Source of the DNA: a virus
IMG/VR virus record: IMGVR_UViG_3300023276_001265
DNA length: 64,000 bases
Direction: 5' to 3' (one strand)
This document shows, in pieces, positions 1 to 64,000 of this stretch. Every line of letters begins with the position of its first letter. Positions within the stretch are counted from its first letter, which is position 1. The position numbers and the translations under genes were made by a program. The notes below the pieces were generated by a model, which had not been told where the DNA came from, ran no database searches, and saw only the letters and a program-made list of their open reading frames with translations.

Positions 1-59
1 GTCGAATTGAACAAGCGCACCGGTTTTAGTGGCATCAAGAATGGCTTCGTTGTCAGTCA

Positions 60-851
60 TTAGTAATCTCTCCTTGGCATTTTCCAGCCGTTAGTTTTCA
101 TATCGTTCTCAGCTTCGACCCGTCGCCTGCGCCTGCCAACGGAGACGTACCGACCAAAGTCAACAACATCCACGACACCGCCGAGGATATATCCTCTCTT
201 ACCTCCCTGTGCTAGCAGTGAGCACTGCTGGGCAAGATGTGCTGTGATTCCAGGGAGAAAGAAGTGGGAGTAAATGGTGAGGAGCGCGTCTGCCTCAGAG
301 AGGGCTTCGGCGAGCTTCATCAACCTCTCGTCAGTGAACCTACCTTCTCGTGAAACCACGATCCCGGTGATGGCGACAACCTCGATACGGTTGTCAAGGA
401 TCTTGGCTGCCATAGGGGCCATCTCATCAGCGACTTTGCCCCAGTCAGCGTTACGCTTGTCCTGGAGCTTCCAGACCTTCTTCACGTAGCGACGGATTCT
501 GCTCGGGAGCCCCAGTCCAAGGCTGTAAATACCTGAGCGAGACCACCCGTCGAGGTCCTTCTTAACCTTCTTGAGAAAGCCTGGGGCGTAGTTCCCTACG
601 ATATTGCCGTCGTCGTCGAACCTTACAGGGATAGCGCCAGGGTGAGCCTTCTGTTGCGCCTTGATGGTCGCGGGAACCTGCTGATCTTTGACGATCGGGT
701 CAACCCTCGCCATGCCACTAAGCTGACGACCCCTGCGCTTACCGAGTTTATCAAACTCAACCATCTTGGTACACTTCGGATCGCCGCAGTCACACGGCGC
801 CCCTCGACGGTTTCCACCTGGTCGTGGTGATCCTCTTCGCTTTTTGCTCAT
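60..851 (-). CDS. hypothetical protein
   Basis: ORF 60-989; ATG at 851 (MSKKRR) preferred because it follows the GGTAGAAG-N5-ATG motif; N-terminal CxCxxxxC. Confidence 0.6.
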   Translation of the reverse strand: MSKKRRGSPRPGGNRRGAPCDCGDPKCTKMVEFDKLGKRRGRQLSGMARVDPIVKDQQVPATIKAQQKAHPGAIPVRFDDDGNIVGNYAPGFLKKVKKDLDGWSRSGIYSLGLGLPSRIRRYVKKVWKLQDKRNADWGKVADEMAPMAAKILDNRIEVVAITGIVVSREGRFTDERLMKLAEALSEADALLTIYSHFFLPGITAHLAQQCSLLAQGGKRGYILGGVVDVVDFGRYVSVGRRRRRVEAENDMKTNGWKMPRRDY

Positions 852-912
852 GCAGTCTTCTACCCAACTCCTCTGACAATTAGTCGTCGGTATAAGACTG
901 CATGAGCAAAAA
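841..912. promoter_or_regulatory. 24-bp inverted repeat holding two divergent -10-like boxes and start codons
   Basis: 841-864 is the reverse complement of 889-912 at 23/24 positions: GGTA(G/T)AAGACTGCATGAGCAAAAA. Confidence 0.6.
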
Positions 913-1336
913 CCCCCCACACTACATTCAAGTAACTCTGACTCCAGAGCAGGCAGGAGTAGTTGTCGATGCTCTTGACCTTCTCTCACGAATTCACATA
1001 GGACAGTTCCACACGATCAGCGAGCAGTTCTTTGAGAAGCTACTAGACAGTGATGCCATCATCCGGATGGAAAACTGCCTGCTCGAAGCACGGCAGGAGG
1101 TCTTCCCAGAGCTAACCGGGCCTGGACACTCGCACAGTATGACTGGGGAGAAGGTAGCCGAGGCAGGCAAGGTCTCTTGGGACATACTTCAGGTGGTCCG
1201 CAACGCCAGCGCCTTCGCAGGTAATCCAGAAGGAGGTCACACGGTCGATTTCAACGACCCGATGTTCGTGTCTAAGTCTGTTCCCAGACCCGTCGCAAAT
1301 TCTGTGTCGATCCTAGATCGACTCGCTGATGCTTAG
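902..1336 (+). CDS. hypothetical protein
   Basis: 144-aa ORF with normal composition; ends ILDRLADA. Confidence 0.7.
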   Translation: MSKNPPHYIQVTLTPEQAGVVVDALDLLSRIHIGQFHTISEQFFEKLLDSDAIIRMENCLLEARQEVFPELTGPGHSHSMTGEKVAEAGKVSWDILQVVRNASAFAGNPEGGHTVDFNDPMFVSKSVPRPVANSVSILDRLADA

Positions 1337-1878
1337 GCCGTATCGTCATCAAGCAGTGCCTGCAACAGTAGGTCGAGCACGTTCGAGGTTGGAAGAAAGT
1401 CAACCACTGTTCTGACTACAACGGGAACACGGTCTTCCCACCCCTGCGTATCCGGTGTCCGATAGATTGGCCAATCGTCGTATCCCATCTCAGGATCGTC
1501 CATCCTATCTGGAGCAGTCCGGAGCGTTTGCTGGCCTATGAGGCGATCGATGTCTTTAGCGACCATTCGCATACAGCTAAAGCTGTCGTCAACGTAAATC
1601 CGTCCCAGGTCACTGGCGCTCTGGAGGTCGCTCTTCACGTATTCGATAAGCCTCCCACGATGAATCGGCAGGGTCTTGGGTACGCGCCGCACGATCATCA
1701 TCCGGAGAACATGCGCCCACTCGTAATTGGTAGCCGCCCTAGTTAGTGGCCATCCTACGGGCTCTTTATAGGTGTAGACGAGTCTAAGTCGCCTGTTCAC
1801 ACCTATCCTGCGGCGAATAGCTGCTCGCTTCCGACGATCCTTCTCGGCCCGGACGATGTGTTTGTTCGTGTAGTGCAT
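1333..1878 (-). CDS. hypothetical protein (IVRRVP paralog family)
   Basis: 181-aa ORF; shares the IVRRVP...L.E.(L/V)..D(L/I) segment with 25302-25697 and 25699-26058. Confidence 0.65.
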   Translation of the reverse strand: MHYTNKHIVRAEKDRRKRAAIRRRIGVNRRLRLVYTYKEPVGWPLTRAATNYEWAHVLRMMIVRRVPKTLPIHRGRLIEYVKSDLQSASDLGRIYVDDSFSCMRMVAKDIDRLIGQQTLRTAPDRMDDPEMGYDDWPIYRTPDTQGWEDRVPVVVRTVVDFLPTSNVLDLLLQALLDDDTA

Positions 1879-1919
1879 ATGTAGTGATACCCGAAACCCT
1901 GTAGGAGGTAAAAAAGATC

Positions 1920-3611
1920 ATGGACATGCTAGTAGGAACCAACGACGACGGAAGTGACTTCACGGTCAAAGCCAGTGATCTGCTGACGCACGGCGTCATT
2001 CTAGGCCGCACCGGATCTGGTAAGACCGGAGCCACGGTCACCACTGTCGAGAACGCCGTCATGAGCGGTGCGTCGGCGATTATCCTCGACCCCAAGGGCG
2101 ACCTGACTAACCTCGCTCTGGTATTCCCCGACCTCGCCGCTGAGGATTTCGCTCCTTGGTCTGAGGAAGGCTCGGACTCTGAGAAGATCGCCGAGAAGGC
2201 TCAGAAAGAGCTTGGTCACCTTGCCCCTAACGTCCGTGTCTGGAAAGACGCGGCTGATGTCACGATCTACGCCCCTGGCAAGACCCACGGAGGCGGTAAG
2301 CCCATCAACGTCCTCGCCTCCTTCGGCGCTCCAACTGGAACATTTAACGATCAGTCCCTCCGAGACCGTGCCTCGGCTGTCGTGTCCTCGGTCCTGAGCG
2401 CAGTCGGACACGGCGCTGACCCTCTCACCGATCCGGCCAATGTCTTCATGACTGATGTCATGGTCAATTCTTGGAAGAACGGTAAAGGATTCCCAATGGA
2501 GGAATGGGCGACGACGCTCACTGACCCTCCTGCCGAGTTCCAAGTCATTGATGGACTTCCGATCAACGATTTCTTCCCCAAGAAGGATCGCCTAAAGATC
2601 GCACGTGCGGTCGTCGGCTTTCGTCGCCAGGCCACCAAGTGGCTGGACGGTGAGGCTCTGTCCATTGAGAGCTACATCGGTATCAACAAGCCAAAGGTCT
2701 CAGTCTTCACCATGCGCCACCTCAACGAGGGTGAGCGTAAGTTCTTCGCAGCAATGCTCCTGTCGGCAATCGTGGACTACATGTTCCGCGCTCCGGCCAG
2801 CAACAAGCTGAAGCTACTGGTCGTCCTTGACGAGGCCCGTGGCTACCTGCCTCCATACCCGCTCAACCCTCCGACCAAGAAGCCGATCTGCACCCTCCTG
2901 GCGCAGGCCCGTGCCCACGGCATCGGTATTCTGATCGGGACGCAGAACCCAAACGACCTGGACTACAAAGCCCTCACTAACGTCGGCACCTGGTTCCTGG
3001 GCAAGCTGCGTGAGCGTGACTGCGCCCGTGACCTCAAGCGTGAGCTCTCGGTCCGCAATGTTGATCGGGACATTCTGTCCACGGTTCCGCAGCAACACTT
3101 CCTGGTGCTCAAGAAAGACGGCACCCACAGTCTGGCCAAGATCCGCTGGGCCTACAGCTACCTCCGTGGACCGTTGAGCGGTCAGGAGCTTCTCCGCCTG
3201 GAGGACTCTGTCCAGACCTCCTTCAAGCCTGTCCAGACCTCCGTCAAGCCCGTCAAGCCCTCCTACAAGGCGTCGTCTGCAGCCGCTCAGGTGTTTGAGG
3301 GCAGCGGTGACGTTCGCATCAACTTCGTCCTGACCGATCGCAAGTCAGGAGGGTCTACGGTAGTCGTAGAGCATTCCATCAATGGCGGCGATAGCTGGAG
3401 GTCGTCTCGTATCAAGAACAAGTCCAAGAGTTACGGGTCAACCCCTTTCGGTCAGAGACATACGGTGGTGTGGAACACGATCAAGGACGTGGGCCGCAAG
3501 AACGTGACAGCGCTGGTGCGCCTGAAGATCAACGGTCAAATCTCTCAGCACTACTCGGTGTTCAAGGTGAACAACACGAGGATTAGCCGCTTCTCGTCGC
3601 TGTTCTCCTAA
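1920..3611 (+). CDS. HerA/FtsK-superfamily (DUF87-like) P-loop ATPase with beta-rich C-terminal domain
   Basis: THGVILGRTGSGKT (Walker A), ILDPKGD, LVVLDEA (Walker B), QARAHGIGILIGTQNP. Confidence 0.85.
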   Translation: MDMLVGTNDDGSDFTVKASDLLTHGVILGRTGSGKTGATVTTVENAVMSGASAIILDPKGDLTNLALVFPDLAAEDFAPWSEEGSDSEKIAEKAQKELGHLAPNVRVWKDAADVTIYAPGKTHGGGKPINVLASFGAPTGTFNDQSLRDRASAVVSSVLSAVGHGADPLTDPANVFMTDVMVNSWKNGKGFPMEEWATTLTDPPAEFQVIDGLPINDFFPKKDRLKIARAVVGFRRQATKWLDGEALSIESYIGINKPKVSVFTMRHLNEGERKFFAAMLLSAIVDYMFRAPASNKLKLLVVLDEARGYLPPYPLNPPTKKPICTLLAQARAHGIGILIGTQNPNDLDYKALTNVGTWFLGKLRERDCARDLKRELSVRNVDRDILSTVPQQHFLVLKKDGTHSLAKIRWAYSYLRGPLSGQELLRLEDSVQTSFKPVQTSVKPVKPSYKASSAAAQVFEGSGDVRINFVLTDRKSGGSTVVVEHSINGGDSWRSSRIKNKSKSYGSTPFGQRHTVVWNTIKDVGRKNVTALVRLKINGQISQHYSVFKVNNTRISRFSSLFS

Positions 3612-3656
3612 TGTTCAACATCTAAGGTAAAAGGTTCTAGGTGATAGGAGGATCAA

Positions 3657-6600
3657 ATGTCAGACGCACGACTAAGGGACGCTGAGAGACGCTGGAGCGA
3701 GACCGGGGCGGACGATGATCTGTCAGTCCTCGTAATCGCCAGGAAACGTGCAGGACTTGAGATCCCTTATGGGATGCGAGTCCGCATGACGAAGCTGTTC
3801 TCAACCTTAGGTAAAAACAAGCGTGGCCTGGAAGAGTTCCGCCACAAGACCTCGGGAATGATCTTCGTGATGATTCCTGCTGGCGAGTTCATGATGGGCC
3901 GAAACGATGAGGACACTCCCCAGCAGAGGAGAGAGTTCGCTGTTGGAGTGCACCAAGTGCTGGATGTCGCGCCCCAGCAGAGGAGAGAGTTCGCTGAACC
4001 GTTCCTGGTCGCCAAGTATCCATGGACAGGGCGTGAGTGGTATCGGACCACAGGGGAGTTCCCCTCTCATTTCCCCACACGGGCGATGATGGACGAGTGG
4101 ATGCCAGTCGCAATCCCAGAAGACGCCACCTACGGCCCTGAAATCCGCATGGAGGCTATCGACAGCGATGGAAAGAGATGGGGAGACCACCCCGTCGAGT
4201 CCGTCTCGTGGGACCGTTGTCGCCAAGTCGAGGATCACATCAATAGGGTTGACTTCGTCCGTCAGTTCAATGCCCGATTCCTCCTCAAGAATGACCTAAA
4301 GGAACACGCATGGGTCAATTGGGTCGATTACACCCACGGACTCGCTTCAATCAATCTATCTCCAGCGAAGCTCAGACCTGATGGAGAGGTGGTGCTTCCA
4401 CACTTCGCAGGACTGGTCTTCACTGATGAGGTCGAGAGCCTCTACCAGGGCTGGCTCTGGAACGAGGACAACGAGCGTGCTGGCTTCCAGCTGCCGACCG
4501 AGTCGATGTGGGAATATGCGGCCCGTGCAGGGACAACAACTCGCTACCCCAACGGGGACACGGACGAGGACCTAGCGAAGATCGCCTGGTTCGGCGGTGA
4601 CTGGGATGATGGTCACAAGGCTGTCGGCCTGAAAGATGACAACAACTGGGGCCTCCACGATAACTGCGGCAACGTGTTCGAGTGGACTCGCTGCATGTGG
4701 CGTCAAACGGTCGAGGAAAACCCAGTGAACGGCTTCCTCGCAGTAGGGGAAGAATGCTCGGACCCTACGGTTACGGAATACCTCTGCGATTCATCGATCC
4801 AGGAACGTGTATCCGTACAATTAGCCGCTCCGCCCTTACCTCCTTCGAACGAGGATGGCAGTCAATCCAGCAACAACCCACAGACCTCGGAGTCCGACCC
4901 TGCTGGAGAGCAAAGTAGCCCGGACCCTACCCCAGTTTCACCCTCAGAGGGGGTGACTGGATCGTCGGAGCAGGGGTCCTCTGCATCAAGAGGCACACCG
5001 ACTACGCCCCTCACTACTACTGGGGAACCCGATCAGCCTGGAGGGGAAGGTGAACCTGGTTTTTTCGGCCAGACCCCTGCGGAGAGATCAAGCTCTCCGA
5101 CGGAGGGCTCTGCAACATCAGTAGTGCCCCAGGGGGCGGTCGATACTTCGACCAGATCTACGGGCGCTACGCAAGGTTCAGAATCCTCAAGTCCGTCTGC
5201 TGGACTCACAGCCTCAGCTGGAGAGAGCGGACCGCAAGTTTCAGGGACCTCCTCTGGAGAACCAGTCATCAGTCCCACGTCAGCACCCGACCAGTCTGGC
5301 GAGGACGATAGCTCGGATTTTACCCAGACAGCATCTTCGTCGGAAGCGATGGGTGGGCAGACCCAGCCTGCTCCGTCGACTTCAGTAGGGGATGCTACGA
5401 CCGAGACCAATACGACCCCAGCGGCGGGGTTAGGCCAACTTGGAGAGGACGGTAGCCCGGATTTTTCACAAACTTCGTCTATTCAGACGACCCCGACATC
5501 GCCTACTTCCAGAGAAACCTCCACAGGTCCCTCTTCGGACCAGTCCCAGACAGGTGGGTCACACGCGGAGGAGACTTCCACGACGCAGGACCCAACCGCC
5601 GGGGCGTCGAGCCTAGTAGTCGATGCTACGCAGGTGGACACCGACTCTCCTGGCGAGGACGATAGCTCGGACCCTACGCATGGCTCGGATACGTCCCTGA
5701 GTCGAGATTCTACTCCGCAGGAGTCGGAACTTACTACCAGCCCCCACGGGACGAATACCGATGCGGATGCAACGCCTGTAACCCAGGAGGACACCGGGCC
5801 GCAGGCACCAGGATCTTCTGGAGAGGGCGTTAGCTCGGATTTTCCTCAAGGTGGACAGTCCACCGAGATCCAACCTTCCCCCCAAACGAGTTCGCCCTCA
5901 GAGGGCGGCAAGGGTCTTCTTTCCTCGATTCAGGGTTCATCTACGCCTCCTACGTCCCACTTGAGGTCAGCGCGACCTACGCAGAAAACGGCCGATACAT
6001 CAAAGGAAACATCTGGGACACCTTGGAAGGAGAAGAGAACATCTTCTCCACAGGAGAACGATCTTCCAGACAGCGATACATCATCCTCGGCTCACAAGGA
6101 CTCCGACCGGCCTGGAGGTGCCGGTGACGCTGTCCCTTTAGCCTTAAGGAGCGTGTCGACCAGCTCCTCGGAACACTCACCATCGACAACAGCGCCTTCG
6201 AGGACAACTTCAAGTATCAAGCCAAGTATGGAGACGCCTTCCGGCAGGTCTACGCAGCAGACGACATCAGGCTCACCCAACAGTTCTACACCGACAACTG
6301 GATGGCCGAGGGAACAGTCATCATCAAGGGAGGACATTGGAACTCGTCCGCAAGTCAACTCACCATCGCCTGGGACGACCCAACCGACCCAGACGACTCC
6401 TACGGGGAGTGGGGACTCAGACCAGCCTGGAGAATTCGGTAGTGCTGTCCCTTTAGCCTTGCGGAGCGAGTCATTCCGCTCCTCAGAGACGGCTTCCTCC
6501 GAGAACGACTCGCCGAGGTCAACGACTATCTCACCGAGGTCAGGCACAGAGCTTTCTCCTCCCATGACACATCAAGAGTCATCGTCGTCCGAAGCTCGGG

Positions 6601-8255
6601 GCAACACATGCCGATCGCCGCAGGACCTTGCCCCAGACATCGATCCGGAGGTGCCAGGGCTGAATGCACCTCACCCAGAGCAGCCTGGCGGAGCCGTTAG
6701 CTCGGATTTTCCTCAAGGGTCGCAGCCATGTCCCAGCGCATCTTTGATCTCACAAGACGACAAGACGATAGCTGGCTCGTCGTCAGTCCAGAGATCGCAA
6801 GAGAGCTTAGACACGTCTACGACCACAGAGCCGACAGAATGCTCAGAGGAGGCTTCTTCAACTCCGACACCAGAGACCAGTTCGAGGATGGATGGGACAT
6901 CTGGTCTCTCGATCCCGATCTTCCCGACCGTATCGCTGGGCTCAGGCTCACCTGGCGAGCGAGGTGATTCGGATTTTCCCCCGTCGCCTTCATTGGAAGA
7001 GGGGGTGGAAAGACTGAGGTCCTCGGGCTTAACCTCTTCGCCTCCATCATTGATGTCGCAAATTTCGGATTCCCCAGACTCGACAAGGTCCTCAGAAACC
7101 ACGCCTGGTTCGACCTCCCAGAATTCAGCAGGTGGCGACAACACTCCTGCACAGATGGAGAGGACGACGGATTCAGAGCCTCCTGGAGAGGGCGGTGATT
7201 CGGATTTTCCGTTGACGACCCCCTCGCTCTCCTACGAGGAGGCGCCTGGGGCGCAGGATCCATCACCCCAATCGATGAACACCACCCATGGGTCGATGAC
7301 TGGGCGCTCGACCGGGATCTCCCAGACGAGACCGCAGGAGGGCGACCAGCCTGGAGAGGGAGGTGATTCGGATTTTCCCCAAGGGCCTTCCTCCACTACT
7401 ACGTTCCCCAGGACTCAGACACCTGGGAGGCCTGGGAGTGGACCGGCGGATCAGAGCTCATGTCAATCAGCCAACGAAGCAGAGTCCACATCAAGGGAGG
7501 AAGCTACTACTCCAACGCCGACACCACACCAAGCCCAACCGTCTGTAGCCGATCCTACGAATACACAGTCGCCACTGGAGCGGGGAGTTGGATCGGACTC
7601 CGATCAGCCTGGAGAGGGAGGTGATTCGGATTTTCCGTTGGGGAGTTCACTCGCTTCGACATCCCTTCCTTCAGTAACTTCTGGGCCACCACCGTCGCAT
7701 CCCGACTCCCCACTGGACCAACCATCATCGTCAGAGCCCCAAGCTGGCAGTGCGACACAGGAGACTGCCTTATCAGAGATCCTCGCTGGGCTGAGGAGCG
7801 AGATGACAACATCTCCCCAAGAGCGGCCTGGAGGTGCCGCAGACCCTGATACCTTTCCAGGTGGACTCGGACCGCATATTGATAAGTGGGCTCCTCTCCT
7901 CTCCGGCATTGATGAGACCTGGACCCGGACAGTCGCAGCAGCCATGCTCGAAAACGAATCAAGACATCTACAGCGTCTCCAGTCTGAGGTCGATGGAGAG
8001 GGCGTCGGCCCCTTTCTCCAATACGCCCTCCCTCTCATCAGACGGGCCAGTCCTCTCAACTTTCCCTACGTCCAGCCCATGCTCGGACCCATCGGAGGAA
8101 TGGCCTTCTACAGACCGGATCTCGCCCGTAGAAGAGACCCCATTGAGCGAGGAGGAAGTTGGTACGAGGACACCGGCGTTCTCGGACTTGATGAGAGAGG
8201 GGCTTCTGGTGCCATCAGCTCCAGAGGGCATCGACCTGCATGGCGCTCCCGGTAG
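3657..8255 (+). CDS. FGE-sulfatase (SUMF1/C-type-lectin fold) domain protein; zero-frame read-through product of a cassette array
   Basis: FVMIPAGEFMMG, HPVESVSW, FQLPTESMWEYAARAG, NNWGLHDNCGNVFEW; the closing RGGSW...GHRPAWR motif appears only about 1100 aa later; the intervening region is S/T/P/G-rich; GGAGG RBS. Confidence 0.9.
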   Translation: MSDARLRDAERRWSETGADDDLSVLVIARKRAGLEIPYGMRVRMTKLFSTLGKNKRGLEEFRHKTSGMIFVMIPAGEFMMGRNDEDTPQQRREFAVGVHQVLDVAPQQRREFAEPFLVAKYPWTGREWYRTTGEFPSHFPTRAMMDEWMPVAIPEDATYGPEIRMEAIDSDGKRWGDHPVESVSWDRCRQVEDHINRVDFVRQFNARFLLKNDLKEHAWVNWVDYTHGLASINLSPAKLRPDGEVVLPHFAGLVFTDEVESLYQGWLWNEDNERAGFQLPTESMWEYAARAGTTTRYPNGDTDEDLAKIAWFGGDWDDGHKAVGLKDDNNWGLHDNCGNVFEWTRCMWRQTVEENPVNGFLAVGEECSDPTVTEYLCDSSIQERVSVQLAAPPLPPSNEDGSQSSNNPQTSESDPAGEQSSPDPTPVSPSEGVTGSSEQGSSASRGTPTTPLTTTGEPDQPGGEGEPGFFGQTPAERSSSPTEGSATSVVPQGAVDTSTRSTGATQGSESSSPSAGLTASAGESGPQVSGTSSGEPVISPTSAPDQSGEDDSSDFTQTASSSEAMGGQTQPAPSTSVGDATTETNTTPAAGLGQLGEDGSPDFSQTSSIQTTPTSPTSRETSTGPSSDQSQTGGSHAEETSTTQDPTAGASSLVVDATQVDTDSPGEDDSSDPTHGSDTSLSRDSTPQESELTTSPHGTNTDADATPVTQEDTGPQAPGSSGEGVSSDFPQGGQSTEIQPSPQTSSPSEGGKGLLSSIQGSSTPPTSHLRSARPTQKTADTSKETSGTPWKEKRTSSPQENDLPDSDTSSSAHKDSDRPGGAGDAVPLALRSVSTSSSEHSPSTTAPSRTTSSIKPSMETPSGRSTQQTTSGSPNSSTPTTGWPREQSSSREDIGTRPQVNSPSPGTTQPTQTTPTGSGDSDQPGEFGSAVPLALRSESFRSSETASSENDSPRSTTISPRSGTELSPPMTHQESSSSEARGNTCRSPQDLAPDIDPEVPGLNAPHPEQPGGAVSSDFPQGSQPCPSASLISQDDKTIAGSSSVQRSQESLDTSTTTEPTECSEEASSTPTPETSSRMDGTSGLSIPIFPTVSLGSGSPGERGDSDFPPSPSLEEGVERLRSSGLTSSPPSLMSQISDSPDSTRSSETTPGSTSQNSAGGDNTPAQMERTTDSEPPGEGGDSDFPLTTPSLSYEEAPGAQDPSPQSMNTTHGSMTGRSTGISQTRPQEGDQPGEGGDSDFPQGPSSTTTFPRTQTPGRPGSGPADQSSCQSANEAESTSREEATTPTPTPHQAQPSVADPTNTQSPLERGVGSDSDQPGEGGDSDFPLGSSLASTSLPSVTSGPPPSHPDSPLDQPSSSEPQAGSATQETALSEILAGLRSEMTTSPQERPGGAADPDTFPGGLGPHIDKWAPLLSGIDETWTRTVAAAMLENESRHLQRLQSEVDGEGVGPFLQYALPLIRRASPLNFPYVQPMLGPIGGMAFYRPDLARRRDPIERGGSWYEDTGVLGLDERGASGAISSRGHRPAWRSR
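3918..3996 (+). repeat. 25-bp exact direct repeat (PQQRREFA x2)
   Basis: CCCCAGCAGAGGAGAGAGTTCGCTG at 3918-3942 and 3972-3996. Confidence 0.9.
4760..7849 (+). other. array of 14 alternative FGE C-terminal cassettes in the -1 frame
   Basis: Heptamer-to-stop coordinates: 4760-4918, 4922-5053, 5060-5311, 5315-5455, 5459-5665, 5669-5833, 5837-6127, 6134-6442, 6449-6700, 6704-6967, 6971-7198, 7202-7366, 7370-7624, 7628-7849. All end R-x-x-W-R-x-(R/K) (e.g. GLRPAWRIR*, GVRPTWRGR*, GFRASWRGR*); many have an RGGxW-like motif (LRGGDW, IKGGHW, LRGGAW, IKGGSY, TRGGDF, LRGGFF). Confidence 0.9.
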
Positions 8256-8565
8256 CATCGTCGTCAATGTACACGACGAGGTGCTTGTTGGACTTCCTGC
8301 GGACACCATGATCGGAGTTAGCATCAGTGGTCACATTCATCACCTCACCAATCAGTTCCGGCTAACCTCATTTGACTTCGTAGCTAGTCCTCCAGTGGCT
8401 GGGGCTTATCCCCGACTCGTCCCTCCCAGAACATCGCTACACACTTCATTAGGTGGAACCTGGTTTGAGGTCTTCCACAGAAGGTCAATTCCACGTTCTA
8501 GCTCTGGGGCTTTTCCAGTCTGTCGCAACCAATGGTCGACCCGGCCTTGCTGGCGTTCACGTTAA
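8254..8565 (+). other. 16th FGE C-terminal cassette, in the +1 frame
   Basis: 3' part of ORF 7834-8565: SLGGTWF...WSTRPCWRSR*, the same terminal signature as the other cassettes. Confidence 0.75.
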
Positions 8566-8596
8566 ATCTGATATCACGATGCGCCACAAAAAAGAC

Positions 8597-8624
8597 TTGC
8601 AATCCCCTCATGTCCCCCTAGACT
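8597..8624 (+). promoter_or_regulatory. sigma70-like promoter of the replication operon
   Basis: TTGCAA-N16-TAGACT, with an upstream A-tract, before 8688. Confidence 0.45.
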
Positions 8625-8687
8625 CACTCACCAGGCGAGACCATTTTAATCGCCTCACCCCACTAAGCATCACCTCCGAGGTTCACC

Positions 8688-8981
8688 ATGACACGCCGTG
8701 AGCAGGGATACCTCCGTGTCCCGAGACAACTTGTGAGCGACAAAAGCATGAAGTCCTCGGACCTCCGTGTATTCGCTGTGCTCATGGACATGTGCACTAC
8801 AGCTGACGAGATAGAAGATGGACTAGATGCCATCACTGAACACACTGGACTGACCAAGCGGACGGTCTGCGAGTGTTTGTCTAGGCTTGAAGGGCGTGGG
8901 TTCATTACGCGAGAGAGTCGTCGCGGACCTTACACTGGGCTCATCACCATTAGCGATGCGGCGGCAGACCTCAGTGCATAA
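8688..8981 (+). CDS. winged helix-turn-helix protein
   Basis: AITEHTGLTKRTVCECLSRLEGRGFITR; GAGG RBS. Confidence 0.8.
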   Translation: MTRREQGYLRVPRQLVSDKSMKSSDLRVFAVLMDMCTTADEIEDGLDAITEHTGLTKRTVCECLSRLEGRGFITRESRRGPYTGLITISDAAADLSA

Positions 8982-8991
8982 GCGTAAAAGC

Positions 8992-9312
8992 ATGCCTCAG
9001 GTAGTAGACCAGGTCGTTAAGGACGCAGACCTCAACGCATCTACGAAGATCATCTACCTCTACATCGCAGCCGCGTATCGTCTCAACTACTACACAAATC
9101 CCCACAACTGCGGCTCCTACGAAATCCTCGCAGAGGCTACCAACTTCAGCGTGGCTACCGTAAGGCGTGCCCTAAAGCAGCTAGTTGAAGTGGGACTACT
9201 CTCTATCGACTCAAGCTCCGACAAATTCGAGACGTGGCTCCCAGTGAAGATCCTTCACCTTGACGGTGGGCTGAACCTGCTACGGCAAATCGCCAACGCA
9301 GGTGGTGCGTGA
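8992..9312 (+). CDS. winged helix-turn-helix protein
   Basis: SYEILAEATNFSVATVRRALKQLVEVGLL; start uncertain (frame open from 8887). Confidence 0.75.
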   Translation: MPQVVDQVVKDADLNASTKIIYLYIAAAYRLNYYTNPHNCGSYEILAEATNFSVATVRRALKQLVEVGLLSIDSSSDKFETWLPVKILHLDGGLNLLRQIANAGGA

Positions 9313-10844
9313 GAAAGACCACGCGTCCGTTCACGATCATCTTAGATGACCTAATCCGCAGCCCTGACATCACCTCCACTGAGTTCCGACTCTACACACT
9401 GCTCCTCTCCTACTGTGCGAAGGCCGCTAACAAGGACAAGACGTGCCGCATTCCGAAGGTCGTCCTCGCAGGGGAGATCGGCATGTCGGTGACAGGGCTG
9501 ACCAAGGCGCTCCGCAAATTGGAGACGTTAAAGCTGGTCACGGTCAGCTACGACACGCCCCAGAAGCCAGCGTATACGATCAACACATCACCCCCAGAGA
9601 CGATCTGTCCCGACGAATTCAAGGGTCGGTTTTGGACGAAAGCCCTCGACTACATCAAAGCTAAAGGTGGGCTGAAGCTATTCCAGCGAAAGACCAACAA
9701 GCGCCCCACCAAGGAAGCGCGTCGGACTGGGTGGCCGAAGGGTCGGATTCCGGGACCACCTCCTACCTCCGATGTTCTCACCGATGAAGTGGGGGCACAA
9801 GTCCATCAACAGCAGAGTCTAACAGACTCAACCCATACACTGGAGTGTATGAGCTCGGACGCTGAAGGTGAGCCCAACCCACCAACTCCAGTTGGGGGTA
9901 CCCCCCACTCCAGTGGGGGACCCCCCTCACTCCAGTGTATGGGTTCAGGTCAAACCCCCCAACTGGAGTGTATCCCGTATAAGAGTAAGAAAGAGATTAC
10001 TGAAAGAATACCTTACGGTATGCCGCTTCACGGCGAGAGTCGTGCTCTCGCACGCCCGGAGGGCGCAACTCTCTGCGCTCGTTCTGCCCAAGAAGAAGAA
10101 CCAGAAAACTCCGCCATCGGAGCTGTACGCCGTTTTGATATCAGTATTTCTGAGGAGGCTCTAGTGCCTGAATCTGAGGAACAGCGTTTAGAGCGCAAAA
10201 GACGACAAAAAGAGCGGAAAACAGGTCAGCTCGACTTCAACATGGGACCTAAAGCCAAGCGCGACGGTGGTTCTGAGGTTGCGCCCAAGGGGAGAAAGAA
10301 GCACCAGCGTGGAGCTGGGCCACCTCCCACAGGGCCTAGGAGCAACCCTGATCACCGATCTACCCAGGAACACGCCGACGACATGACCAAGGGCCCTCAG
10401 GACGTCTCAGCCGTCCCTGGGGACGCGTGGGGGCTATACGCCCATTTCAGCAAGGCAGTCCGACAGAAATATCCGAATGCTCGACCTAGTAATGCGAACA
10501 AGAAGATATTAGGTCGATGTAAACAGCTGGGCCGGGATTACGACCCTGTCAGGCTCTACGAGATGATCCAGGTCCTTGTGATGGATTACGAGAATTTTGG
10601 AATCGCCAGGGTGTTCATGAAGTTCAGTGGAACCCCGGTTCCGACCTTCGATCAATTTCAGGCGAATGCTGAACTTCTTTCATCGTTCGTTGGAATTGGC
10701 GTGATCTCTCCTCCAGCTGTTCGTCGTAGCCATTACGCCGACGATTACGCCAAGAGGAAGGGAGGGAGTTCGTCTACCAAGGTAGAAGATTCTGGCGACC
10801 CGATTAAGGCGCTGCGCGACAAATACAACCCAACCAACAAATAG
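9309..10844 (+). CDS. replication initiator protein (N-terminal wHTH)
   Basis: LAGEIGMSVTGLTKALRKLETLKLV; internal iterons; directly upstream of DnaC- and DnaB-like genes. Confidence 0.7.
   Translation: MRKTTRPFTIILDDLIRSPDITSTEFRLYTLLLSYCAKAANKDKTCRIPKVVLAGEIGMSVTGLTKALRKLETLKLVTVSYDTPQKPAYTINTSPPETICPDEFKGRFWTKALDYIKAKGGLKLFQRKTNKRPTKEARRTGWPKGRIPGPPPTSDVLTDEVGAQVHQQQSLTDSTHTLECMSSDAEGEPNPPTPVGGTPHSSGGPPSLQCMGSGQTPQLECIPYKSKKEITERIPYGMPLHGESRALARPEGATLCARSAQEEEPENSAIGAVRRFDISISEEALVPESEEQRLERKRRQKERKTGQLDFNMGPKAKRDGGSEVAPKGRKKHQRGAGPPPTGPRSNPDHRSTQEHADDMTKGPQDVSAVPGDAWGLYAHFSKAVRQKYPNARPSNANKKILGRCKQLGRDYDPVRLYEMIQVLVMDYENFGIARVFMKFSGTPVPTFDQFQANAELLSSFVGIGVISPPAVRRSHYADDYAKRKGGSSSTKVEDSGDPIKALRDKYNPTNK
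9830..9973. repeat. iteron-like repeats, putative replication origin
   Basis: Five ACT(CC/GG)AGT cores; 18-bp perfect inverted repeat at 9830-9847 and 9928-9945; A-rich tract follows. Confidence 0.6.
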
Positions 10845-10850
10845 GTCGAA

Positions 10851-11501
10851 GTGTCGGACGACTGGAACATCAGCTTTTATTGTCCACCCCTATGGGCTGA
10901 GCCAAAGGACAAGCTGACCGAGGGTGCATTCGTTAATGCGATGGTCGGTCGGGAGTATTGGTTCGTTAGTGGATCAAAGATTCCATCACAATGTCGATAC
11001 AGATCAGAGATCGCCAAGATGGTTGCCTCTCTCCCTGAAGACGCTGCAGCAGGCAAGGGCGCAATCTTCTACGGAGGTTATGGTCACGGTAAATCGAGCG
11101 CGTCCGTAATCATGCTCAAGGCAGCCTACGTGCGAGGCGCTCAGATGTTTTTCCGTAAGGCGAACCTCATGAAGGATGCCTTTCTGAAGCAGTGGGCGTT
11201 TCTCTCACCCGAGGGCGTTCCAATCTGGTCAATGATGACGCGCTGCCAGTTTGCGGTTCTAGATGATCTCGGAGCAGAGCTGGTCTTAGCTGGCTACGAG
11301 AAGGGCGACATCCGGATCATGGAGTCTATCGTGCGAGATCGATACGACGCCAAGCTACCGACATACATCACAACCAACCTAGAGATGAAGGATCTGATGA
11401 CAGCCTATCCTTCCCTCAGTTCTATTTTCCTGGACTCCTCCAGGTATTACCTCGTAGAGGTAACGGGAAAGAACTGGCGAAACCCTGACGTGAGAGATTA
11501 G
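10851..11501 (+). CDS. DnaC/IstB-like helicase loader ATPase
   Basis: GGYGHGKS, VLDDLGAE, RY...PTYITTNL. Confidence 0.85.
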   Translation: MSDDWNISFYCPPLWAEPKDKLTEGAFVNAMVGREYWFVSGSKIPSQCRYRSEIAKMVASLPEDAAAGKGAIFYGGYGHGKSSASVIMLKAAYVRGAQMFFRKANLMKDAFLKQWAFLSPEGVPIWSMMTRCQFAVLDDLGAELVLAGYEKGDIRIMESIVRDRYDAKLPTYITTNLEMKDLMTAYPSLSSIFLDSSRYYLVEVTGKNWRNPDVRD

Positions 11502-12886
11502 TGGATACGACCCCAGACAGAGCCCTCATCTTTTCAATTATCCAGGGAGGGGTTCCAGCCTTCCAACACGCTAAGAGCATGGGGATTACGACTACCTCCA
11601 TCATCGACGCAGAGGACAGGATGATCTTCAGCGCGTGCGAGGATGTGTTCTTGCCGAAAGGTCGGATGCCATCGGTCTCTGATATTCGGCAGCACTACAA
11701 CATCGAGCTACCCACGCCCGACGTTACGTTTGACTATGAGCTGTGCGCTAAAGACATCATGACCCGCACTCTCATGACAAGGCTCAACCAGGGTCTAGGC
11801 CCCATCGAGGATCTGATTCCCACTGATCCTTATGCGGCCCGTGATGCTCTTGGGGAATTGGTCAAGTCCACCAACTGGACCCTGGGCAAGGTTGCCAGGA
11901 CAAACTCCCCTAGTGCAATCAACGAGGTCAGGAAGCGCTACCTAGAGGCTAAGGCAAGAGAGGGAGGGCTCCTTGGGTTCTCGTCTCCGTGGCCCTCTAG
12001 AGACAAGGCCAGTCTCGGTCTGCAGGGTGGTGAGGTCACCGTCCTTCTGGCCAAGCGCAAGACCGGAAAGACCTGGATTTTGCTCAAGTGGTTGGAGCAT
12101 ATCTGGACAGCAAAAAAGGAAGACGGCACACCTGAGCTCGGACCTGGTGAGTGCGTCCTGGTCGTATCGATGGAAATGCCGGTTTGGCAAGTGCTCAGGA
12201 GACTCTTCGCGATTCACAAGAAACTGGACTACGAGAAGTTCCGTGCCGGTGACCTAAGTGATGAGGAAGAGGGCCGGTTCCTGAACTGGTGCGACGATAT
12301 GGAGAAGCCTGACCCTCAGCGGTCTGAGGTAATCGTCGTCGCGTCTGACCGGTGCCGCACCGTAGATGACATCGTTGGGTTCGTCGCCCAGTATCGACCC
12401 AAGGCCGTGTTCATCGACTCGTTCTACATTCTTGACGCTCCGGGCCGTCTTCAGATGTGGGAGCGAATGATTCACAACATCAAGGCGATCAAGCTGGACA
12501 TTGCTGCTCAGTTCCTGATCCCGTGCGTCACTACGACCCAACTCAGTGGTCAGGTAAAGCGCGGTGACCTGAATGCTGAGGCTGATGCTGTGGCCTATGC
12601 CAAGGCTGTGGGTGATTACGCCGACTCCATCGACGGCATTTTCGGCAATGACAAGTTCAGGGATAGCAACCGGCGTATCCTGCGCGGCATGGAAGCGCGA
12701 GAGTTCAAGACAGTTGACCTTGAGATCGCGTTCAACCCTGGAACACACGAATACGGCGAGATTCGCGTCTTGGATAAAATCGAAGACGGAGACGGAAAGA
12801 GTCTGGACAGCACCGGGGACGAGGACTCAGACTCTGGTATGGGAGGGGACTCCTTCTACGATGAAGACACGATCCTGATTGAGTAG
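11501..12886 (+). CDS. dnaB: DnaB-like replicative helicase
   Basis: AKRKTGKT, VSMEM, VFIDS, TTQL; acidic tail. Confidence 0.85.
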   Translation: MDTTPDRALIFSIIQGGVPAFQHAKSMGITTTSIIDAEDRMIFSACEDVFLPKGRMPSVSDIRQHYNIELPTPDVTFDYELCAKDIMTRTLMTRLNQGLGPIEDLIPTDPYAARDALGELVKSTNWTLGKVARTNSPSAINEVRKRYLEAKAREGGLLGFSSPWPSRDKASLGLQGGEVTVLLAKRKTGKTWILLKWLEHIWTAKKEDGTPELGPGECVLVVSMEMPVWQVLRRLFAIHKKLDYEKFRAGDLSDEEEGRFLNWCDDMEKPDPQRSEVIVVASDRCRTVDDIVGFVAQYRPKAVFIDSFYILDAPGRLQMWERMIHNIKAIKLDIAAQFLIPCVTTTQLSGQVKRGDLNAEADAVAYAKAVGDYADSIDGIFGNDKFRDSNRRILRGMEAREFKTVDLEIAFNPGTHEYGEIRVLDKIEDGDGKSLDSTGDEDSDSGMGGDSFYDEDTILIE

Positions 12887-12889
12887 CTA

Positions 12890-14002
12890 GTGGACGCAGA
12901 CGGTATTGCGAAGATATGCGAGGCCCTGTTCCTCGACTATGGACTGGCCTACTCAGGTTCACGATCTCGCGGTCCGCACATGTCGATTTCATGTCCACTT
13001 GCGCTTAAGACGCACGGGGATGCCCACGATGGCAACCTGTCCTGCTCGGTGCAGATCGTTGATGACGGGCATAGCTTAGTTCGGTGTTGGAGTGGAAACT
13101 GTAGGTTCAAGGGAACGCTACTCCGACTCGTTAAAAAGGCTGTGGAGTATCGCGGGAACACGCCAGAGCTCTTAGAAGTCCTCAAGGAAGTTCAGGCGAT
13201 AGAGGGGATCACCCTCTCCTCAAAGCATTCCCGGTCTACCAAGGCCATCCAAAAGATCATCAATAGGAAGAAGACCTTCGCCCAGGATAGGGATGTGATC
13301 CCTGAGAGGTTCTTCGACCCGTTCGCCGGTAGCGTGCCGCAATATGCCGTTGATCGAGGAATCACCCTGGCGACTGCTAAGGCGTGGGGCCTGGGATACG
13401 ACAAAGAGAAAGGCTACCTCGTCTTCCCCGTTCGCCGTCGGGATCAAGCGCTCGTTGGACTGGTAGGTCGCGCATGCAGTAGTAAGGCGAAGCGAAAGCA
13501 CCAGAACTACATGGGGCTGGACAAGTCTAAGCACCTCTATGGTGCTCACATGCTGGAGACTGGTAAGTCGATCATTATCGTAGAGGCGTGTGTCGATGCC
13601 ATCATGACGTGGCAAGCACTCACAGGAAGAGCCGGGGTCGTGGCCTCTTTAGGTGAAGGATTTTCTGAGACTCACATCAAATTGATTAGCGCCATGCGTC
13701 CACCAGCCGTTTACATCTTCACTGATGGGGATAGTGCGGGCCGTCTAATGGCTAACAAAATCTTCTATGGGCTACGCGAGACCGCGCCAGTCAAGATCAT
13801 GGAGTGCCCGTGGGGCCCGGTCACTGGATACAAAGAGGTCACAAGAGGTAGGACGGTTATCAACAAAGCGATACGTCCTGGAGTAGATCCAGCCATCCTT
13901 CCGCCCGATTACATCAATCGCCTTTTCGATAATGCACCCCTCATCAGAGGGAAGATCAAGTGGACTAACCCTCCTACGGTCTTCGACCCGTCAGTAACCT
14001 AG
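12890..14002 (+). CDS. DNA primase (Zn-binding and TOPRIM domains)
   Basis: SCP..H..CWSGNC, IVEACVDA, FTDGDSAG. Confidence 0.85.
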   Translation: MDADGIAKICEALFLDYGLAYSGSRSRGPHMSISCPLALKTHGDAHDGNLSCSVQIVDDGHSLVRCWSGNCRFKGTLLRLVKKAVEYRGNTPELLEVLKEVQAIEGITLSSKHSRSTKAIQKIINRKKTFAQDRDVIPERFFDPFAGSVPQYAVDRGITLATAKAWGLGYDKEKGYLVFPVRRRDQALVGLVGRACSSKAKRKHQNYMGLDKSKHLYGAHMLETGKSIIIVEACVDAIMTWQALTGRAGVVASLGEGFSETHIKLISAMRPPAVYIFTDGDSAGRLMANKIFYGLRETAPVKIMECPWGPVTGYKEVTRGRTVINKAIRPGVDPAILPPDYINRLFDNAPLIRGKIKWTNPPTVFDPSVT

Positions 14003-14076
14003 TAGTTACACGCAAGTTATGGCCAAGCCCTCTGCTCGGGTAAAACAAGGGTGGAGATACGGAGTCTCTCCACAAC

Positions 14077-15570
14077 ATGCCTACATCGGACGATCCTGAC
14101 ATCTATAAGCTCAATGGCTATCTTGGAATCCTTGCCAAGAAGCTGAAGACATCTGTCCAGCTTGACATGCAGGAAAAGCTCACGCTCTACACCAAGGCCT
14201 GGGGAAATGCTGCACCGACAGAGGTCGAGGCATTCCACAAGGACAACGGTTACTTCTGGATACCTAGGTTCTTTTTCGAGAACTGTATATCGAAGAGAAT
14301 GGTGGGTAAGCACCCTATCAAGTTCGAGTGGGCCAACGGAGCACCTCAGAACCTTCCGCTCAATGCAGTGCTCGATTCAAAGCGCGGTCAGCCGTTGGCA
14401 GTTGACCGAATGGTGGCTCACCTACAGGAACACTCAGGGGGGATCCTCGTAGCTCCGACTGGGTGTGGAAAGACGATCCTCGGATACGCCATTGGTCAGC
14501 GACTGAATACATCAATCGGTGTGCTGGTGTATGCAGGCCACATGGTCGACAACTGGATAGAGACAGCGAAATGGCTGTTCGATCTAGGTGACGATGACAT
14601 TGGCCTTGTCCAACGAGACAGGTGCGACCTAGGCAAGCCGGTCACCATCATGATGGTCCAGAGCCTACTGACTGAGAAGCAGTATCCACAGGAGCTCTAC
14701 GACCAGTTCGGTGTGATCATTGCCGATGAGGTGAACAGGTTCGGCGCACCACAGTGGAACGAGGTCATGAAGCTCTTCCCTGCGAGATATCGAGTGGGCA
14801 TGTCCGCTGACCCTAAGAGAGACGATGGACTGGACCAGCTCGTCCAGTGGCACTTCGGCAAGATCGCCCACAAGGTTGTCATGTCTCGACCAAAGCCCGA
14901 CGTGATTCAGCTCCTCTACAAGAAGACCTATCACCAAAACAGCTACTCAGACGTTTGGAAGAGGACCCCTTCAGGGGATCCAATGCCGAACGCACTGAAA
15001 TACGACAAGCTGCTGGTCAAAGACGAAGCTCGCAATGAGTTCATCGTTGACGAGATGGTCAAGATGCGGAGCAAGGGCCGCAAGATCCTAGTCTTCGCCA
15101 AGCTCAAGGATCACCTCAAGCTGCTCAAGGCACAGTTTGAGCAGAAGTGGAACGTCCTCGACCGGATGGTGATTGCCCTAGAAGACGAGTCAGAGGAACT
15201 AGAGTTCGATGCAAACGAGACGAAGATCACCCTCCTAGTAGGGGGGCTCGAAAAGAGGAAGAAGGACAAGGGGAAGATGGCCGAGGCTATGGCCGGTGAT
15301 GTCATCTTCTGCACCTATGCGTTCGGTCGTGACGCGATGAACGTGCCGCACATCGATACCCTCATTCTGGCTAGTCCTGCGGGCAAGGTCCTACAGGTCA
15401 TTGGCCGACTACGAGACAAGGGACCTGCGGACCGTCGACCACTCCTCGCAATGGACATCTACGAGGACTGTGGCTACTCCAGACGTAAGGCCCAGAGGAG
15501 AGCAGATACCTACAACCAGCTGGGAATAAAGATCATCCACGCCACCAGAACTCCGAAGCCAATCGAATGA
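14077..15570 (+). CDS. superfamily 2 helicase (UvsW-like)
   Basis: APTGCGKT, IADEV, GMSA, QVIGRLRD. Confidence 0.85.
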   Translation: MPTSDDPDIYKLNGYLGILAKKLKTSVQLDMQEKLTLYTKAWGNAAPTEVEAFHKDNGYFWIPRFFFENCISKRMVGKHPIKFEWANGAPQNLPLNAVLDSKRGQPLAVDRMVAHLQEHSGGILVAPTGCGKTILGYAIGQRLNTSIGVLVYAGHMVDNWIETAKWLFDLGDDDIGLVQRDRCDLGKPVTIMMVQSLLTEKQYPQELYDQFGVIIADEVNRFGAPQWNEVMKLFPARYRVGMSADPKRDDGLDQLVQWHFGKIAHKVVMSRPKPDVIQLLYKKTYHQNSYSDVWKRTPSGDPMPNALKYDKLLVKDEARNEFIVDEMVKMRSKGRKILVFAKLKDHLKLLKAQFEQKWNVLDRMVIALEDESEELEFDANETKITLLVGGLEKRKKDKGKMAEAMAGDVIFCTYAFGRDAMNVPHIDTLILASPAGKVLQVIGRLRDKGPADRRPLLAMDIYEDCGYSRRKAQRRADTYNQLGIKIIHATRTPKPIE

Positions 15571-16091
15571 GCAACGAACACTTCACTAAGCTCGTCAAGA
15601 ACGCGACGTCGCGACGTCGATGGCGTGAAAGACGTGCAAAGGCCGAACGCACGCTCAAGAAACGTCGTAAGCGTTACGCCGATGACCCACTCTATGCAGA
15701 TAGCATCAAAGAGTCTGTAAAGCGACAAAGAGAAGCGAGGGGGCCGAGTGATCGTAAGCGATCATTCAATCGAGATAAGATCATCATACTGAATGGCGTT
15801 AGCGTCACTCTTTATAGCAGCGGGAAGGCCGCACATCTCGTCGGCGTATCGCCCCGCACTTTGGCAAATTGGGAAAAGAAGGGCCTTATTCCCATAAATA
15901 GAGCAAAGGACAGTTTAGGGCGTCGTTGGTATCCAGCTGGGTTTGTCGTGTTCTTAGCAGAGCAAGCTGCAAAAAGACCAAAAGGTCGACTAGATCGATG
16001 GGCAGACTGGGTAAAAGACTCTTGGACGAACCATCAACTAAGTGCTCACCCAATTCCAATCGTGGGTGATTACATCGAGAGCAACAAATGA
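15567..16091 (+). CDS. MerR-type HTH DNA-binding protein
   Basis: YSSGKAAHLVGVSPRTLANWEKKGLIP...GRRWY. Confidence 0.8.
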   Translation: MSNEHFTKLVKNATSRRRWRERRAKAERTLKKRRKRYADDPLYADSIKESVKRQREARGPSDRKRSFNRDKIIILNGVSVTLYSSGKAAHLVGVSPRTLANWEKKGLIPINRAKDSLGRRWYPAGFVVFLAEQAAKRPKGRLDRWADWVKDSWTNHQLSAHPIPIVGDYIESNK

Positions 16092-16477
16092 CCAAGCCTA
16101 CGCCCAAGCCTACGCCCAAGCCTACTCCCAAGACCGACCCTGCCGTCGCTGAGGCCTCTAGGGCTCCTGTAGTGGCCGAAACCAAGATCATTGTTCATAG
16201 GACAGTGAAGTTGGACGGAGTGGATCACGACTCTGCGTCGTCCGAAGAGACGATTGCGATCCATGCGTTTGCGACAACTCCAGCCATGGCCGTAGTGTCC
16301 GTTCCAGTCAAGCTCAGTCGTCAGTTCCAGAGCGTCGGTGTGGAAATAGGCGTCTACCTTCCCTGCTACAAGGAAGAGCTGCCCCAGGCCATCGAAGAGG
16401 CGTATCGTCTGGCCAAGGAGCGGGTTGCACGAGAGATACCCCTCATCAAGACCTCTCTCGAAGAGGTAACCGGGTAA
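16088..16477 (+). CDS. hypothetical protein
   Basis: Overlaps the upstream stop; N-terminal KPTP x3. Confidence 0.7.
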   Translation: MTKPTPKPTPKPTPKTDPAVAEASRAPVVAETKIIVHRTVKLDGVDHDSASSEETIAIHAFATTPAMAVVSVPVKLSRQFQSVGVEIGVYLPCYKEELPQAIEEAYRLAKERVAREIPLIKTSLEEVTG

Positions 16478-16504
16478 TCTGTCGTATACTCACGACAGGT
16501 CCAC

Positions 16505-17806
16505 ATGCCGAATAAAAAACCTACAAAGAAGGTCGCCCCACAGATGGCTACTGATGCTCCTGCCCCTCCAGAGAGTTCTGCCAAAAAGGTAGTTGCTAAG
16601 AAGAAGGCTATCAAGAAAAAGGCCACCAAGAAAAAGGCTACCAAGAAGAAAAAGGACGAAGTAGTCGATCCCTTTGAGGCCTTTGTTGCAGCGGCTAAGA
16701 CTCGGTGGCCCGGTTCTATCGAAAAGGCATCTGATCTTCCGGTTGACGGAACGCCGACGATGAGCACCGGGAATTTCGTACTGGATCGTATGACCTATGG
16801 TGGGCTGAGGCGTGGTCGCCTCTACCGTTTCTGGGGAATCCCTAAGAGCGCCAAGACGGGTTCAGCCCTGAACTGTGCGGAGGCCTTTACCAGCAATCAC
16901 TGCTCGAACTGCTTTGAGCACAGACTTAAGTGTGAGTGCAAGGGCGAGTTCAACTACGCCAAGTGTCTCTACGTGGACGTTGAGGGCCGTATCTCAGACA
17001 ACAGGCCATGGGCTGAAGCTCACGGCATTGCGACCGAACGGCTGCTCATGGTCTCCCCCAAGGGAGGAGAGCAGGTAGTCGATATTGCCGATGCTGCGTT
17101 GCGGTCAGATGCTGGAATTGGTCTGGTGATTATCGACTCCATCGCCCAGATGACTAGCACGGACGAGGTGACCAAGGCCGCAGAGAAGGGGAAGACCATC
17201 GGTCGCAACGCGATGTTGGTTAACTCTGCGCTCCGCAAGTGGGTTTGCTCAATCGTGAGTAAGGACATCACTAGCACGAATAAGCCGACGATCATTCTGA
17301 TCAACCAGCTTCGGAACAGGGTTGCCGCATTTGGTAACCCAGATGTCATGCCGGGTGGAATGGGCCAGGGCTACGCCAGTGCGTGTGACATCAAGTTCAC
17401 CAAGCGACAGAAGCACTACCTACTCCCAGACGGTAAGGGTGGGATCAAAGACCACGTCGTCAAGTTCGGGAGCAAGTTCAAGCCTGGCGAAGACGATACG
17501 GCAAACTTTGTTGAAATCGAGGCCAAGGTTACGGACTCAGGGATTTGCCCTCCTGGTCGTTATGGCACGTTCAACTACTGGATGCAGCCTGGTCACGGGC
17601 GACGATCAGGCGATACCGACAATACTCTCTGGCTGTGGGAATACGCCAAGAAGTATGAACTCCTCAAGAAGAAGGAGAAGGGGCAGGGCTACGTCCTCGG
17701 AAATCTGGAGGCCAGAACCCAAAAGGAGATGGAGAAGATATTCATCGAAGACCTGGACGCACAAGAGCAGGTCTGGCTCGACCTCATGGTGATCCTAGGT
17801 AAGTAG
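16505..17806 (+). CDS. recA: RecA/UvsX-like recombinase
   Basis: STGNFVLD..GG, GIPKSAKT, YVDVEG, IIDSIA, LINQLR, PGG; lysine-rich N-terminus; small CxxC..CxC insert. Confidence 0.9.
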   Translation: MPNKKPTKKVAPQMATDAPAPPESSAKKVVAKKKAIKKKATKKKATKKKKDEVVDPFEAFVAAAKTRWPGSIEKASDLPVDGTPTMSTGNFVLDRMTYGGLRRGRLYRFWGIPKSAKTGSALNCAEAFTSNHCSNCFEHRLKCECKGEFNYAKCLYVDVEGRISDNRPWAEAHGIATERLLMVSPKGGEQVVDIADAALRSDAGIGLVIIDSIAQMTSTDEVTKAAEKGKTIGRNAMLVNSALRKWVCSIVSKDITSTNKPTIILINQLRNRVAAFGNPDVMPGGMGQGYASACDIKFTKRQKHYLLPDGKGGIKDHVVKFGSKFKPGEDDTANFVEIEAKVTDSGICPPGRYGTFNYWMQPGHGRRSGDTDNTLWLWEYAKKYELLKKKEKGQGYVLGNLEARTQKEMEKIFIEDLDAQEQVWLDLMVILGK

Positions 17807-18028
17807 CTATGTCTCGTCTACGATCCGCAGAAGCGGATTCTCGTGTTGTAGGTCATCGGCGAGGTAGTCAAAGCGCGGCGGCACGGCCATGCGGCCGGTT
17901 TTTTTTGGGTCGCCACTGTCGTGACGAATCGTGATCCACTTCCCATTGATGCCGATGACCGTCCCCTCTCGACTGTGATTACGCTTCTCGGTGCGCCGGA
18001 GCAGAACCCGGTCGCCGATCTGAAACAC
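17807..18028 (-). CDS. small SH3/KOW-like hypothetical protein
   Basis: MFQIGDRVLL...GTVIG pattern. Confidence 0.6.
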   Translation of the reverse strand: MFQIGDRVLLRRTEKRNHSREGTVIGINGKWITIRHDSGDPKKTGRMAVPPRFDYLADDLQHENPLLRIVDET

Positions 18029-18585
18029 TAGTTCTTCTTCCGGCCAGCCTTTAGCTGGTGATCCTCGGGGTCGTGCTTACTCGTGGTCTCGATCAGCCTC
18101 TTCGGCTCTCCGTCCTTTTCATCCCCACTGTGTTTGTTTAGATACTCCTGCGGACTCATGGTGACTTTGCGGCTTGGTCGAGATTTGAGGCTGTCGAAGA
18201 AGCCTCTGGTGGACATTGGAAGATCCTCGATCATCCAGCCCATTTCCTCGGTCAGTTCGTCGTGGAACTCATCAGCCTTTGACCCACGAGAGAAGATGTC
18301 GTGCTCTTCCTCTTCCTCTACCGGCTCGCTCTTCACGCGGTTGATGAGCTGGTCCTCGGCCATTCCTGTAAGGAACTCCTCGACCTCGACTCCGACGTAG
18401 GAGTCGAAGTTGAACGTCGAGAACCTGCGAGCTATCTCGCTCATGTCCTGGACGATAGCTGTCTGGAGTTGGTGCTCAGAGAGCGAGTTCCCCTCGGCCA
18501 ATCGCCTGAGGAACATTCCCCGCATGAGCTTGGTGCGGTCGTCCCCATTGAGGACGATCATTTCTACGCCTAGTCGTTTCTTCAT
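18028..18585 (-). CDS. hypothetical protein
   Basis: 185-aa ORF preceded by GGTAGAAT-N5-ATG. Confidence 0.7.
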   Translation of the reverse strand: MKKRLGVEMIVLNGDDRTKLMRGMFLRRLAEGNSLSEHQLQTAIVQDMSEIARRFSTFNFDSYVGVEVEEFLTGMAEDQLINRVKSEPVEEEEEHDIFSRGSKADEFHDELTEEMGWMIEDLPMSTRGFFDSLKSRPSRKVTMSPQEYLNKHSGDEKDGEPKRLIETTSKHDPEDHQLKAGRKKN

Positions 18586-18622
18586 ATTCTATTCTACCCA
18601 GCCGTGTAGAAGAAATTGACGA

Positions 18623-18859
18623 CTACAGGCCGTAGAGCTTCTTTGCTTGGGCTTTAGCGATGTTCATGTAGGCCATGCACTCACCCTCAAGCCTGCCCGT
18701 AAAGTAGGCGTGCCTCGCCTTGATACGGTCCCAGACAGCTGTGTATTCGACCGTTGCGGGGCGGAGATTGCTCAACGCTTCCTGGTCCTCCAAAAGGGGT
18801 CCCATGTCGATGTCTACGTGGAAGGCGACACTGATACGCTCTGATTTGTGGTCACTCAT
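18623..18859 (-). CDS. hypothetical protein
   Basis: AGGAG RBS before MSDHKS. Confidence 0.6.
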   Translation of the reverse strand: MSDHKSERISVAFHVDIDMGPLLEDQEALSNLRPATVEYTAVWDRIKARHAYFTGRLEGECMAYMNIAKAQAKKLYGL

Positions 18860-18866
18860 TGGTCTC

Positions 18867-19199
18867 CTATATGGCGTCGGGAAAAGTGCAGACCACGCCT
18901 GCATCCATCAGAATAAACTTGATGGAAGATCCTACACCTTTAACGACAGGGCGAATGCCTGGGTGTCTAAACTCTTTGTAATCTTGGCGCCCCATGGGCT
19001 CGCGTAGGCGGAGCACACACATCAGTTCACCACCGGGAACCTCCTCGCCAAGGTTGAACCTCTTGAGCTTTCTACACTCCTCTCCATCCGGTGTTTCCCA
19101 CTTACCGATGAATACATCATGTATGGAACCGGCCAGGCGAAGAGAGTGTGAGCTGTATGCGAATTCACCGCGCTCTAGTTTCGGCTGGGTCTGACTCAT
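18867..19199 (-). CDS. hypothetical protein
   Basis: 110-aa ORF in a minus-strand gene run. Confidence 0.6.
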   Translation of the reverse strand: MSQTQPKLERGEFAYSSHSLRLAGSIHDVFIGKWETPDGEECRKLKRFNLGEEVPGGELMCVLRLREPMGRQDYKEFRHPGIRPVVKGVGSSIKFILMDAGVVCTFPDAI

Positions 19200-19292
19200 C
19201 TGTAACTCTCTTACTTGGTTCCGTCGACTGGACTTCTATCAGACTTGTACCCTGGGGGTGAGAACGGTAGTATGCGCAATAAGGAGGTGACC

Positions 19293-20180
19293 ATGACTAC
19301 GAGTTCATTCTACGTTGGCGATGTATCTGACGGGTGTCCTGAGATCAAGGACACGAGTTGCGACTTGATCGTGACCAGCCCACCTTACTTTAAGCGAAAT
19401 GGTTACTCGGACGACCTTATGTGTCGTCTTGGTGAAGTGTTCGCTCGGGTTTTGAAGCCTGGCGGCAGAGCTTACGTGATCATCGCCCAAATCAACGAAA
19501 AGCTGGACCGTCCTCTTGATGCTCAGCGCTGTATTATGGATGGAGGAGAGAAAAATCTCGCCCCAGGCCAGACGATCATCTGGACCAAATCGATTGCAGT
19601 CGGTGGTTGGGTTGAGAAGTGCCCGTCCTGTCAGACCAAGACTAGGACCGAGGTAGTATCACGCGGTCACTTCCAACCGATCAATTCAAAGAACCTTCTC
19701 AACTACTGTTGGGAATATGTTCTGAGTTTTGTCAAGAAGCCTGTGAAGGCTCTGCTCCCTCTAGACCGAAAGGGGATCGGCGTTGCCTACGCAGATAAGA
19801 CGAACATCACTCGATGGGCCAACGCGGCTGACGCGGTCCACTGCCCTGGGGATATCTGGTACATCCCCTATGAGACAACAGGTTCCTCTATTAAGAAGAC
19901 ACACCGACACGAGTTTCCGGTTGAGCTTGCACGCCGCCTAATCGTAGGCAGTGGGGTCTCTAAAGGCTCAACGGTGTTCGATCCTTTCCTTGGAGGGGGC
20001 ACAACCGTAATCACAGCTGCCCAGCTAGGAATGAACTCTCTTGGGTATGACATCAACGAAAACGCAGTGAACGCTCTCCGACATTCATGGTCTCTCGGCG
20101 ACACGGGTATAACCAAGTGTCCCGAAGATGAAACCAAACACAATGGAGGTCAAAATGAAGAAGAGTCTAAGCACCCGTAA
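19293..20180 (+). CDS. DNA N4-cytosine/N6-adenine methyltransferase (beta class)
   Basis: VTSPPY, DPFLGGGTT, CxxC insert; TAAGGAGGTG RBS before 19293. Confidence 0.9.
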   Translation: MTTSSFYVGDVSDGCPEIKDTSCDLIVTSPPYFKRNGYSDDLMCRLGEVFARVLKPGGRAYVIIAQINEKLDRPLDAQRCIMDGGEKNLAPGQTIIWTKSIAVGGWVEKCPSCQTKTRTEVVSRGHFQPINSKNLLNYCWEYVLSFVKKPVKALLPLDRKGIGVAYADKTNITRWANAADAVHCPGDIWYIPYETTGSSIKKTHRHEFPVELARRLIVGSGVSKGSTVFDPFLGGGTTVITAAQLGMNSLGYDINENAVNALRHSWSLGDTGITKCPEDETKHNGGQNEEESKHP

Positions 20181-20784
20181 CGTACTACTCAATGTTCGCC
20201 AGTTCGTAGCTGATGACAGTGAGCGCGGTCAACGGATCCAAGAATTGAACGATCAACTTTCCGCCGCGATCGCCACCAGGGCGAACGCTGCAACAGAGGC
20301 CCTCAACATTTTGAAGGACTACCTGTCGCACCAGTCGGAAGTTCACGGCTTCAACGCTGATCTAGTCGCCCCGGCTGTCGGCTTCAATCCCGTAGCATTG
20401 GCACAGCTAGGGGCCACCAAGAAGGTTACCAAGAAGACCAAGAAGAAAAAGAAGAAGGTCACCAAGAAGGTCACCAAGAAGCGGTCAACTCGCAGAAGCG
20501 GTCGAGCCGGTAAGACGTTTACGACGTCCGACGACGTCAAGATCAGGAACCTGTCTCCCAAGGAGTTGCAACTCGTAGAACTCTTGGACGACCGAGACCG
20601 CAAGTTCACCACAACCAAAATGCTGGTGGGTAAAGGCATCATCCCCAAGGAGAACCACGCTACGGCGAAGGTCAACGCCCTCCGTAAGAAGGGTGCCCCC
20701 ATCGAGAGCGCACGTCAGGCACGAGCCAACGACGATAGAGTCTCGAAGAAGGCACGCGGCTACCGTCTTATCTCTGTGGGCTAG
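20155..20784 (+). CDS. lysine-rich DNA-binding protein with C-terminal wHTH-like region
   Basis: GGAGG RBS; poly-K linker; VNALRKKGAPIES...GYRL. Confidence 0.65.
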   Translation: MKKSLSTRNVLLNVRQFVADDSERGQRIQELNDQLSAAIATRANAATEALNILKDYLSHQSEVHGFNADLVAPAVGFNPVALAQLGATKKVTKKTKKKKKKVTKKVTKKRSTRRSGRAGKTFTTSDDVKIRNLSPKELQLVELLDDRDRKFTTTKMLVGKGIIPKENHATAKVNALRKKGAPIESARQARANDDRVSKKARGYRLISVG

Positions 20785-20786
20785 CT

Positions 20787-21188
20787 ATGACGCTGCCTGA
20801 AGAGATCGCAGCTCTTGCGAAGCAACTTTACGAAGTCTGTGAGCGCTATAAGGTCGAGACAGTCGTGCTGACCCAACACATAGGTCAGCATGACGACTCA
20901 ATGAATCAATTCACTGTTGAAATTGAGCACAAACTAGGACTCATAGACATAGTCAAGGATCCGCCATACTTCTGCATGCCAGAAAATGGCGAGGAGATCG
21001 CCCCAGCCTTATCCGCTGGGATTGCCTGTTTAGTGGATCACAAAAAGCGTGCACTGCTGAACGCTCGCAGTGATTTATCCGAGGCAGAGAACGACCTGAT
21101 TACCTGCGAGGACAATCTCAGGACTGTGTCTCTACTTGACCCAGGCGTGCTCGATCAGATCGTCATGGCTATGGAAGAGTCAGACTAG
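20787..21188 (+). CDS. hypothetical protein
   Basis: 133-aa ORF; ends VLDQIVMAMEESD. Confidence 0.65.
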   Translation: MTLPEEIAALAKQLYEVCERYKVETVVLTQHIGQHDDSMNQFTVEIEHKLGLIDIVKDPPYFCMPENGEEIAPALSAGIACLVDHKKRALLNARSDLSEAENDLITCEDNLRTVSLLDPGVLDQIVMAMEESD

Positions 21189-21787
21189 ACCATTTGCCAA
21201 CGGCTGGCTGGATCGAGCTTCATCAGCTTGGTCCAGCAGTCTGGGCATACTGGTCTGTAGCTTTCTGCTCCGCCAACTTGTAGCTGACTATCTTTAAGCC
21301 CCTCTCCGATGTAGAGGCTCCTAGTAGCCGTTCCGTGTGTGTTGCAGGCGTCGCAGTCCGCCGAGAGCCAATGTACGTGGTCAGCTACGGCCAGTAACCT
21401 TGGAATAGAGTGCCCGAACGGGTCTAGTTCTGATGTCGCACCTAGACCGGATACGAGGACGATAGCCTTTTCGCGGATCCTACAAATGTAGGCGTAGAGG
21501 ACAGATTCATCTGGAAAATGGTTCGGCTCATCGATCCAGACCACATCAACATCAGCATCCTCTACGAACGTGGCCATATCAAATGCGTGCTCGAATTCGT
21601 GGCAGGGAAAGTCTTCCCCATTCTTCGTAGAGAGCGATGAGGGATCGTGCTCGTGATCTCTGCGGCTGATCGCGGGCCTTACTAGCAGAACCTTCTTTCC
21701 GTGACGGGCGTATCGACGGGCCGCGTCTAGTGCTCCCGTGGTTTTTGCGGCACACATCGGTCCGCACCACACACGGAGGAGCTTCAC
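21185..21787 (-). CDS. tdk: thymidine kinase
   Basis: GPMCAAKTT (variant P-loop), VWIDE, FG..PRLLAVAD, CxxC...VGGAESYRPVCxxC. Confidence 0.9.
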   Translation of the reverse strand: MKLLRVWCGPMCAAKTTGALDAARRYARHGKKVLLVRPAISRRDHEHDPSSLSTKNGEDFPCHEFEHAFDMATFVEDADVDVVWIDEPNHFPDESVLYAYICRIREKAIVLVSGLGATSELDPFGHSIPRLLAVADHVHWLSADCDACNTHGTATRSLYIGEGLKDSQLQVGGAESYRPVCPDCWTKLMKLDPASRWQMV

Positions 21788-22263
21788 GACATGCGTCCGT
21801 CGTCCTCGTAGGGAAGATCATCATATATGCTCTGGTGCCCAGGCCTACGCGCCTTAGGTTGTACCATTTTTGCCCGACTTTCCTCCTGCTCAGGAGGACG
21901 AGGGTCCATCGGCGGTACCATCTCTTCATTGATAGTAGGACTGATCACCTCGCAGTAGACACCACAACCGGGGCGTGCCTTACCTGCGAGTTTGGTGACG
22001 ATGAGCTCTGGACCACCGGCCCCCTGATCATCGCAGACATCGATTGCATAGTGGACGACATCGCTCTCACCAGCATCGATGATGTTCTGTTCCATGTCCC
22101 AGAAGCAGTCAAGCACGGTGTCGATGGCCCTATAGATAAGGGTGCCGAAGCCCTGTTTGAGGCCTACGAATCGTCGCTTCTTTTCGACCTTGGGTTCCGA
22201 CTTCACCCGTCGCTTGGCGATGATGATCGGGACGGCCTGGTCGCCTCTCATAAAGATGTTCAT
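21784..22263 (-). CDS. hypothetical protein
   Basis: Lies in an operon between the dNK and TK genes. Confidence 0.6.
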   Translation of the reverse strand: MNIFMRGDQAVPIIIAKRRVKSEPKVEKKRRFVGLKQGFGTLIYRAIDTVLDCFWDMEQNIIDAGESDVVHYAIDVCDDQGAGGPELIVTKLAGKARPGCGVYCEVISPTINEEMVPPMDPRPPEQEESRAKMVQPKARRPGHQSIYDDLPYEDDGRMS

Positions 22264-22266
22264 AGG

Positions 22267-22962
22267 CTACAACCTAGCGAAGTTTCGCATGAAGCGCACG
22301 TCTTCGTTCAGGACCTCATTGATCTGGCTGTTGGTGCCATCGATGTCGTCGTTGAACTCGTTCCAATCAAACACTACAACTCTGGTGAAGCGGCTCATGG
22401 CGTCCATCATTGCCTCGTGCTCGTCATGTAGGCGCTTCAAATAGCCCAGCGGCACTCCGGACTCCTCTTCACGCCCTCGGGTCTTGGTCCTCTCGTGGCA
22501 CACCTCAGGGTCTGCACGCAGGTAGACCATGACGTCTGGGTAGCGAAGGTATCGCTTGAGACTGCCGAACGTATCTGCGTAGATGTCCCACTCTTCCTGG
22601 GTCATGTTCCCGTCCATCGATACGAGTCGGCCGAAGCATCCATCGGCGTAGATACTTCTGTCCTGGACAGCCCCAATGCCGTTAGCAACTAGCTCGGCAG
22701 CTAGCGTGTGCTGCTTGAACCGCTCCTTGAGGGCATACATCTGAAAGGTGAACCCCCAGCGAGACGGGTCTTCGTAGAAGAGTCCCAGGAGAGTCCTAAA
22801 CGCTGGCTTGTCGACCGGCTCAGGAAAGAGCCTCGTTCTATCCGCCCCGCGAACCTCGGTCAGCTGGCTGCAGAAGGTCGACTTCCCCACTCCGATATTT
22901 CCCTCTACGGCGATGAACACTCCTTGGTCGTCGGTGTTCAGATGGCCTGCTGGTGGGATCAT
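22267..22962 (-). CDS. deoxynucleoside kinase (dNK family)
   Basis: IAVEGNIGVGKST, DRSIYAD, PDVMVYL, RGREEE. Confidence 0.92.
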   Translation of the reverse strand: MIPPAGHLNTDDQGVFIAVEGNIGVGKSTFCSQLTEVRGADRTRLFPEPVDKPAFRTLLGLFYEDPSRWGFTFQMYALKERFKQHTLAAELVANGIGAVQDRSIYADGCFGRLVSMDGNMTQEEWDIYADTFGSLKRYLRYPDVMVYLRADPEVCHERTKTRGREEESGVPLGYLKRLHDEHEAMMDAMSRFTRVVVFDWNEFNDDIDGTNSQINEVLNEDVRFMRNFARL

Positions 22963-23705
22963 GGGGTTCTCCTGGTAACCGTGGTCGCTTTTGCCAACTC
23001 CTCGACCGCGAGCTCGAAGTAGTCAGGTTTGTTTTCAAAACTGATGTGTCTTCGCCCAGTCGAGTGGGCTGCCCTGGCAGTGGTGCCGCTCCCAGCGAAC
23101 GGATCAAGCACGAGGTCGCCCTCATTGGAGAATATCTTGATGATGTCCTTGAATATCTTGTGGGGCTTCTTGTTGGGGTGGGCATGGCTCATAACCGGGT
23201 GGTGGAATTCGCCACGCTCGTAGCTGACATCTCTACGCTTGTGGAAAGTCCAACCTCCCTTGTTCTTATTTATCGGCTTCACCGCCCACAAGCAGCACTC
23301 GTCGCCCTGCACCGGAACGCGGTGCATGTTTCGAGGAATCGGGTTGTTCTTACGCCACCTCATTTGGCGCTTTACTACAACACCGAGCGTTTGTAGGTGG
23401 GCCGCAATAATACCGAGCAGCTTCCAGTCGTTCCAGATGACCAGTGACCCACCCTTCTTGAGGGACCTCACCGCGTCCTCAAGCCATCCAGTCTGATCGA
23501 ACTCGTGGTCCCATTCGCCGAAGTCGATGCTCCTCCGACCCATCGTATGTAAGTTATTGGTCTGACTTACATTGTAAGGAGGGTCACATAAAACTAGATC
23601 AACGCTTCCTGGAGTGACCAACTTCAACAGTTCAAAGGCATCGCCCAGATAGATTGCTGACTTATTGAGGAGGTGGGTTTGTTTTGGTGTCCACACGCCG
23701 CTCAC
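22959..23705 (-). CDS. DNA adenine methyltransferase (beta class)
   Basis: DPPYN, HPNKKP, DPFAGSGTT. Confidence 0.92.
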   Translation of the reverse strand: MSGVWTPKQTHLLNKSAIYLGDAFELLKLVTPGSVDLVLCDPPYNVSQTNNLHTMGRRSIDFGEWDHEFDQTGWLEDAVRSLKKGGSLVIWNDWKLLGIIAAHLQTLGVVVKRQMRWRKNNPIPRNMHRVPVQGDECCLWAVKPINKNKGGWTFHKRRDVSYERGEFHHPVMSHAHPNKKPHKIFKDIIKIFSNEGDLVLDPFAGSGTTARAAHSTGRRHISFENKPDYFELAVEELAKATTVTRRTP

Positions 23706-24228
23706 GCTCTCGACTCCCGTCGCAGGTTGTGCATACCCATTGCACGTTTAGATAGTTTGTTTTGTCGTAGCCCATGAAGTGGTCTGCCCGAATGAGACTC
23801 CGCCCATCTGCTGCCCGACCGGGAGTGCTGCCGCAGTCCTCGCATATTGACGGCCTTACCAGATCGCCACGTGCGATAGCGTGTTGCACGGCTACGCGGG
23901 CCCTCGCTCTTAGCTGAGCGTGCTCTCTCTTCCGATAGACTTGTTGGTAGGCCTGCTGCTTTCTCCTCGCCTCTGGCGTGCGCCTGGTGGCGTTCCTCTT
24001 TTCTTTGATGTCTTGTCTTCTTTTCCTCGCTCTCTGACGTTCGGCGTAAGCGGTGTTCTCTACCCGTTGCTCCTTCTTTCGTTCCCGGTCTTGCTTTCTG
24101 CATTTCGCCCTGTTGGCTTCCCTGTGCTTCCGCATGTAGGCAGCATTGAGCGCTCGGTGGCAGTTGAGGCAACGTCCGTTTTTGTGGATTGATGGTATTT
24201 GGCAGTCTCTGCAATTTGGGGTAGGCAT
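23662..24228 (-). CDS. HNH-like homing endonuclease
   Basis: CxxC motifs; AIARGDLVRPSICEDCG...ADH..Y...LNVQWVCTTC. Confidence 0.75.
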   Translation of the reverse strand: MPTPNCRDCQIPSIHKNGRCLNCHRALNAAYMRKHREANRAKCRKQDRERKKEQRVENTAYAERQRARKRRQDIKEKRNATRRTPEARRKQQAYQQVYRKREHAQLRARARVAVQHAIARGDLVRPSICEDCGSTPGRAADGRSLIRADHFMGYDKTNYLNVQWVCTTCDGSRERERRVDTKTNPPPQ

Positions 24229-24235
24229 CTATCCT

Positions 24236-24370
24236 CCGACCCAAATTGTAACATGGAGGGTCGGTCAGGACCAGGTCTACGGACTCTGGCCGAACGCTCT
24301 TTAGGAGCTGGAAAGCATCGCCAAGGTAGATGGCGGACTGTTCTGGTAAGTAGAGAGAATCGCCTGACAT
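24236..24370 (-). pseudogene. 5' fragment of a DNA methyltransferase
   Basis: SAIYLGDAFQLLKSVRPESVDLVLTDPP matches the N-terminus of 22959-23705, then similarity ends. Confidence 0.75.
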
Positions 24371-24385
24371 GGAATGGTGGTGATT

Positions 24386-25258
24386 CTACTCGTCTAAATT
24401 GAGATTGGAAGAAACTACCGGAGCTTCGGCAGTGATATCACGAGGCTCTGACTCGCGTTCTTCGTAATCTCCTTCTTTCCCATCTTCGGCCATAGTGAGA
24501 GCCGCATTTAGGATGTTGATCTTTTGTTTTGTCATTGATCGTGCGGACCTCAATTTAGCGCCCGACCCAATGATGGACTTCTGAGCAGCATCGGCTACAT
24601 CAAAGAGCTCATCTAGTGATGAGAGGTGGACAGTGAGCGCTCTAGCCACCCGAGCACTTCGCGCTTGGATGTCTTGGCTATGGCGTTCCAACTCCTCACG
24701 CTGTTTAGCAGCTGCGGCTCGGATCTCAGGTATGACTCTTTGCGCCGCAGCGTCTCGCTGCTTCAGCCGGTCTAGTTCATCCTGAGCTTGCTCAAACTTG
24801 AGCCTCTCCTTGCCGTAGTGCCTCTCTAGTGCCTCACGAGCAGTCCATTCACGGTTGTAGGCCTCGCGCCATGCGTTGTCGATGAACTCGTCTAGTTCGA
24901 CCTCTTCCGCCTCGTTGAGAGTCTCTGTGGTCTTCGCAGTCGCGATGTCATTGATGAACCATTCGACTCCGAGGTCTGCGGCCGACTTAAGGCTAGCAGA
25001 CCAGCCTCCGGGGGAGAGGATCATAGGGATGCTTAGCTTCTCAGCTAAGGCTCGTGCGTCGTAGAAGTGCTTGTGCCCTACCCACGAGCTAAGGACTACG
25101 ACAGCGTCGGGAACCTTGGTCGGGTCAGTCGTGCGGCCCCGAGTGTGGTCCTGCTCAAACTGTTCATAGTTGAAGGCGGCTGATAGCCACGGGGGGACGT
25201 TTTTTCCCTTCCCTCCAACGATGTAGATTCGACGCTTTGCTGGTTTGGACTCTGACAT
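24386..25258 (-). CDS. DUF2325-like domain with coiled coil
   Basis: IVGG...PDAVVVLSSWVGH...AEKLSIP; GGAGG RBS before MSESKP. Confidence 0.6.
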   Translation of the reverse strand: MSESKPAKRRIYIVGGKGKNVPPWLSAAFNYEQFEQDHTRGRTTDPTKVPDAVVVLSSWVGHKHFYDARALAEKLSIPMILSPGGWSASLKSAADLGVEWFINDIATAKTTETLNEAEEVELDEFIDNAWREAYNREWTAREALERHYGKERLKFEQAQDELDRLKQRDAAAQRVIPEIRAAAAKQREELERHSQDIQARSARVARALTVHLSSLDELFDVADAAQKSIIGSGAKLRSARSMTKQKINILNAALTMAEDGKEGDYEERESEPRDITAEAPVVSSNLNLDE

Positions 25259-25301
25259 CTTCACCTCCACGTGGTTATACCCGCGCGGTTGATGTGATGA
25301 T

Positions 25302-25697
25302 CTAGAGTAATCCGAGGAAATCGAGAACGCCGACATCTGACATGGACATGTCCTCAAGTGCTTCAGCTAATCGTGGTTCCAAGGAGTCGAGCATTCGTTG
25401 CCCCTTTTCGGTCCTACGATATTCGGGCAGGCTGATCATCTTTCCCATGCGCTTCGCCCAACCGCCCTCTATCCACTCCTCGACTACGCACACAGTGACC
25501 TCTCCTTGCATCCCGATGGTGAAGTTGTCATTGAGGTAGAGGTCTGGAGTTCTCTGTCTGACCAGTTCAAGGTCTGCCTCAAGCGCCTCCATCAATAGGG
25601 CTGGCTGAATGCGCGAGGATTGGCGGTGTGAGGGGACGCGGCGGACAATCATCGCCTGGAGGAGAAGTAGCCGTTCAGCGTAGTTGAAGCCGTTCAA
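25302..25697 (-). CDS. hypothetical protein (IVRRVP paralog family)
   Basis: MIVRRVP...LMEALEADL; ends VLDFLGLL. Confidence 0.6.
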   Translation of the reverse strand: MNGFNYAERLLLLQAMIVRRVPSHRQSSRIQPALLMEALEADLELVRQRTPDLYLNDNFTIGMQGEVTVCVVEEWIEGGWAKRMGKMISLPEYRRTEKGQRMLDSLEPRLAEALEDMSMSDVGVLDFLGLL

Positions 25698-25698
25698 C

Positions 25699-26058
25699 CT
25701 AGTCTCCAGCGCCAGCGAGCAGGATAAGTGGATCGCATACCGGCAATGTATCGATCAACCTAGTGACTTTCGGATTTAGCCTAGCGACGTAGCGCTTTGT
25801 CCTGTCGTTGCGGAAGATCAACCCGTTCTTCTCGCTTAAGAGATTGCGCTGAAGTAGAAATTTGAGAGTTCGGTCGGGGGTCGCTCGCCGTGAAAACTGA
25901 GTAAAGCAAAACCCAGTTGATGTAGTCGACCTCTCAATGTCCTCTTCAAGGTTCTTCAATAGATCGGCCTTCTTGATGGGCATTGAGTTGGGTACACGCC
26001 AGATCACGAACGCGTTTGCGACAGTTTGTTTGGGTAGGTTCTTCTTACTCATGATCAT
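25699..26058 (-). CDS. hypothetical protein (IVRRVP paralog family)
   Basis: VIWRVPNSMPI...LKNLEEDI. Confidence 0.6.
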   Translation of the reverse strand: MIMSKKNLPKQTVANAFVIWRVPNSMPIKKADLLKNLEEDIERSTTSTGFCFTQFSRRATPDRTLKFLLQRNLLSEKNGLIFRNDRTKRYVARLNPKVTRLIDTLPVCDPLILLAGAGD

Positions 26059-26074
26059 TCTTGTTTATACCCGA

Positions 26075-26755
26075 TTAGGGGTAAACCCATGGAAGGTGAT
26101 TGGTTCCGTCGATTACGAAGGCTCTTCTCATCCAATCTATTTTGATTGAATCGCTACCAGTTAAGCGAGGGTGTAGTCCAAGAAATCTTAGTAGTGACTC
26201 CATACTTCGGGCGGTAGACGGCAGCTTCGCGAAGCGTGTTACGCCTCCACGAGTGATGTTGAATACGAAGCCGGTCTTGATTTCAGAACCGACCAGACCC
26301 TCGACCCCAGCTACGAGCACACCGTCAGGCATACGCTTGAACCAGTTGAAATGTGGTGACGTTACCCTTGGACAGATTGGACCGATGAATCCCCACTTTG
26401 CTGGGTCACCGAACAGGTGCTGGCACACACGTTGAATTCTCCTGGTGCGCCCCACCTTTGAACCCATAGCTGTGGCTTTCCTGAGACGCTTACGCTCTGT
26501 AATTCGGATAGATCGAATCCTGAGCTGTCGTTCCATCTCAACAGCAATGTCAGCAACCACCGTATCGGCTGCAACCTGGTCGTCTGTCAGTAACTTCGAC
26601 AGGGTAAGTAGGGGGGAGTTTTCTGAATTCCAGTAGATTTGGGACAACAACATAGTTGCTGCAATGGCCGATACCCTGTCTTTATCCGGGAGTATTCCTA
26701 GTCTTACGGCGTCTAGGGCAGTCAATTCTACAGTTTGGCGTTGTCGCCTACTCAT
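26075..26755 (-). CDS. hypothetical protein
   Basis: 226-aa ORF. Confidence 0.65.
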   Translation of the reverse strand: MSRRQRQTVELTALDAVRLGILPDKDRVSAIAATMLLSQIYWNSENSPLLTLSKLLTDDQVAADTVVADIAVEMERQLRIRSIRITERKRLRKATAMGSKVGRTRRIQRVCQHLFGDPAKWGFIGPICPRVTSPHFNWFKRMPDGVLVAGVEGLVGSEIKTGFVFNITRGGVTRFAKLPSTARSMESLLRFLGLHPRLTGSDSIKIDWMRRAFVIDGTNHLPWVYP

Positions 26756-26828
26756 AGTTATGAGCGTAACTCTAGAACTTCACCACAGGTATAAGTAGTT
26801 GTGCTTGATGTGGCCCCGGAGAACGTAG

Positions 26829-28019
26829 ATGCCTAGAAAACGATCAGCAAAGGACTTGTTAGCAAAACTGAGCGTTGACTCAGATGGCCTAGCAGGACTC
26901 GTAGCTTCCCCGTTTGGGATGCTGAACGAACTGGTGAAGAAAAACGCCAAGTCCGTAATGGATCCAGGACACTGCGATGAGTTAGTTACGAAGTTACTTG
27001 GTAGTGGGAAGGTAGCCCTTCCAGTAGAAGACGCTATCAAACTCCTCTCTGTAGCAGACCTAGCTGGACTTGCTGTACATCCATACTTCATTCGGGCTGC
27101 CGCTCGTCAGGGTGTTTCGTTTTATGTAGCAGCAGATGGGTCGCTCAACAGGCAAACACATGCGGATGCGGCTCAGATCGTTCCAGTGCCGTTATCTGGT
27201 GAACCAGACCCCAACTTCTACATAGAGCCAGAGTGGTTTAGCTATCTCTCTGCTTTCGTAGACGGTGGGCTACCTGTAATGCTCATCGGCCCACCAGGCT
27301 CAGGAAAAACAACTGCAGTAGAGCGACTCTTCGTCAGAAGAGAGCAAACACTTCAGATCGTTTCGTGCACACCTTCGATGACTGCAGATGACTTTGAAGG
27401 AACCACTGACCTGCGCAACGGTGAAACCATCTTTACCCCGTCTGCCTGTGCTGTCGCCGTTAAGGAAGGCCACGGTCTGTTGTTAGATGAGGTGGATGCT
27501 GCCATGCCAGAGGCGTGCTACTCGCTCTACCGTGCGCTTGACGGGAAAGACATGCGTATTGCCCGACAGGGATATGAGAGTCGAATCGCGCCAGCTCCAT
27601 CATTCCGGGCTGTGGGAACCCAGAACACTGAAGGACGAGGTGACGATCGTGGTATCCACCACGGACGCTCATACCAGGATGAGGCTTTCCTAGATAGGTG
27701 GGCCAACTACATCCGCGTCGATTACCTACCGTTCGATACCGAAGTGATTGTCCTATGCAAGAGGACTGGACTCCCAAAAAAGAAGTCCAAGATGATTGTG
27801 AAGACTGCCACTGAACTGAGAAGGGCGTTCGAGACAGATCGAATAATGCTCTGCATGACTATGCGACGGACGTTGTCGGTTGCTGCTAACATCGCGGCTG
27901 GCCTGACACCGGCAGTAGCGTGGAGGTTTGCGGTCCAGAACCGAGCCACCAACGAGGACCGTCAGATCATTGATGACTTCGTGAACAGGATCTACGGGTC
28001 CGCAGCAGGTAAGCACTAG
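26829..28019 (+). CDS. MoxR-type AAA+ ATPase (CobS/CbbQ/NorQ-like)
   Basis: GPPGSGKT, LLDEVD, GTQNTEG, AFLDRW. Confidence 0.9.
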   Translation: MPRKRSAKDLLAKLSVDSDGLAGLVASPFGMLNELVKKNAKSVMDPGHCDELVTKLLGSGKVALPVEDAIKLLSVADLAGLAVHPYFIRAAARQGVSFYVAADGSLNRQTHADAAQIVPVPLSGEPDPNFYIEPEWFSYLSAFVDGGLPVMLIGPPGSGKTTAVERLFVRREQTLQIVSCTPSMTADDFEGTTDLRNGETIFTPSACAVAVKEGHGLLLDEVDAAMPEACYSLYRALDGKDMRIARQGYESRIAPAPSFRAVGTQNTEGRGDDRGIHHGRSYQDEAFLDRWANYIRVDYLPFDTEVIVLCKRTGLPKKKSKMIVKTATELRRAFETDRIMLCMTMRRTLSVAANIAAGLTPAVAWRFAVQNRATNEDRQIIDDFVNRIYGSAAGKH

Positions 28020-28543
28020 TGCCCGACGACACGACAAAGGACGATGAGTGGGAGATCCTCTCCTACCCAGACAAGAGGCTGAGGCTCGTATCCGAGCCGA
28101 TTACAGAGATCACCGACAAGATCCGGAGTAGGGGATTGGCCCTGATGGATCTAATGCACAAGGCAAGGGGGATTGGTCTTGCTGCTCCGCAGGTTGGGTG
28201 GCACGTGCAGATCCTAGCTATCAACCTGTCCGGTAAACGCCAGGATGGTCTGATCTTCCTGAACCCTAAGATCGTATCCTCATCAAAAGCCACCTTCTCT
28301 GCGACAGAGATGTGCCTGTCGGTGCCGGGGATTTCTGGGAAGGTCGAACGTCCCCGTGAGGTCACCATCACCTCCATGAACTTTGACGGCGAGCTAAACG
28401 AGTTCACGCTAGACGGGCTCTTAGGTAGGTGTTTCCTTCACGAGTTCGATCACCTACATGGGAAGCTGTTTATTGATCGCCTTAGTCCAGCTAAGAAGCT
28501 CTCAATTAAGAAGAAGCTCAAGCTGCTCGGCGGTCCTGAATGA
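28019..28543 (+). CDS. def: peptide deformylase
   Basis: GIGLAAPQVG, EMCLS, HEFDHLHG. Confidence 0.95.
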   Translation: MPDDTTKDDEWEILSYPDKRLRLVSEPITEITDKIRSRGLALMDLMHKARGIGLAAPQVGWHVQILAINLSGKRQDGLIFLNPKIVSSSKATFSATEMCLSVPGISGKVERPREVTITSMNFDGELNEFTLDGLLGRCFLHEFDHLHGKLFIDRLSPAKKLSIKKKLKLLGGPE

Positions 28544-29088
28544 TCCACCCGATGGTGGAGACCACCAGCATGAACGCGACTAAGCCCGCGCACACCAAGA
28601 AGTGGCTTAAGTATAGGACCGGTCGTCACATCGATGATAAGTCGATCTGGATGTTTATTGACGGTAGCTCTACCGGCTGGCACGCAGCGGTCATTCTCAA
28701 TCCGTTCACTAAGAAGATCACCAGAATTGCGAAGTTCAGAAAGCCCAACAAGAGCGCAAACGTCGGAGCGGAGCTCATGTCGCTGGTCATCGGCCTGCAG
28801 GCAGACGAAGCTGAGCCAGACAAGAGAATCATCGTAGTCCATGACTACATCGGTACAGGAGCGTGGTTGGTCAAGGCCTGGAAGATCAAGAGTCCCGAGG
28901 TGTTGGACATAGTTCAAGGGATCAACTACACCATCGACATGAAGGCGTTCACATCAGTCAGGTTCATCCACCATGGTGGACACCAGAAAGACGATACGGA
29001 TTTCACTCGCTGGAACAATGAAGTAGACCAGCTCTGTACCAACCAGCAGGAGGTACACGCAACGGTCTGTTGGAATCCAGAGTTCTAG
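28540..29088 (+). CDS. RNase H-like protein
   Basis: FIDGS, AELMS, VHD, GH...WNNEVDQL. Confidence 0.75.
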   Translation: MIHPMVETTSMNATKPAHTKKWLKYRTGRHIDDKSIWMFIDGSSTGWHAAVILNPFTKKITRIAKFRKPNKSANVGAELMSLVIGLQADEAEPDKRIIVVHDYIGTGAWLVKAWKIKSPEVLDIVQGINYTIDMKAFTSVRFIHHGGHQKDDTDFTRWNNEVDQLCTNQQEVHATVCWNPEF

Positions 29089-29091
29089 CTA

Positions 29092-30753
29092 ATGGAGAAG
29101 CGGTTAGACCCTCGTCACTTGATGACGGCCCAAGAGACAATTGCGGCTACCCTTGCAGGATCTGACGTTGCGGTCGTGTTTGACTCAGAGACCCCATGGA
29201 CCGATCTCAAGACCAAAACCATTCATCTAAGGCCAATCCCAGATCAGCTGGACCCAGAAGCCATTGAGGATCTTCGTGGAGACTGTGACCACGAGCTGGG
29301 GCACATAATCCACACTGACCCTGAGGCGATTGTGGGGATCAAGCGGCAACTCGTAAAGAGCATTGCCTTTTCTATCGAAGACGGTCGTGTTGAGCGTTTG
29401 ATCGGGGCTGAGTGGATCGGGTGTGGAGAGAACCTGGAAAGGTCCTCCAAACGAGCCGTGCTCCGCATTGGAGCTGAGGCTGAGGACGACGAGGCGAATC
29501 GGAGGGCCCGTGCCGTTTGTGGGTTGAGTCTGATCGCCTATGGATGGGATGCTCTTGCCGCTGTCGATGCCTTGGGCGCAGACATCGAACACTATTATGA
29601 AGACCTCGGTGTCCTCATTAACTTCCTCGGGGAGTGCGGATCCACCTCGGAGGTAGTCAGCCTGGCAGAGACGATCATCGATCGTTGGAAATGGGCCCCG
29701 ACTGGTAAGTCCAGAGCGAAGTCCAAGGGCGCGAAGGAGAACGCCGTCGCGAAGGAGATATCCTCCTTCTCTCTGAGCCCAGCTACCGACAGGAAGCAAC
29801 TGCTCAAGACGATTGGATCTACTGATGTGTGTGGGTCATATCGAGCAAAGACGGATCGTGACGTTGTCGAACCTATTCGTCCTCCATCACTTGACCTTGG
29901 AAGACTCTATGGGCTCTTCTTTGAGGGAGTAAGACAAACAGCGCCAATTCTTCGCAGACGACTGATGATGCAGTTCAGGTCCACAGGTCACCGAACTAAG
30001 TCTCTACAGAAGAAGGGTAAGCTGGACGAGAGGAACCTCTGGCGATCCGGCATAGGGGACGATCGGCTCTACAAGGTCCGTACTACGGCTCAGACCAACA
30101 GGTCTATAGTCACAATCATGGTTGATTGCTCTGCGTCTATGACACGGGCCGCACGCCCTCCAGCCTTTGAGGGGGAAGCGCTAGCCCTCAGAACACGCTT
30201 GTTTGTGGCAGCGCAGGCTGCTGCAGCCGTTAGTTCGTCGTTGGACGCGCTAGGGGTGCCAAATGAAGTATTGGCCTTCTCGACCGCTAAGAGAACGCCT
30301 GGAGCTCAATTAGAGTTCGATAGGGTGCGACCAATCCGACATCTCATCATTAAGCCGTTCCATAAGTCATTTCAGTCCTGTCGAAGTAAGTTCATGTGGC
30401 TAGCCTTCTTTGAGCACTGCTCTGAGAATATCGACGGAGAAGCGGTTCTGTGGGCCTCGCGGAGAATCCTATCGAGGCCTAATCGAGGAGACCGACCTGT
30501 GCTTATGGTGTTCTCAGACGGAGAACCGGCGTCTTCGCCAGAAAGTAACGCTGTCCTGGCCCAACATCTCAGGAAGTCCATTAAACGGGCTGAGGCATCG
30601 GGGATCACTATCTTTGGAATCGGAATCGGAAGTGATGCAGTTAGATCCTTTTACGACAACTCCGTTATCGTGTCCGACGTAAGCAATTTGCTTTCAACCT
30701 TCTATGACTTGATTAAAAAAGTTCTTCAAGAGCGTCGGACCAGTCGGGTATAA
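29092..30753 (+). CDS. CobT-like VWA protein with N-terminal HExxH domain
   Basis: DHELGH...EDGRVE; MIDAS DCSAS, NIDGEA, FSDGEP, GIGIG. Confidence 0.85.
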   Translation: MEKRLDPRHLMTAQETIAATLAGSDVAVVFDSETPWTDLKTKTIHLRPIPDQLDPEAIEDLRGDCDHELGHIIHTDPEAIVGIKRQLVKSIAFSIEDGRVERLIGAEWIGCGENLERSSKRAVLRIGAEAEDDEANRRARAVCGLSLIAYGWDALAAVDALGADIEHYYEDLGVLINFLGECGSTSEVVSLAETIIDRWKWAPTGKSRAKSKGAKENAVAKEISSFSLSPATDRKQLLKTIGSTDVCGSYRAKTDRDVVEPIRPPSLDLGRLYGLFFEGVRQTAPILRRRLMMQFRSTGHRTKSLQKKGKLDERNLWRSGIGDDRLYKVRTTAQTNRSIVTIMVDCSASMTRAARPPAFEGEALALRTRLFVAAQAAAAVSSSLDALGVPNEVLAFSTAKRTPGAQLEFDRVRPIRHLIIKPFHKSFQSCRSKFMWLAFFEHCSENIDGEAVLWASRRILSRPNRGDRPVLMVFSDGEPASSPESNAVLAQHLRKSIKRAEASGITIFGIGIGSDAVRSFYDNSVIVSDVSNLLSTFYDLIKKVLQERRTSRV

Positions 30754-30835
30754 CCCTTCAGACCCAGTGACTATTTGTTACTGGGCAATCGCCAATGTCC
30801 CAGAGGGACCAGGTAACACAAGAAGGCAGAAATCA

Positions 30836-31705
30836 ATGGCAAACCATCGCGGAGCAGGAGCTCCACCACCCAAGCGCGGAGGAGGCGGCGGCAATACCAA
30901 GCCCCTTTACTTCCTCAGCGAGACAGTAAACGGGACTGACGGCAAGCCGTTCGTCAAACTGGTCAAGGCTCTCAAGCTGCGGCCCGACACGAAGAATCAC
31001 CCGGTTCTTACTCTCGACGACTTCCAGAACATGGACGACGGCTACAGCGTCAACATCCATATGTTCGATCTCCGGGGAACCAAGGACAACATTGTTGTCT
31101 GCCCCAAAACGGCTGCGGACCCTCGTCCGTGCCCGATCTGTGAGGTCTTGAACAAGGACCCCACGTGGTATGTGGCTCTTACCGCCATCGACCGCAACAA
31201 GTACGAGTTCGATGACACGAAGAACCCTGGCAAGAAGCGCGTCTATCAAGACTTGAAGCGCGTCGTCCTCGTGACCAACACGTGGTGCCCCCGGATGACC
31301 GTGAACTGCGAGCGTGCTGGCGGTTGGCGTGGAAGCCACTTCGAGGTCAGTCGGTCCGCACCTACCAAGGTGATGCGGAACGGACGAGAGGTCACCTCTT
31401 ACAAGGACTCGCCCCGGATTGGCGACGTCTGGTACTTCACCGAGAAGTACGATGAGGAGAAGCTCAAGGCTGAGTTGGAGACGGCGGCAGCGACTTACGG
31501 CCTTCCGGTCGAGAAGTTCGTCCAGACCTTCGACTACGACGTCTTCTTCAAGAAGAAGAGTCACGCCCAACTGTCCGCAATCGCCAACGACATCAAGAAC
31601 GATGGTTCGGCGCTGAAGGACCCTGAGCCAGCAGCGGCAGCACCGGCGGCAGCACCGGCCACCGGCGCCTCTGATGAGAAGGCCGAAGCGGAACTCAACT
31701 ACTAA
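30836..31705 (+). CDS. single-stranded DNA-binding protein (gp32-like)
   Basis: H...CP...CPIC zinc motif; Ala/acidic tail ending in an aromatic residue; upstream of the polymerase. Confidence 0.65.
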   Translation: MANHRGAGAPPPKRGGGGGNTKPLYFLSETVNGTDGKPFVKLVKALKLRPDTKNHPVLTLDDFQNMDDGYSVNIHMFDLRGTKDNIVVCPKTAADPRPCPICEVLNKDPTWYVALTAIDRNKYEFDDTKNPGKKRVYQDLKRVVLVTNTWCPRMTVNCERAGGWRGSHFEVSRSAPTKVMRNGREVTSYKDSPRIGDVWYFTEKYDEEKLKAELETAAATYGLPVEKFVQTFDYDVFFKKKSHAQLSAIANDIKNDGSALKDPEPAAAAPAAAPATGASDEKAEAELNY

Positions 31706-31728
31706 AACTTCTTGACGTTCGCAAACGG

Positions 31729-31764
31729 AGACGGCGCAGCACCCCCGCTGCGCCGTCTTTGTTT
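31729..31764 (+). terminator. intrinsic terminator
   Basis: 12-bp stem AGACGGCGCAGC/GCTGCGCCGTCT followed by TTGTTT. Confidence 0.75.
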
Positions 31765-31820
31765 ATGGTCGGGCAAAAACGATATCAGCGGCAGCGGTAG
31801 AATGGTTGAGAGGAGGCCGG

Positions 31821-34800
31821 GTGGCAAAGAAGAAGAAGAAGCTGAAGCCGAAGTACAAGGATGAGCTATGGGATCCAACTGACCTTTGCGAGATCAGCCC
31901 AGAGGAGCTTATTGAAGCCGTAAAGGCTGAGGGTGCATATAGTTACGATCTTGAGACAACTGGGCTGTCCCCCCGCAAAGACCGAATAGACGGCATTGCC
32001 TTCTACGTCCCCAACGAGAAGAATCCAGAGCGTAAGCCGATCCGGGCGTGGTTCCCGTTCGCTGATGGAACAATGGACCACACTGTCGAAGGTGGCAAGG
32101 TAGTCGCGCTCCGGGCGACACTAGACCAGTTCGACACAATGACTCGCCTACGTCCAATTTGGGGACTCAAAGACGTAATCGCGATCCGGCACAACGGGAT
32201 CTTCGATGACGCATTCATCTACCTATCAAGCGGTCTCGATGAAAACATCATTGTCGAGAACATCATCGCCGACAGTATGCTCGCCGACTATGTCGCCGAC
32301 GAACGACGTAAGCGTTATGGATTGAAATTGCGGGTCGAACAGGTGTTCGGGCACAAGATGACCTCATATAAGGAGGCTGCGGCCGGACAGGCCTCGTTCG
32401 CGTTCGCCATGAAGAAGCCCCTTGGCGTCTACGCTTGTGACGATACGGCGTGGACCTACCGTCTCTGGCGCTGGGCCATGGAGTCGATCCGGAAACAGGA
32501 TCCTCCGCGAGAGCACAAGGATCAGTGGTGTTCTCCGCTAGACGATACGCCTGGAATCTACAGCGACCTGGAGAAGGTCTTCTGGAAGATTGAAATGAGA
32601 ATCCAGCGGATCCTCATGGAGATGGAGATCACTGGCTGCTTCATCGATTGGGAGTGGTTGGTCGTCGTCCAAGAACGGCTGCAGAAGCAGAAGAAGACAA
32701 TTGAGGAGGAGATCAAGGAGGAATACGGTTGGATGCCGAAGATTCGGTCGCCAAAGCAGACCTCAGACTTCCTCTACAACCCGGTCGACAAAGGTGGCAT
32801 CGGGCTCCCGACCCAAGGTGTCGATTACAACGCGGTCACGGACCAATACGCGACCGGTGACAAGGCGATTAAGCACAGGGCGAGGGAATTCCCCGTCGTT
32901 GCAAAGATCCTCAAATACAGGTCCCTAGGCGTTGTCGAGAGCTCGTTCTGTCAGAAGCTAATCGGACTGGCCCAGGCAGAGACCAGGATCTACGCACGCT
33001 TCAGGCAGACCGGCACGGTCATCGGTCGTCTGAGTTGTCTTTCCGGAATGTCAATGCTCTCTATACGCCTGAATGGGGCGAATCTAAGGCGTTTAGTCAA
33101 ACTCTCAGAACTTGGTCAGTTTATCGGATCTGATGTTAGGATCATCACTCATAAGGGTCGTGAGCGCCGCGTGTTGAATCTGTTCAACAAGGGGCCAGGC
33201 CTGATGTTTGAGGTGGTGGCGGATGACGGCAGCAAAATCAGATGCACAAGAGACCACAAATTTTTCACCAACTCCGGGTGGCGTGCTCTCAAGGACATCA
33301 AACGAGGGGACAGACTGCTTCGAGCCGAGGTATGTGAGGCTCAGGAAGCCGATAAGAGGCAGGCGGTGGGTGCTGGATCGACCGTCGTTCTTCAAGGTGT
33401 TCGTGGACGACAAGAGGCCGGTTTACAAGAAGTCGAAAATCTATGGTCTGACGGATGGGATTGCACTCACGTGCAAGGCGATCTACGGCTGGGAGATCGA
33501 TGTGTTCCGAGGCCGTTCGAGGCGACGTCCGGACTTAGACGAGATACTTCCACTTGCACCGACATGGGTGCGACGAGACAAGTGCAAAGGCTTCATACTC
33601 TCCAGGGAGTCGTTCAAGGAGATCTTCGTAGACAGCGACCTGACGCAGGAGAAGGCGAAGAAGACCTACGGGATATCTCACCAGGCCATGATCCGGGCCG
33701 TGAAGACTTACAAGGAGTTCCACGACCCACTGGCGATGAAGCACGGACGACTCCTGAGCGCGGCCAAACGGAAGGAGGAGGCGTTCTTTCCAAAGTCGGC
33801 TTTGGTGGAGGAGATGTCAGAGGGGAGATCCCCTCAAGAGATCGCGGCCAAGTTCGGCGTGGGGGAGTCGATTATTTTGATGGACATGTACCACCACGGA
33901 GTATCCGCGAACCCTCACGGAACCATGTCGTGGGTGAGCCGATTGACGGACAGCGAGTACTTGGCACTGGTCGCACTGAACCCACGAATAGGAGAGCTTC
34001 CAACGGACCCGAAGATGGCTTTCACCGAGCTGGTGGAGGCCTATCAGAGGCTGATGCAACTAGCCCACTCGGTCAAGCAGAGCGGATCGATCATGGGGGC
34101 GTTGATCGAGAGGGGGACGATCGAGAAGGATCATCTAACGTTCGCTTCAAATCGGGCGGAGATGAGGCTGTCCCGTGCGCTGACGGCGGTTGGAATCCAG
34201 CATCGGCGACTATTCCATTTCTACAAGAACTGGCAGGCCGACTTCGCCTGGATAGATCAGAAACTACTGGTCGAGGTAGATGGCGCGTGGCACCAGAAGT
34301 GTGCTGCTACCAAGGATCGGGATCAGAAGAAGACAAAGAAGGCGAAGGAGCTTGGTTACCGAGTAGTGAGGTTCACCACCAAGCAGGTCGACAAGAACCT
34401 TCCTACGGTGATTCGGGAGATCGCGTTCGAACTTGGACACGAGTTACCAGCATCACTCCAGTCAGCGTCGAAGATGTCTGGGACCTCACCGTAGAGGGGG
34501 ATCACAGTTATCTAGCTCACGGGTTTGTCAACAAAAACAGTGCGGACCCCGTCAACCTGATGAACCAGCCACGAGAAAAGGACCTGATCCGCAAGGCGTT
34601 CTGCGCTCACCTTGAAGATGACTACGACGATGATCGCAACGAGCTAACGCTGATCGATGCTGACTACGGGCAAATGGAACTGCGCATGGCAGCTCACCTC
34701 GCCCGTGAGAAGAACATGATCGAGGTCTTCTCGGCGGTTGATGGGTGTGAGGCTGGTCCCGACGGTGGTCCGTGCGAGCGATACACGTTCCACGAGTGCT

Positions 34801-36743
34801 TCGCCTGTCACACGTGCCAGCCTCCAATTGAGCTCCCTGACGGCACCATGTCCTGCATTAAGTGCGGGGCTACAGGAGGAGACATTGAACATCAGAAGCG
34901 GTGTCGTCACGTAGATCCTCACCAGCGAACGTCAGAGGACGTAGGCGTCCCTCGAAACCCTCTCGCTAAGTGTTTAGACGGGTCAACGCTGCTTCTGGGC
35001 ATGCAGCCCGGTAATGGCAAGTGTTGGATTCAACCAACGACGATTGAGGACTTGGTGGGCGATATCGAGCCCAACGAACATCGACACGTGCCTGTGACCA
35101 CCGTGACGACATCTGAGGGGCTGGCCACGGCTCACACTGCGCTCAAGCGTCACAACAAGCAGACGAAGATCATCATTACTAGACGCGCTATTGTGATTGC
35201 TACCGTCGATCATAGGTTCCAGGTGCTCGGAGAGCATGGAGCGTTAGACCCTAACACGCCGAGTTATGTGCACGTTCCTGGGCGCAGCCTTGTAGAGGCC
35301 CAAAACCTCGAAAAGGGTATGAAGCTCCCCTTCATCGATATGGGGCATGAACAATCGATGGACCCCATGTGGCACCAGACAGGTCGTCATGGTGCGCTGG
35401 AGATCAATCCGTTCACCAAGGAGGTCCAGGAGGGAGGACCGGCCACCATCGTCCTTGATGAGAAGTGGGCCTACTTTGCAGGAATCTTCGCCGGGGACGG
35501 CTGCGCGTCCGGAAACTCGTGTTCCATCTCTCACGGACATACGCCGGAATACAAGGAGTGGCGGGACACAGTTCGAGAGGCTTGTGATGCCGTAGGGCTT
35601 CCCACCTCAATGCGAGGGGACAAGCGTCAGACAGCGATCGGCTCACGCGTCGTTCGTCGCTACCTCTCTGGTCTGAGGATCTGTGAGGAACTCGGCAAGG
35701 GTGACCAGGGCGCGAAGATCATGCGTGTCCCGCCGTGGGTCCTCAGTGGCGGACCGAAGATGATGTGGTCCTACATCGCTGGCATCTTCGATACCGATGG
35801 AACGGTCGGTAAAAAGAAGGCTGGGACGGCCAGCTTCACTACGAAGTCCCCCGAATTCGCCGGTCAAATGGCCTTCATGCTTCGCTGGCTTGGGATGCCT
35901 GTCCTCTGCCAGCCAGGGTTCAACAAGACCTACGAGCGGTGGTACTACACGGTTCATGTTTTGGGAGAGGGTATTGAGCGGTTCGCTCGACACTGCCCAA
36001 TGCGGCTCAAGGAGAAGGTTGACCGGCTCCACGAGAGGGCCGCAACTATCAAGCGTAAGTGTGCACCTACTAACGATGAGGTGATTGCCGTCATTGATGG
36101 CGGCGAACGGACGGTCTACGACTTCCAGATCGACACGGAGGACCACCTCTACAATCAGGGCGGCTTGGTCGGTCACAATAATGCTAATTTCGGACTTTTG
36201 TACAGAATGGGTGCGCCAAAGTTCTGCGTGTATGCAGGGTTGTTTGATGAGGACGGCAAGCCCCGTGTCGGCTACGGACAAGAGTTGATCGAGAAGTGGC
36301 ACGCGGCTTACCCTGGCATCGCTGCTTGGCACGAGCGGGTTCTTCATCAGCTGTGCGTCGACAACTACATCGCCTACACCATTACGAGACGCAGACGTCG
36401 CCTCGACATTGAGTGGAAGAAGAACGATTACCGGGCAGGAACCCAGGCCATTCAGTTCAAGGTTTCAGGCAGCTGCCAGGACCTCATCAAGCTGGCCATG
36501 ATCAAGCTCTTCGAGGTGCGGAATCAAAAGGTCGCGAACACGCCTCCAGCTGAGTCGCGGCTCTGGAAGAAGTTCCGCTTCATGATCCAGGTCCACGACG
36601 AGTTGATCTTCGAAGGTCCGAAGGCGATGAAAGAGGAGCTCTGCCTCCTGGTCAAGGAGTGCATGGAGGGCGCAGCCAAGGGCATGCGTATTCCCTTCGT
36701 CGCTGATGCGCGGGCCGGGAGGACCTGGGATGAGCTACACTAG
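31821..36743 (+). CDS. polA: family A DNA polymerase with 3'-5' exonuclease and two inteins
   Basis: DLETTG, HNGIFD, YACDD; GTVIGRLS|S, motif A DADYGQMELR, motif B AK|NANFGLLY, motif C QVHDE; AGGAGG RBS before GTG at 31821. Confidence 0.95.
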   Translation: MAKKKKKLKPKYKDELWDPTDLCEISPEELIEAVKAEGAYSYDLETTGLSPRKDRIDGIAFYVPNEKNPERKPIRAWFPFADGTMDHTVEGGKVVALRATLDQFDTMTRLRPIWGLKDVIAIRHNGIFDDAFIYLSSGLDENIIVENIIADSMLADYVADERRKRYGLKLRVEQVFGHKMTSYKEAAAGQASFAFAMKKPLGVYACDDTAWTYRLWRWAMESIRKQDPPREHKDQWCSPLDDTPGIYSDLEKVFWKIEMRIQRILMEMEITGCFIDWEWLVVVQERLQKQKKTIEEEIKEEYGWMPKIRSPKQTSDFLYNPVDKGGIGLPTQGVDYNAVTDQYATGDKAIKHRAREFPVVAKILKYRSLGVVESSFCQKLIGLAQAETRIYARFRQTGTVIGRLSCLSGMSMLSIRLNGANLRRLVKLSELGQFIGSDVRIITHKGRERRVLNLFNKGPGLMFEVVADDGSKIRCTRDHKFFTNSGWRALKDIKRGDRLLRAEVCEAQEADKRQAVGAGSTVVLQGVRGRQEAGLQEVENLWSDGWDCTHVQGDLRLGDRCVPRPFEATSGLRRDTSTCTDMGATRQVQRLHTLQGVVQGDLRRQRPDAGEGEEDLRDISPGHDPGREDLQGVPRPTGDEARTTPERGQTEGGGVLSKVGFGGGDVRGEIPSRDRGQVRRGGVDYFDGHVPPRSIREPSRNHVVGEPIDGQRVLGTGRTEPTNRRASNGPEDGFHRAGGGLSEADATSPLGQAERIDHGGVDREGDDREGSSNVRFKSGGDEAVPCADGGWNPASATIPFLQELAGRLRLDRSETTGRGRWRVAPEVCCYQGSGSEEDKEGEGAWLPSSEVHHQAGRQEPSYGDSGDRVRTWTRVTSITPVSVEDVWDLTVEGDHSYLAHGFVNKNSADPVNLMNQPREKDLIRKAFCAHLEDDYDDDRNELTLIDADYGQMELRMAAHLAREKNMIEVFSAVDGCEAGPDGGPCERYTFHECFACHTCQPPIELPDGTMSCIKCGATGGDIEHQKRCRHVDPHQRTSEDVGVPRNPLAKCLDGSTLLLGMQPGNGKCWIQPTTIEDLVGDIEPNEHRHVPVTTVTTSEGLATAHTALKRHNKQTKIIITRRAIVIATVDHRFQVLGEHGALDPNTPSYVHVPGRSLVEAQNLEKGMKLPFIDMGHEQSMDPMWHQTGRHGALEINPFTKEVQEGGPATIVLDEKWAYFAGIFAGDGCASGNSCSISHGHTPEYKEWRDTVREACDAVGLPTSMRGDKRQTAIGSRVVRRYLSGLRICEELGKGDQGAKIMRVPPWVLSGGPKMMWSYIAGIFDTDGTVGKKKAGTASFTTKSPEFAGQMAFMLRWLGMPVLCQPGFNKTYERWYYTVHVLGEGIERFARHCPMRLKEKVDRLHERAATIKRKCAPTNDEVIAVIDGGERTVYDFQIDTEDHLYNQGGLVGHNNANFGLLYRMGAPKFCVYAGLFDEDGKPRVGYGQELIEKWHAAYPGIAAWHERVLHQLCVDNYIAYTITRRRRRLDIEWKKNDYRAGTQAIQFKVSGSCQDLIKLAMIKLFEVRNQKVANTPPAESRLWKKFRFMIQVHDELIFEGPKAMKEELCLLVKECMEGAAKGMRIPFVADARAGRTWDELH
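33036..34538 (+). mobile_element. intein 1 in polymerase (501 aa)
   Basis: Begins CLSG after GRLS; block B CTRDHKF; ends VWDLTVEGDHSYLAHGFVNKN|S (Lys at the penultimate position). Confidence 0.9.
33334..34494 (+). CDS. DUF559/Vsr-like endonuclease nested in the +1 frame of intein 1
   Basis: SNRAEMRL...ADFAWIDQKLLVEVDGAWH...DQKK..KAKELGYRVVRF, HTH-like segments upstream; frame open from 33208, start uncertain. Confidence 0.8.
   Translation: MRLRKPIRGRRWVLDRPSFFKVFVDDKRPVYKKSKIYGLTDGIALTCKAIYGWEIDVFRGRSRRRPDLDEILPLAPTWVRRDKCKGFILSRESFKEIFVDSDLTQEKAKKTYGISHQAMIRAVKTYKEFHDPLAMKHGRLLSAAKRKEEAFFPKSALVEEMSEGRSPQEIAAKFGVGESIILMDMYHHGVSANPHGTMSWVSRLTDSEYLALVALNPRIGELPTDPKMAFTELVEAYQRLMQLAHSVKQSGSIMGALIERGTIEKDHLTFASNRAEMRLSRALTAVGIQHRRLFHFYKNWQADFAWIDQKLLVEVDGAWHQKCAATKDRDQKKTKKAKELGYRVVRFTTKQVDKNLPTVIREIAFELGHELPASLQSASKMSGTSP
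34971..36179 (+). mobile_element. intein 2 in polymerase with LAGLIDADG endonuclease (403 aa)
   Basis: CLDG..., ATVDHRF, FAGIFAGDG and IAGIFDTDG, VYDFQI...GLVGHN. Confidence 0.9.
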
Positions 36744-36842
36744 ATAAGGACTTACGTTAAAAGGACATACGGAGATCCTCAAATCAGGACCTTGATGTTG
36801 CAAACTACGACTGGTATCGTCTTCATTGATAGGAGACGACTG

Positions 36843-37541
36843 ATGGGTAGGAAACCAGGAACGTGGGTTACAGCAAAGGGCTACAGCATCCTCAACGCAG
36901 ATCGTGAGGAGATCATTCGACGGGTGCTGACGAGAGAGACGCTGGAATCAATCGCGTCGGACTACGACACGTCCTACACCAACCTCTACCGATGGCTCGG
37001 CAAGGAGACTGACGTATTTGAGCGCGAGCTCACGTGCGTATTAGTCGAGTGCGACAACACGTTTCCATTCAAGGGGCGTCAACTCGCTTGTTGCAGAAAG
37101 CACATCAAACGATACTGCGCCAGGGGAGGTCCTGGTGAGTTTCGTCCGTGCTCTTTCCCTGAGTGCGATGAACCTGTGCTAGTCCCGACGCCAAACCCAG
37201 ATCGTCTCTGGTGGTGTGGAAAGCGGCACAGTGATATTCACCACCAGCGTGCAGCTAATGGCTTCTACGAGCGTCTACTGGGCGCTACACAACAGTGTGT
37301 TGGGAGACTGATCTCCGGAAAGCGCTGCTCCGAGCACATGTGTATCGATGTGCACCACACGGTCTTCACCAAGAAGGGCAGCGACAAGTCGAGCCCCGAG
37401 ATCTTTCTCTGTCCGACGCACCACCAGGCCATTCACCGGGGAATGGCGGTATACAAGGATGGAGAATATCGGTGGATCGTCGGAGAGATCCTCGAAGGAT
37501 TGCGGTCTAAGCACCCGGTGTTGGTAGAGGAGCTTCACTAA
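36843..37541 (+). CDS. HNH endonuclease with HTH and Zn-finger repeats
   Basis: LESIASDYDTSYTNLYRW; IDVHH...LCPTHHQAIH; AGGAG RBS before 36843. Confidence 0.75.
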   Translation: MGRKPGTWVTAKGYSILNADREEIIRRVLTRETLESIASDYDTSYTNLYRWLGKETDVFERELTCVLVECDNTFPFKGRQLACCRKHIKRYCARGGPGEFRPCSFPECDEPVLVPTPNPDRLWWCGKRHSDIHHQRAANGFYERLLGATQQCVGRLISGKRCSEHMCIDVHHTVFTKKGSDKSSPEIFLCPTHHQAIHRGMAVYKDGEYRWIVGEILEGLRSKHPVLVEELH

Positions 37542-37745
37542 ATGACGCCAGAAGAATCAAATCGCCTACACCTTGACTGGTGGGGGCAGTGTCGAACCTG
37601 CAAGCATTGGCAGGCGCCCGAAGAGAGGCCAAATCTCGGAAGTTGGGCCTGCGGGAACGAGAAGTCTCCGCTCCACCAAAATCTGACGCAGTCGGGTGGT
37701 CAGTGCGAGGAGTGGGAATCGTTTGACGGGGAGGACCTGGGATGA
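37542..37745 (+). CDS. small Cys-rich protein
   Basis: CRTCKHW...C...CEEW. Confidence 0.6.
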   Translation: MTPEESNRLHLDWWGQCRTCKHWQAPEERPNLGSWACGNEKSPLHQNLTQSGGQCEEWESFDGEDLG

Positions 37746-37789
37746 GCTACACTAAGTGCTTATAGCGCAGAGACATACAGGAGTTTGAG

Positions 37790-38011
37790 ATGAAACAAGA
37801 GTTCTACAGGCAATGCAAGTTCAAGTCGGGCGACTCGGAGACCGTAGCCTGGGTCGACGAAAAGGGAGTTGAGGTCGGCGGCAAGGTGGCCTTCAAGGCC
37901 CAACCTGATAAGTGGTGGGAGGTCTTGTCGATGGGAGAGCACCGGATCACCAAGCAGCAGGCCAAGAACCTGGAACGAAGGAACGTGCAGTTCCAAGTGT
38001 CCATCAAGTAG
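37790..38011 (+). CDS. hypothetical protein
   Basis: AGGAG RBS; 73 aa. Confidence 0.65.
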   Translation: MKQEFYRQCKFKSGDSETVAWVDEKGVEVGGKVAFKAQPDKWWEVLSMGEHRITKQQAKNLERRNVQFQVSIK

Positions 38012-38015
38012 TCCG

Positions 38016-38192
38016 ATGCGTCTTAAGTTCAAGGAAGTCCGAGTTATTGTCGATGGGTGCGATCACTACAAGCACGGCATCGAGCCCATTCCGGGGAAGA
38101 TTGAGTTGGACGGGATCTATCGCTGTAAGCGATGCAAAGCCGTCTGTCTGAACTACTGGGCACTACACGACGACATCATGAAACGAGGATAG
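38016..38192 (+). CDS. small putative Zn-binding protein
   Basis: MRLKFK...CDH...CKRC. Confidence 0.5.
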   Translation: MRLKFKEVRVIVDGCDHYKHGIEPIPGKIELDGIYRCKRCKAVCLNYWALHDDIMKRG

Positions 38193-38193
38193 C

Positions 38194-38400
38194 GTGACGA
38201 TCGATGAGGGGCTGGACGATCCGCATATTATGCGTTTAGTCTATGCCGCCCACGCTGCGTGGTGCAAAGAGCTCAGGCAGCAGGGTAGAAAGGTGTCCTC
38301 TCATTACGAGAGTATTCCTGCCCATCCAAGAGAGTGCTTGCGACTAAACGTCGCATCCGTTCTCGCGGTCCTAAACTTGGAGACGAGCCCTGATGCGTAA
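38194..38400 (+). CDS. hypothetical protein
   Basis: Packed small-ORF run; GAGG RBS. Confidence 0.5.
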   Translation: MTIDEGLDDPHIMRLVYAAHAAWCKELRQQGRKVSSHYESIPAHPRECLRLNVASVLAVLNLETSPDA

Positions 38401-38578
38401 AAAACCACTCTTTGTCCTCCTGTCGTGTCAGCTGTTGATACTAGTCACGGTCCTGGCGGCAAACTCCTCGGCCAAACGGATCGAACCTGTCTACACTCCA
38501 TCCAAAGAGCACTGCCCTTTGGATCCGTTTGATACCGATGAAGACTGGGAGAATGATGGCCAACCTGAACATCGCTGA
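38393..38578 (+). CDS. small protein with N-terminal hydrophobic segment
   Basis: MRKKPLFVLLSCQLLILVTVLAA. Confidence 0.5.
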   Translation: MRKKPLFVLLSCQLLILVTVLAANSSAKRIEPVYTPSKEHCPLDPFDTDEDWENDGQPEHR

Positions 38579-38762
38579 TATGCGGACCAAGAACGTCCAG
38601 AACAGGTTCCGCGCTCTCAAGCGCAAGCGGACCAACTGCACAAGCTGTGGTCGGAGGACCATGGTCTCTGTGCGGCTGAAGATATGTCAGACCTGCTTCC
38701 ACGGTGAGGTCTTGAGCGCCAAAGAGGACATACACGCTTTGTGGGGATATGACCTCGATTAA
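38553..38762 (+). CDS. small Zn-ribbon protein
   Basis: CTSC...CQTC. Confidence 0.55.
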   Translation: MMANLNIADMRTKNVQNRFRALKRKRTNCTSCGRRTMVSVRLKICQTCFHGEVLSAKEDIHALWGYDLD

Positions 38763-38855
38763 CCCCATTGCAAAAGCTGACACCTTCGTTCTCTGGATGA
38801 AGACACTAGACCAGGAAACCAGGACTCGCGTGCTGAACACGATCAACAGCACTTT

Positions 38856-39083
38856 TTGCGCCTACTGTGCGAGAGTCAGGGACAACTGTTGCTGTGGGAG
38901 GGCATAGCCATGGTCGAAAAGGCCATCGCCGACTACATCAAAGCGCGACACGGTATTGATGTCAGCATTCACCGCTCATCAGGTAACGGAGTCATTGAGT
39001 TTGTGGCTCAGGCTTTCAAGGCTGGGATCGAGTGGCAACGGGGCCAAAACCAGGTAAAAGAGAGTATAGAGGAACCTAAATGA
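38856..39083 (+). CDS. hypothetical protein
   Basis: Abuts the HU gene; start uncertain. Confidence 0.45.
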   Translation: MRLLCESQGQLLLWEGIAMVEKAIADYIKARHGIDVSIHRSSGNGVIEFVAQAFKAGIEWQRGQNQVKESIEEPK

Positions 39084-39388
39084 AGACTATGACGAAGCGT
39101 GATCTGATTGACCGTATCTGCGAGAGGCGCCCTGAGCTTCGCAAGACAGATGTGACCAACACTATCACCACATTCTTGGACACCATCGGGACTAGCCTCA
39201 CGCAGGACATGCGTGTTGAGCTACGAGATTTCGGCGTGTTCACCCCTAAGGATCGCAAGGCTCGTGTGGCCCGCAATCCCAAGACTGGAGCCCCAGTCGA
39301 GGTCAAGGCCACCAAGGTCTGCGGCTTCAAGGTGGGCAAGGCCCTCAAGACCCGCCTGGCAGAGTCCTACAAGCCATCAGCCGAGTGA
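39080..39388 (+). CDS. HU/IHF family DNA-binding protein
   Basis: MTKRDLI...VELRDFGVF...ARVARNPKTG...FKVGKALK. Confidence 0.95.
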   Translation: MKTMTKRDLIDRICERRPELRKTDVTNTITTFLDTIGTSLTQDMRVELRDFGVFTPKDRKARVARNPKTGAPVEVKATKVCGFKVGKALKTRLAESYKPSAE

Positions 39389-39624
39389 GTCACACCTTCG
39401 CCTGTGGGCATGAGATGAAGTCCGGTGACTTTGGAATGACCGGACACTTCGGCTGCGTCATCGACACGAGACGGGAGTGCCCTGACTGCCTCGGCTGGGA
39501 ACGCGGTGACCGCGTAGCCATGCTGAAGGAGCGGATCAAACGCCTGGAGGATCACAAGTCTGGTGGCGAAGAGGACGAGACTGAGGCAGTAGAGGACTGG
39601 GAAGAGGAGCAGGAGGAGGACTAG
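39385..39624 (+). CDS. hypothetical protein
   Basis: CGH...CPDC; acidic tail. Confidence 0.55.
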   Translation: MSHTFACGHEMKSGDFGMTGHFGCVIDTRRECPDCLGWERGDRVAMLKERIKRLEDHKSGGEEDETEAVEDWEEEQEED

Positions 39625-40163
39625 ACTGCGACTCCGCCGATGTCTCCATCTCCATCCAGGTCCTTGCCGAGCAGTTTCTCCATCATGTCCAGGCGGGCCG
39701 CGCCCTTTGCGATCTCAGTGTCTCGCTTACCATCGCTCTTAGCTGAGAACACCTGCTTGGTCAGGTAGCCACCGATCGTGGTGATGAGCAGGCCGATCGT
39801 CGCCTTCAGCCACGTCCAGAAGTCCTGAACGTCCCCCTTGAGGCCAGCCTCTTCGTCTCGGGTGACCAAGTCCTCGGTGGCTTTCTCCCACTCCTTCCGC
39901 TGCTTCTCCGCCCAAGCGTTGGCTAGGTCACCGGCCGCGAGCTTCGCAGTCTCCCGGACCTCGGCCATGTCGACCTTGCCATCGTTGTTGAGGTCGGCGA
40001 CCTTTACGAGCTTCTCGCGAGACAGTCCTCGGCGCTCCAGCTTCAGGTCAACCGCCTCGGCGATGTGGTCTACGACCGCTTCGGTGACGAACTCTCCAGT
40101 GCTTTCCTTGAAAGCACCGCAGCCGGTTGTAAGAAGCACGATTGTCAGAAGGATATGTCGCAT
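39621..40163 (-). CDS. putative lipoprotein with EF-hand-like loops
   Basis: Lipobox LTTGC; DLNNDGKVD and DLDGDGDI; second hydrophobic helix. Confidence 0.65.
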   Translation of the reverse strand: MRHILLTIVLLTTGCGAFKESTGEFVTEAVVDHIAEAVDLKLERRGLSREKLVKVADLNNDGKVDMAEVRETAKLAAGDLANAWAEKQRKEWEKATEDLVTRDEEAGLKGDVQDFWTWLKATIGLLITTIGGYLTKQVFSAKSDGKRDTEIAKGAARLDMMEKLLGKDLDGDGDIGGVAV

Positions 40164-40217
40164 GATGGCACTACCGCATCACTAGGTTAACTAGTTAAGA
40201 TACCTACAAGGACATCA

Positions 40218-40565
40218 ATGACTGGTTACTGTGTCGTCGAACATTGCGAGCGTTTGGGTTATGCACGCGGGTATTGTAAACGCCACTACATGCAGATTTT
40301 GAGGCACGGACACCTGACGCTGGAATCAGAGCGGGGTGGACCTAAGGAATGCGATGCCACTGGCTGCACTTCAGGGCAGGCCAGCGGAGGTCACTGCAGA
40401 AAGCACGCCCGACAGATCAAACTCTACGGGGAACTGCGGCCAGATCGTGAATACATGACCGGTAAGAAGCTGTGCGCAGAGCTAGATTGCGATACGAAGG
40501 TTAGAGCTCGTGGTCTGTGCGCGAAGCACTACACGAAGCACCGTAGGGCCGGGACTCTCCCTTAG
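40218..40565 (+). CDS. protein with three CxxxxC...GxCxxH repeats
   Basis: Repeat type often found N-terminal to phage HNH nucleases. Confidence 0.6.
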   Translation: MTGYCVVEHCERLGYARGYCKRHYMQILRHGHLTLESERGGPKECDATGCTSGQASGGHCRKHARQIKLYGELRPDREYMTGKKLCAELDCDTKVRARGLCAKHYTKHRRAGTLP

Positions 40566-41419
40566 AGGAAGAGATAGCAGGCGATGCCGATCGCCGACCC
40601 GATGACTGACGAGGCGACCATCATGAGGCCCACTCGGAGCTTCTTGGGCTCGACTACTGGCCGTTCTGCCCAGTGCAGGGCAAGGTCTGCCAGAGGAATG
40701 CTGATGTGCTTACCTTTGTCGGTCCGCACGATCCCACAGAACACATCGTGCTCCGAGCCATCATCCAGCTTGATCTTCTTCCTGGCGTAGTCCACGAGGG
40801 TGTATGGGCCCTCGTTGGTGGCCAGTGAGTAGACTAGGTCGCTAATGGCCGGGGGCTGGCGGTCGGAGAGCTTCACGTCCTCCATTTGTTCTGGGTTCTC
40901 AGCGTGGTCCGCATCGATTTCATCATCTGTAAGGCCGAACACGGCCTTTTTGATGTATCTGTCGGAGACGAATGGCCGGATCTTTTCTGCGAAGTCCTGT
41001 CTCATCTTCTCGGCAATATCGCCCTCGATGGCGGTGTGGCCTCCGGTCGTCACCGTCACAGCGCCGGTCGAAGCATCGTAGAGCACGTTGTTGGTTCCGG
41101 CGGCGAGCGCCTGGATGGCTGGAAAGGTGGACTGGCCGACCTTGAAGGCAGCCTTGATGTCACGGCCGAATCCACTGAACACTGCGGTGCAGCCACAGCG
41201 GCACCCGTATTTGTATCGTTCGTCGTCATCTAGCGAATCAAGGCAGTTCTTTGTCGAACCGTCTGCAGCCTTGTAGTTCACTTGACCGTTTGCGAATGTC
41301 TCCGTTCCCATATCCTTGTATACCCGAAACGACGGAGTTCCGCTTGAGGTCGTAGAAGTTACGGGAGAGATAAGGTGCCCTGAAGCGCCATTCTCTGTAG
41401 AATGATCCTGATGCTCCAT
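40562..41419 (-). CDS. hypothetical protein with C-terminal membrane anchor
   Basis: 285 aa; hydrophobic C-terminus. Confidence 0.65.
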   Translation of the reverse strand: MEHQDHSTENGASGHLISPVTSTTSSGTPSFRVYKDMGTETFANGQVNYKAADGSTKNCLDSLDDDERYKYGCRCGCTAVFSGFGRDIKAAFKVGQSTFPAIQALAAGTNNVLYDASTGAVTVTTGGHTAIEGDIAEKMRQDFAEKIRPFVSDRYIKKAVFGLTDDEIDADHAENPEQMEDVKLSDRQPPAISDLVYSLATNEGPYTLVDYARKKIKLDDGSEHDVFCGIVRTDKGKHISIPLADLALHWAERPVVEPKKLRVGLMMVASSVIGSAIGIACYLFL

Positions 41420-41442
41420 CTGACACCCCTCTGGAGGACATA

Positions 41443-41643
41443 ATGAATCGCGTCGTGAGTGTAGACAAGTCTCTTTCTTCTGGAGGCAAGGTTACTTGGT
41501 TCGTAACGCTTGAAGGCGGCGGCGGTTCCAGGACCAGAATCGAGGTTGGCGAGGCTGAAGCTCAGCGGTTTGAGCAGGCACTAAACGCCCAAACCTCTGA
41601 TGGCGGAAGTCGTCTGCTGACCGAAACCATGCCTCTCTCTTAA
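41443..41643 (+). CDS. hypothetical protein
   Basis: GGAGG RBS. Confidence 0.6.
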   Translation: MNRVVSVDKSLSSGGKVTWFVTLEGGGGSRTRIEVGEAEAQRFEQALNAQTSDGGSRLLTETMPLS

Positions 41644-41652
41644 GGGGTTAAT

Positions 41653-41934
41653 GTGACTAGGAAGAACCCTGAAGAAGACTTGGACCTTAATACGACTAAC
41701 GAGGAGTCCGGTTCAGGACCCTCGTGGGGCGTCGAGGTAGAGCCAACGGGACCTGGGAACAGTGTGTTCTACTCGGCCCGCAGAGTTGTCCTAGGAGATG
41801 ATTACGTCGAAATTCAGCTCCTAGATGGCAAATACATGACGTTGGCTACCGGGCAGGTGCGCAAGGTCTTATCGATGCGTGCGAATGGGGCATCGGGCTA
41901 TACTGGCAAGACTCCTTCGGACGAGATTTATTAG
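41653..41934 (+). CDS. hypothetical protein
   Basis: 93 aa, within a + strand operon. Confidence 0.55.
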   Translation: MTRKNPEEDLDLNTTNEESGSGPSWGVEVEPTGPGNSVFYSARRVVLGDDYVEIQLLDGKYMTLATGQVRKVLSMRANGASGYTGKTPSDEIY

Positions 41935-43227
41935 GTGGACCGTCTTATCTCCGGTTTTCGACTGCTCCCCTCAGGGACAAGAACAGCAAATGGGCCCCTA
42001 AAGCCTAGCGCTGATGATGATGTATGCCCTGAGGCTGTTGCTGAGTTTTTTGATTCAGTTTATATAGCAACCGAGAAGCTGAGATCGTTCGGGCTCTCTG
42101 ATAAGGACTTTGGCGGTCCAATCAAACTTGTCGCCAGAAAAGGCGATGAGAAGGCGAATGGTCGCTACACGCCGGGCACCGACTCAACAGTCATCTTCCA
42201 CCCACCGGTCAGAAGCGCCCCAGATGTGCTGTGGGTAATTATCCACGAGACGTTGCACCGCATCTGGGCGAAGCAGCTCACCAAAGAGTCACATAAAATT
42301 TGGGGCTTAATCTGCAATTCGATTGGTAAGCCGATCGATGGAGATATGGCCGATGCTCTGACCAGGACCGTCAAATCCAATCCTGAGCGTTCTAGTCTCT
42401 GGTTCTTCTTTCAGAAGCACTTTGGGGATGACTTAGGGGTGTTTCGCAACTGGCTCACGACCAAAAAGATGAGCGATTCGTTCCCTAGTGACTACTCCAA
42501 CGCAAACCCGTCTGAGGCGTTCGCTGAAGTAGGAGCGGACATAATCCTTGGGCGAGGTCGAGCTGGCCGAGAGATTCGCCGGTCTGGGTCTATGGTCAAG
42601 AAAGTGTTCTTGTCCCTGGTTCAGAACCTTCGCCATGAAGAGATGTCCGAGGACATAGCACTGGTTCGACACGTTCCCGGCCCCGGAGAAGCTCGATCAG
42701 ATCCGAATTTTCTCCAGCTGCAGGTGGACTTCTACTACTTGCGTTGGAAATTAGGCGATTGGGTCCGCAAGCGCCTGTCTAGTAGTGATGTAATCAAGTT
42801 AGAGGAGCGACCTCACGCGACACTTTATTACGGGGCCGATAGGCGAGACCTAGCTCAGATCCAAAAGATCATCGGAGGGCATGGTCGGTCATTAAGGATG
42901 ATGCTTGGGTCGCTCAACGTATTCGAGCACGAGGATAAGGACATCCTCTATTTTGAGCTGATCGGCGATCCTCTGCCAACTCTACACGCGCAGATCAAAA
43001 AACTCCCAAATACTAGACCGCCGACGCACCCAGATTACGTGCCGCATTTGACTGTGGCCTATATGAAAAAGGGTTCAGCTAGGAAATTCATCGGATCAAA
43101 TCCTTTGCGGATGATCATTAGTGCACGTCGAGTAACGGTAATAGATTCGGTTGGAATCGAATCAATGATCCGCACCACCCAAGCTGAAGAACTTGTCCGG
43201 GAGCCACTACTGCTTGCTGGACGGTAG
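41935..43227 (+). CDS. zincin-like metallopeptidase fused to a 2H phosphoesterase (gp57B/Acb1-like)
   Basis: IIHETLH...YSNANPSEAFAE; PHATLYYG and YVPHLTVAY. Confidence 0.75.
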   Translation: MDRLISGFRLLPSGTRTANGPLKPSADDDVCPEAVAEFFDSVYIATEKLRSFGLSDKDFGGPIKLVARKGDEKANGRYTPGTDSTVIFHPPVRSAPDVLWVIIHETLHRIWAKQLTKESHKIWGLICNSIGKPIDGDMADALTRTVKSNPERSSLWFFFQKHFGDDLGVFRNWLTTKKMSDSFPSDYSNANPSEAFAEVGADIILGRGRAGREIRRSGSMVKKVFLSLVQNLRHEEMSEDIALVRHVPGPGEARSDPNFLQLQVDFYYLRWKLGDWVRKRLSSSDVIKLEERPHATLYYGADRRDLAQIQKIIGGHGRSLRMMLGSLNVFEHEDKDILYFELIGDPLPTLHAQIKKLPNTRPPTHPDYVPHLTVAYMKKGSARKFIGSNPLRMIISARRVTVIDSVGIESMIRTTQAEELVREPLLLAGR

Positions 43228-43235
43228 GTAGGAAC

Positions 43236-43964
43236 ATGGGCCTTCTCTCTGAGATGCAGATCGAAACAGCCTCTGGACCGGTCCAAATCGGCGTTTTAGC
43301 CAATAAGACTGTCCTAAACCCAGATTTTTCTGTGGTGGTGCTGACGTGGACTGGTTCACGCCTCTTCGTAACTGAGGCGTTTGACTTCCGGTCAATCGGC
43401 GAACAACAGATTTTCGATGTTGAACTTGATGATGGCTCACTCGTTAAAGTGTCCCCCTCCTCACAGTTCATTCTCAAAAATGGCTCCACGAAGATGCCCC
43501 CGGAGCTGAGTCCTGGGGATTCGCTTCTGCCGCTTTACTTAGCCAAAAACGCGAACGGCTATCCGACCTATCAGATCCCAGGACACGCTGTAAAAAAGAA
43601 AATATCTAGACTTATGGCGGAATGGGTGCTTGGCCATGCCCTAGAAAAGGGCACCTACGTTGAGCACATCGATGGGAACAGAGAAAACTATCACCCAGAT
43701 AATCTCCGGATATACTTCGACGCACAGAAGGCCAAGAGGTCCCACAAGAACATCGCTGTCAAGACGGTAGGCGCAGCGGACGCGCTCTTCAACGAGTGTG
43801 CTGCTGCCAGCCCATTGATGGCTGAAATCGTCAAACCAAAGAAGAAGACCAACCACAAGGTGGTGCGATCTACGCCTGGTCGGCTAGACGAAGTTTTTAC
43901 CGCATCTGTCCGAACTATGGGCTCGTTGTCCATATCCGGTGTGTTCCTGGACCTCCCGGCCTGA
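43236..43964 (+). CDS. free-standing degenerate HINT (intein-like) protein with HNH insert
   Basis: Intein-like layout (IETASGPVQI, VELDDGSLVKV...F, LSPGDSL, NHKVV) around EHIDGNRENYHPDNL; no Cys1 or terminal HN. Confidence 0.7.
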   Translation: MGLLSEMQIETASGPVQIGVLANKTVLNPDFSVVVLTWTGSRLFVTEAFDFRSIGEQQIFDVELDDGSLVKVSPSSQFILKNGSTKMPPELSPGDSLLPLYLAKNANGYPTYQIPGHAVKKKISRLMAEWVLGHALEKGTYVEHIDGNRENYHPDNLRIYFDAQKAKRSHKNIAVKTVGAADALFNECAAASPLMAEIVKPKKKTNHKVVRSTPGRLDEVFTASVRTMGSLSISGVFLDLPA

Positions 43965-44005
43965 TAGAGTAGGATCGAGCTAACTGTTGAAACCATGGGA
44001 CTAAG

Positions 44006-46285
44006 ATGGCACTTCGCGACGATGCGCTAAACTACCTGCGCCAGGTATTCGGCCGTGAACGCGCCGAGCGTGATCGGGCTGAATCTCCCTCGGCCGAGGC
44101 CGAGAAGCACATCCCGTCATCCATCTTCTCGGTATGGGGCCGAGAAGACGTCGGCGGACTACTCAGCGTCTCGCAGAACCTGATGGACAGGTATGCAGAT
44201 TATGAGCAGATGGATGATTATCCGGACATCAACTGTCTCACTGCAGATACTACGATTTACGTGGTTGAAGACTCCATTATCAAGCCCACTAGGATCCACG
44301 ACCTAGCTGCTCACGGCGGTGGCCCCAAGATCCTGGCCTACGACACAGAGAAGGACAAGCTCGTCGTAGTGGCGTCTGAGAATCCTCGCATTTCTGGCGA
44401 TAAGCAGGAGGTGGTTGAGGTCGGGTTTAGCAATGGTGAGAAAATCAAGTGCACCCCTGGGCACAAGTTCCTCACGGTCGAGCACGATTACATCAATGCC
44501 TCTGATCTAGTCGAGGGAACGGTTGTGGTCTCTTGTTGGTCTGGGTTTGACCCAACAGGAATGACCGCCTTTCTGCACTCAACATCAGGCCGATTGAAGG
44601 TGACCCAGGCCGCGATTCCGGCTGGGGTCGAAGACGTCTACGACGTCACAACTAAGACCCACAACTTCATCGCTAATGGGATTGTTGTCCATAACAGCGC
44701 CCACCACTACTTCACAAACGATGCGACCCAGCCGGATATTGACACCGGAAAAACCGTTTGGGTCCATTCTAGCGACGAAGCTATCAAGAGCATGTCGGAC
44801 GTGCTGCTCAACAAGCGGCTACGAATTGAAGACGATATCTGGTCCATGGTCTACACGACCGTGAAGATGGGCAATAACTACGAGGAGGTGCTGATCACTG
44901 ATAACGGCGTTGTCGGCCTCAACTCTCTTCCCTGCCCCACCATGCGCCGTGTCGAGCAGTCCAATGGCTCGATCATTGGTTACGTCCAGGACATCACTGG
45001 GAAGTTCACGCAGGACGCCTCGGACCTTCGCGGGATGCTGGCCGGTCAGGCTAAGGTCCCGGACCACGTCGCCCTGTTCGAGGAGTGGCAAGTCCTACAT
45101 ACGCGCCTTCGTGGCACGGCCCGCAGAACTCCATACGGGTTCGGTGTGGCTGATGGAGCTCGCTGGATCTGGAAGAGACTGGTTCTTCTCGAAGACTCGA
45201 TGCTCATCTACAAGCTGACCCGAGCTCCAGCCCGGTTCGCCTTCTACATCGACGTCACCGATATTCCATCTGACAAGGTGGAGTCCTTCCTACGCAAAGC
45301 CAAGCAAGACCTGCGGAAGCAGAAACTTGTTAACCCGAGGACCCAGCGCCTCGACATGCGTATGAATCCGATGGACAACCTTCAGGACTTCTTCATCGCG
45401 GTCCGCGAAAATCGCGAGCTAGCCCGTGTAGAGGTTCTCCAAGGCCCTGACTATCAGGCGACCGAGGATGTGGAGTACTTCCAGCGGAAGCTACACGGCG
45501 TCCTGAAGATCCCCAGGAACTATCTAGGGCAAGACGACGGCATCCCAGCCCGATCGATCCTCTCTTACGAGGATGTGCGGTCCGCACGCGTCACGATGGG
45601 AATCCAGCGCGAGGTCAGGAACAGCATTCGTCGTCTGATTCAGATCGATCTTGCGGCCCGAGGGATCAACCCCTTCAGGCAAGACCTTCAGGTGATGATG
45701 ACGGTCCCGTCCGGGATCTATGAGCTGGCGCACAACGAGATCAAGAACGCGAGAGCTGACTTCGCAACGCGAGTCCAGCCGTTTGTCTCAATGCGCTATA
45801 TCCAGGAGAAGATTCTCAAACTGACCGGCGATCAGATAGAGCGGATCGAGAAGGAGCGGGAAGAGGATCAAAAGAAGGAAGCTGCTCAGCAACAGGCTAT
45901 GGGCGGAGGTGATGATGGCGGTGGTGGCGGCGCTCCTGCTGCTGATGGTTCTCCGCCAGATGACGCTCCAATGCACCCAGGAAACGCTGAGATCGGCCCA
46001 CCACCGGGCTCTGGGGGTCGACCAGACAGTAAGTCGGAGTGGAAGTCTTACGATAGGGCGCGGCGCATTGAGGAAAAACGTGATCGCATGTCCCGGCAGC
46101 GTGATCAAGAGATTCAAGACACAATGCACAAGGTCATTGTCGGTAATAAGCAGATGGCCGCACAGCTCGCCCATCAACAGCAATTCTTCCGCGAGTTCAA
46201 GCACGCCGCATTCTCCCGGAACGGGAACGGCGGTCTGATCTCAGCCCCTCAGGGCGGCGGTCATCGACGACGTCGCATTAAGTGA
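44006..46285 (+). CDS. portal protein (T4 gp20-like) with mini-intein
   Basis: YADYEQMDDYPDI, LLEDSMLIYKLTRAPARFAFYIDV, DFFI, EDVEYFQRKLHGVLKIP. Confidence 0.92.
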   Translation: MALRDDALNYLRQVFGRERAERDRAESPSAEAEKHIPSSIFSVWGREDVGGLLSVSQNLMDRYADYEQMDDYPDINCLTADTTIYVVEDSIIKPTRIHDLAAHGGGPKILAYDTEKDKLVVVASENPRISGDKQEVVEVGFSNGEKIKCTPGHKFLTVEHDYINASDLVEGTVVVSCWSGFDPTGMTAFLHSTSGRLKVTQAAIPAGVEDVYDVTTKTHNFIANGIVVHNSAHHYFTNDATQPDIDTGKTVWVHSSDEAIKSMSDVLLNKRLRIEDDIWSMVYTTVKMGNNYEEVLITDNGVVGLNSLPCPTMRRVEQSNGSIIGYVQDITGKFTQDASDLRGMLAGQAKVPDHVALFEEWQVLHTRLRGTARRTPYGFGVADGARWIWKRLVLLEDSMLIYKLTRAPARFAFYIDVTDIPSDKVESFLRKAKQDLRKQKLVNPRTQRLDMRMNPMDNLQDFFIAVRENRELARVEVLQGPDYQATEDVEYFQRKLHGVLKIPRNYLGQDDGIPARSILSYEDVRSARVTMGIQREVRNSIRRLIQIDLAARGINPFRQDLQVMMTVPSGIYELAHNEIKNARADFATRVQPFVSMRYIQEKILKLTGDQIERIEKEREEDQKKEAAQQQAMGGGDDGGGGGAPAADGSPPDDAPMHPGNAEIGPPPGSGGRPDSKSEWKSYDRARRIEEKRDRMSRQRDQEIQDTMHKVIVGNKQMAAQLAHQQQFFREFKHAAFSRNGNGGLISAPQGGGHRRRRIK
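44234..44695 (+). mobile_element. mini-intein in portal (154 aa)
   Basis: CLTADT..., CTPGHKF, VYDVTTKTHNFIANGIVVHN|S. Confidence 0.92.
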
Positions 46286-46974
46286 AATTCTTCGTCGATG
46301 ACGAAGAGCTTCGCAAGAGCATCGAAAACTTGAAGACGAGCATTCCTGCGGCTGCTAAAGAGGCAGGGCGGAACTCTCTTAGAGAGCTGGCTGAAAAAAC
46401 GGCACAACGTGTTAGGGATATGATCCCTAATGATGGCGGTTGGTACGACATCTACCGAGACAGCATCCAGTTGGATGAGATTAGCCCAGATGAGTATGAT
46501 GTAGTAGCGAAGATCATCGAACTGAACTACGGCGATCTCGAAGCCGACACTACTTTATTGTGGCTCACCGGTGGTGATGATGTGGCGCTGCTAATGGCCA
46601 CAGAGAACCCGTGGACCGTTGACACGCTCCCGTCAGTAAAAGATGGAATCACTACAGAGTTGATCGTTAGACCAGCTTCTGAGTCCGAGACTGATTTCCA
46701 CCGAAGACGACATCGATCGAATGCGACCGAGCTAAAGACGGCGTTGAGCAGGCTTAGGAGGCCTATCCAGCCGAATGAACTAGCCGTCATAAACGGCCGC
46801 ACATTGGCGGATGTCCCGTTTTTAGCCCTCCGAATGGAGTATGGCCTCGGAGGGTTCCCACGTCTGCCAATCTGGAACCGACTCGAAACAGAGGGAGACA
46901 GAATTATGAACTCCTCTGGATTCGGTAAAGAGGCGCTTGAACTGTTTGCCAAGAACTTTGACAAGCAGCAATAG
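46282..46974 (+). CDS. putative neck/tail-completion protein
   Basis: Lies after the portal; FLALRMEYG...P.W resembles HK97 gp10-like proteins. Confidence 0.5.
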   Translation: MKFFVDDEELRKSIENLKTSIPAAAKEAGRNSLRELAEKTAQRVRDMIPNDGGWYDIYRDSIQLDEISPDEYDVVAKIIELNYGDLEADTTLLWLTGGDDVALLMATENPWTVDTLPSVKDGITTELIVRPASESETDFHRRRHRSNATELKTALSRLRRPIQPNELAVINGRTLADVPFLALRMEYGLGGFPRLPIWNRLETEGDRIMNSSGFGKEALELFAKNFDKQQ

Positions 46975-47100
46975 GGAAAAATAGCTTTTAGTCAACTGCG
47001 GCCAAAACCGCTTGCCCGATGACGAGCTTCAAGGCCGGTTAACAGCAGCCCACGGCCTGGTGACCGTAAATTTGTTCCTGACATTGAGCGCGGCATTCTT
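46971..47100 (-). ncRNA. putative omegaRNA with guide
   Basis: IS605-like right end (GCAAGC...CAGTTGAC, ending at 46991) downstream of tnpB; the guide would be about 46990-46971. Confidence 0.4.
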
Positions 47101-48144
47101 GCTCATCGGACTTTCGTTGCCACACGAATCGCAGAGGAAGGTGTGTTTTGTGATGCTCCCAGAAGCTCCACAAAGCGAGCACCTCTTCTCGTTACCGGAT
47201 ACGTTCACGTAATAAACCGGTATCGCCGCAGCCGCAGCCTTCTCTTCAATCCTACGACGAAGCACTTCATAGAAGTGCGGCCTCATCGATGGCTTGCTTC
47301 TTTTCCTCTTCGAAGGTGGAGGGATGCGAAGGTCCTCGATGACGAGGATTGATCCGCTTCCAACCCACTCAACGAGTCGGTTAGCTGCTGCGTGGCAAAA
47401 AGTCCTAGTTCGCATGTGACGCCGTCTGCTTAGCCGTTTGAGGACTCGACGCACAGAACGCGTCTCAAGTCCATCTGCCTTACGCACAGCCAGTCGCCGC
47501 TCAAGTCTTCTCTTTGTTTTTCGGCTTGTCTCCTCCATTACATTCTGAGCAACGGTGACGATTCGGAGAGATTTCCCCTCGGCGCTTACCGCTGCTACTT
47601 CATTCTTACTCCCTACTGCAACGCCAGCAGGAAGGGTTCCTTCTCGTTTTGATTCTTTAAGAGTCACGGACACGGTCGCTACGAGTCGTCCCCTTTTAAG
47701 GGAGACCGCGAGTGTGTCGAAGGACTTCACGTTTTTATAGTCAGCCTCGAACCGGGCTGGAATGCTGCAAGGTATGTCCTTACGGCCCGCAATTGTCCAA
47801 ATTCTGATCGTCTCTTTACGGGGTGGGCAGGCATCGCGCTTTGCCTTGCCGATCAAGAATAGGGCGCGTGGCTTACTGAAGTGAATCGGCCCATATATCC
47901 TCCGGTTTCTCCTCCGAGCGCGTGAGTATTCAGATGCCACCGATCGAATAGCAGTGCATGTGAGCTGAGATTTCAGAGAGCCTTTCACTTTTGCGTAGCT
48001 GAGCTGATGCATATCTACTGCGGAAAGCGCGGTTCCGTCTTCAAACGCAATCTCAGACACGCGCTCTTGGATGAGTCTGAATGACTCAATTGTTGCCATA
48101 AGATCAGCGTCGTTGGCAATCCTAAGTGGAAGCACTTTCTGCAT
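47029..48144 (-). CDS. tnpB: TnpB-family protein, predicted nuclease-dead
   Basis: TnpB layout with VIEDL and CxxC..CxxC; RuvC-I reads GVAVG (no Asp) and RuvC-III reads MSKNAA (no Asp); no tnpA nearby. Confidence 0.85.
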   Translation of the reverse strand: MQKVLPLRIANDADLMATIESFRLIQERVSEIAFEDGTALSAVDMHQLSYAKVKGSLKSQLTCTAIRSVASEYSRARRRNRRIYGPIHFSKPRALFLIGKAKRDACPPRKETIRIWTIAGRKDIPCSIPARFEADYKNVKSFDTLAVSLKRGRLVATVSVTLKESKREGTLPAGVAVGSKNEVAAVSAEGKSLRIVTVAQNVMEETSRKTKRRLERRLAVRKADGLETRSVRRVLKRLSRRRHMRTRTFCHAAANRLVEWVGSGSILVIEDLRIPPPSKRKRSKPSMRPHFYEVLRRRIEEKAAAAAIPVYYVNVSGNEKRCSLCGASGSITKHTFLCDSCGNESPMSKNAALNVRNKFTVTRPWAAVNRP

Positions 48145-48287
48145 CAGACCAGTCTACGCACTCGTTGCTGACAGGGTCAACCTCTAGTGCGCATCAATTG
48201 CTTTGTTAGCACCTAATAGTGCTGTGGACCCTCGACTAGCTCTAAGGTCAACAGTTATCATTACGACCTGATGCGATAGGGGAGTTT

Positions 48288-49151
48288 GTGGCTGGGTTAG
48301 AGTTTGGTGAGCGTACTGGAAACGTAGACTTCTACGATTTCGATGAGGCCCTGGTCAGGGGACTCGGGGCGCTACCGGACACTGCAAAGAACCAATACTA
48401 CCTACCGCTTGAAGGTATCTTCGTTCGCATCGATGGGCGCCAGGAGCCTATTGACCGGGCTTTGGTCGTCTACAAGAGGCCTGAACCGACGCAGATCAGT
48501 GCGACAGTCCCAATGATCGCAATCATTCGTGACTCTACGACACCGTCCGAAGAGCGACTTCTCACTCCTGTAGTCTCTTACCGCCTCCCCTGCGAGGGCG
48601 CACAGCAGGTCTCTGCTGGCGGTTGTCTAGGGTGGACCTCCTACGAGCAGAAGGACAAAGAGCAGCCATACGACTTTTTCTACACCATTGAATGCTGGGC
48701 CCGGTTTCGCACCGTTGCACAAATCCTGCTGCAAATGATGATGAAGCGATTTCCCCACCGGGGGACTGTGACCGTCGTCGACGGCATCAATAATCCTCGC
48801 GTCTATGCCACATTCCAACAGGGCGTTGACGACCTTACTGATGTAAGCTCTCTGGTGGAGCGTATCCCAGGGTACTCTCTATCTGTAAAGGTCGAAGCGG
48901 AGCTGACGTTGGACAAAGAGCCTATCTGTATACCAGCCTTCACCGGCACGGTTACTGATCAACCCCTTCCTGGGGTTGGTGGACCGGGCTACCAGCTCGT
49001 TCCAGGGCCTGGCGGCTACGGCCTTGTTCCTGCTGATGCTAATGGGATCCCGCTTTGCCCTGGTGGTGAACGTGATCCTGATCCTGGTGTTGGCGGAAGC
49101 TACGGCACAGGCAAACCAATCGTCCGATCGGGCGTTTACGGGAGTCAATAA
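48288..49151 (+). CDS. putative tail terminator/sheath stabiliser
   Basis: Upstream of the sheath; P.IAIIR...PYDFFYTIECW pattern. Confidence 0.55.
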   Translation: MAGLEFGERTGNVDFYDFDEALVRGLGALPDTAKNQYYLPLEGIFVRIDGRQEPIDRALVVYKRPEPTQISATVPMIAIIRDSTTPSEERLLTPVVSYRLPCEGAQQVSAGGCLGWTSYEQKDKEQPYDFFYTIECWARFRTVAQILLQMMMKRFPHRGTVTVVDGINNPRVYATFQQGVDDLTDVSSLVERIPGYSLSVKVEAELTLDKEPICIPAFTGTVTDQPLPGVGGPGYQLVPGPGGYGLVPADANGIPLCPGGERDPDPGVGGSYGTGKPIVRSGVYGSQ

Positions 49152-49453
49152 TGAAACGCGATCAGACTTATCAAGTGGTGTCACGAAACGCTGTCACGGT
49201 GGAATTCGCGAACGGTAACGTCGTGAGCTACCCAGCAGGGTTCATGTTCACCTCGCACCCAACCAACGCATCAGTTGCCCGCCTCTTGCGAAACAACTCG
49301 ATCCGCAAGGTCACTGATCGAGAGATCCCGACCTTTGCCAAGAAGATCGACGTAGCGTCATCGTCTCAGCCAGCTAAGGCAGCTCCAACTCCTGCCGTGG
49401 CCAAGAAGTCCAAGAAGTCAACCAAAAAGCAGCCTTCGGGCGGCGGGGAGTAA
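49151..49453 (+). CDS. small virion-associated protein
   Basis: Shares an N-terminal module with 53299 and 54789. Confidence 0.65.
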   Translation: MKRDQTYQVVSRNAVTVEFANGNVVSYPAGFMFTSHPTNASVARLLRNNSIRKVTDREIPTFAKKIDVASSSQPAKAAPTPAVAKKSKKSTKKQPSGGGE

Positions 49454-49456
49454 GTC

Positions 49457-52390
49457 ATGCCGATTATTCAATATCGGTCAGCAGGTGTTTACGGCCAGGA
49501 GAAGGCTCCAGCACGTGCCCCTGATCAGTTCTCGCCCGCAAAAATGGGCATCGTCGGTTGGACCCAGAAGGGCCCCACCAACTTCCCAATCGAGATCCGC
49601 TCGGTTGAGGACTTTACTCGTGTGTTCGGTCCGTCCAACACACGCGGTGTAGTTCCTCAGGAGATTCGTGGGTTCTTCGGAACTGGTGGAGAGCGAGCAT
49701 GGGTTAACCGCATCGCACCCGCCGACTCGACCTTCGCGTCGGTGGCCATCGATGACACTCCCGGACCGGAGAAGTGGACCTTTACGGCCAACGGCCAGGG
49801 TCTCTGGGGCAACGACCTGAAAATCCGTGTAAGCGGAAACAGGAACTTCCTCAACTTCACCACGAATTCGTGGGACAAGTACGATCTCCAGATCCTCGCC
49901 CCCGCCGACTTCAACCCGGCGTTCGATGATGCTGTGGAAACCTACGAGGCAATTCAGTTCGATGATCCGGCTGCTCCGGACTATCTTCTGAACGTGATTG
50001 CGGACCCCCGCCGTCCGAGTCTCCTGGTCACCACGACCATTGGCGTAGGTGGCGTACCTTCAGGGATGCTCCCTGTCACCGTACTAGCCGAGTCAGTGGG
50101 CACTGGTGGTGGGGCTCCTCTTGCCTCCCAATTCACAACGACTATCCAGAACGTACCTGTTCTGGAGAACACGTTGAAGTTGATTGCGGTGTCCGGGACG
50201 ACTAAGTTCCTGGCCCACACTCCTACGACCGGAACGATTAACGGCACGGATACAGCTTTCACGCTCCAGCTTACTAACCTTCCAGTGGTTGAGGGCTCAG
50301 CCCGCGTCTTCTACCAGAAGCAGCTTCTCACCAACGAGGTGCTTCCTGCTAGCGCTGGTCTCGTAGACGGCGTCAACAAGGTCTTCACCTTCAACGCTGG
50401 TGTTGTGGACAACCCGGTCCACCAGGAAATTACCAGCTTCAGCCTGAAGTATGCTGGCTCTGCGGCCGTGACTCAGACGCTGTCGACCACTGGTGGTGTG
50501 GCCGCAGTCTATGACTTGTCAGGCGTGGCCTTGTCGTCCACAGAAGTTCACCCAGGAACGCTCGCCATTTCGGTGAATGTTGATGGCGTTGGCCTGGCGA
50601 CTATCACCGATGACGGTGCTGGTAATCTGACCGGCGGCAGTGGCTCCCTCCCACTCGGTGGGACCGTTGATTACGCTTCTGGTTTGATGACCGGTATCAC
50701 GGCGCCGCTCGTAGCGCTTTCCGATGTCGACGCTAACCACGCCGTCTCCAACCTCATCACTAAGGACGCCGTCGAGACCCTTGAGGTCAGTGGCCTTGGT
50801 GGCACCAACATCGTTGGTAACGTCGTCTCTCAGGGTGGTGTAACAGGAACGATCCTGTCCATTTTGGGAAGTGTATGGAAGGTGGGCGGTGTCACAGGTG
50901 GCCCGTTCATCGCAGGCGCTTTCACGACCGATGGGCCTGGAACTGGAACGGTCGATCTGGCTTACGCCAGTGAAGTGGAACAGGATGTCCCTCTCCTCGG
51001 ATCTATCGATGGCGCTGGAATTAACCTGATCGACCTGACCGACAGCGCAACCAACCTTTCAGTTGGCTCTGGGCTGATCGAGGTCACGACTCTCGTGGCT
51101 CCTCTGGCGGGGACGTTCTTCTTCCTCGACTACGTCTGCCTCGGTAACGTCTGGTCGAACACGACTGGAAACCTGCTCGGCGACGTGACGGCTACGTCCA
51201 CGATCAACGCTGATACTGGTGCCGTCTCGATGACGACAGTGTTCGCGCCCCTCACGGGCTCGACTATCAATTCCTGGTATCAGACTGGTCAGTATGCCGA
51301 GGACAACGGCCTGGGCGCGATTGTTGGTGATGTTGATGCCACTGGCACGAACACAATCAACTACGCTACTGGAGCCTTGGACTTCACCTGGGTTTCGCCG
51401 CCACCGGCTGCGACACCGATCACGGCGTCATACACCAAGCTGTCGTCCGCAATTCAGTTCCAGATGACTGGTGGAACTGATGGAACGGTTATCTCGCGGA
51501 ACGAGATATCGAACCCGACGCTGGATGGGACCAAGACGGGTATTTACGCCCTGGATCTCGTTGAGGAACCTCTTAACGTGGTGGTGCCAGACTTCGAGGG
51601 CTCAGCGTTCGTACAGGCAGACATCGTAGACTTCTGCGATGCCCGTCAAGATAGGTTCGCGCTCTTCGCGCTAGCTAACGGCACTACGGTGCCCGAGGCG
51701 ATCCAGTATGTGCTGGTGACCCAGGCCTTCAACACGAAGAACGCGGCTATCTACTACCCGAACGTCTACTTCATCAACGACTCGACCGACCTGCCCGAGC
51801 TCATTCCCGCCAGTGGCTTTGCCGCAGGCGTGATCGCGAAGACGGCTCGGAACAAGAACATCGGCAAGTCACCTGCCGGTGTCGTCGATGGAGCGCTGGA
51901 CGCTGCTGGAACGGTCGGACCTGAGTTCAAGCTCACTCGCTTGGACCAGGACAACCTCTACCAGTCTAGGGTCAACCCGCTGCCGTCTACTGCGGCTACG
52001 GGGTTCATCATCAACGGTGCTCGTTCTCTGTCGAAGGAGCCGCGCTGGCGCTACGTCAATGCTCGCCTCCTCAACAACTTCCTGATGTACACCACGTCGT
52101 TGCAGCTTCAGTGGACCGTGTTCGAGAACAACGGACCGGCACTCTGGCAGAAGATCGAAACGGCTCTCCGGGGCTACTACAGCTCGCTCTTCCGTTTGGG
52201 CTACTTCTTCGGGAACACTCAGGAAGAAGCGTTCTTCATCAAGTGCAACGCGAACAACAACAGCTCGGTGACGATCGACCAGGGCAAGGTCCTGATCGAC
52301 ATTGGCTTCTCGCCGAACAAGCCAGCTGAGTTCGTGATCTTCACGCTGTCTCAGCCAGCTGGCACTGCTAGTTCGCAGGCGTCGGTCTAA
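49457..52390 (+). CDS. contractile tail sheath protein
   Basis: SAGVYGQE, GWTQKGP, KSPAG, RVNP, RYVNARLL, VFENN, PNKPAEFV; large beta-rich insertion. Confidence 0.95.
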   Translation: MPIIQYRSAGVYGQEKAPARAPDQFSPAKMGIVGWTQKGPTNFPIEIRSVEDFTRVFGPSNTRGVVPQEIRGFFGTGGERAWVNRIAPADSTFASVAIDDTPGPEKWTFTANGQGLWGNDLKIRVSGNRNFLNFTTNSWDKYDLQILAPADFNPAFDDAVETYEAIQFDDPAAPDYLLNVIADPRRPSLLVTTTIGVGGVPSGMLPVTVLAESVGTGGGAPLASQFTTTIQNVPVLENTLKLIAVSGTTKFLAHTPTTGTINGTDTAFTLQLTNLPVVEGSARVFYQKQLLTNEVLPASAGLVDGVNKVFTFNAGVVDNPVHQEITSFSLKYAGSAAVTQTLSTTGGVAAVYDLSGVALSSTEVHPGTLAISVNVDGVGLATITDDGAGNLTGGSGSLPLGGTVDYASGLMTGITAPLVALSDVDANHAVSNLITKDAVETLEVSGLGGTNIVGNVVSQGGVTGTILSILGSVWKVGGVTGGPFIAGAFTTDGPGTGTVDLAYASEVEQDVPLLGSIDGAGINLIDLTDSATNLSVGSGLIEVTTLVAPLAGTFFFLDYVCLGNVWSNTTGNLLGDVTATSTINADTGAVSMTTVFAPLTGSTINSWYQTGQYAEDNGLGAIVGDVDATGTNTINYATGALDFTWVSPPPAATPITASYTKLSSAIQFQMTGGTDGTVISRNEISNPTLDGTKTGIYALDLVEEPLNVVVPDFEGSAFVQADIVDFCDARQDRFALFALANGTTVPEAIQYVLVTQAFNTKNAAIYYPNVYFINDSTDLPELIPASGFAAGVIAKTARNKNIGKSPAGVVDGALDAAGTVGPEFKLTRLDQDNLYQSRVNPLPSTAATGFIINGARSLSKEPRWRYVNARLLNNFLMYTTSLQLQWTVFENNGPALWQKIETALRGYYSSLFRLGYFFGNTQEEAFFIKCNANNNSSVTIDQGKVLIDIGFSPNKPAEFVIFTLSQPAGTASSQASV

Positions 52391-52414
52391 GGCCCGGTCA
52401 CTCGGCCTCTGTCG

Positions 52415-52444
52415 AAACCCCCCGTCTTAGACGGGGGTTTCTTC
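52415..52444 (+). terminator. intrinsic terminator
   Basis: CCCCCGTC-TTA-GACGGGGG followed by TTTCTT. Confidence 0.75.
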
Positions 52445-52686
52445 ATGTACGGATACCTAACCAATCTGTTCCAGTCTCTTCCTTAGCCGCACTGAGATGG
52501 TAGCTTTCTAATTCGACAAGCCTGTGCGGGGGCCTAGTATCCGCAACTAAGTCATGCGAATTCCACGAACTGCAATCCGAATCGACGCCGGGCGTCACAG
52601 GAGCTTTCACCAGCCCTCCTAGTTGAATTACGGGCCCAGGGTACGTACCAACGGACCCCTAAATCCCGTAATCCTAGGAGGATGCA

Positions 52687-52917
52687 ATGTTTGTGGTACC
52701 AAAACACGACCGAGAATGGGTCGCGTGGATCAAGGAGGAGGTCGCCCACAGGCGTCTCCCCTGTATGGCCGGGTGTGGAACCAAGGCCACCAAGATCAAG
52801 CTAGTAGGGAAGAGATCAGGCGCCTTCTGCGGCTCTTGCTACGGCGAAATCTACTATGGGAACATTCCCAAGCTCGACCGACCGAAGGGTCTTAAGCGGG
52901 CCCGCAGGCGTCACTAG
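52687..52917 (+). CDS. small Cys-rich protein
   Basis: AGGAGG RBS; CxxxC...CxxC. Confidence 0.6.
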   Translation: MFVVPKHDREWVAWIKEEVAHRRLPCMAGCGTKATKIKLVGKRSGAFCGSCYGEIYYGNIPKLDRPKGLKRARRRH

Positions 52918-53159
52918 ACACTAGCCAGCAAGTCCAACACGGTTGCCGTCGTGATTAACCGTCGAGGCGCCCAGATAATGCAGTCTGGGTCTGTCTGTCG
53001 GTATACCTTCACGTTTGATGCGCCCCAGTCGTCGCGATCCCTGTTCTCGAACTCCACGACCCAGAGGCACTGTCGCTGACTTGGCGTCCAGCCGTCACCT
53101 ATGAACCTTACAGTTTCGCCGTGCTTGAACATTTTGAGCTCTGAATTCTGCTGATCCAT
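52914..53159 (-). CDS. small SH3-like hypothetical protein
   Basis: FKHGETVRF; ends VLDLLASV. Confidence 0.6.
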   Translation of the reverse strand: MDQQNSELKMFKHGETVRFIGDGWTPSQRQCLWVVEFENRDRDDWGASNVKVYRQTDPDCIIWAPRRLITTATVLDLLASV

Positions 53160-53252
53160 CCCTACACCTCCAGTCGTTGATTACTTCTACCCTTCTCGGC
53201 CTCTGCGGACGAGCAGGATACTCGACCTGCCTGGGACTTATCGCTAGTCGCC

Positions 53253-53268
53253 GGTGTATACTGATGCT
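53253..53268 (+). promoter_or_regulatory. repeated promoter-like 16-mer (second copy at 54744-54759)
   Basis: GGTGTATACTGATGCT occurs exactly upstream of both fibre-like genes and contains TATACT. Confidence 0.6.
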
Positions 53269-53298
53269 TCAGTCCCTTATCTGGGGAGGGCATCACCT

Positions 53299-54738
53299 AT
53301 GGCATGGATTGTCAAGACTTACGTCGTCATCTCTCAGACCCCAATCGTGGTCGAGGACTTGGCGCTTGGGACTACTACAAGCTACGAGGCGGGAGAGTTT
53401 TTCACTGCTAGTGAGAACAACCCATCTGTAGTTCGGCTGCTCGCAGCGCAGCATATTGTTGAGTCGTTCGGCCCCTCCCCTTCTGGGTTCGTAATTGACA
53501 ACACCACCGGCATTAACAGCCTCCAGGCTGTACTGGGTGTAGGAAATATCACCGGTGGTAACCCGATCATCATGTCCAATGGGGACAACCTCATTGGTGC
53601 CACTGACGGTGGATGGAGTATTGGCCAACCTGGAGCTAGACGGCCCGCAAATATCTACGTTGGAACGCAGATCGTGGTTGGGAACACGATCACCATCGAT
53701 ACCAACTCCATTGTGGGAAGCGGCGCTTTGGCGCTGTCCTCGACTGGTGCGACCTCTGATCTGACCCTCACCGGGCGAGGGACCGCAATCGCCTTAAATG
53801 AGGCTACGGAGCTGACGCTCGACACGACAAACCAGACAATCGTCGGATCTATCAACGAGCTTGATGCGGCCATTGCAGCGATCTCAATTGATTTGCCTGC
53901 GGTTCTCGTTGCGGGAAACACCACAGGGCCGACTAGCATCGTCATCACTAGTGGCCAGCAAATCGGCGGCGGACGCGCAAACTTCGGGAGCGCAACTTCT
54001 GCGGCTGCAGATGGCGATCTATCCGCAGGTGATGGCACCAATGAGATGTCCTGGGACGCGAGCGCAAAACTGCTTCGTGTTGGTGATGCGCTTTATGGCG
54101 CAGCGACACCGCTTTCTGTAACGGCTACTGGTGCTGGCGGGTTTGACCACTACCGCATATCAGCGAACACTGCTGGCGGCACCTTCAGGGGGTTGAAGGC
54201 TCGCGGCACACCAGGCTCTCCTACGGTCTACCTTAATGGCGATACCGCTCTCTCCGTGTCCGGCTTTGGCTACCACCCAAGCGCTGGTGGTGACGGCATG
54301 ATGCAGCTTGGTGCCATCCGAGTTATCGCGGACGGTGTCCCTGGTGCTACTTCGGCACCAGGAAAGCTCCAGTTTGGGACTACGCCTACGGGCGCCCAAT
54401 TCAGCACCAGCCGCTGGGAGATGTTGAGCGCGGGACACTTCGTTGCGGTTGCCGACAACGCCTACGACATTGGTGCCTCTGGTACTACTCGTCCTCGCAC
54501 AGGCTACTTCGGAACGAGCGTCGTCACGCCTACGCTCTCGGTCAGTAGCGGTATCACGAACTCGACCGGTATTGCTTACGCCGGAGCTTCTCCTGTGTTC
54601 ACGGCAGAATTGGCTCTTTTGACCGCAGTGGGCGATAGCGCCTATTTCACCAAGGCTGCGGCCAATACCTACCTGGCCTTCCGCCACTCCACAGGTGGGG
54701 GTGACATTACCGATTTTCACATGGTGATGCTCAGCTAG
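53299..54738 (+). CDS. fibre-like virion protein
   Basis: G/T/A-rich; DN.YDIGAS..TRPRT and VGSINEL motifs; paralog of 54789-56681. Confidence 0.75.
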   Translation: MAWIVKTYVVISQTPIVVEDLALGTTTSYEAGEFFTASENNPSVVRLLAAQHIVESFGPSPSGFVIDNTTGINSLQAVLGVGNITGGNPIIMSNGDNLIGATDGGWSIGQPGARRPANIYVGTQIVVGNTITIDTNSIVGSGALALSSTGATSDLTLTGRGTAIALNEATELTLDTTNQTIVGSINELDAAIAAISIDLPAVLVAGNTTGPTSIVITSGQQIGGGRANFGSATSAAADGDLSAGDGTNEMSWDASAKLLRVGDALYGAATPLSVTATGAGGFDHYRISANTAGGTFRGLKARGTPGSPTVYLNGDTALSVSGFGYHPSAGGDGMMQLGAIRVIADGVPGATSAPGKLQFGTTPTGAQFSTSRWEMLSAGHFVAVADNAYDIGASGTTRPRTGYFGTSVVTPTLSVSSGITNSTGIAYAGASPVFTAELALLTAVGDSAYFTKAAANTYLAFRHSTGGGDITDFHMVMLS

Positions 54739-54788
54739 CAGCTGGTGTATACTGATGCTGTAACTGCAGCTTCCCCGGCGGAGTAGCC

Positions 54789-56681
54789 ATGTCAGCGTCC
54801 ACCAAGACTTATCTTGTAGTCTCTGCTCTACCAGTAGTGGTAGAGGACGGGGGCATCTCGATCAGCTACCAGCCGGGGGCTGTTTTCGAGGCTCTAACCT
54901 CGAACCCTTCTGTTGTAAGACTGCTCGGGATTGAGCAAATCATCGAGACGACAGGGCCTTCATCGACCGGAACAACGGTAATTCAAGGGCCCATTGGCCC
55001 TATCGGGCCTGTTGGTCCCATCGGCCCCATTGGTCCGAATGGGGGGCTCCTAGTCGCGCTCGTGATCGATCCCACAACCGGCGGGAACGACATCGAGATG
55101 ACCGATGCTGACAACATCATCGGCCAGTCTGATGGTGGTTGGGGAATCGGGACACCGGACGCGGGGGCGACTCTGCTCCGACCCGATACGATTTATGTAA
55201 AGACCAGCATCATCATCGGGGACACGGTCACAGTCAACACTGGAGCGGTCACCGGCAGCGCCGCTCTATTAGTGATCTCCGGAGCGGCAACTGACCTGAG
55301 CCTCTCTGGGGGCGATGCTGTAGCGCTCTCCAACGATAATGGTGGAGCTGTCGTCCTTACCGCTGGAGCAAAGAACGGTATAGGAACAGACGGCAAGATC
55401 GAGTTCCGTGGAAACTACGCGAACCCCCTTGTCATGGACGTTGATGGAGCCGTCAACCTCTACGATACGTCTGCAAATAAGGTCATTGAGCTCCTTGCAG
55501 ACCCAGGGGCTCTTAGGGTGGGCCGCAATACCGCACTGACCGCAGCCGAGGGTGACTTCATCTTTGGCAACGACGCTACGCTGACCGGAGTTCAGACAGG
55601 GATCCTATTCTGGGATGCGAGCACCTCGGAGCTGGTGCTCAGGGACAATACCGCCAACCGGATGATGCTTATTGGAGGGGCCTCAAATGAGCTCGCCATC
55701 TACGGCTCTACCGGCATTCGAGGGCTAAAGGCCACTGTAAACGGCGGAACGGCCGAGTTTAGAGCTGAAGACGCTGCGGACCGAACTGGAGTGGACGCGG
55801 TCCTATCTGTTCTCCTCCGTGGTGGAAATGCCGATGGGGTTGAGAACGGCGGTGTCCTCACACTGGAGGCGGGTCGCGCCCTTGGCTCAGGAACTGATGG
55901 CGAGCTACGCCTCCGAACCGGAAACACCGATAGGTGGATCGTCGGTCCGACCGGCCACCTCGTGGCCGGAGTCGATAACACCTATGACATCGGCGCATCG
56001 GCGGCGACTCGCCCAAGAACCGTCTTCATCGGAACTAGCGGTGTAGTCGCGGAGGGAGGAACGAGCGCTGTCACGATCGGTGATGGCGCGATCACAGCCA
56101 CCGTCGGGCTGGGACTCACGGCCGGGGCGGCAGGCGACCTAGACCTAGCTGCGCGTGGCAGCACCGCTATCCCATTTAACGAAGTCGGCCACCTGGCCTT
56201 TACCGGCACAGTGGCCGGGTTCTCGGTGGTTCGCGCCGTCAACACGATTGAGACGGCTGGCACACCAGACCTGGCCACCGTTCTTGGACTTGGAAACACC
56301 ACCGGCGCCAACGATATCCTGATTGCAGCAGGCCAGGAACTGACGGCCGCGCCGGGCGATTCGCTCTCAATCTCCTGCACCGACCCCGCAGGAGACACGG
56401 TTCCTGGAACCGTGACCATTTCCGCTGGTAACGCCAACGGTCCGACGAACAACGACGGTGGGGACGTCACGCTTCTGCCTGGTAATGAGAATGGTGCAGG
56501 GAATCCTGGCCGTATTCTCCTCACGTCTAGTGGCACATCCTATCCGCTTACGGACGCAACGACCTCTGGGCCCGCGCTGACCACGACGGCACAGACCCTT
56601 GTCGAGGCCATCAATGAACTTGATGTGGCCACTGCTACTGACTCGGACAACCACATTATCGCCAACCAGGTCTTTAGGTAG
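54789..56681 (+). CDS. fibre-like virion protein with short collagen-like stretch
   Basis: GPIGPIGPVGPIGPIGP; DNTYDIGASAATRPRT; LVEAINEL. Confidence 0.8.
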   Translation: MSASTKTYLVVSALPVVVEDGGISISYQPGAVFEALTSNPSVVRLLGIEQIIETTGPSSTGTTVIQGPIGPIGPVGPIGPIGPNGGLLVALVIDPTTGGNDIEMTDADNIIGQSDGGWGIGTPDAGATLLRPDTIYVKTSIIIGDTVTVNTGAVTGSAALLVISGAATDLSLSGGDAVALSNDNGGAVVLTAGAKNGIGTDGKIEFRGNYANPLVMDVDGAVNLYDTSANKVIELLADPGALRVGRNTALTAAEGDFIFGNDATLTGVQTGILFWDASTSELVLRDNTANRMMLIGGASNELAIYGSTGIRGLKATVNGGTAEFRAEDAADRTGVDAVLSVLLRGGNADGVENGGVLTLEAGRALGSGTDGELRLRTGNTDRWIVGPTGHLVAGVDNTYDIGASAATRPRTVFIGTSGVVAEGGTSAVTIGDGAITATVGLGLTAGAAGDLDLAARGSTAIPFNEVGHLAFTGTVAGFSVVRAVNTIETAGTPDLATVLGLGNTTGANDILIAAGQELTAAPGDSLSISCTDPAGDTVPGTVTISAGNANGPTNNDGGDVTLLPGNENGAGNPGRILLTSSGTSYPLTDATTSGPALTTTAQTLVEAINELDVATATDSDNHIIANQVFR

Positions 56682-56689
56682 GGACGCCA

Positions 56690-57031
56690 ATGGCTACATT
56701 TTCAAAGGTAATTCTCTCAGGCAGTACTGATGGACGCCCCGTTTCTGTGGTGCAAACAGCCACCGCTGGTGATCTCTTACACACCGCTGATGCCTCGGCG
56801 ATCGATGAGGTATGGCTCTACGCGCTAAACCGGCATACGGGCGATGTCGTACTCACTATCGAGCTTGGCGGCGTAACCGCTGGTGATCTGATCACCGTTA
56901 CCCTCACCGCTGATGGTGGGCCGGTGCTGATTGTTCCTGGCACGCCCATGACCAACAGCCTCGTAGTCCGAGCTTTTGCTGATACGACCGCTGTCGTATC
57001 AGTGTTCGGTTGGGTGAACAGGATCTCCTAA
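56690..57031 (+). CDS. small virion structural protein
   Basis: 113-aa beta-rich ORF in the fibre operon. Confidence 0.7.
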   Translation: MATFSKVILSGSTDGRPVSVVQTATAGDLLHTADASAIDEVWLYALNRHTGDVVLTIELGGVTAGDLITVTLTADGGPVLIVPGTPMTNSLVVRAFADTTAVVSVFGWVNRIS

Positions 57032-57210
57032 TGGCTGTAACATTTGATTTAGGTAACGGCACTAGTGCCCATGTTGAGGATAACGCACACCTAATCGATG
57101 TGCTTGGTAAGGGTATGGTCGAGGCGCAAAACGTCGTGCAGGGTGACAAAATCTGCAATGTTGCAGGCCAGCCTCATAACGAAGTCCTGTCTGCTCCGGT
57201 GGTCGTCTAA
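57031..57210 (+). CDS. hypothetical protein
   Basis: TAATG coupling on both sides. Confidence 0.6.
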   Translation: MAVTFDLGNGTSAHVEDNAHLIDVLGKGMVEAQNVVQGDKICNVAGQPHNEVLSAPVVV

Positions 57211-59420
57211 TGGCTAACACGCCAGCAGCACAGATAGTCGTACTTATCGAAGGCGCGGCTCCGATTGTGTCCGTTCTCTTGGGCGGCGCTAGTCTTGGCG
57301 CTCAGGACGGGGCTGATTTGGGCACGGGCGGCGCTGCCGTGGCACAGGCAGAGGCCGCAGCACACGCGGGAACTATCGCCTTCAACCGCGCCGTGGAATT
57401 CAGGGACGACCGCTACGCGCTCACCGCCTCAACAGCCGGGGGCTTGAATCAGTCTGGCTGCTACCGGAGAGGTCAAGGTGGGGTTGAACAGTGGGGCCTA
57501 GTTTCTGAGGCTGGTGACGAGGCTCTACAGGTTGGCGCGACCAGTGGACTGTTTGTTCTTCACCCGAATGGCGTCCCAACGCTCTGCTATCTCAAGAACA
57601 CTACCGGCAACAGGATCATGGCGTTTAGTACGACAGACGGCGTCAGCGGATCGAACTGGATCTCGACGGGCGTGATTGCTGCAACGGGGGCGACCGTTCT
57701 CCAGGCGGGTCAGGCTATTGCCTTCAAGAGTTCAATCGTTTGGTCGCATATCCGTCATTCTGATTCTGCGGGCAACGGCTGTATCACCCAGTTCGATTTC
57801 AGTACGGGGCTGCTCACGCGCTACGACCCTGTAGCTCTCTTCGACGCGGTCAACCCAGGCTGCTCTTACGGGCTGCACGTTCACGACAGCGTCTTGTTCG
57901 TGTTCGGCTGGACACCAGGGACGGCAGGCTACAGCGTGGCTAAACTCGCTGGTTCGTTCGCAGCCGTCCAGACCGCTACGAATCAGTTTGGCGAAGCTGC
58001 CGCTGGTAACACGGGAGCCTACGGTCACTCGGCCATGTTCACTGACCCGGCCACTGGAGACCTGATCGTCTTCATGTCTGGCGACACGAACGGTGGTGGC
58101 GGTATCCCCGGTGTCCGTGTCGGACGCATTCAAAACGCAACCGGCGGTTCCCCTTCGTTCTCGGAGATCCAAGCGACAGTCTTGGGTGCTGTCGAAGGGG
58201 CAGATAAATACGCAGCCGGTGGCGGGGCCGCGAGCGAGATTCGCCGCTTCTCTGTTTTCGTAGACATCGTCACTGCCCCTGGCACTGTTCGCACGTTCAT
58301 TTACACCTGGCTCCCTGGCGGCACTACCGAGTGCTGGGAGTGGAAGGGTATCGGAGCAGAGATCGAGTCGGTCGGTGCGGGTGCTGGGATTTCCGACAAC
58401 TACGCGATCCCCTACGTGACGGCGGGTGGGGGACACCGTACACCCAGCACGGCGCGAATCTCAATCGGCGACATCGCGAATCCACCCGCTGAAGTCTCGG
58501 GTGGCACTCAGATATTCTTCCGCGCAGCAGGAGCAGATACAGCCAAGACTCTCCAGTTCAGAGGCTCCGACAACCAAGGCGCACCGACCACTATCGTTCC
58601 TATCGTTGCTGCGTCTCTCACGTTAACCAAGCCATTGCTCGACCTTGACCTGGAGGTCTACTACAAATTCAACGACAACGGTGACGACTCCTCCCCCAAC
58701 CTTCGGCACCTCACCTACTCAGGCGCTGAAGCCTACGCGACCGGGAGGTTTGGGAACGGTTACTCGCTAGCGGGCGTGGACGGCGTCCACGCCGAAACGA
58801 GCCCTACTGATCTCACCGCTCTTGAGTTGGTCGGCCACTACACGATCTCCGCGTGGATCAATCTCACGTCGCTGGCCACGCGCTCCGTGATCTGCGAGAA
58901 ATATAGCAACCCTGGAGGCTGGACTCTCTACGTCGAACCCACAGGAGAAGTTGAGTTCGTCTACAACGGCACAGGCATAGTCCTCACACCTACGGGGGAC
59001 ATTACCGCTGCGACCCTCCAGCACGTCATGGTGGTCGCAGACGGAGATACGATCAAGATTTTCGTAGACGGGGTCGAGCGTGCGTCCACTGCATTCGTAG
59101 CCAATGCAGCCACCGCTACTCCGTTCTGGATCGGAGACTCGGTGAGTCAAGTCGCGCCATTCAACGGAGTGATTGACGAGCTTGCAATTTGGACACGAGC
59201 CTTGGGCGCAACTGAGCGCGGGTACGTCTACAATTCAGGCGCAGGCTTTGAGCTAGAGGGGCTCACTCCCTACGCGGCGGGTCAGCCGTCGATCAGTGCG
59301 AACACTGTTATCAATCTGACCCCAGACGGCGGTAGGACGCTCTACAGCGTGATCCTCGACACGGCGAGCGCGGGCATTGACGAGGGCGACACGGGCCTCT
59401 TGATCGCAGAACTGGCATAG
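57210..59420 (+). CDS. virion protein with LamG/concanavalin A-like domain
   Basis: YYKFND, YTISAWI, FNGVIDELAIWTRAL. Confidence 0.85.
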   Translation: MANTPAAQIVVLIEGAAPIVSVLLGGASLGAQDGADLGTGGAAVAQAEAAAHAGTIAFNRAVEFRDDRYALTASTAGGLNQSGCYRRGQGGVEQWGLVSEAGDEALQVGATSGLFVLHPNGVPTLCYLKNTTGNRIMAFSTTDGVSGSNWISTGVIAATGATVLQAGQAIAFKSSIVWSHIRHSDSAGNGCITQFDFSTGLLTRYDPVALFDAVNPGCSYGLHVHDSVLFVFGWTPGTAGYSVAKLAGSFAAVQTATNQFGEAAAGNTGAYGHSAMFTDPATGDLIVFMSGDTNGGGGIPGVRVGRIQNATGGSPSFSEIQATVLGAVEGADKYAAGGGAASEIRRFSVFVDIVTAPGTVRTFIYTWLPGGTTECWEWKGIGAEIESVGAGAGISDNYAIPYVTAGGGHRTPSTARISIGDIANPPAEVSGGTQIFFRAAGADTAKTLQFRGSDNQGAPTTIVPIVAASLTLTKPLLDLDLEVYYKFNDNGDDSSPNLRHLTYSGAEAYATGRFGNGYSLAGVDGVHAETSPTDLTALELVGHYTISAWINLTSLATRSVICEKYSNPGGWTLYVEPTGEVEFVYNGTGIVLTPTGDITAATLQHVMVVADGDTIKIFVDGVERASTAFVANAATATPFWIGDSVSQVAPFNGVIDELAIWTRALGATERGYVYNSGAGFELEGLTPYAAGQPSISANTVINLTPDGGRTLYSVILDTASAGIDEGDTGLLIAELA

Positions 59421-59424
59421 TTCT

Positions 59425-59652
59425 GTGGCCGAATTAAGCGCACCATTCCTCTGGACGAAAGGGGCAGCACAAACACCACGCCCTAGTGCTCCATTCCTCT
59501 GGACGAAGGGGGCGGCTCAGACTCCGCGCCCCAGTGCGCCTTTCCGATGGCTGAAGGGCGCCCCAGTGCTTCCCTCCCTGGTGACTACAGGGCTGAAGCC
59601 TAGATTCTTCCCTAGAAATAGAAGATTCGATCTTCCGGGGCCGATTTCGTAG
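59425..59652 (+). CDS. small protein with 16-aa tandem repeats
   Basis: SAPFLWTKGAAQTPRP x2 plus a partial third copy, with synonymous divergence. Confidence 0.65.
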   Translation: MAELSAPFLWTKGAAQTPRPSAPFLWTKGAAQTPRPSAPFRWLKGAPVLPSLVTTGLKPRFFPRNRRFDLPGPIS

Positions 59653-59729
59653 TCATCGCATCAGCTGATGACATTTAGGTCATTCTCTGGTACGCTCCAT
59701 CAATCCCCGGTAAGTGCAGGAGAATACAC

Positions 59730-60056
59730 ATGACAGACCCCATTACGTCACTCCCACAAGAGATCGTGCCGCAAACCGAGAAACCAGCTGTCGCGCCGCC
59801 GCCTGTCCCAGTGCAGGTCGAACGGGTCGTATTCCTGGCGGCTCGGCTTCGCGAGCTCCTCGCCACAGAGGCAAACCTTAGGACTCTAGTGGCCGAGCTA
59901 CAATCCGAGAATGCCCTTTTCCGGGCTAAGCAGTCGCAGTCTGAGATTGATGGACTTGAGGCGGAGTTCGATGTAGGAGAGGGCACGGTCCTCCAGAAGC
60001 GACCTGATGGGAGTGTTTGGCGAATCCCACCAGAGCTTCTGCAGAAGCAGGGCTAG
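59730..60056 (+). CDS. coiled-coil protein
   Basis: AGGAG RBS; heptad pattern. Confidence 0.65.
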   Translation: MTDPITSLPQEIVPQTEKPAVAPPPVPVQVERVVFLAARLRELLATEANLRTLVAELQSENALFRAKQSQSEIDGLEAEFDVGEGTVLQKRPDGSVWRIPPELLQKQG

Positions 60057-60400
60057 TCGATCTCAGCTGATTTACGGGCCGCAAGGCAGGCGAACTCGCT
60101 CGGAATGAACTCCCTACAAGCATCAGGACGTGCATCGTAGATTGAACAAGAGCACTGCTTTCCTACAGACCCACGAAGCGATATGCAGGTCACGAGCCCC
60201 TGAACGTTCGTCTTGGTTCGCACCCCTATCTCGAAGGGGTCGTTTATCTTGCTGACGAGGCGTCTGACCGTCTTCTCGGTATACGCCAGTCGGAGACGAC
60301 GAACATCGCCATCCCCGACATAGACGTAGGTATCAGCCTTGTTGGAGGAGATACAGCATGCCCCGCAGGACTTGCAGTCAATGCCCTCCGGGTCGACCAA
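60053..60400 (-). CDS. YkgJ-family CxxCxxCC cysteine-cluster protein
   Basis: DCKSCGACC...CSIYDARPDACREF. Confidence 0.85.
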   Translation of the reverse strand: MVDPEGIDCKSCGACCISSNKADTYVYVGDGDVRRLRLAYTEKTVRRLVSKINDPFEIGVRTKTNVQGLVTCISLRGSVGKQCSCSIYDARPDACREFIPSEFACLAARKSAEID

Positions 60401-60727
60401 CTACATGTCCCCGATTAGGGTTAGCGCGTTCCGCAAATTAGCGCGAGCCTCGTCTATCTCACCGTTACCAAGAGCCTCTTCTGCGGTATGAATACAGCCG
60501 AGGGCGGTTAGACGATCGAGGGGTCCTGGGTCAGTGAAGACCCTAGCTCCGCATTCACGCAACTTCATGGCGAGTGCTTGGGTCATGGCCGGGTTCAAGT
60601 CCGGAAGAACGACCGGAGCCATGTCCATCCATTGTTTGGAGGTCTTGAGGTCGAACCCGTAGGCGGACCTGATCTCCTTAATCACTGCGATCTTCTTCTG
60701 CCCTGCGTTCTCCAGTTTAATGGCCAT
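60401..60727 (-). CDS. ribosomal protein bL12 C-terminal-domain protein
   Basis: AGQKKIAVIKEIRSAYGFDLKTSKQWMDMAPVVL...KLRECGARV. Confidence 0.8.
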   Translation of the reverse strand: MAIKLENAGQKKIAVIKEIRSAYGFDLKTSKQWMDMAPVVLPDLNPAMTQALAMKLRECGARVFTDPGPLDRLTALGCIHTAEEALGNGEIDEARANLRNALTLIGDM

Positions 60728-60754
60728 TAGGACCTCCCTTCTCTCTGATACTTT

Positions 60755-61273
60755 CTACCCGATCTGCTCGGGCTTCTTGGAGAGCCTACCACCGCCGCAT
60801 GCTGGGCATTTAGCTTCACTGGTTTGGTAGGAGTCGTTGCTTGTAGTGAATGGCAGGGTGCATGTGAGGCATAGAACGCCAATGTTCGCTGGTCCGTCGG
60901 TGATGGTTGCCGGGCCCCCATCACCGCGCTTGAACATCTGAGTAGGAGCACGTCTGTGCGCTGCCCTATCGGCAGCAACTGCAGCTTCCGCGCAGGGGTC
61001 GCAGTATTCCGCGTGATTGTCGACCCCGTGCTCGCAGAGGTCCACACCAGCCGGTAAGAGCTTCGTAGTGTCTGGGTGAGATCGTATGTGGATATCAAGT
61101 AGGTCCTCAATCGATGCCCAGACGGCGAAGGAGTCCTTTCCGGTCATCCACCTTGTGACGGCAGAGCCGTCCTCGAAAACGGCTACCTGTGCAACGCGAC
61201 CTGTTCCGGAAACACCGGTCTGATCTGTAATGCGGATCATGTTGTAGAGGCCAGGAGGGTATGAAGTAGTCAT
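60755..61273 (-). CDS. hypothetical phage protein with C-terminal Zn ribbon
   Basis: DQTGVSGTGRVAQVAVFEDG; CxxC pairs. Confidence 0.65.
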   Translation of the reverse strand: MTTSYPPGLYNMIRITDQTGVSGTGRVAQVAVFEDGSAVTRWMTGKDSFAVWASIEDLLDIHIRSHPDTTKLLPAGVDLCEHGVDNHAEYCDPCAEAAVAADRAAHRRAPTQMFKRGDGGPATITDGPANIGVLCLTCTLPFTTSNDSYQTSEAKCPACGGGRLSKKPEQIG

Positions 61274-61553
61274 GCCCTCTCATACTAGAACCAAGGTCTA
61301 TTTCATAGAAAATACTGAGACGGGCCGCATCAAAGTGGGGTTCACGACAAGCTCGGTTAACGCTCGCGTAGTTGCGCTTCAGACGGGATCTGATTGCCAG
61401 TTACGACTTCTTGGTTCCGTTATCGCGGATCAAGCGGCGGGGACAACAGAGCTCCAGCTTCACAGGCTGTTCAGTAGGTGGCACCACCGTGGCGAGTGGT
61501 TTACTAGAGAGATCCTCCCGATGGTCGTGGAACTGCTTTCGGAACCAACTTAA
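61272..61553 (+). CDS. GIY-YIG (T5orf172-like) domain protein
   Basis: VYFI...IKVGFT...RVVALQTG...ELQLHRLF...GEWF. Confidence 0.85.
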   Translation: MPSHTRTKVYFIENTETGRIKVGFTTSSVNARVVALQTGSDCQLRLLGSVIADQAAGTTELQLHRLFSRWHHRGEWFTREILPMVVELLSEPT

Positions 61554-62055
61554 CGTATACGCTCCGCTTCGACCGGCGAATGGTGACTATCTTTGCGTCC
61601 ACCAATCTGTATACGAGCCACTCCACTACATCATGTGGAACGCGTAGATCCCTAGAGAGCGCCGGGATTGATGACTGATTAAGTTGGATCGCACCGAGTA
61701 GGTCTTGGGCTACATAACCGTCGATAGGAGGTGTCGTAGTTATGATCTCCTCCTCGCGTGCTTCCTCCCGACGTTGTATCTTGGCTGCATAGGGCATCAT
61801 TACTACATGATCGAGACAGTAAGGTTTGTTTCCGACGGTGCGGCCCGTGCAATCTGGAATCTCACATGGGGGACCATAGCAACGAGCAGACCCGCGACGA
61901 CGCCTCGCCGGTTTGTTAGACGATCTGCGAAGAGCTTCGATGAACAAAAGTCGCCTGTCTGTTGCCAACGCCCTTGGCCCCCTGCTCGCGGTACTTACCT
62001 CTGATGCGCCCTTTAATACCTTACAGCCATAGTCCATAAACCGCATGAATCTCAT
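61504..62055 (-). CDS. hypothetical protein with CxxxxC..CxxH and wHTH-like region
   Basis: SIPALSRDLRVPHDVVEWLVYRL; start uncertain. Confidence 0.5.
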   Translation of the reverse strand: MRFMRFMDYGCKVLKGASEVSTASRGPRALATDRRLLFIEALRRSSNKPARRRRGSARCYGPPCEIPDCTGRTVGNKPYCLDHVVMMPYAAKIQRREEAREEEIITTTPPIDGYVAQDLLGAIQLNQSSIPALSRDLRVPHDVVEWLVYRLVDAKIVTIRRSKRSVYVKLVPKAVPRPSGGSL

Positions 62056-62569
62056 TTACACGCATAGGTCTGGTGGTCGTATTTGGCAGGGGGATAAGAA
62101 CGACGTTAAAGCCCTCCTTCAGCGCCCTAATAAAGAAGTTGATCTAATCGGTCTATTTGCGCAGGAGTTTCAGCCGACTGATCCAAATAATCATTACGAA
62201 CTACTTAGGGGCGGGTACGACGATAATGACGCTGCAAATGATGATGAGTTGAAAAAAGTTGGAGAATTAGCCAGTCATTTCTCGGATAGATTCGCGGTTG
62301 CTCTACGCGAGGGGAAAGGGTGCGTGTCGTCGTGCAACATGGGCCTCAATCGCTCTGGGTTGGTGACGGCTCTTACGTTGATGAAAGCGACCCACATGGG
62401 ACCTGAAGAGGCGATCAGTCTTGTGAGGCGGAATAGGACTCCCCAACAAGGGTTGAGCGCCCTCTGCAACAGAAAATTCGTGGAAATGATCCGCAAACTT
62501 GGCGCTACAAGCGGGTCTAAGTCGACCTGGACCAAGTGGAACAGGGAATCTCCGAAAGCGCGGCGGTAA
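62045..62569 (+). CDS. dual-specificity/tyrosine phosphatase-like protein
   Basis: CX5R loop CNMGLNRS; AISLVRRNR. Confidence 0.85.
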   Translation: MNLIYTHRSGGRIWQGDKNDVKALLQRPNKEVDLIGLFAQEFQPTDPNNHYELLRGGYDDNDAANDDELKKVGELASHFSDRFAVALREGKGCVSSCNMGLNRSGLVTALTLMKATHMGPEEAISLVRRNRTPQQGLSALCNRKFVEMIRKLGATSGSKSTWTKWNRESPKARR

Positions 62570-62645
62570 TATGGACCGACGCATCCGATTCTGTTAGACT
62601 CAGTTGTGGTGATGCACAACACGAGCATCTGTCACAGGAGACGAC

Positions 62646-63479
62646 ATGGCCAGAGCAGTTGAGAAGCAGCGCAAGCGGCGCCGCAGCTTGGATTCCAAGC
62701 AGCGGACCGAAGCGGTGCGTCTCTATGAGCTCGGCCTATCTGGTCCTAAAATCGCTCTGCAGTTTGATGTAGGAGTTGACCAGGTCTACAAGGTACTCCA
62801 TACCGCAGGCGTGTGCCGCGATGTGACTGGCTGTCGAAACCGGCGATGGACGGACGATCAAGAAGACCAGATCATTGATGCTTACCTGGAGGGCGAGACT
62901 CAGGTCGGATTAGCCCGAACCTGGAATACAAGCCAGTCAGCGATCTCCTCGATCCTGAAAAGGACGGGAACCCAAACGCGCTACAAAAAGCGAGAGCTTT
63001 CTGCGACTGAGCTGCAGAGCGTTAAGAATCGGTATGAGGCCGGAGAGACGGCAGGCGCTATTGCTGAAGACTTTGACGTCTTCCACAAGCGCATTCTCGT
63101 CGAGCTCAGGCGTATGGGAGCGAAGATTAGGAAACGCCCTGGCTTCCACACGTGGACTGATGACTGCGGTCGCGCCTTCACATTCAAGTCTCTCTGGGAG
63201 CTACGAGTTGCCCAGCATTTGGACCTGCTTGGGAAGTCTTGGGACTACGAAAAAGCTAAATACACAGTCATCGTAGATGATGGTGTCGCCACCTACACGC
63301 CAGACTTTTGGATCTACGCAACGTGCGGAGAGCTGGAGGCTGTTGTGGACGTCAAGGGCCGATGGTGGCCCACTGGGCAGCAGGAGAAAATCGAACTCTT
63401 CTGCCAACAGTATCCCCACATTCCGTTCGAGATTTGGGACGCTCGCGTCCTAAAGGGATCAGGCGTTCGCCTTTTTTAA
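62646..63479 (+). CDS. HTH-repeat PD-(D/E)XK (TnsA-N-like) endonuclease
   Basis: Three HTH repeats; FKSLWE...WDYE...YTPDF...VDVKG. Confidence 0.8.
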   Translation: MARAVEKQRKRRRSLDSKQRTEAVRLYELGLSGPKIALQFDVGVDQVYKVLHTAGVCRDVTGCRNRRWTDDQEDQIIDAYLEGETQVGLARTWNTSQSAISSILKRTGTQTRYKKRELSATELQSVKNRYEAGETAGAIAEDFDVFHKRILVELRRMGAKIRKRPGFHTWTDDCGRAFTFKSLWELRVAQHLDLLGKSWDYEKAKYTVIVDDGVATYTPDFWIYATCGELEAVVDVKGRWWPTGQQEKIELFCQQYPHIPFEIWDARVLKGSGVRLF

Positions 63480-63504
63480 GGTATGAACAGGAGCATAAAC
63501 CCTT

Positions 63505-63987
63505 ATGGCTAGAGCAGTTGACACAGACCTCTATCACAACTTCCGGTTTCACGTTGTCGACCCGGCGGGTCAGAACCTGGACCCAGTTGCAGGCTTCCGG
63601 ACCGCCAGCATCCCCGACCTCACCGTCGACATGGCGGAGTACCGTGAGGGCGTGTTCAAGTACACCCGAAAGTATCCTGGCATTCCGAAGGTCGGTGATT
63701 GCTCCCTGAGCAAGGGCGTGGTCAAGAAGGACTCCGACTTCCTCCTCTGGATCTTCAAGTGCATCAACGGCGGTGAGACCTACCGTTCTGACATCACGAT
63801 CCAGGAATACCACATTGCCGACGAATGGGGCATTGACGGTAGTCCCTCGAAGGTCATTCAGCTCAAGGAGGTCTTCCCGACCTCTGTCAAGCCGACCGGT
63901 GACAAGGACGCTTCGAGCTCCGACGTCGCCATCCAGGAGATCACCCTCGCTGTCGAGGAGATAGTCGTGGAACTCGTTGTCAACTAG
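63505..63987 (+). CDS. tail tube protein (T4 gp19-like)
   Basis: FRFHV, AGF, EYREG, KYPG, LSKG, DASSSDVAIQEITLAVE. Confidence 0.95.
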   Translation: MARAVDTDLYHNFRFHVVDPAGQNLDPVAGFRTASIPDLTVDMAEYREGVFKYTRKYPGIPKVGDCSLSKGVVKKDSDFLLWIFKCINGGETYRSDITIQEYHIADEWGIDGSPSKVIQLKEVFPTSVKPTGDKDASSSDVAIQEITLAVEEIVVELVVN

Positions 63988-64000
63988 AGACTTAGGTTTC

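Follow-up and report, generated by a model that had tools for sequence, protein, structure and literature searches.

The locus described here raises the question of how a single viral gene can carry a long row of cassettes outside its own reading frame, and why several of these cassettes resemble proteins of the phage head. It lies within a 64,000-nt stretch of viral DNA, all of which is referred to below as the window. The array gene belongs to a marine myophage of the T4 superfamily and lies in its early/replication region, beside DnaB, primase, helicase and RecA genes and outside the head and tail modules. Because of this location in the replication region, a tail-fibre or receptor-binding role was rejected. 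Upstream of the array gene is a HerA/FtsK-like ATPase gene (1920-3611, plus strand; Pfam DUF87, HerA_C and TrwB_AAD_bind), which matches the PADLOC mad8 model at 4.9e-16 in addition to HerA models. Eleven full-length relatives of the array gene were found, placing the family in at least 11 related phages. In seven loci (the window and six others) the DNA could be compared, and all seven follow one three-frame logic and share the HerA-like neighbour upstream. The window phage recurs in seawater or other marine metagenomes, with at least 90% of its sampled words in 5 runs from 5 studies, although two of the five may be the source of the window itself.

The gene (3657-8255, plus strand, as are all features below) consists of a constant fold start followed by 16 alternative fold ends: cassettes 1-14 lie in the -1 frame, cassette 15 in frame 0 and cassette 16 in the +1 frame. 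The repeated cassettes recognised in the initial annotation are thus real, the 14 segments in the -1 frame having shared ends and starts. The frame-0 ORF of 1532 aa (3657-8255) comprises the constant N-domain, a read-through stretch of 1030 codons rich in Ser, Thr and Pro, and cassette 15. The N-domain (3657-4759) represents the first four-fifths of the FGE-sulfatase fold (Pfam PF03781): its residues 70-363 align with HMM positions 5-208 of 255 (E=5.6e-19; 69 bits against a cut-off of 23.3), and it is 51-68% identical across ten relatives. The PF03781 model itself does not reach into the cassettes. When an HMM was built from the last 48 cassette residues, it matched 51 of 61 cellular FGE-domain proteins, and in the best 26 proteins nearly all matches lay no more than 150 residues (mostly about 20) downstream of the end of the N-domain match. 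By these profile matches, the cassettes supply the C-terminal RGGSW...GFR module that would complete the FGE-sulfatase/C-type-lectin fold, and the common scaffold postulated earlier is borne out. In an AlphaFold2 model of a 635-aa relative, the mean pLDDT was 55 and the C-terminal half was not folded, and a complex prediction of the N-domain with cassette 7 scored 0.17, below the mark.

All 14 of the -1-frame segments close with G-x-R-x-x-W-R-x-R and a stop codon, after which comes an (L/F/P)G(F/P)x start. Many cassettes contain an insert of 30-95 residues between the slip site and the RGGxW motif. Cassettes 2 (4919-5050), 4 (5312-5452) and 12 (7199-7363) are plain fold ends with no insert, whose differences are confined to the loop that follows RGGxW. 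For 8 of the 16 cassettes nothing resembling a donor protein was found, and for three more (5, 8 and 14) the likeness is suggestive or weak only. Among those with no identifiable donor are cassette 1 (4757-4915), which has orthologues in the related arrays L002, L009 and L026; cassette 3 (5054-5308), which starts with the canonical heptamer T_TTT_TTC and has the orthologue L026_m4; and cassette 6 (5666-5830). Cassettes 9 (6443-6697) and 13 (7367-7621) gave no significant donor in a proteome scan of G001, a complete related phage.

The reading frames themselves point to the manner in which the array is decoded. Across the cassettes frame 0 contains no stop codon, whereas 2000 trials in which the cassette peptides were recoded according to the codon usage of the phage predict 17.8 +/- 3.6 (minimum 7); it is codon choice that holds this frame open. 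An in-phase slip motif is present at 58 of the 64 boundaries in the seven arrays, and the six boundaries without one are exactly those that precede frame-0 modules. A Shine-Dalgarno-like 4-mer is found at 61 of the 64 boundaries, within the 21 nt that end with the stop, and it is inseparable from the W-R-G-R coding constraint because the same bases serve both. When cassette 8 was compared with its counterpart in L002 (85% nucleotide identity), substitutions at cassette codon positions 1, 2 and 3 numbered 14, 9 and 24; the corresponding numbers for cassette 9 were 14, 6 and 26. This pattern points clearly to purifying selection on the -1 frame.

In the proposed mechanism, ribosomes would read frame 0 through the stop-free, disordered Ser/Thr/Pro-rich stretch, and at each boundary some of them would slip -1 on T_TTT, C_CCT or a full heptamer with the Shine-Dalgarno-like tract upstream. 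A slipped ribosome would read one cassette and then terminate, and ribosomes that pass every boundary in frame 0 would arrive at cassette 15. We consider serial -1 frameshift decoding of the array probable. The route into cassette 16, whose +1 frame is open from 7807, is left unexplained by the frameshift model. Independent initiation of the cassettes was rejected, as the only nearby start-like codon is a +1-frame GTG abutting the Shine-Dalgarno-like tract. There is a very small chance that the array is not frameshift-decoded at all, its cassettes being silent relics or being joined by DNA rearrangement or stop-codon reassignment. Recombination could occur between the direct repeats of 40-47 nt that mark the boundaries, and one low-depth contig from a seawater run does not contain cassettes 6-9. 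However, every repeat spacing is a multiple of three, so a deletion keeps frame 0 and cannot put a -1 cassette in frame, and the contigs of four independent seawater runs follow the window collinearly (in three of the four the array is covered completely, at 99-100% identity, and in the fourth partially); rearrangement was rejected on both grounds. Reassignment was likewise rejected, since the cassettes end in a mixture of TAG and TGA while frame 0 is open. The apparent purifying selection on the -1 frame, the codon choice that holds frame 0 open, and the omission of slip motifs exactly where frame 0 must persist also stand against silent relics and for frameshifting.

The predicted decoding resembles programmed -1 frameshifting in E. 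coli dnaX and the phage tail chaperone G/GT in its in-phase slippery motif, its Shine-Dalgarno-like tract about 10 nt upstream and its overlapping -1 ORF. Known sites are single, whereas an array gene would have up to 16 serial -1 sites (in L026; 14 in the window). Most of these sites are single-tRNA tetramers instead of full heptamers, and the zero frame between them is a stop-free spacer with no functional domain. A constant N-terminal part, many C-terminal cassettes and short conserved flanking repeats are shared with the R64 shufflon, the Mu/P1 G and C segments and the silent cassettes of pilS/vlsE, which exchange C-termini of proteins by changes in the DNA. Unlike in those systems, the cassettes of the array all point in the same direction, are out of frame with the constant part, and lie in DNA that is collinear in independent samples; recombinase logic does not fit the array because its repeat spacings are multiples of three. 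No published precedent for serial-slip decoding or for cassettes of head-protein fragments was found in the literature.

For the inserts, likeness to the major capsid protein was scored with a gp23-family HMM (126 sequences, 461 positions), against which the top score of 3200 shuffled cassettes was 3.8 bits, and by Smith-Waterman comparison of the cassettes with all 1172 ORFs of G001. The initial annotation had assigned cassettes 7, 10, 15 and possibly 6 to the capsid by eye. The assignment holds for the first three and fails for cassette 6, which has no match to the gp23-family HMM and a z of 1.2 against the major capsid protein, no better than shuffles. Cassette 7 (5834-6124), with a C-terminal capsid segment, scored 47.7 bits at HMM positions 382-428 (z 21.6), and the major capsid protein was its top match among the G001 ORFs (p~8e-10). 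Cassette 10 (6701-6964), with a mid-to-late segment, scored 14.4 bits at positions 324-358, its own shuffle maximum being -0.2; it gave z 6.8-8.8 against the major capsid protein, and its orthologues scored 17-19 bits. Cassette 15 (7866-8252), the frame-0 default ending, scored 82.7 bits at positions 25-121, corresponding to the capsid N-terminal region, and the major capsid protein was also its top match in the G001 scan. In a search of 1.8 billion proteins, the insert of cassette 15 alone gave 70 matches at E<1e-3, the best apart from itself at 2.8e-15; the matches lie at the N-termini of Pfam Gp23 proteins. It aligns with about residues 9-139 of T4 gp23, including residues ~95-127, which we take to overlap the Gol region. 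On these scores we regard cassettes 7, 10 and 15 as true homologues of three different segments of gp23-type major capsid proteins. Cassette 14 (7625-7846) shows only a weak likeness to capsid residues ~66-89 (1.2 bits against a shuffle maximum of -1.3; z 3.0). The capsid-like cassettes are fragments, not capsid proteins: the full HK97-type capsid domain of Gp23 (Pfam PF07068) is absent from them, and they cover only HMM positions 25-121, 324-358 or 382-428 of 461.

General libraries were nearly blank on single cassettes, Pfam and PHROG models giving only cassette 15 against phrog_138 (E=0.09) and cassette 7 against Gp23 (E=0.08), because the library models are too distant from the lineage of this phage. 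A phmmer search of cassette 15 against PDB sequences returned one antibody at E=0.26 and nothing else, and tblastn of the -1 cassettes against 50,697 phage genomes gave a single weak match. The phage's own capsid, protease and terminase genes were not recovered (no match in viral_contigs); P0183, considered as a source of its head genes, was set aside as not demonstrably from the same phage.

Other inserts resemble further head-assembly and packaging proteins. The initial annotation read cassettes 3 and 11 as terminase, of which cassette 11 (6968-7195), whose insert resembles a large-terminase motif (the Walker-B region as read by eye), was upheld and cassette 3 was not (z -0.3, no better than shuffles). 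For cassette 11 the large-terminase ORF was the top match among the 1172 G001 ORFs (p~1e-4), a profile of the cassette-11 type matched this ORF at E=5.6e-4, and the ORF was called terminase from ESM features at 0.96; by these comparisons the insert is a true homologue of the large terminase. A gp17-like reading (T4 gp17 residues 264-338) of cassettes 1 and 10 and of cassette 1 in L002 was dismissed as chance because it overlaps the RGGxW-type motif of the scaffold and the capsid match of cassette 10 is stronger. Cassette 16 (8257-8562, +1 frame) had been read as PolA motif C, and this did not survive: it scored 30 against the polymerase of the window, below the shuffle mean of 33.9. It matches instead the catalytic-serine region of a Peptidase_S77 protein of a related phage (z 9.1), with the prohead protease as its top match in the G001 scan (p~5e-4; profile E=8e-7), and we take its insert to be a true homologue of the catalytic region of the prohead protease.

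The portal assignments (cassettes 5 and 8, and weakly 1) fared less well. Cassette 5 (5456-5662) matches residues 487-502 of the phage's own portal marginally (z 3.3, p~8e-3) and its orthologue L027_m6 matches portal at z 5.8 (p~3e-4), so that a portal origin is suggestive. Cassette 8 (6128-6439) contains a conserved insert whose portal likeness is weak (z 0.1 to 4.0; profile E=1), and a profile of its type, searched against 5.8 billion sequences, had no match in longer proteins; cassette 1 stayed at shuffle level. The proposed comparison of inserts with phage-protein profiles and shuffled controls thus favours five inserts (7, 10, 11, 15 and 16) and does not support the donors proposed for cassettes 1, 3 and 6. 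When 80 cassettes were tested against four families, p<1e-3 was reached in 33 tests, with ~0.3 expected by chance. Across the relatives including the window, the donor segments, which come from the most conserved regions of their proteins, comprise five from the capsid (at least three of them in the window) and two from the protease, with the large terminase as a further donor and, probably, two or three portal segments; proteome-wide scans found no tail or replication protein as a donor. We hold the anatomy of the array gene and the homology of its inserts to head proteins to be highly probable.

The initial annotation further saw in the array a growing, CRISPR-like collection of captured inserts with polarised acquisition. 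The six related loci have collinear arrays with the same insert types and additional segments of capsid, portal and protease. Shared cassettes occur in the same order in six arrays, and lineage-specific ones are interspersed, not gathered at one end, which is at odds with polarised growth. Recent capture is not supported either. A blastn search of the array against the remainder of the window and the complete genome of G001 matched only the orthologous array and detected no nucleotide similarity to head genes; the inserts share only about 40-55% identity with any known capsid protein, so they are old. Every one of the seven arrays has capsid-N and protease cassettes; in L008, however, the capsid-N piece is the second half only and the terminal protease cassette is not significant. 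The cassettes match the capsid-family consensus at 51-79% of the columns that are at least 80% conserved and at 0-21% of variable columns, a test biased by the fact that conserved columns drive the HMM alignment. The highest scores of cassettes 7 and 10 are with capsid proteins from other clades. In G001, the only relative whose genome is complete, the capsid-N cassette reaches just 14 bits against the capsid protein of G001 itself; faithful copying of self therefore seems not to be maintained.

What the inserts may do is suggested by which residues persist. The residues conserved in the donor family have been kept while the rest diverged, and we therefore infer that the resemblance itself may have been selected; we judge the chances even that mimicry is the selected property of the inserts. 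The array gene would then finish one fold with any of about 16 alternative C-terminal modules, and the isoforms would work by molecular mimicry. Made before the late proteins, they could act as competitive decoys or antagonists of host factors that read short conserved motifs (Lit- or CapRel-type) or that sense protease activity. The literature agrees with the initial annotation that the donors are known triggers: capsid, portal and terminase are established triggers of bacterial immunity through the Avs families, Lit and CapRel (PMC13581612), and the prohead protease is a known immune trigger in connection with CBASS (10.1101/2023.05.21.541620; PMC12991175), the activation loops of CD-NTases in CBASS being cleaved by phage prohead proteases (PMC12991175). 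Avs sensors wrap whole folds and Lit and CapRel read short motifs (PMC13581612), and short linear segments would therefore fit Lit/CapRel-type sensing better and may not engage Avs. A true trigger-mimicking motif might also activate a sensor instead of blocking it. From sequence context and fold knowledge, several of the mimicked segments presumably sit in the core or active site of their donors, and if so they may not take up a native-like shape on display. A role specifically as a decoy for host sensors is accordingly put forward as a putative one that we find somewhat doubtful. Our best overall explanation, a serially frameshifted fold with mimic ends for which a decoy is the preferred reading, is a tentative one that falls short of an even chance. 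We give the same tentative standing to the view that the array serves early in infection as a translationally multiplexed library of the phage's own conserved epitopes, drawn from capsid, portal, prohead protease and terminase and borne on a lectin-fold scaffold, which blunts host immunity or sabotages rival phages and satellites.

The confinement of the donors to head-assembly and packaging proteins would also be expected if the isoforms poisoned head assembly of co-infecting related phages or satellites, fusions to a bulky domain capping or misdirecting oligomers in a dominant-negative manner that the phage's own proteins tolerate. We think this unlikely, though it has several points in its favour. 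The array gene is in the early region, capsid and packaging proteins are known satellite targets (PMC11417361), and the segments are closer to the family consensus than to the phage's own protein, as would suit a broad weapon against rivals. Such a weapon is harder to reconcile with segments from buried cores or active sites, which are unlikely oligomer interfaces, with half of the cassettes having no identified donor, and with a sparing of the phage's own assembly that is unsupported. The segments might instead be addresses to the phage's own scaffold, prohead, portal or motor, with the lectin-fold protein as cargo, timing regulator or chaperone. The T4 gp23 propeptide contacts the scaffolding core. 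The default isoform contains the capsid N-terminal region including, by alignment to T4 gp23, the propeptide, and the capsid-N and protease cassettes recur in all seven arrays with the L008 exceptions given above. We see only a slim chance for it, as the gene belongs to the early/replication region, a terminase segment and a protease catalytic region are implausible addresses, and the capsid-N cassette of G001 has strongly diverged from G001's own capsid protein.

DGRs vary the C-terminal module of the FGE-type C-type-lectin fold, and the variable proteins of DGRs (Bordetella phage Mtd, TvpA) are of the same fold family as the array protein; their variable last 40-50 residues, from RGGSW to GFR, are the part that the cassettes replace. 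The array could on this basis be a hard-wired counterpart presenting ~16 ligand-binding surfaces, the head pieces being loops recruited by chance whose resemblance has no role, a reading that we rate as rather improbable. It would account for the exact swapping of the C-terminal module, for cassettes 2, 4 and 12, in which only the post-RGGxW loop differs, and for the half of the inserts with no identifiable donor. Neutral loops would drift, however, and the donor-conserved residues persist across arrays whose N-domains are only 51-68% identical; the same few donors also recur through many different segments, and the gene lies outside the tail module. In contrast to DGRs, the array has a fixed repertoire of cassettes, selected apparently at the translational level; it resides in an early-region gene and not in a tail fibre gene, and it includes large inserts from other proteins. 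No template/variable repeat pair was found in 4000-9500, where the repeats are boundary motifs of 60-87% identity only, and no reverse transcriptase was found among the part of the window's ORFs that was scanned.

For the mimicry that we favour, precedents exist in which a target-like piece is recognised in place of the target: poxvirus K3L is a pseudosubstrate, T7 Ocr is a DNA mimic, plant NLRs carry integrated decoys within another protein, and CBASS CD-NTases bear the activation loops cut by phage prohead proteases (PMC12991175). In the array, by contrast, the virus would imitate conserved structural proteins of its own, and would do so for many of them on a single scaffold, multiplexed in one gene. 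Lit, through the Gol peptide of T4 gp23, and CapRel read short capsid motifs (PMC13581612) of the kind covered by cassette 15 over gp23 residues ~95-127, but they are host defence proteins and not relatives of the array.

With respect to decoding, a bacterial-virus gene is apparently read into up to about 16 proteins, with one frame held open only as a spacer. With respect to content, its alternative ends hold conserved pieces of the head-assembly proteins of the virus, those that bacterial immune receptors monitor. If the fragments act as mimics, the array would be a new counter-defence or inter-virus weapon and a natural form of epitope display, and if the self-epitope library reading is true, it would add a new class of counter-defence as well as a novel mode of gene decoding. 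Even if mimicry plays no part, the array shows how parts of essential genes can be taken up into a binding scaffold, and it provides a compact system for the study of frameshift efficiency.

The array gene (ORF 3657-8255, plus strand, 1532 aa) joins a constant FGE-sulfatase/C-type-lectin N-domain to sixteen alternative C-terminal cassettes. Residues 70-363 match positions 5-208 of the 255-position Pfam FGE-sulfatase HMM; this N-terminal match stops short of the domain's last fifth. In the -1 frame from 4757 there are 14 stop-bounded segments of 44-104 residues (cassettes 1-14), all of which terminate in G-x-R-x-x-W-R-x-R, with an (L/F/P)G(F/P)x start after each stop. The fifteenth module (cassette 15, 7866-8252), the default ending, lies in frame 0 and the sixteenth (cassette 16, 8257-8562) in the +1 frame. 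The last 48 residues of every cassette were used to build an HMM, which matched 51 of 61 cellular FGE-domain proteins; in nearly all of the best 26 proteins listed, the match is found no more than 150 residues (mostly about 20) beyond the end of the N-domain match, and the cassettes are therefore regarded as alternative versions of the C-terminal module of the FGE fold. Cellular FGE proteins have a junction of about 20 residues as compared to 40-95 in many cassettes, and these extra junction stretches are referred to here as inserts (none is found in cassettes 2, 4, and 12).

The substitutions that separate orthologous cassettes cluster at cassette-frame third codon positions, each of which is a second position in frame 0, indicating that purifying selection acts on the cassette frame. 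Throughout the cassettes, frame 0 is rich in Ser, Thr, Pro, and Gly and contains no stop codon, whereas 17.8 +/- 3.6 stops are expected from a recoding that follows the codon usage of the phage itself. An in-phase slip motif (T_TTT, C_CCT, or full heptamers, e.g. C_CCT_TTA and T_TTT_TTC) is present at 58 of 64 boundaries and a Shine-Dalgarno-like tract at 61; the six boundaries lacking a slip motif are exactly those where frame 0 must continue. Deletions are unable to bring the -1 cassettes into frame, because the spacings of the boundary repeats are multiples of three. From the cassette-frame selection, the open frame 0, the slip motifs, and the repeat spacings, we infer that serial -1 frameshifting is the best reading of how the array is decoded.

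The +1 frame across cassette 15 is stop-free and Ser/Pro-rich (P = 0.04, window genome alone); across the frame-0 cassette of related phage loci it is stop-free in L003, L009, L026, and L027, and a stop is present in L002. In all four arrays checked (the window at 7847-7880, L003, L009, and L026), a frame-0 TTT_C is located within four or five codons after the boundary without a -1 slip motif, and from that point the +1 frame stays open until the last cassette terminates. This TTT_C may serve as a +1 slip site.

Library profiles scarcely detect the inserts, but lineage-matched comparators do. Searched by itself against 1.8 billion proteins, the cassette 15 insert had 70 matches at E < 1e-3 (2.8e-15 for the best one other than self), and these fall at about residues 20-110 of Pfam Gp23 major capsid proteins. 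Against a capsid HMM built from 126 Gp23-type proteins, cassettes 7, 10, and 15 scored 47.7 bits (positions 382-428), 14.4 bits (positions 324-358), and 82.7 bits (positions 25-121), respectively, while the top score among 3200 shuffled cassettes was 3.8 bits, which bears out the capsid likeness that the initial annotation had proposed by eye for these three. In an unbiased scan of the cassettes against all 1172 ORFs of the complete 203.5-kb relative G001, cassettes 7 and 15 matched the capsid protein best, cassette 16 the prohead protease, and cassette 11 the large terminase. The assignment of the G001 terminase ORF comes from ESM features (0.96), and an intein lies in its upstream piece. A profile of orthologous cassettes matched the terminase at E = 5.6e-4, so that the terminase assignment of cassette 11 is upheld; such profiles matched the protease at 8e-7, and a second, N-terminal protease segment in relatives at 2.7e-6. 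Cassette 16 had been likened to PolA motif C, which was ruled out by direct comparison, and the proposals of portal for cassette 1, terminase for cassette 3, and capsid for cassette 6 found no support. The portal likeness suggested for cassette 5 is marginal against the phage's own portal; an orthologue reaches z 5.8. In L003, a clear portal N-terminal motif is read in frame 0 just upstream of a slip site (z 9.7-11.8), and this motif recurs at lower scores in L002 and L026 (z 3.3-4.0). No donors other than capsid protein, protease, portal, and terminase emerged in proteome-wide scans.

Eleven full-length relatives were found (N-domain identity 51-68%), and the three-frame logic and the upstream ATPase are common to all seven loci with DNA. 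When 80 cassettes were compared with four protein families, 33 tests gave p < 1e-3 versus 0.3 expected by chance; the donor segments across arrays comprise five distinct ones from the capsid protein, two from the protease, and two or three from the portal, plus terminase. The smallest array, that of G001, has four cassettes, i.e., a type-1 cassette, a protease N-terminal motif, a capsid-N cassette in frame 0, and a last one in the +1 frame that is protease-like by eye and not significant alone (p = 0.15). Acquisition in the manner of a CRISPR array, as envisaged earlier, is not supported, since shared cassettes keep one order with lineage-specific ones scattered between them and the inserts have no nucleotide similarity to head genes. 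Insert identity to any capsid protein is only about 40-55%, the best-scoring capsid proteins for cassettes 7 and 10 come from clades other than that of G001, and the G001 capsid-N cassette is far apart from the G001 capsid protein (14 bits). The cassettes agreed with the capsid-family consensus at 51-79% of strongly conserved columns versus 0-21% of variable ones, a test that is biased because conserved columns drive the HMM alignment. We read this as old recruitment of the inserts, after which selection would have retained the conserved motifs. On a 1.4-kb contig (L030, 48-632), a free-standing ORF without the FGE scaffold encodes a 194-aa protein (P0003) with a capsid-N-like segment, 51% identical to the cassette 15 insert, and a portal-like motif; the capsid-N/portal motifs of the arrays may be used in other architectures too.

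The window comes from a large T4-superfamily myophage and has genes for tail sheath, family-A polymerase with inserted elements, DnaB, primase, helicase, and RecA. The array gene lies in the replication/early region immediately downstream of a HerA-like ATPase gene (1920-3611), an invariant neighbour in 7/7 loci that, among defence-library models, matches mad8 (MADS system; 4.9e-16) best; this arrangement suggests a two-gene module. The gp20-type portal gene (44006-46285) contains an intein-like insertion immediately 3' of the conserved N-terminal portal motif, the same motif shown in frame 0 by the relatives' arrays; inteins are also found in the G001 terminase and in the DnaB and RecA genes of L002. 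Protease and capsid genes, expected close to the portal in relatives, are absent from the window. Adjoining an HNH endonuclease gene and the portal gene, 41935-43227 encodes a protein of 430 aa; the C-terminal part of this protein is similar to the 2'-5' RNA ligase superfamily (6.6e-7) and, weakly, to the anti-CBASS protein Acb1 (0.0016), making 41935-43227 a possible counter-defence gene. A transposase-like gene (47029-48144, PHROG 506, 1.6e-17) is located on the opposite strand between a portal-adjacent ORF and the sheath gene. CobS- and CobT-like genes (26829-30753; porphyrin/cobaltochelatase PHROGs, 1.9e-43 and 5.1e-51) are typical of marine phages.

Several studies contributed seawater and marine metagenomes in which the window phage recurs. 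At least 90% of the sampled words of this stretch were present in five runs from five studies, two of which are possibly the window's own source. Four runs yielded contigs collinear with the array; the full array is spanned in three of these runs (99-100% identity) and a part of it in the fourth. In two seawater runs, cassettes 8 and 9 (6098-6567) occur as two alleles side by side at comparable depth, those of cassette 8 being set apart over 190 nt by 15 substitutions and three gaps of a single base. Cassettes 6-9 are missing from one low-depth contig, in which 5678 is joined to 6685.

Bacterial immunity is known to be triggered by capsid, portal, terminase, and prohead protease; short capsid motifs are read by Lit and CapRel, and whole folds are wrapped by Avs proteins (PMC13581612; PMC12991175; 10.1101/2023.05.21.541620). 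The early position of the gene, a donor set confined to head and packaging proteins, and the conserved motifs kept in the inserts lead us to favour mimicry as the way in which the array products would act. Loop diversification free of mimicry and self-targeting are both ranked below the two forms that mimicry could take, i.e., poisoning the assembly of rival phages or satellites, and serving as a decoy. Between these two, the decoy is placed slightly higher: the phage would display segments of head and packaging proteins to host sensors.

Follow-up and report, generated by a model that had tools for sequence, protein, structure and literature searches.

In the 64,000-nucleotide stretch of phage DNA analyzed here (the window), a short coding segment within a lectin-fold gene carries, as judged by profile comparisons, a genuine though diverged copy of the helix that is best conserved in the phage portal protein. 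The segment, cassette 5, lies in the -1 frame of that gene. We give about even odds (a probability near 0.5) to the reading that it is a functional alternative C-terminal module, accessed by frameshifting, that presents the portal-helix copy on a lectin-fold scaffold, probably as mimicry.

The lectin-fold gene and its cassette array

The zero-frame product of the gene contains the N-terminal and central strands of the FGE fold. The FGE-sulfatase profile (Pfam) is covered only at positions 5-208 of 255 and, because the match stops there, the last strands of the domain are missing from the zero frame. From about position 4760 the -1 frame holds 14 back-to-back segments, with the stop codon of each directly after a motif ending in W-R-x-R. 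In all, the array comprises about 16 alternative C-terminal tails for the lectin-like protein. The features of this region are:

3657-8255, plus strand: FGE/C-type-lectin-fold gene, 1,532 codons, zero frame
3657-4762, plus strand: N-terminal part of this gene, zero frame; Pfam FGE-sulfatase (PF03781), E 5.6e-19
4760-5462, plus strand: Ser/Thr/Pro-rich zero-frame read-through of cassettes 1-4; frame open, zero-frame pN/pS 0.94
5453-5455, plus strand: TAG ending cassette 4 in the -1 frame, read from the sequence
5456-5665, plus strand: cassette 5, stop to stop in the -1 frame of gene 3657-8255; 69 codons plus TAG
5483-5575, plus strand: portal-like segment of cassette 5 (residues 10-40, from hhalign), containing the 13-mer at 5495-5533
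5555-5662, plus strand: FGE-type terminal strands of cassette 5 (RGG-aromatic strand, loop, and closing motif ending W-R-G-R)

Direct repeats of 35-47 nt are found at the cassette boundaries, so that every cassette is flanked, and the spacing between boundary repeats is a multiple of 3 (e.g., 909 nt). The neighborhood of the array consists of early and replication genes, not head genes. The architecture suggests that the lectin-fold body is a binding scaffold rather than an enzyme.

We identified 2,438 homologues of the lectin-fold body. Close relatives occur on more than a dozen metagenomic phage contigs, always 3' of a gene for a HerA-like ATPase. Common to all relatives is the layout, in which the body and the last cassette lie in the zero frame and the stop-terminated cassettes between them one base behind. 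In L002-L005, which are more distant relatives, each cassette is a short canonical FGE C-terminus beginning at the Gly-Pro of the fold and, because these stand in the same layout, we take a cassette to be an FGE C-terminal module. The cassettes of the window and of its nearer relatives bear inserts between the Gly-Pro start and the RGG strand. Cassette number and content vary among relatives, from 4 to about 17, with gains and losses of single cassettes between close lineages. One relative, L001, has inteins in DnaB and in a ResIII helicase.

The 3' end of the array has features of its own. Cassette 16 (8257-8565) is in the +1 frame, past the zero-frame stop. The +1 frame is open from 7807, and the last two cassettes repeat the layout in which a cassette frame is paired with a frame that stays open one base ahead. 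The zero-frame default ending (7866-8255) and the zero-frame tails of L006-L010 and L013 resemble the N-terminal part of T4-type major capsid proteins; a Pfam scan of the tail core (7866-8252) gave no match. Cassette 3 (5054-5311) and its orthologues in L007, L009, L010, L013 and L014 share a Pro-Cys-Gly-Glu ... Cys-Asn-Leu pattern, which resembles the active-site motif of ribonucleotide reductases. Cassettes of this type have no Pfam match, and no ribonucleotide reductase gene was identified in the window. A virion protein with a Laminin_G_3 domain (57210-59420) receives weak blastp matches from cassettes 13, 15, 6 and 14 (best E 0.004).

Cassette 5 lacks an in-frame ATG, GTG or TTG; with no start codon of its own, it is ruled out as an independent small gene. 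A custom HMM of the FGE C-terminus, run over 1,496 six-frame segments, ranked cassette 8 first and cassette 5 second, the latter only with E 0.59; E-values from the canonical FGE C-terminus HMM are weak for single cassettes. Pfam gave no match to the 69-residue peptide of cassette 5 alone. AlphaFold2, given the small alignment of the cassette 5 family, predicted a helix at residues 13-27, which coincides with the portal-like motif; with pLDDT of about 70, the model is confident for the helix only. A look-up in the ESM Atlas returned no score of 0.9 or above, and the single-sequence AlphaFold2 model of the relative P0002 had a pLDDT of 35.

The portal helix and its copy

The window encodes a portal protein of the T4 gp20 family that is at most 30% identical to the portal of any cultured phage. 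The features of this gene are:

44006-46285, plus strand: portal gene, T4 gp20 family; Pfam Portal_T4, E 1.4e-48
44267-44695, plus strand: intein in the portal (residues 88-230); Intein_splicing, E 5e-13
45455-45541, plus strand: portal residues 484-512, stem helix and tunnel-loop entry, the segment that cassette 5 resembles

The portal segment aligns to T4 gp20 residues 359-380. In T4 gp20 the stem region is made up of two stretches, 255-278 and 359-377, the latter containing stem helix alpha7, and the DNA channel is gated by the tunnel loop (374-398); the copied helix is an inter-subunit, channel-lining element (PMC4493910). Mapping the motif onto the portal structure, as the first-pass annotation had proposed, thus places it on stem helix alpha7 and the start of the tunnel loop.

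In an ORF of 285 residues on the minus strand (40565-41419), a stretch of about 44 residues matches the portal-family crown region (clade portal HMM, E 1e-7, profile positions 182-225), which makes this a second window gene with a portal piece. A TnpB/Cas12f-like ORF on the minus strand (47029-48144; TNB domain, E 1e-8) is located between the head genes and the tail sheath gene, and a DNA polymerase ORF of 1,645 residues (31806-36743) contains an internal HNH-like insert.

The first-pass annotation had noted that cassette 5 resembles the phage's own portal, and its coordinates, identity count and longest shared DNA run proved exact on re-examination. Residues 14-26 of cassette 5 (5495-5533, -1 frame) are identical to portal residues 488-500 (45467-45505) at 8 of 13 positions. 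The underlying DNA is identical at 25 of 39 nt, the longest common run being TACTTCCAG (9 nt), and cassette 5 has no DNA-level similarity to the portal gene of the window. That the likeness is kept at the protein level, as was also suggested, is borne out by conservation of the motif in orthologous cassettes from four phage lineages and by the pN/pS values of the overlapping frames reported below.

Within the window, however, the match is not rare, which was the ground on which the first-pass annotation had proposed that it be judged: 8.6-12% of shuffled cassette 5 sequences equal it. The chance tests used a crude window proteome of 75 proteins and 19.4 thousand residues. An identity of 8/13 was reached by 8.6% of shuffles against this proteome and by 0.4% against the portal only; a Smith-Waterman score at or above the observed 46 was reached by 12% and 1%, respectively. 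The blastp E-value of cassette 5 against the window proteome is 0.06 per query, with 16 cassettes, so that about one match this good is expected from the array; such matches were seen for two cassettes in the window alone. By all of these window-only tests (identity windows, Smith-Waterman, and blastp with shuffles) the match is at chance level.

The relatives give a different result. We identified orthologues of cassette 5 at L007:4779-4967 (74% identity), L014:707-892, L015:561-746 (identical to the L007 version) and L010:3508-3768. All four retain the motif, representing three phage lineages besides the window, and the L010 orthologue tracks the portal sequence for about nine more residues. 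The contigs with the other orthologues hold no portal, and the arrays of the portal-bearing contigs L006 and L011 hold no cassette 5. The portal reference was an alignment of 120 related portals, in which the segment resembled by cassette 5 is nearly invariant. Comparison of the four distinct cassette 5 sequences with this alignment (hhalign) gave P = 4.4e-6 and a probability of 87%, with P 0.78 for the reversed portal alignment as control. The match spans 29 columns with one 2-residue gap, pairing cassette residues 10-40 with portal residues 484-512, and the cassette orthologues and portals conserve the same columns. For single sequences, P was 1.3e-5 with the L010 cassette, 1.1e-4 with cassette 5 of the window and 0.015 with the L007 orthologue; it was at least 0.011 for each of the 94 cassettes outside the family.

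Profile searches lead to the same segment. The search set for a clade portal HMM (portal residues 400-640) comprised 97 cassettes and about 1,450 further six-frame segments, with 4,850 shuffled cassettes as decoys. Two cassettes, the L010 orthologue (16.0 bits, E 0.0018) and cassette 5 of the window (8.1 bits, E 0.46), match the same profile positions and outscore all 4,850 decoys (maximum 6.0 bits). Ranked above them are only two true portal-like segments, the portal itself and the minus-strand ORF at 40565-41419. Portal_T4 is the only Pfam match of the L010 orthologue (E 0.032 over 24,736 families, profile positions 285-307), and hhalign finds the conserved stem-helix motif of this profile (PF07230, positions about 285-308) in the cassette 5 family. 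The whole portal fold (clip, stem, wing and crown) was not found in cassette 5; with an aligned stretch of no more than about 29 residues, it does not qualify as a portal.

Could the 13-mer be an ordinary amphipathic helix that resembles the portal by chance? The window-only shuffles and the blastp E-value would allow it, and the L007 orthologue alone compares poorly with portals. Against chance stand the profile-profile P-value with its reversed control, the extension of the match to 29 columns by the orthologues, the coincidence of conserved columns, and the fact that the portal family is reached both by the only Pfam match and by the only match among 1.84 billion proteins. We regard chance as very improbable and largely refuted already. 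The likeness is accepted as real because of the orthologues and profile comparisons, and not because of rarity within the window.

The single match in those 1.84 billion representative proteins, obtained with the profile of the cassette 5 family, is P0284 (E 8.7e-4), a metagenomic protein of 239 residues, encoded on a 14.8 kb contig, that is not a portal. It consists of a coiled coil followed by three portal-derived pieces in a non-native order. The central piece matches Portal_T4 (Pfam, E 0.0026) at the same profile positions as the L010 orthologue, the portal of the window (blastp E 3e-7), and, more closely still, cassette 5 of the window, to which it is identical at 16 of 24 residues (tblastn over the whole window, E 4e-6). 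P0284 is the closest known copy of the motif, but it is without the FGE strands. L017, found together with P0284, was set aside as it matches only the coiled coil. None of the GenBank phages encodes the lectin-fold body or P0284.

These comparisons qualify the origin that had been proposed. The match itself stands on the family-level evidence, but it is not specific to the phage's own portal, since the nearest sequence to the motif is P0284 (16/24) rather than the resident portal (8/13). A recent loan from the portal of a related phage, the alternative source suggested in the first-pass annotation, does not hold: three typical residues of the cassette family are never found at those positions in the 120 related portals, and P0284 has the residues that separate the cassette family from portals. 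Each link in the chain that joins cassette 5, P0284 and the portal is significant; thus, we infer an old, separately evolving copy and not a recent loan from the resident portal.

Selection on the cassette frame and a putative route to it

Purifying selection acts on the cassette peptides but not on the zero-frame peptide. Seven orthologous cassettes were compared between the window and L007; their pN/pS is lowest in the cassette frame (0.44), rises to 0.94 in the zero frame and reaches 1.31 in the third (+1) frame. For cassette 5 the values are 0.51 in the cassette frame and 1.03 in the overlapping zero frame. A zero-frame peptide as the selected product is ruled out by its pN/pS of 0.94-1.03.

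The zero frame nevertheless remains open. Across the array (about 3.1-3.5 kb) it contains 0 stops, versus 20.1 expected and a minimum of 9 in 2,000 recodings, in which the cassette peptides were recoded with the codon usage of the window. Thus, passage of ribosomes, or at least an open frame, appears to be needed. No promoter-like sites were seen in 3300-9000. The candidate signals at the start of cassette 5 are:

5442-5449, plus strand: Shine-Dalgarno-like GGAGAGGA, read from the sequence, 13 nt before the TTT codon
5459-5465, plus strand: putative -1 slip site G_GAT_TTT in zero-frame phase, opening cassette 5; site read from the sequence, shift predicted

Cassettes start 3-6 nt past the preceding stop. 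An in-phase homotriplet codon (T-run or C-run) occurs within the first four codons of 77 of 91 cassettes (12 loci), versus a background of 18%, although the fold's Gly-Pro peptide motif is a confounder of this signal. A Shine-Dalgarno-like tetramer in the 29 nt upstream is likewise present in 77/91 cassettes from the 12 loci. Where the window has G_GAT_TTT, the orthologues of cassette 5 have G_GAC_CCT; the peptide differs and the slip-prone character is retained. The heptamer departs from the canonical X_XXY_YYZ form: re-pairing of GAU with GGA is poor, and perfect re-pairing is possible for the second tRNA only. Downstream of the slip site, RNA folding gives a weak signal in the window (z -2.2) and none in L007 (z 0.0). 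Given the open zero frame, the lack of a start codon and of a promoter, the slip-prone triplets and the Shine-Dalgarno-like tracts, serial -1 ribosomal frameshifting fits best, and cassette 5 would most likely be reached by a -1 shift at G_GAT_TTT.

We predict that expression proceeds as follows. The zero frame encodes the first four fifths of the fold and then runs open through the array; each cassette, one base behind, would supply the missing terminal strands and ends in a stop. A ribosome slipping by -1 on G_GAT_TTT, behind the Shine-Dalgarno-like tract, would make a product that consists of the lectin-fold body, a flexible linker of roughly 230 residues, and cassette 5. In this product, the stretch from the opening Gly-Phe to the RGG strand would include the roughly 29 residues that are a diverged copy of stem helix alpha7 and the first tunnel-loop residues.

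Possible roles and known systems

The portal-helix copy is old, common to other phages, and held by selection at the positions that portals conserve. If it is displayed on a stable scaffold, its most likely role is mimicry: the module would engage whatever normally recognizes that helix, candidate partners being a host sensor of core phage proteins (with the module as a decoy or sponge) or portal subunits. A recent preprint reports that the STAND sensors of bacteria recognize the greater part of the core phage proteome, with portal, capsid and polymerase A among the proteins detected (bioRxiv 10.64898/2026.01.04.697583), and a decoy role is conceivable for this reason. In a Pfam scan of 76 cassettes from seven loci, Gp23 (major capsid) was matched by 10 cassettes (best E 2.3e-6), and DNA_pol_A, Portal_T4 and FGE-sulfatase by one cassette each. 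Thus, cassette 5 is one case of modules that carry pieces of core phage proteins. Serial frameshifts might even yield a translationally multiplexed display library of about 16 lectin-fold proteins, each with a core-protein peptide and acting as decoys or sponges against host pattern-recognition immunity, a reading that we hold only tentatively and think unlikely.

Two other readings were considered. In one, the cassettes are untranslated donors, moved by recombination between the 35-47 nt repeats to an expressed position as in pilin and Vls systems, so that cassette 5 would be expressed only after rearrangement. Direct repeats around every cassette are what such a store would have, and the range of 4 to about 17 cassettes, with single gains and losses between close lineages, is compatible with it. 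A donor store, however, needs neither an open zero frame (0 stops versus 20 expected) nor an in-phase slip-prone triplet at cassette starts. Moreover, because the repeat spacing is a multiple of 3, deletion between repeats would leave the body and the cassette in different frames, and no recombinase was seen adjoining the array. We consider silent storage quite improbable.

The other reading is a role in assembly, in which the portal-like helix would dock on portal subunits in place of the neighbor's stem helix, and so either tether the body to proheads or poison the portal assembly of related competitors. It draws on the inter-subunit, channel-lining position of the copied helix in T4 gp20, on the conservation of portal-conserved positions by the cassette orthologues, on the many other cassettes that copy capsid-protein segments, and on the portal pieces in the minus-strand gene at 40565-41419 and in P0284. 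The placement of the array among early and replication genes instead of head genes speaks against it, as does the DNA polymerase A match of one cassette, since that enzyme is no partner in assembly. Overall we judge an assembly role unlikely. We give host-sensor mimicry and portal-assembly mimicry similar, modest odds, and either is a form of the preferred reading of cassette 5 as a frameshift-accessed module that presents a portal helix.

We found no description of such a cassette array in the literature searched, nor of a phage decoy built from trigger fragments. If translated as we infer, this would be the first gene known with a long series of frameshift sites that makes a protein family from one message, and also the first natural case of a scaffold on which fragments of a virus's own core proteins are displayed. 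Cassette 5 provides a clean, testable case, with a defined 29-residue copy of the best-conserved portal helix that is under selection in several uncultured phages. Its role, whichever way it falls, bears on how phages handle immunity aimed at proteins that they cannot change.

Several known systems share parts of this arrangement. Portals of the T4 gp20 family align with cassette 5 over about 29 residues (P 4e-6) and their conserved columns coincide, but cassette 5 is a fragment only, without clip, wing and crown, and is set within the C-terminus of a lectin fold. Bacterial immune systems that sense short motifs of core phage proteins (Lit with the Gol peptide of gp23, CapRel and the Avs families) have known triggers that include capsid, portal and DNA polymerase A, as in the cassettes (bioRxiv 10.64898/2026.01.04.697583). 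The DGR-diversified C-type-lectin/FGE-fold proteins (Mtd of Bordetella phage and TvpA of Treponema) belong to the same fold family, are phage-encoded, and vary in the C-terminal strands and loop. A DGR template/variable repeat pair was not identified in the window, where cassette 5 is touched by no repeats other than the 40-47 nt ones at its boundaries, and a regex scan of the window ORFs revealed no convincing reverse-transcriptase motif. Unlike DGR targets, which have point-mutated binding residues, the array has fixed alternative tail-ends in another frame with inserted protein pieces. The programmed -1 frameshifting of the lambda G/GT tail chaperone and of E. coli dnaX shares with the predicted mechanism an in-phase slip-prone site and a new C-terminal region in the -1 frame, and the upstream Shine-Dalgarno-like tract of the array resembles that of dnaX. 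However, lambda G/GT and dnaX have one site each, whereas the array has about 14 putative sites in series, each with its own short stop-terminated module and a non-canonical heptamer.
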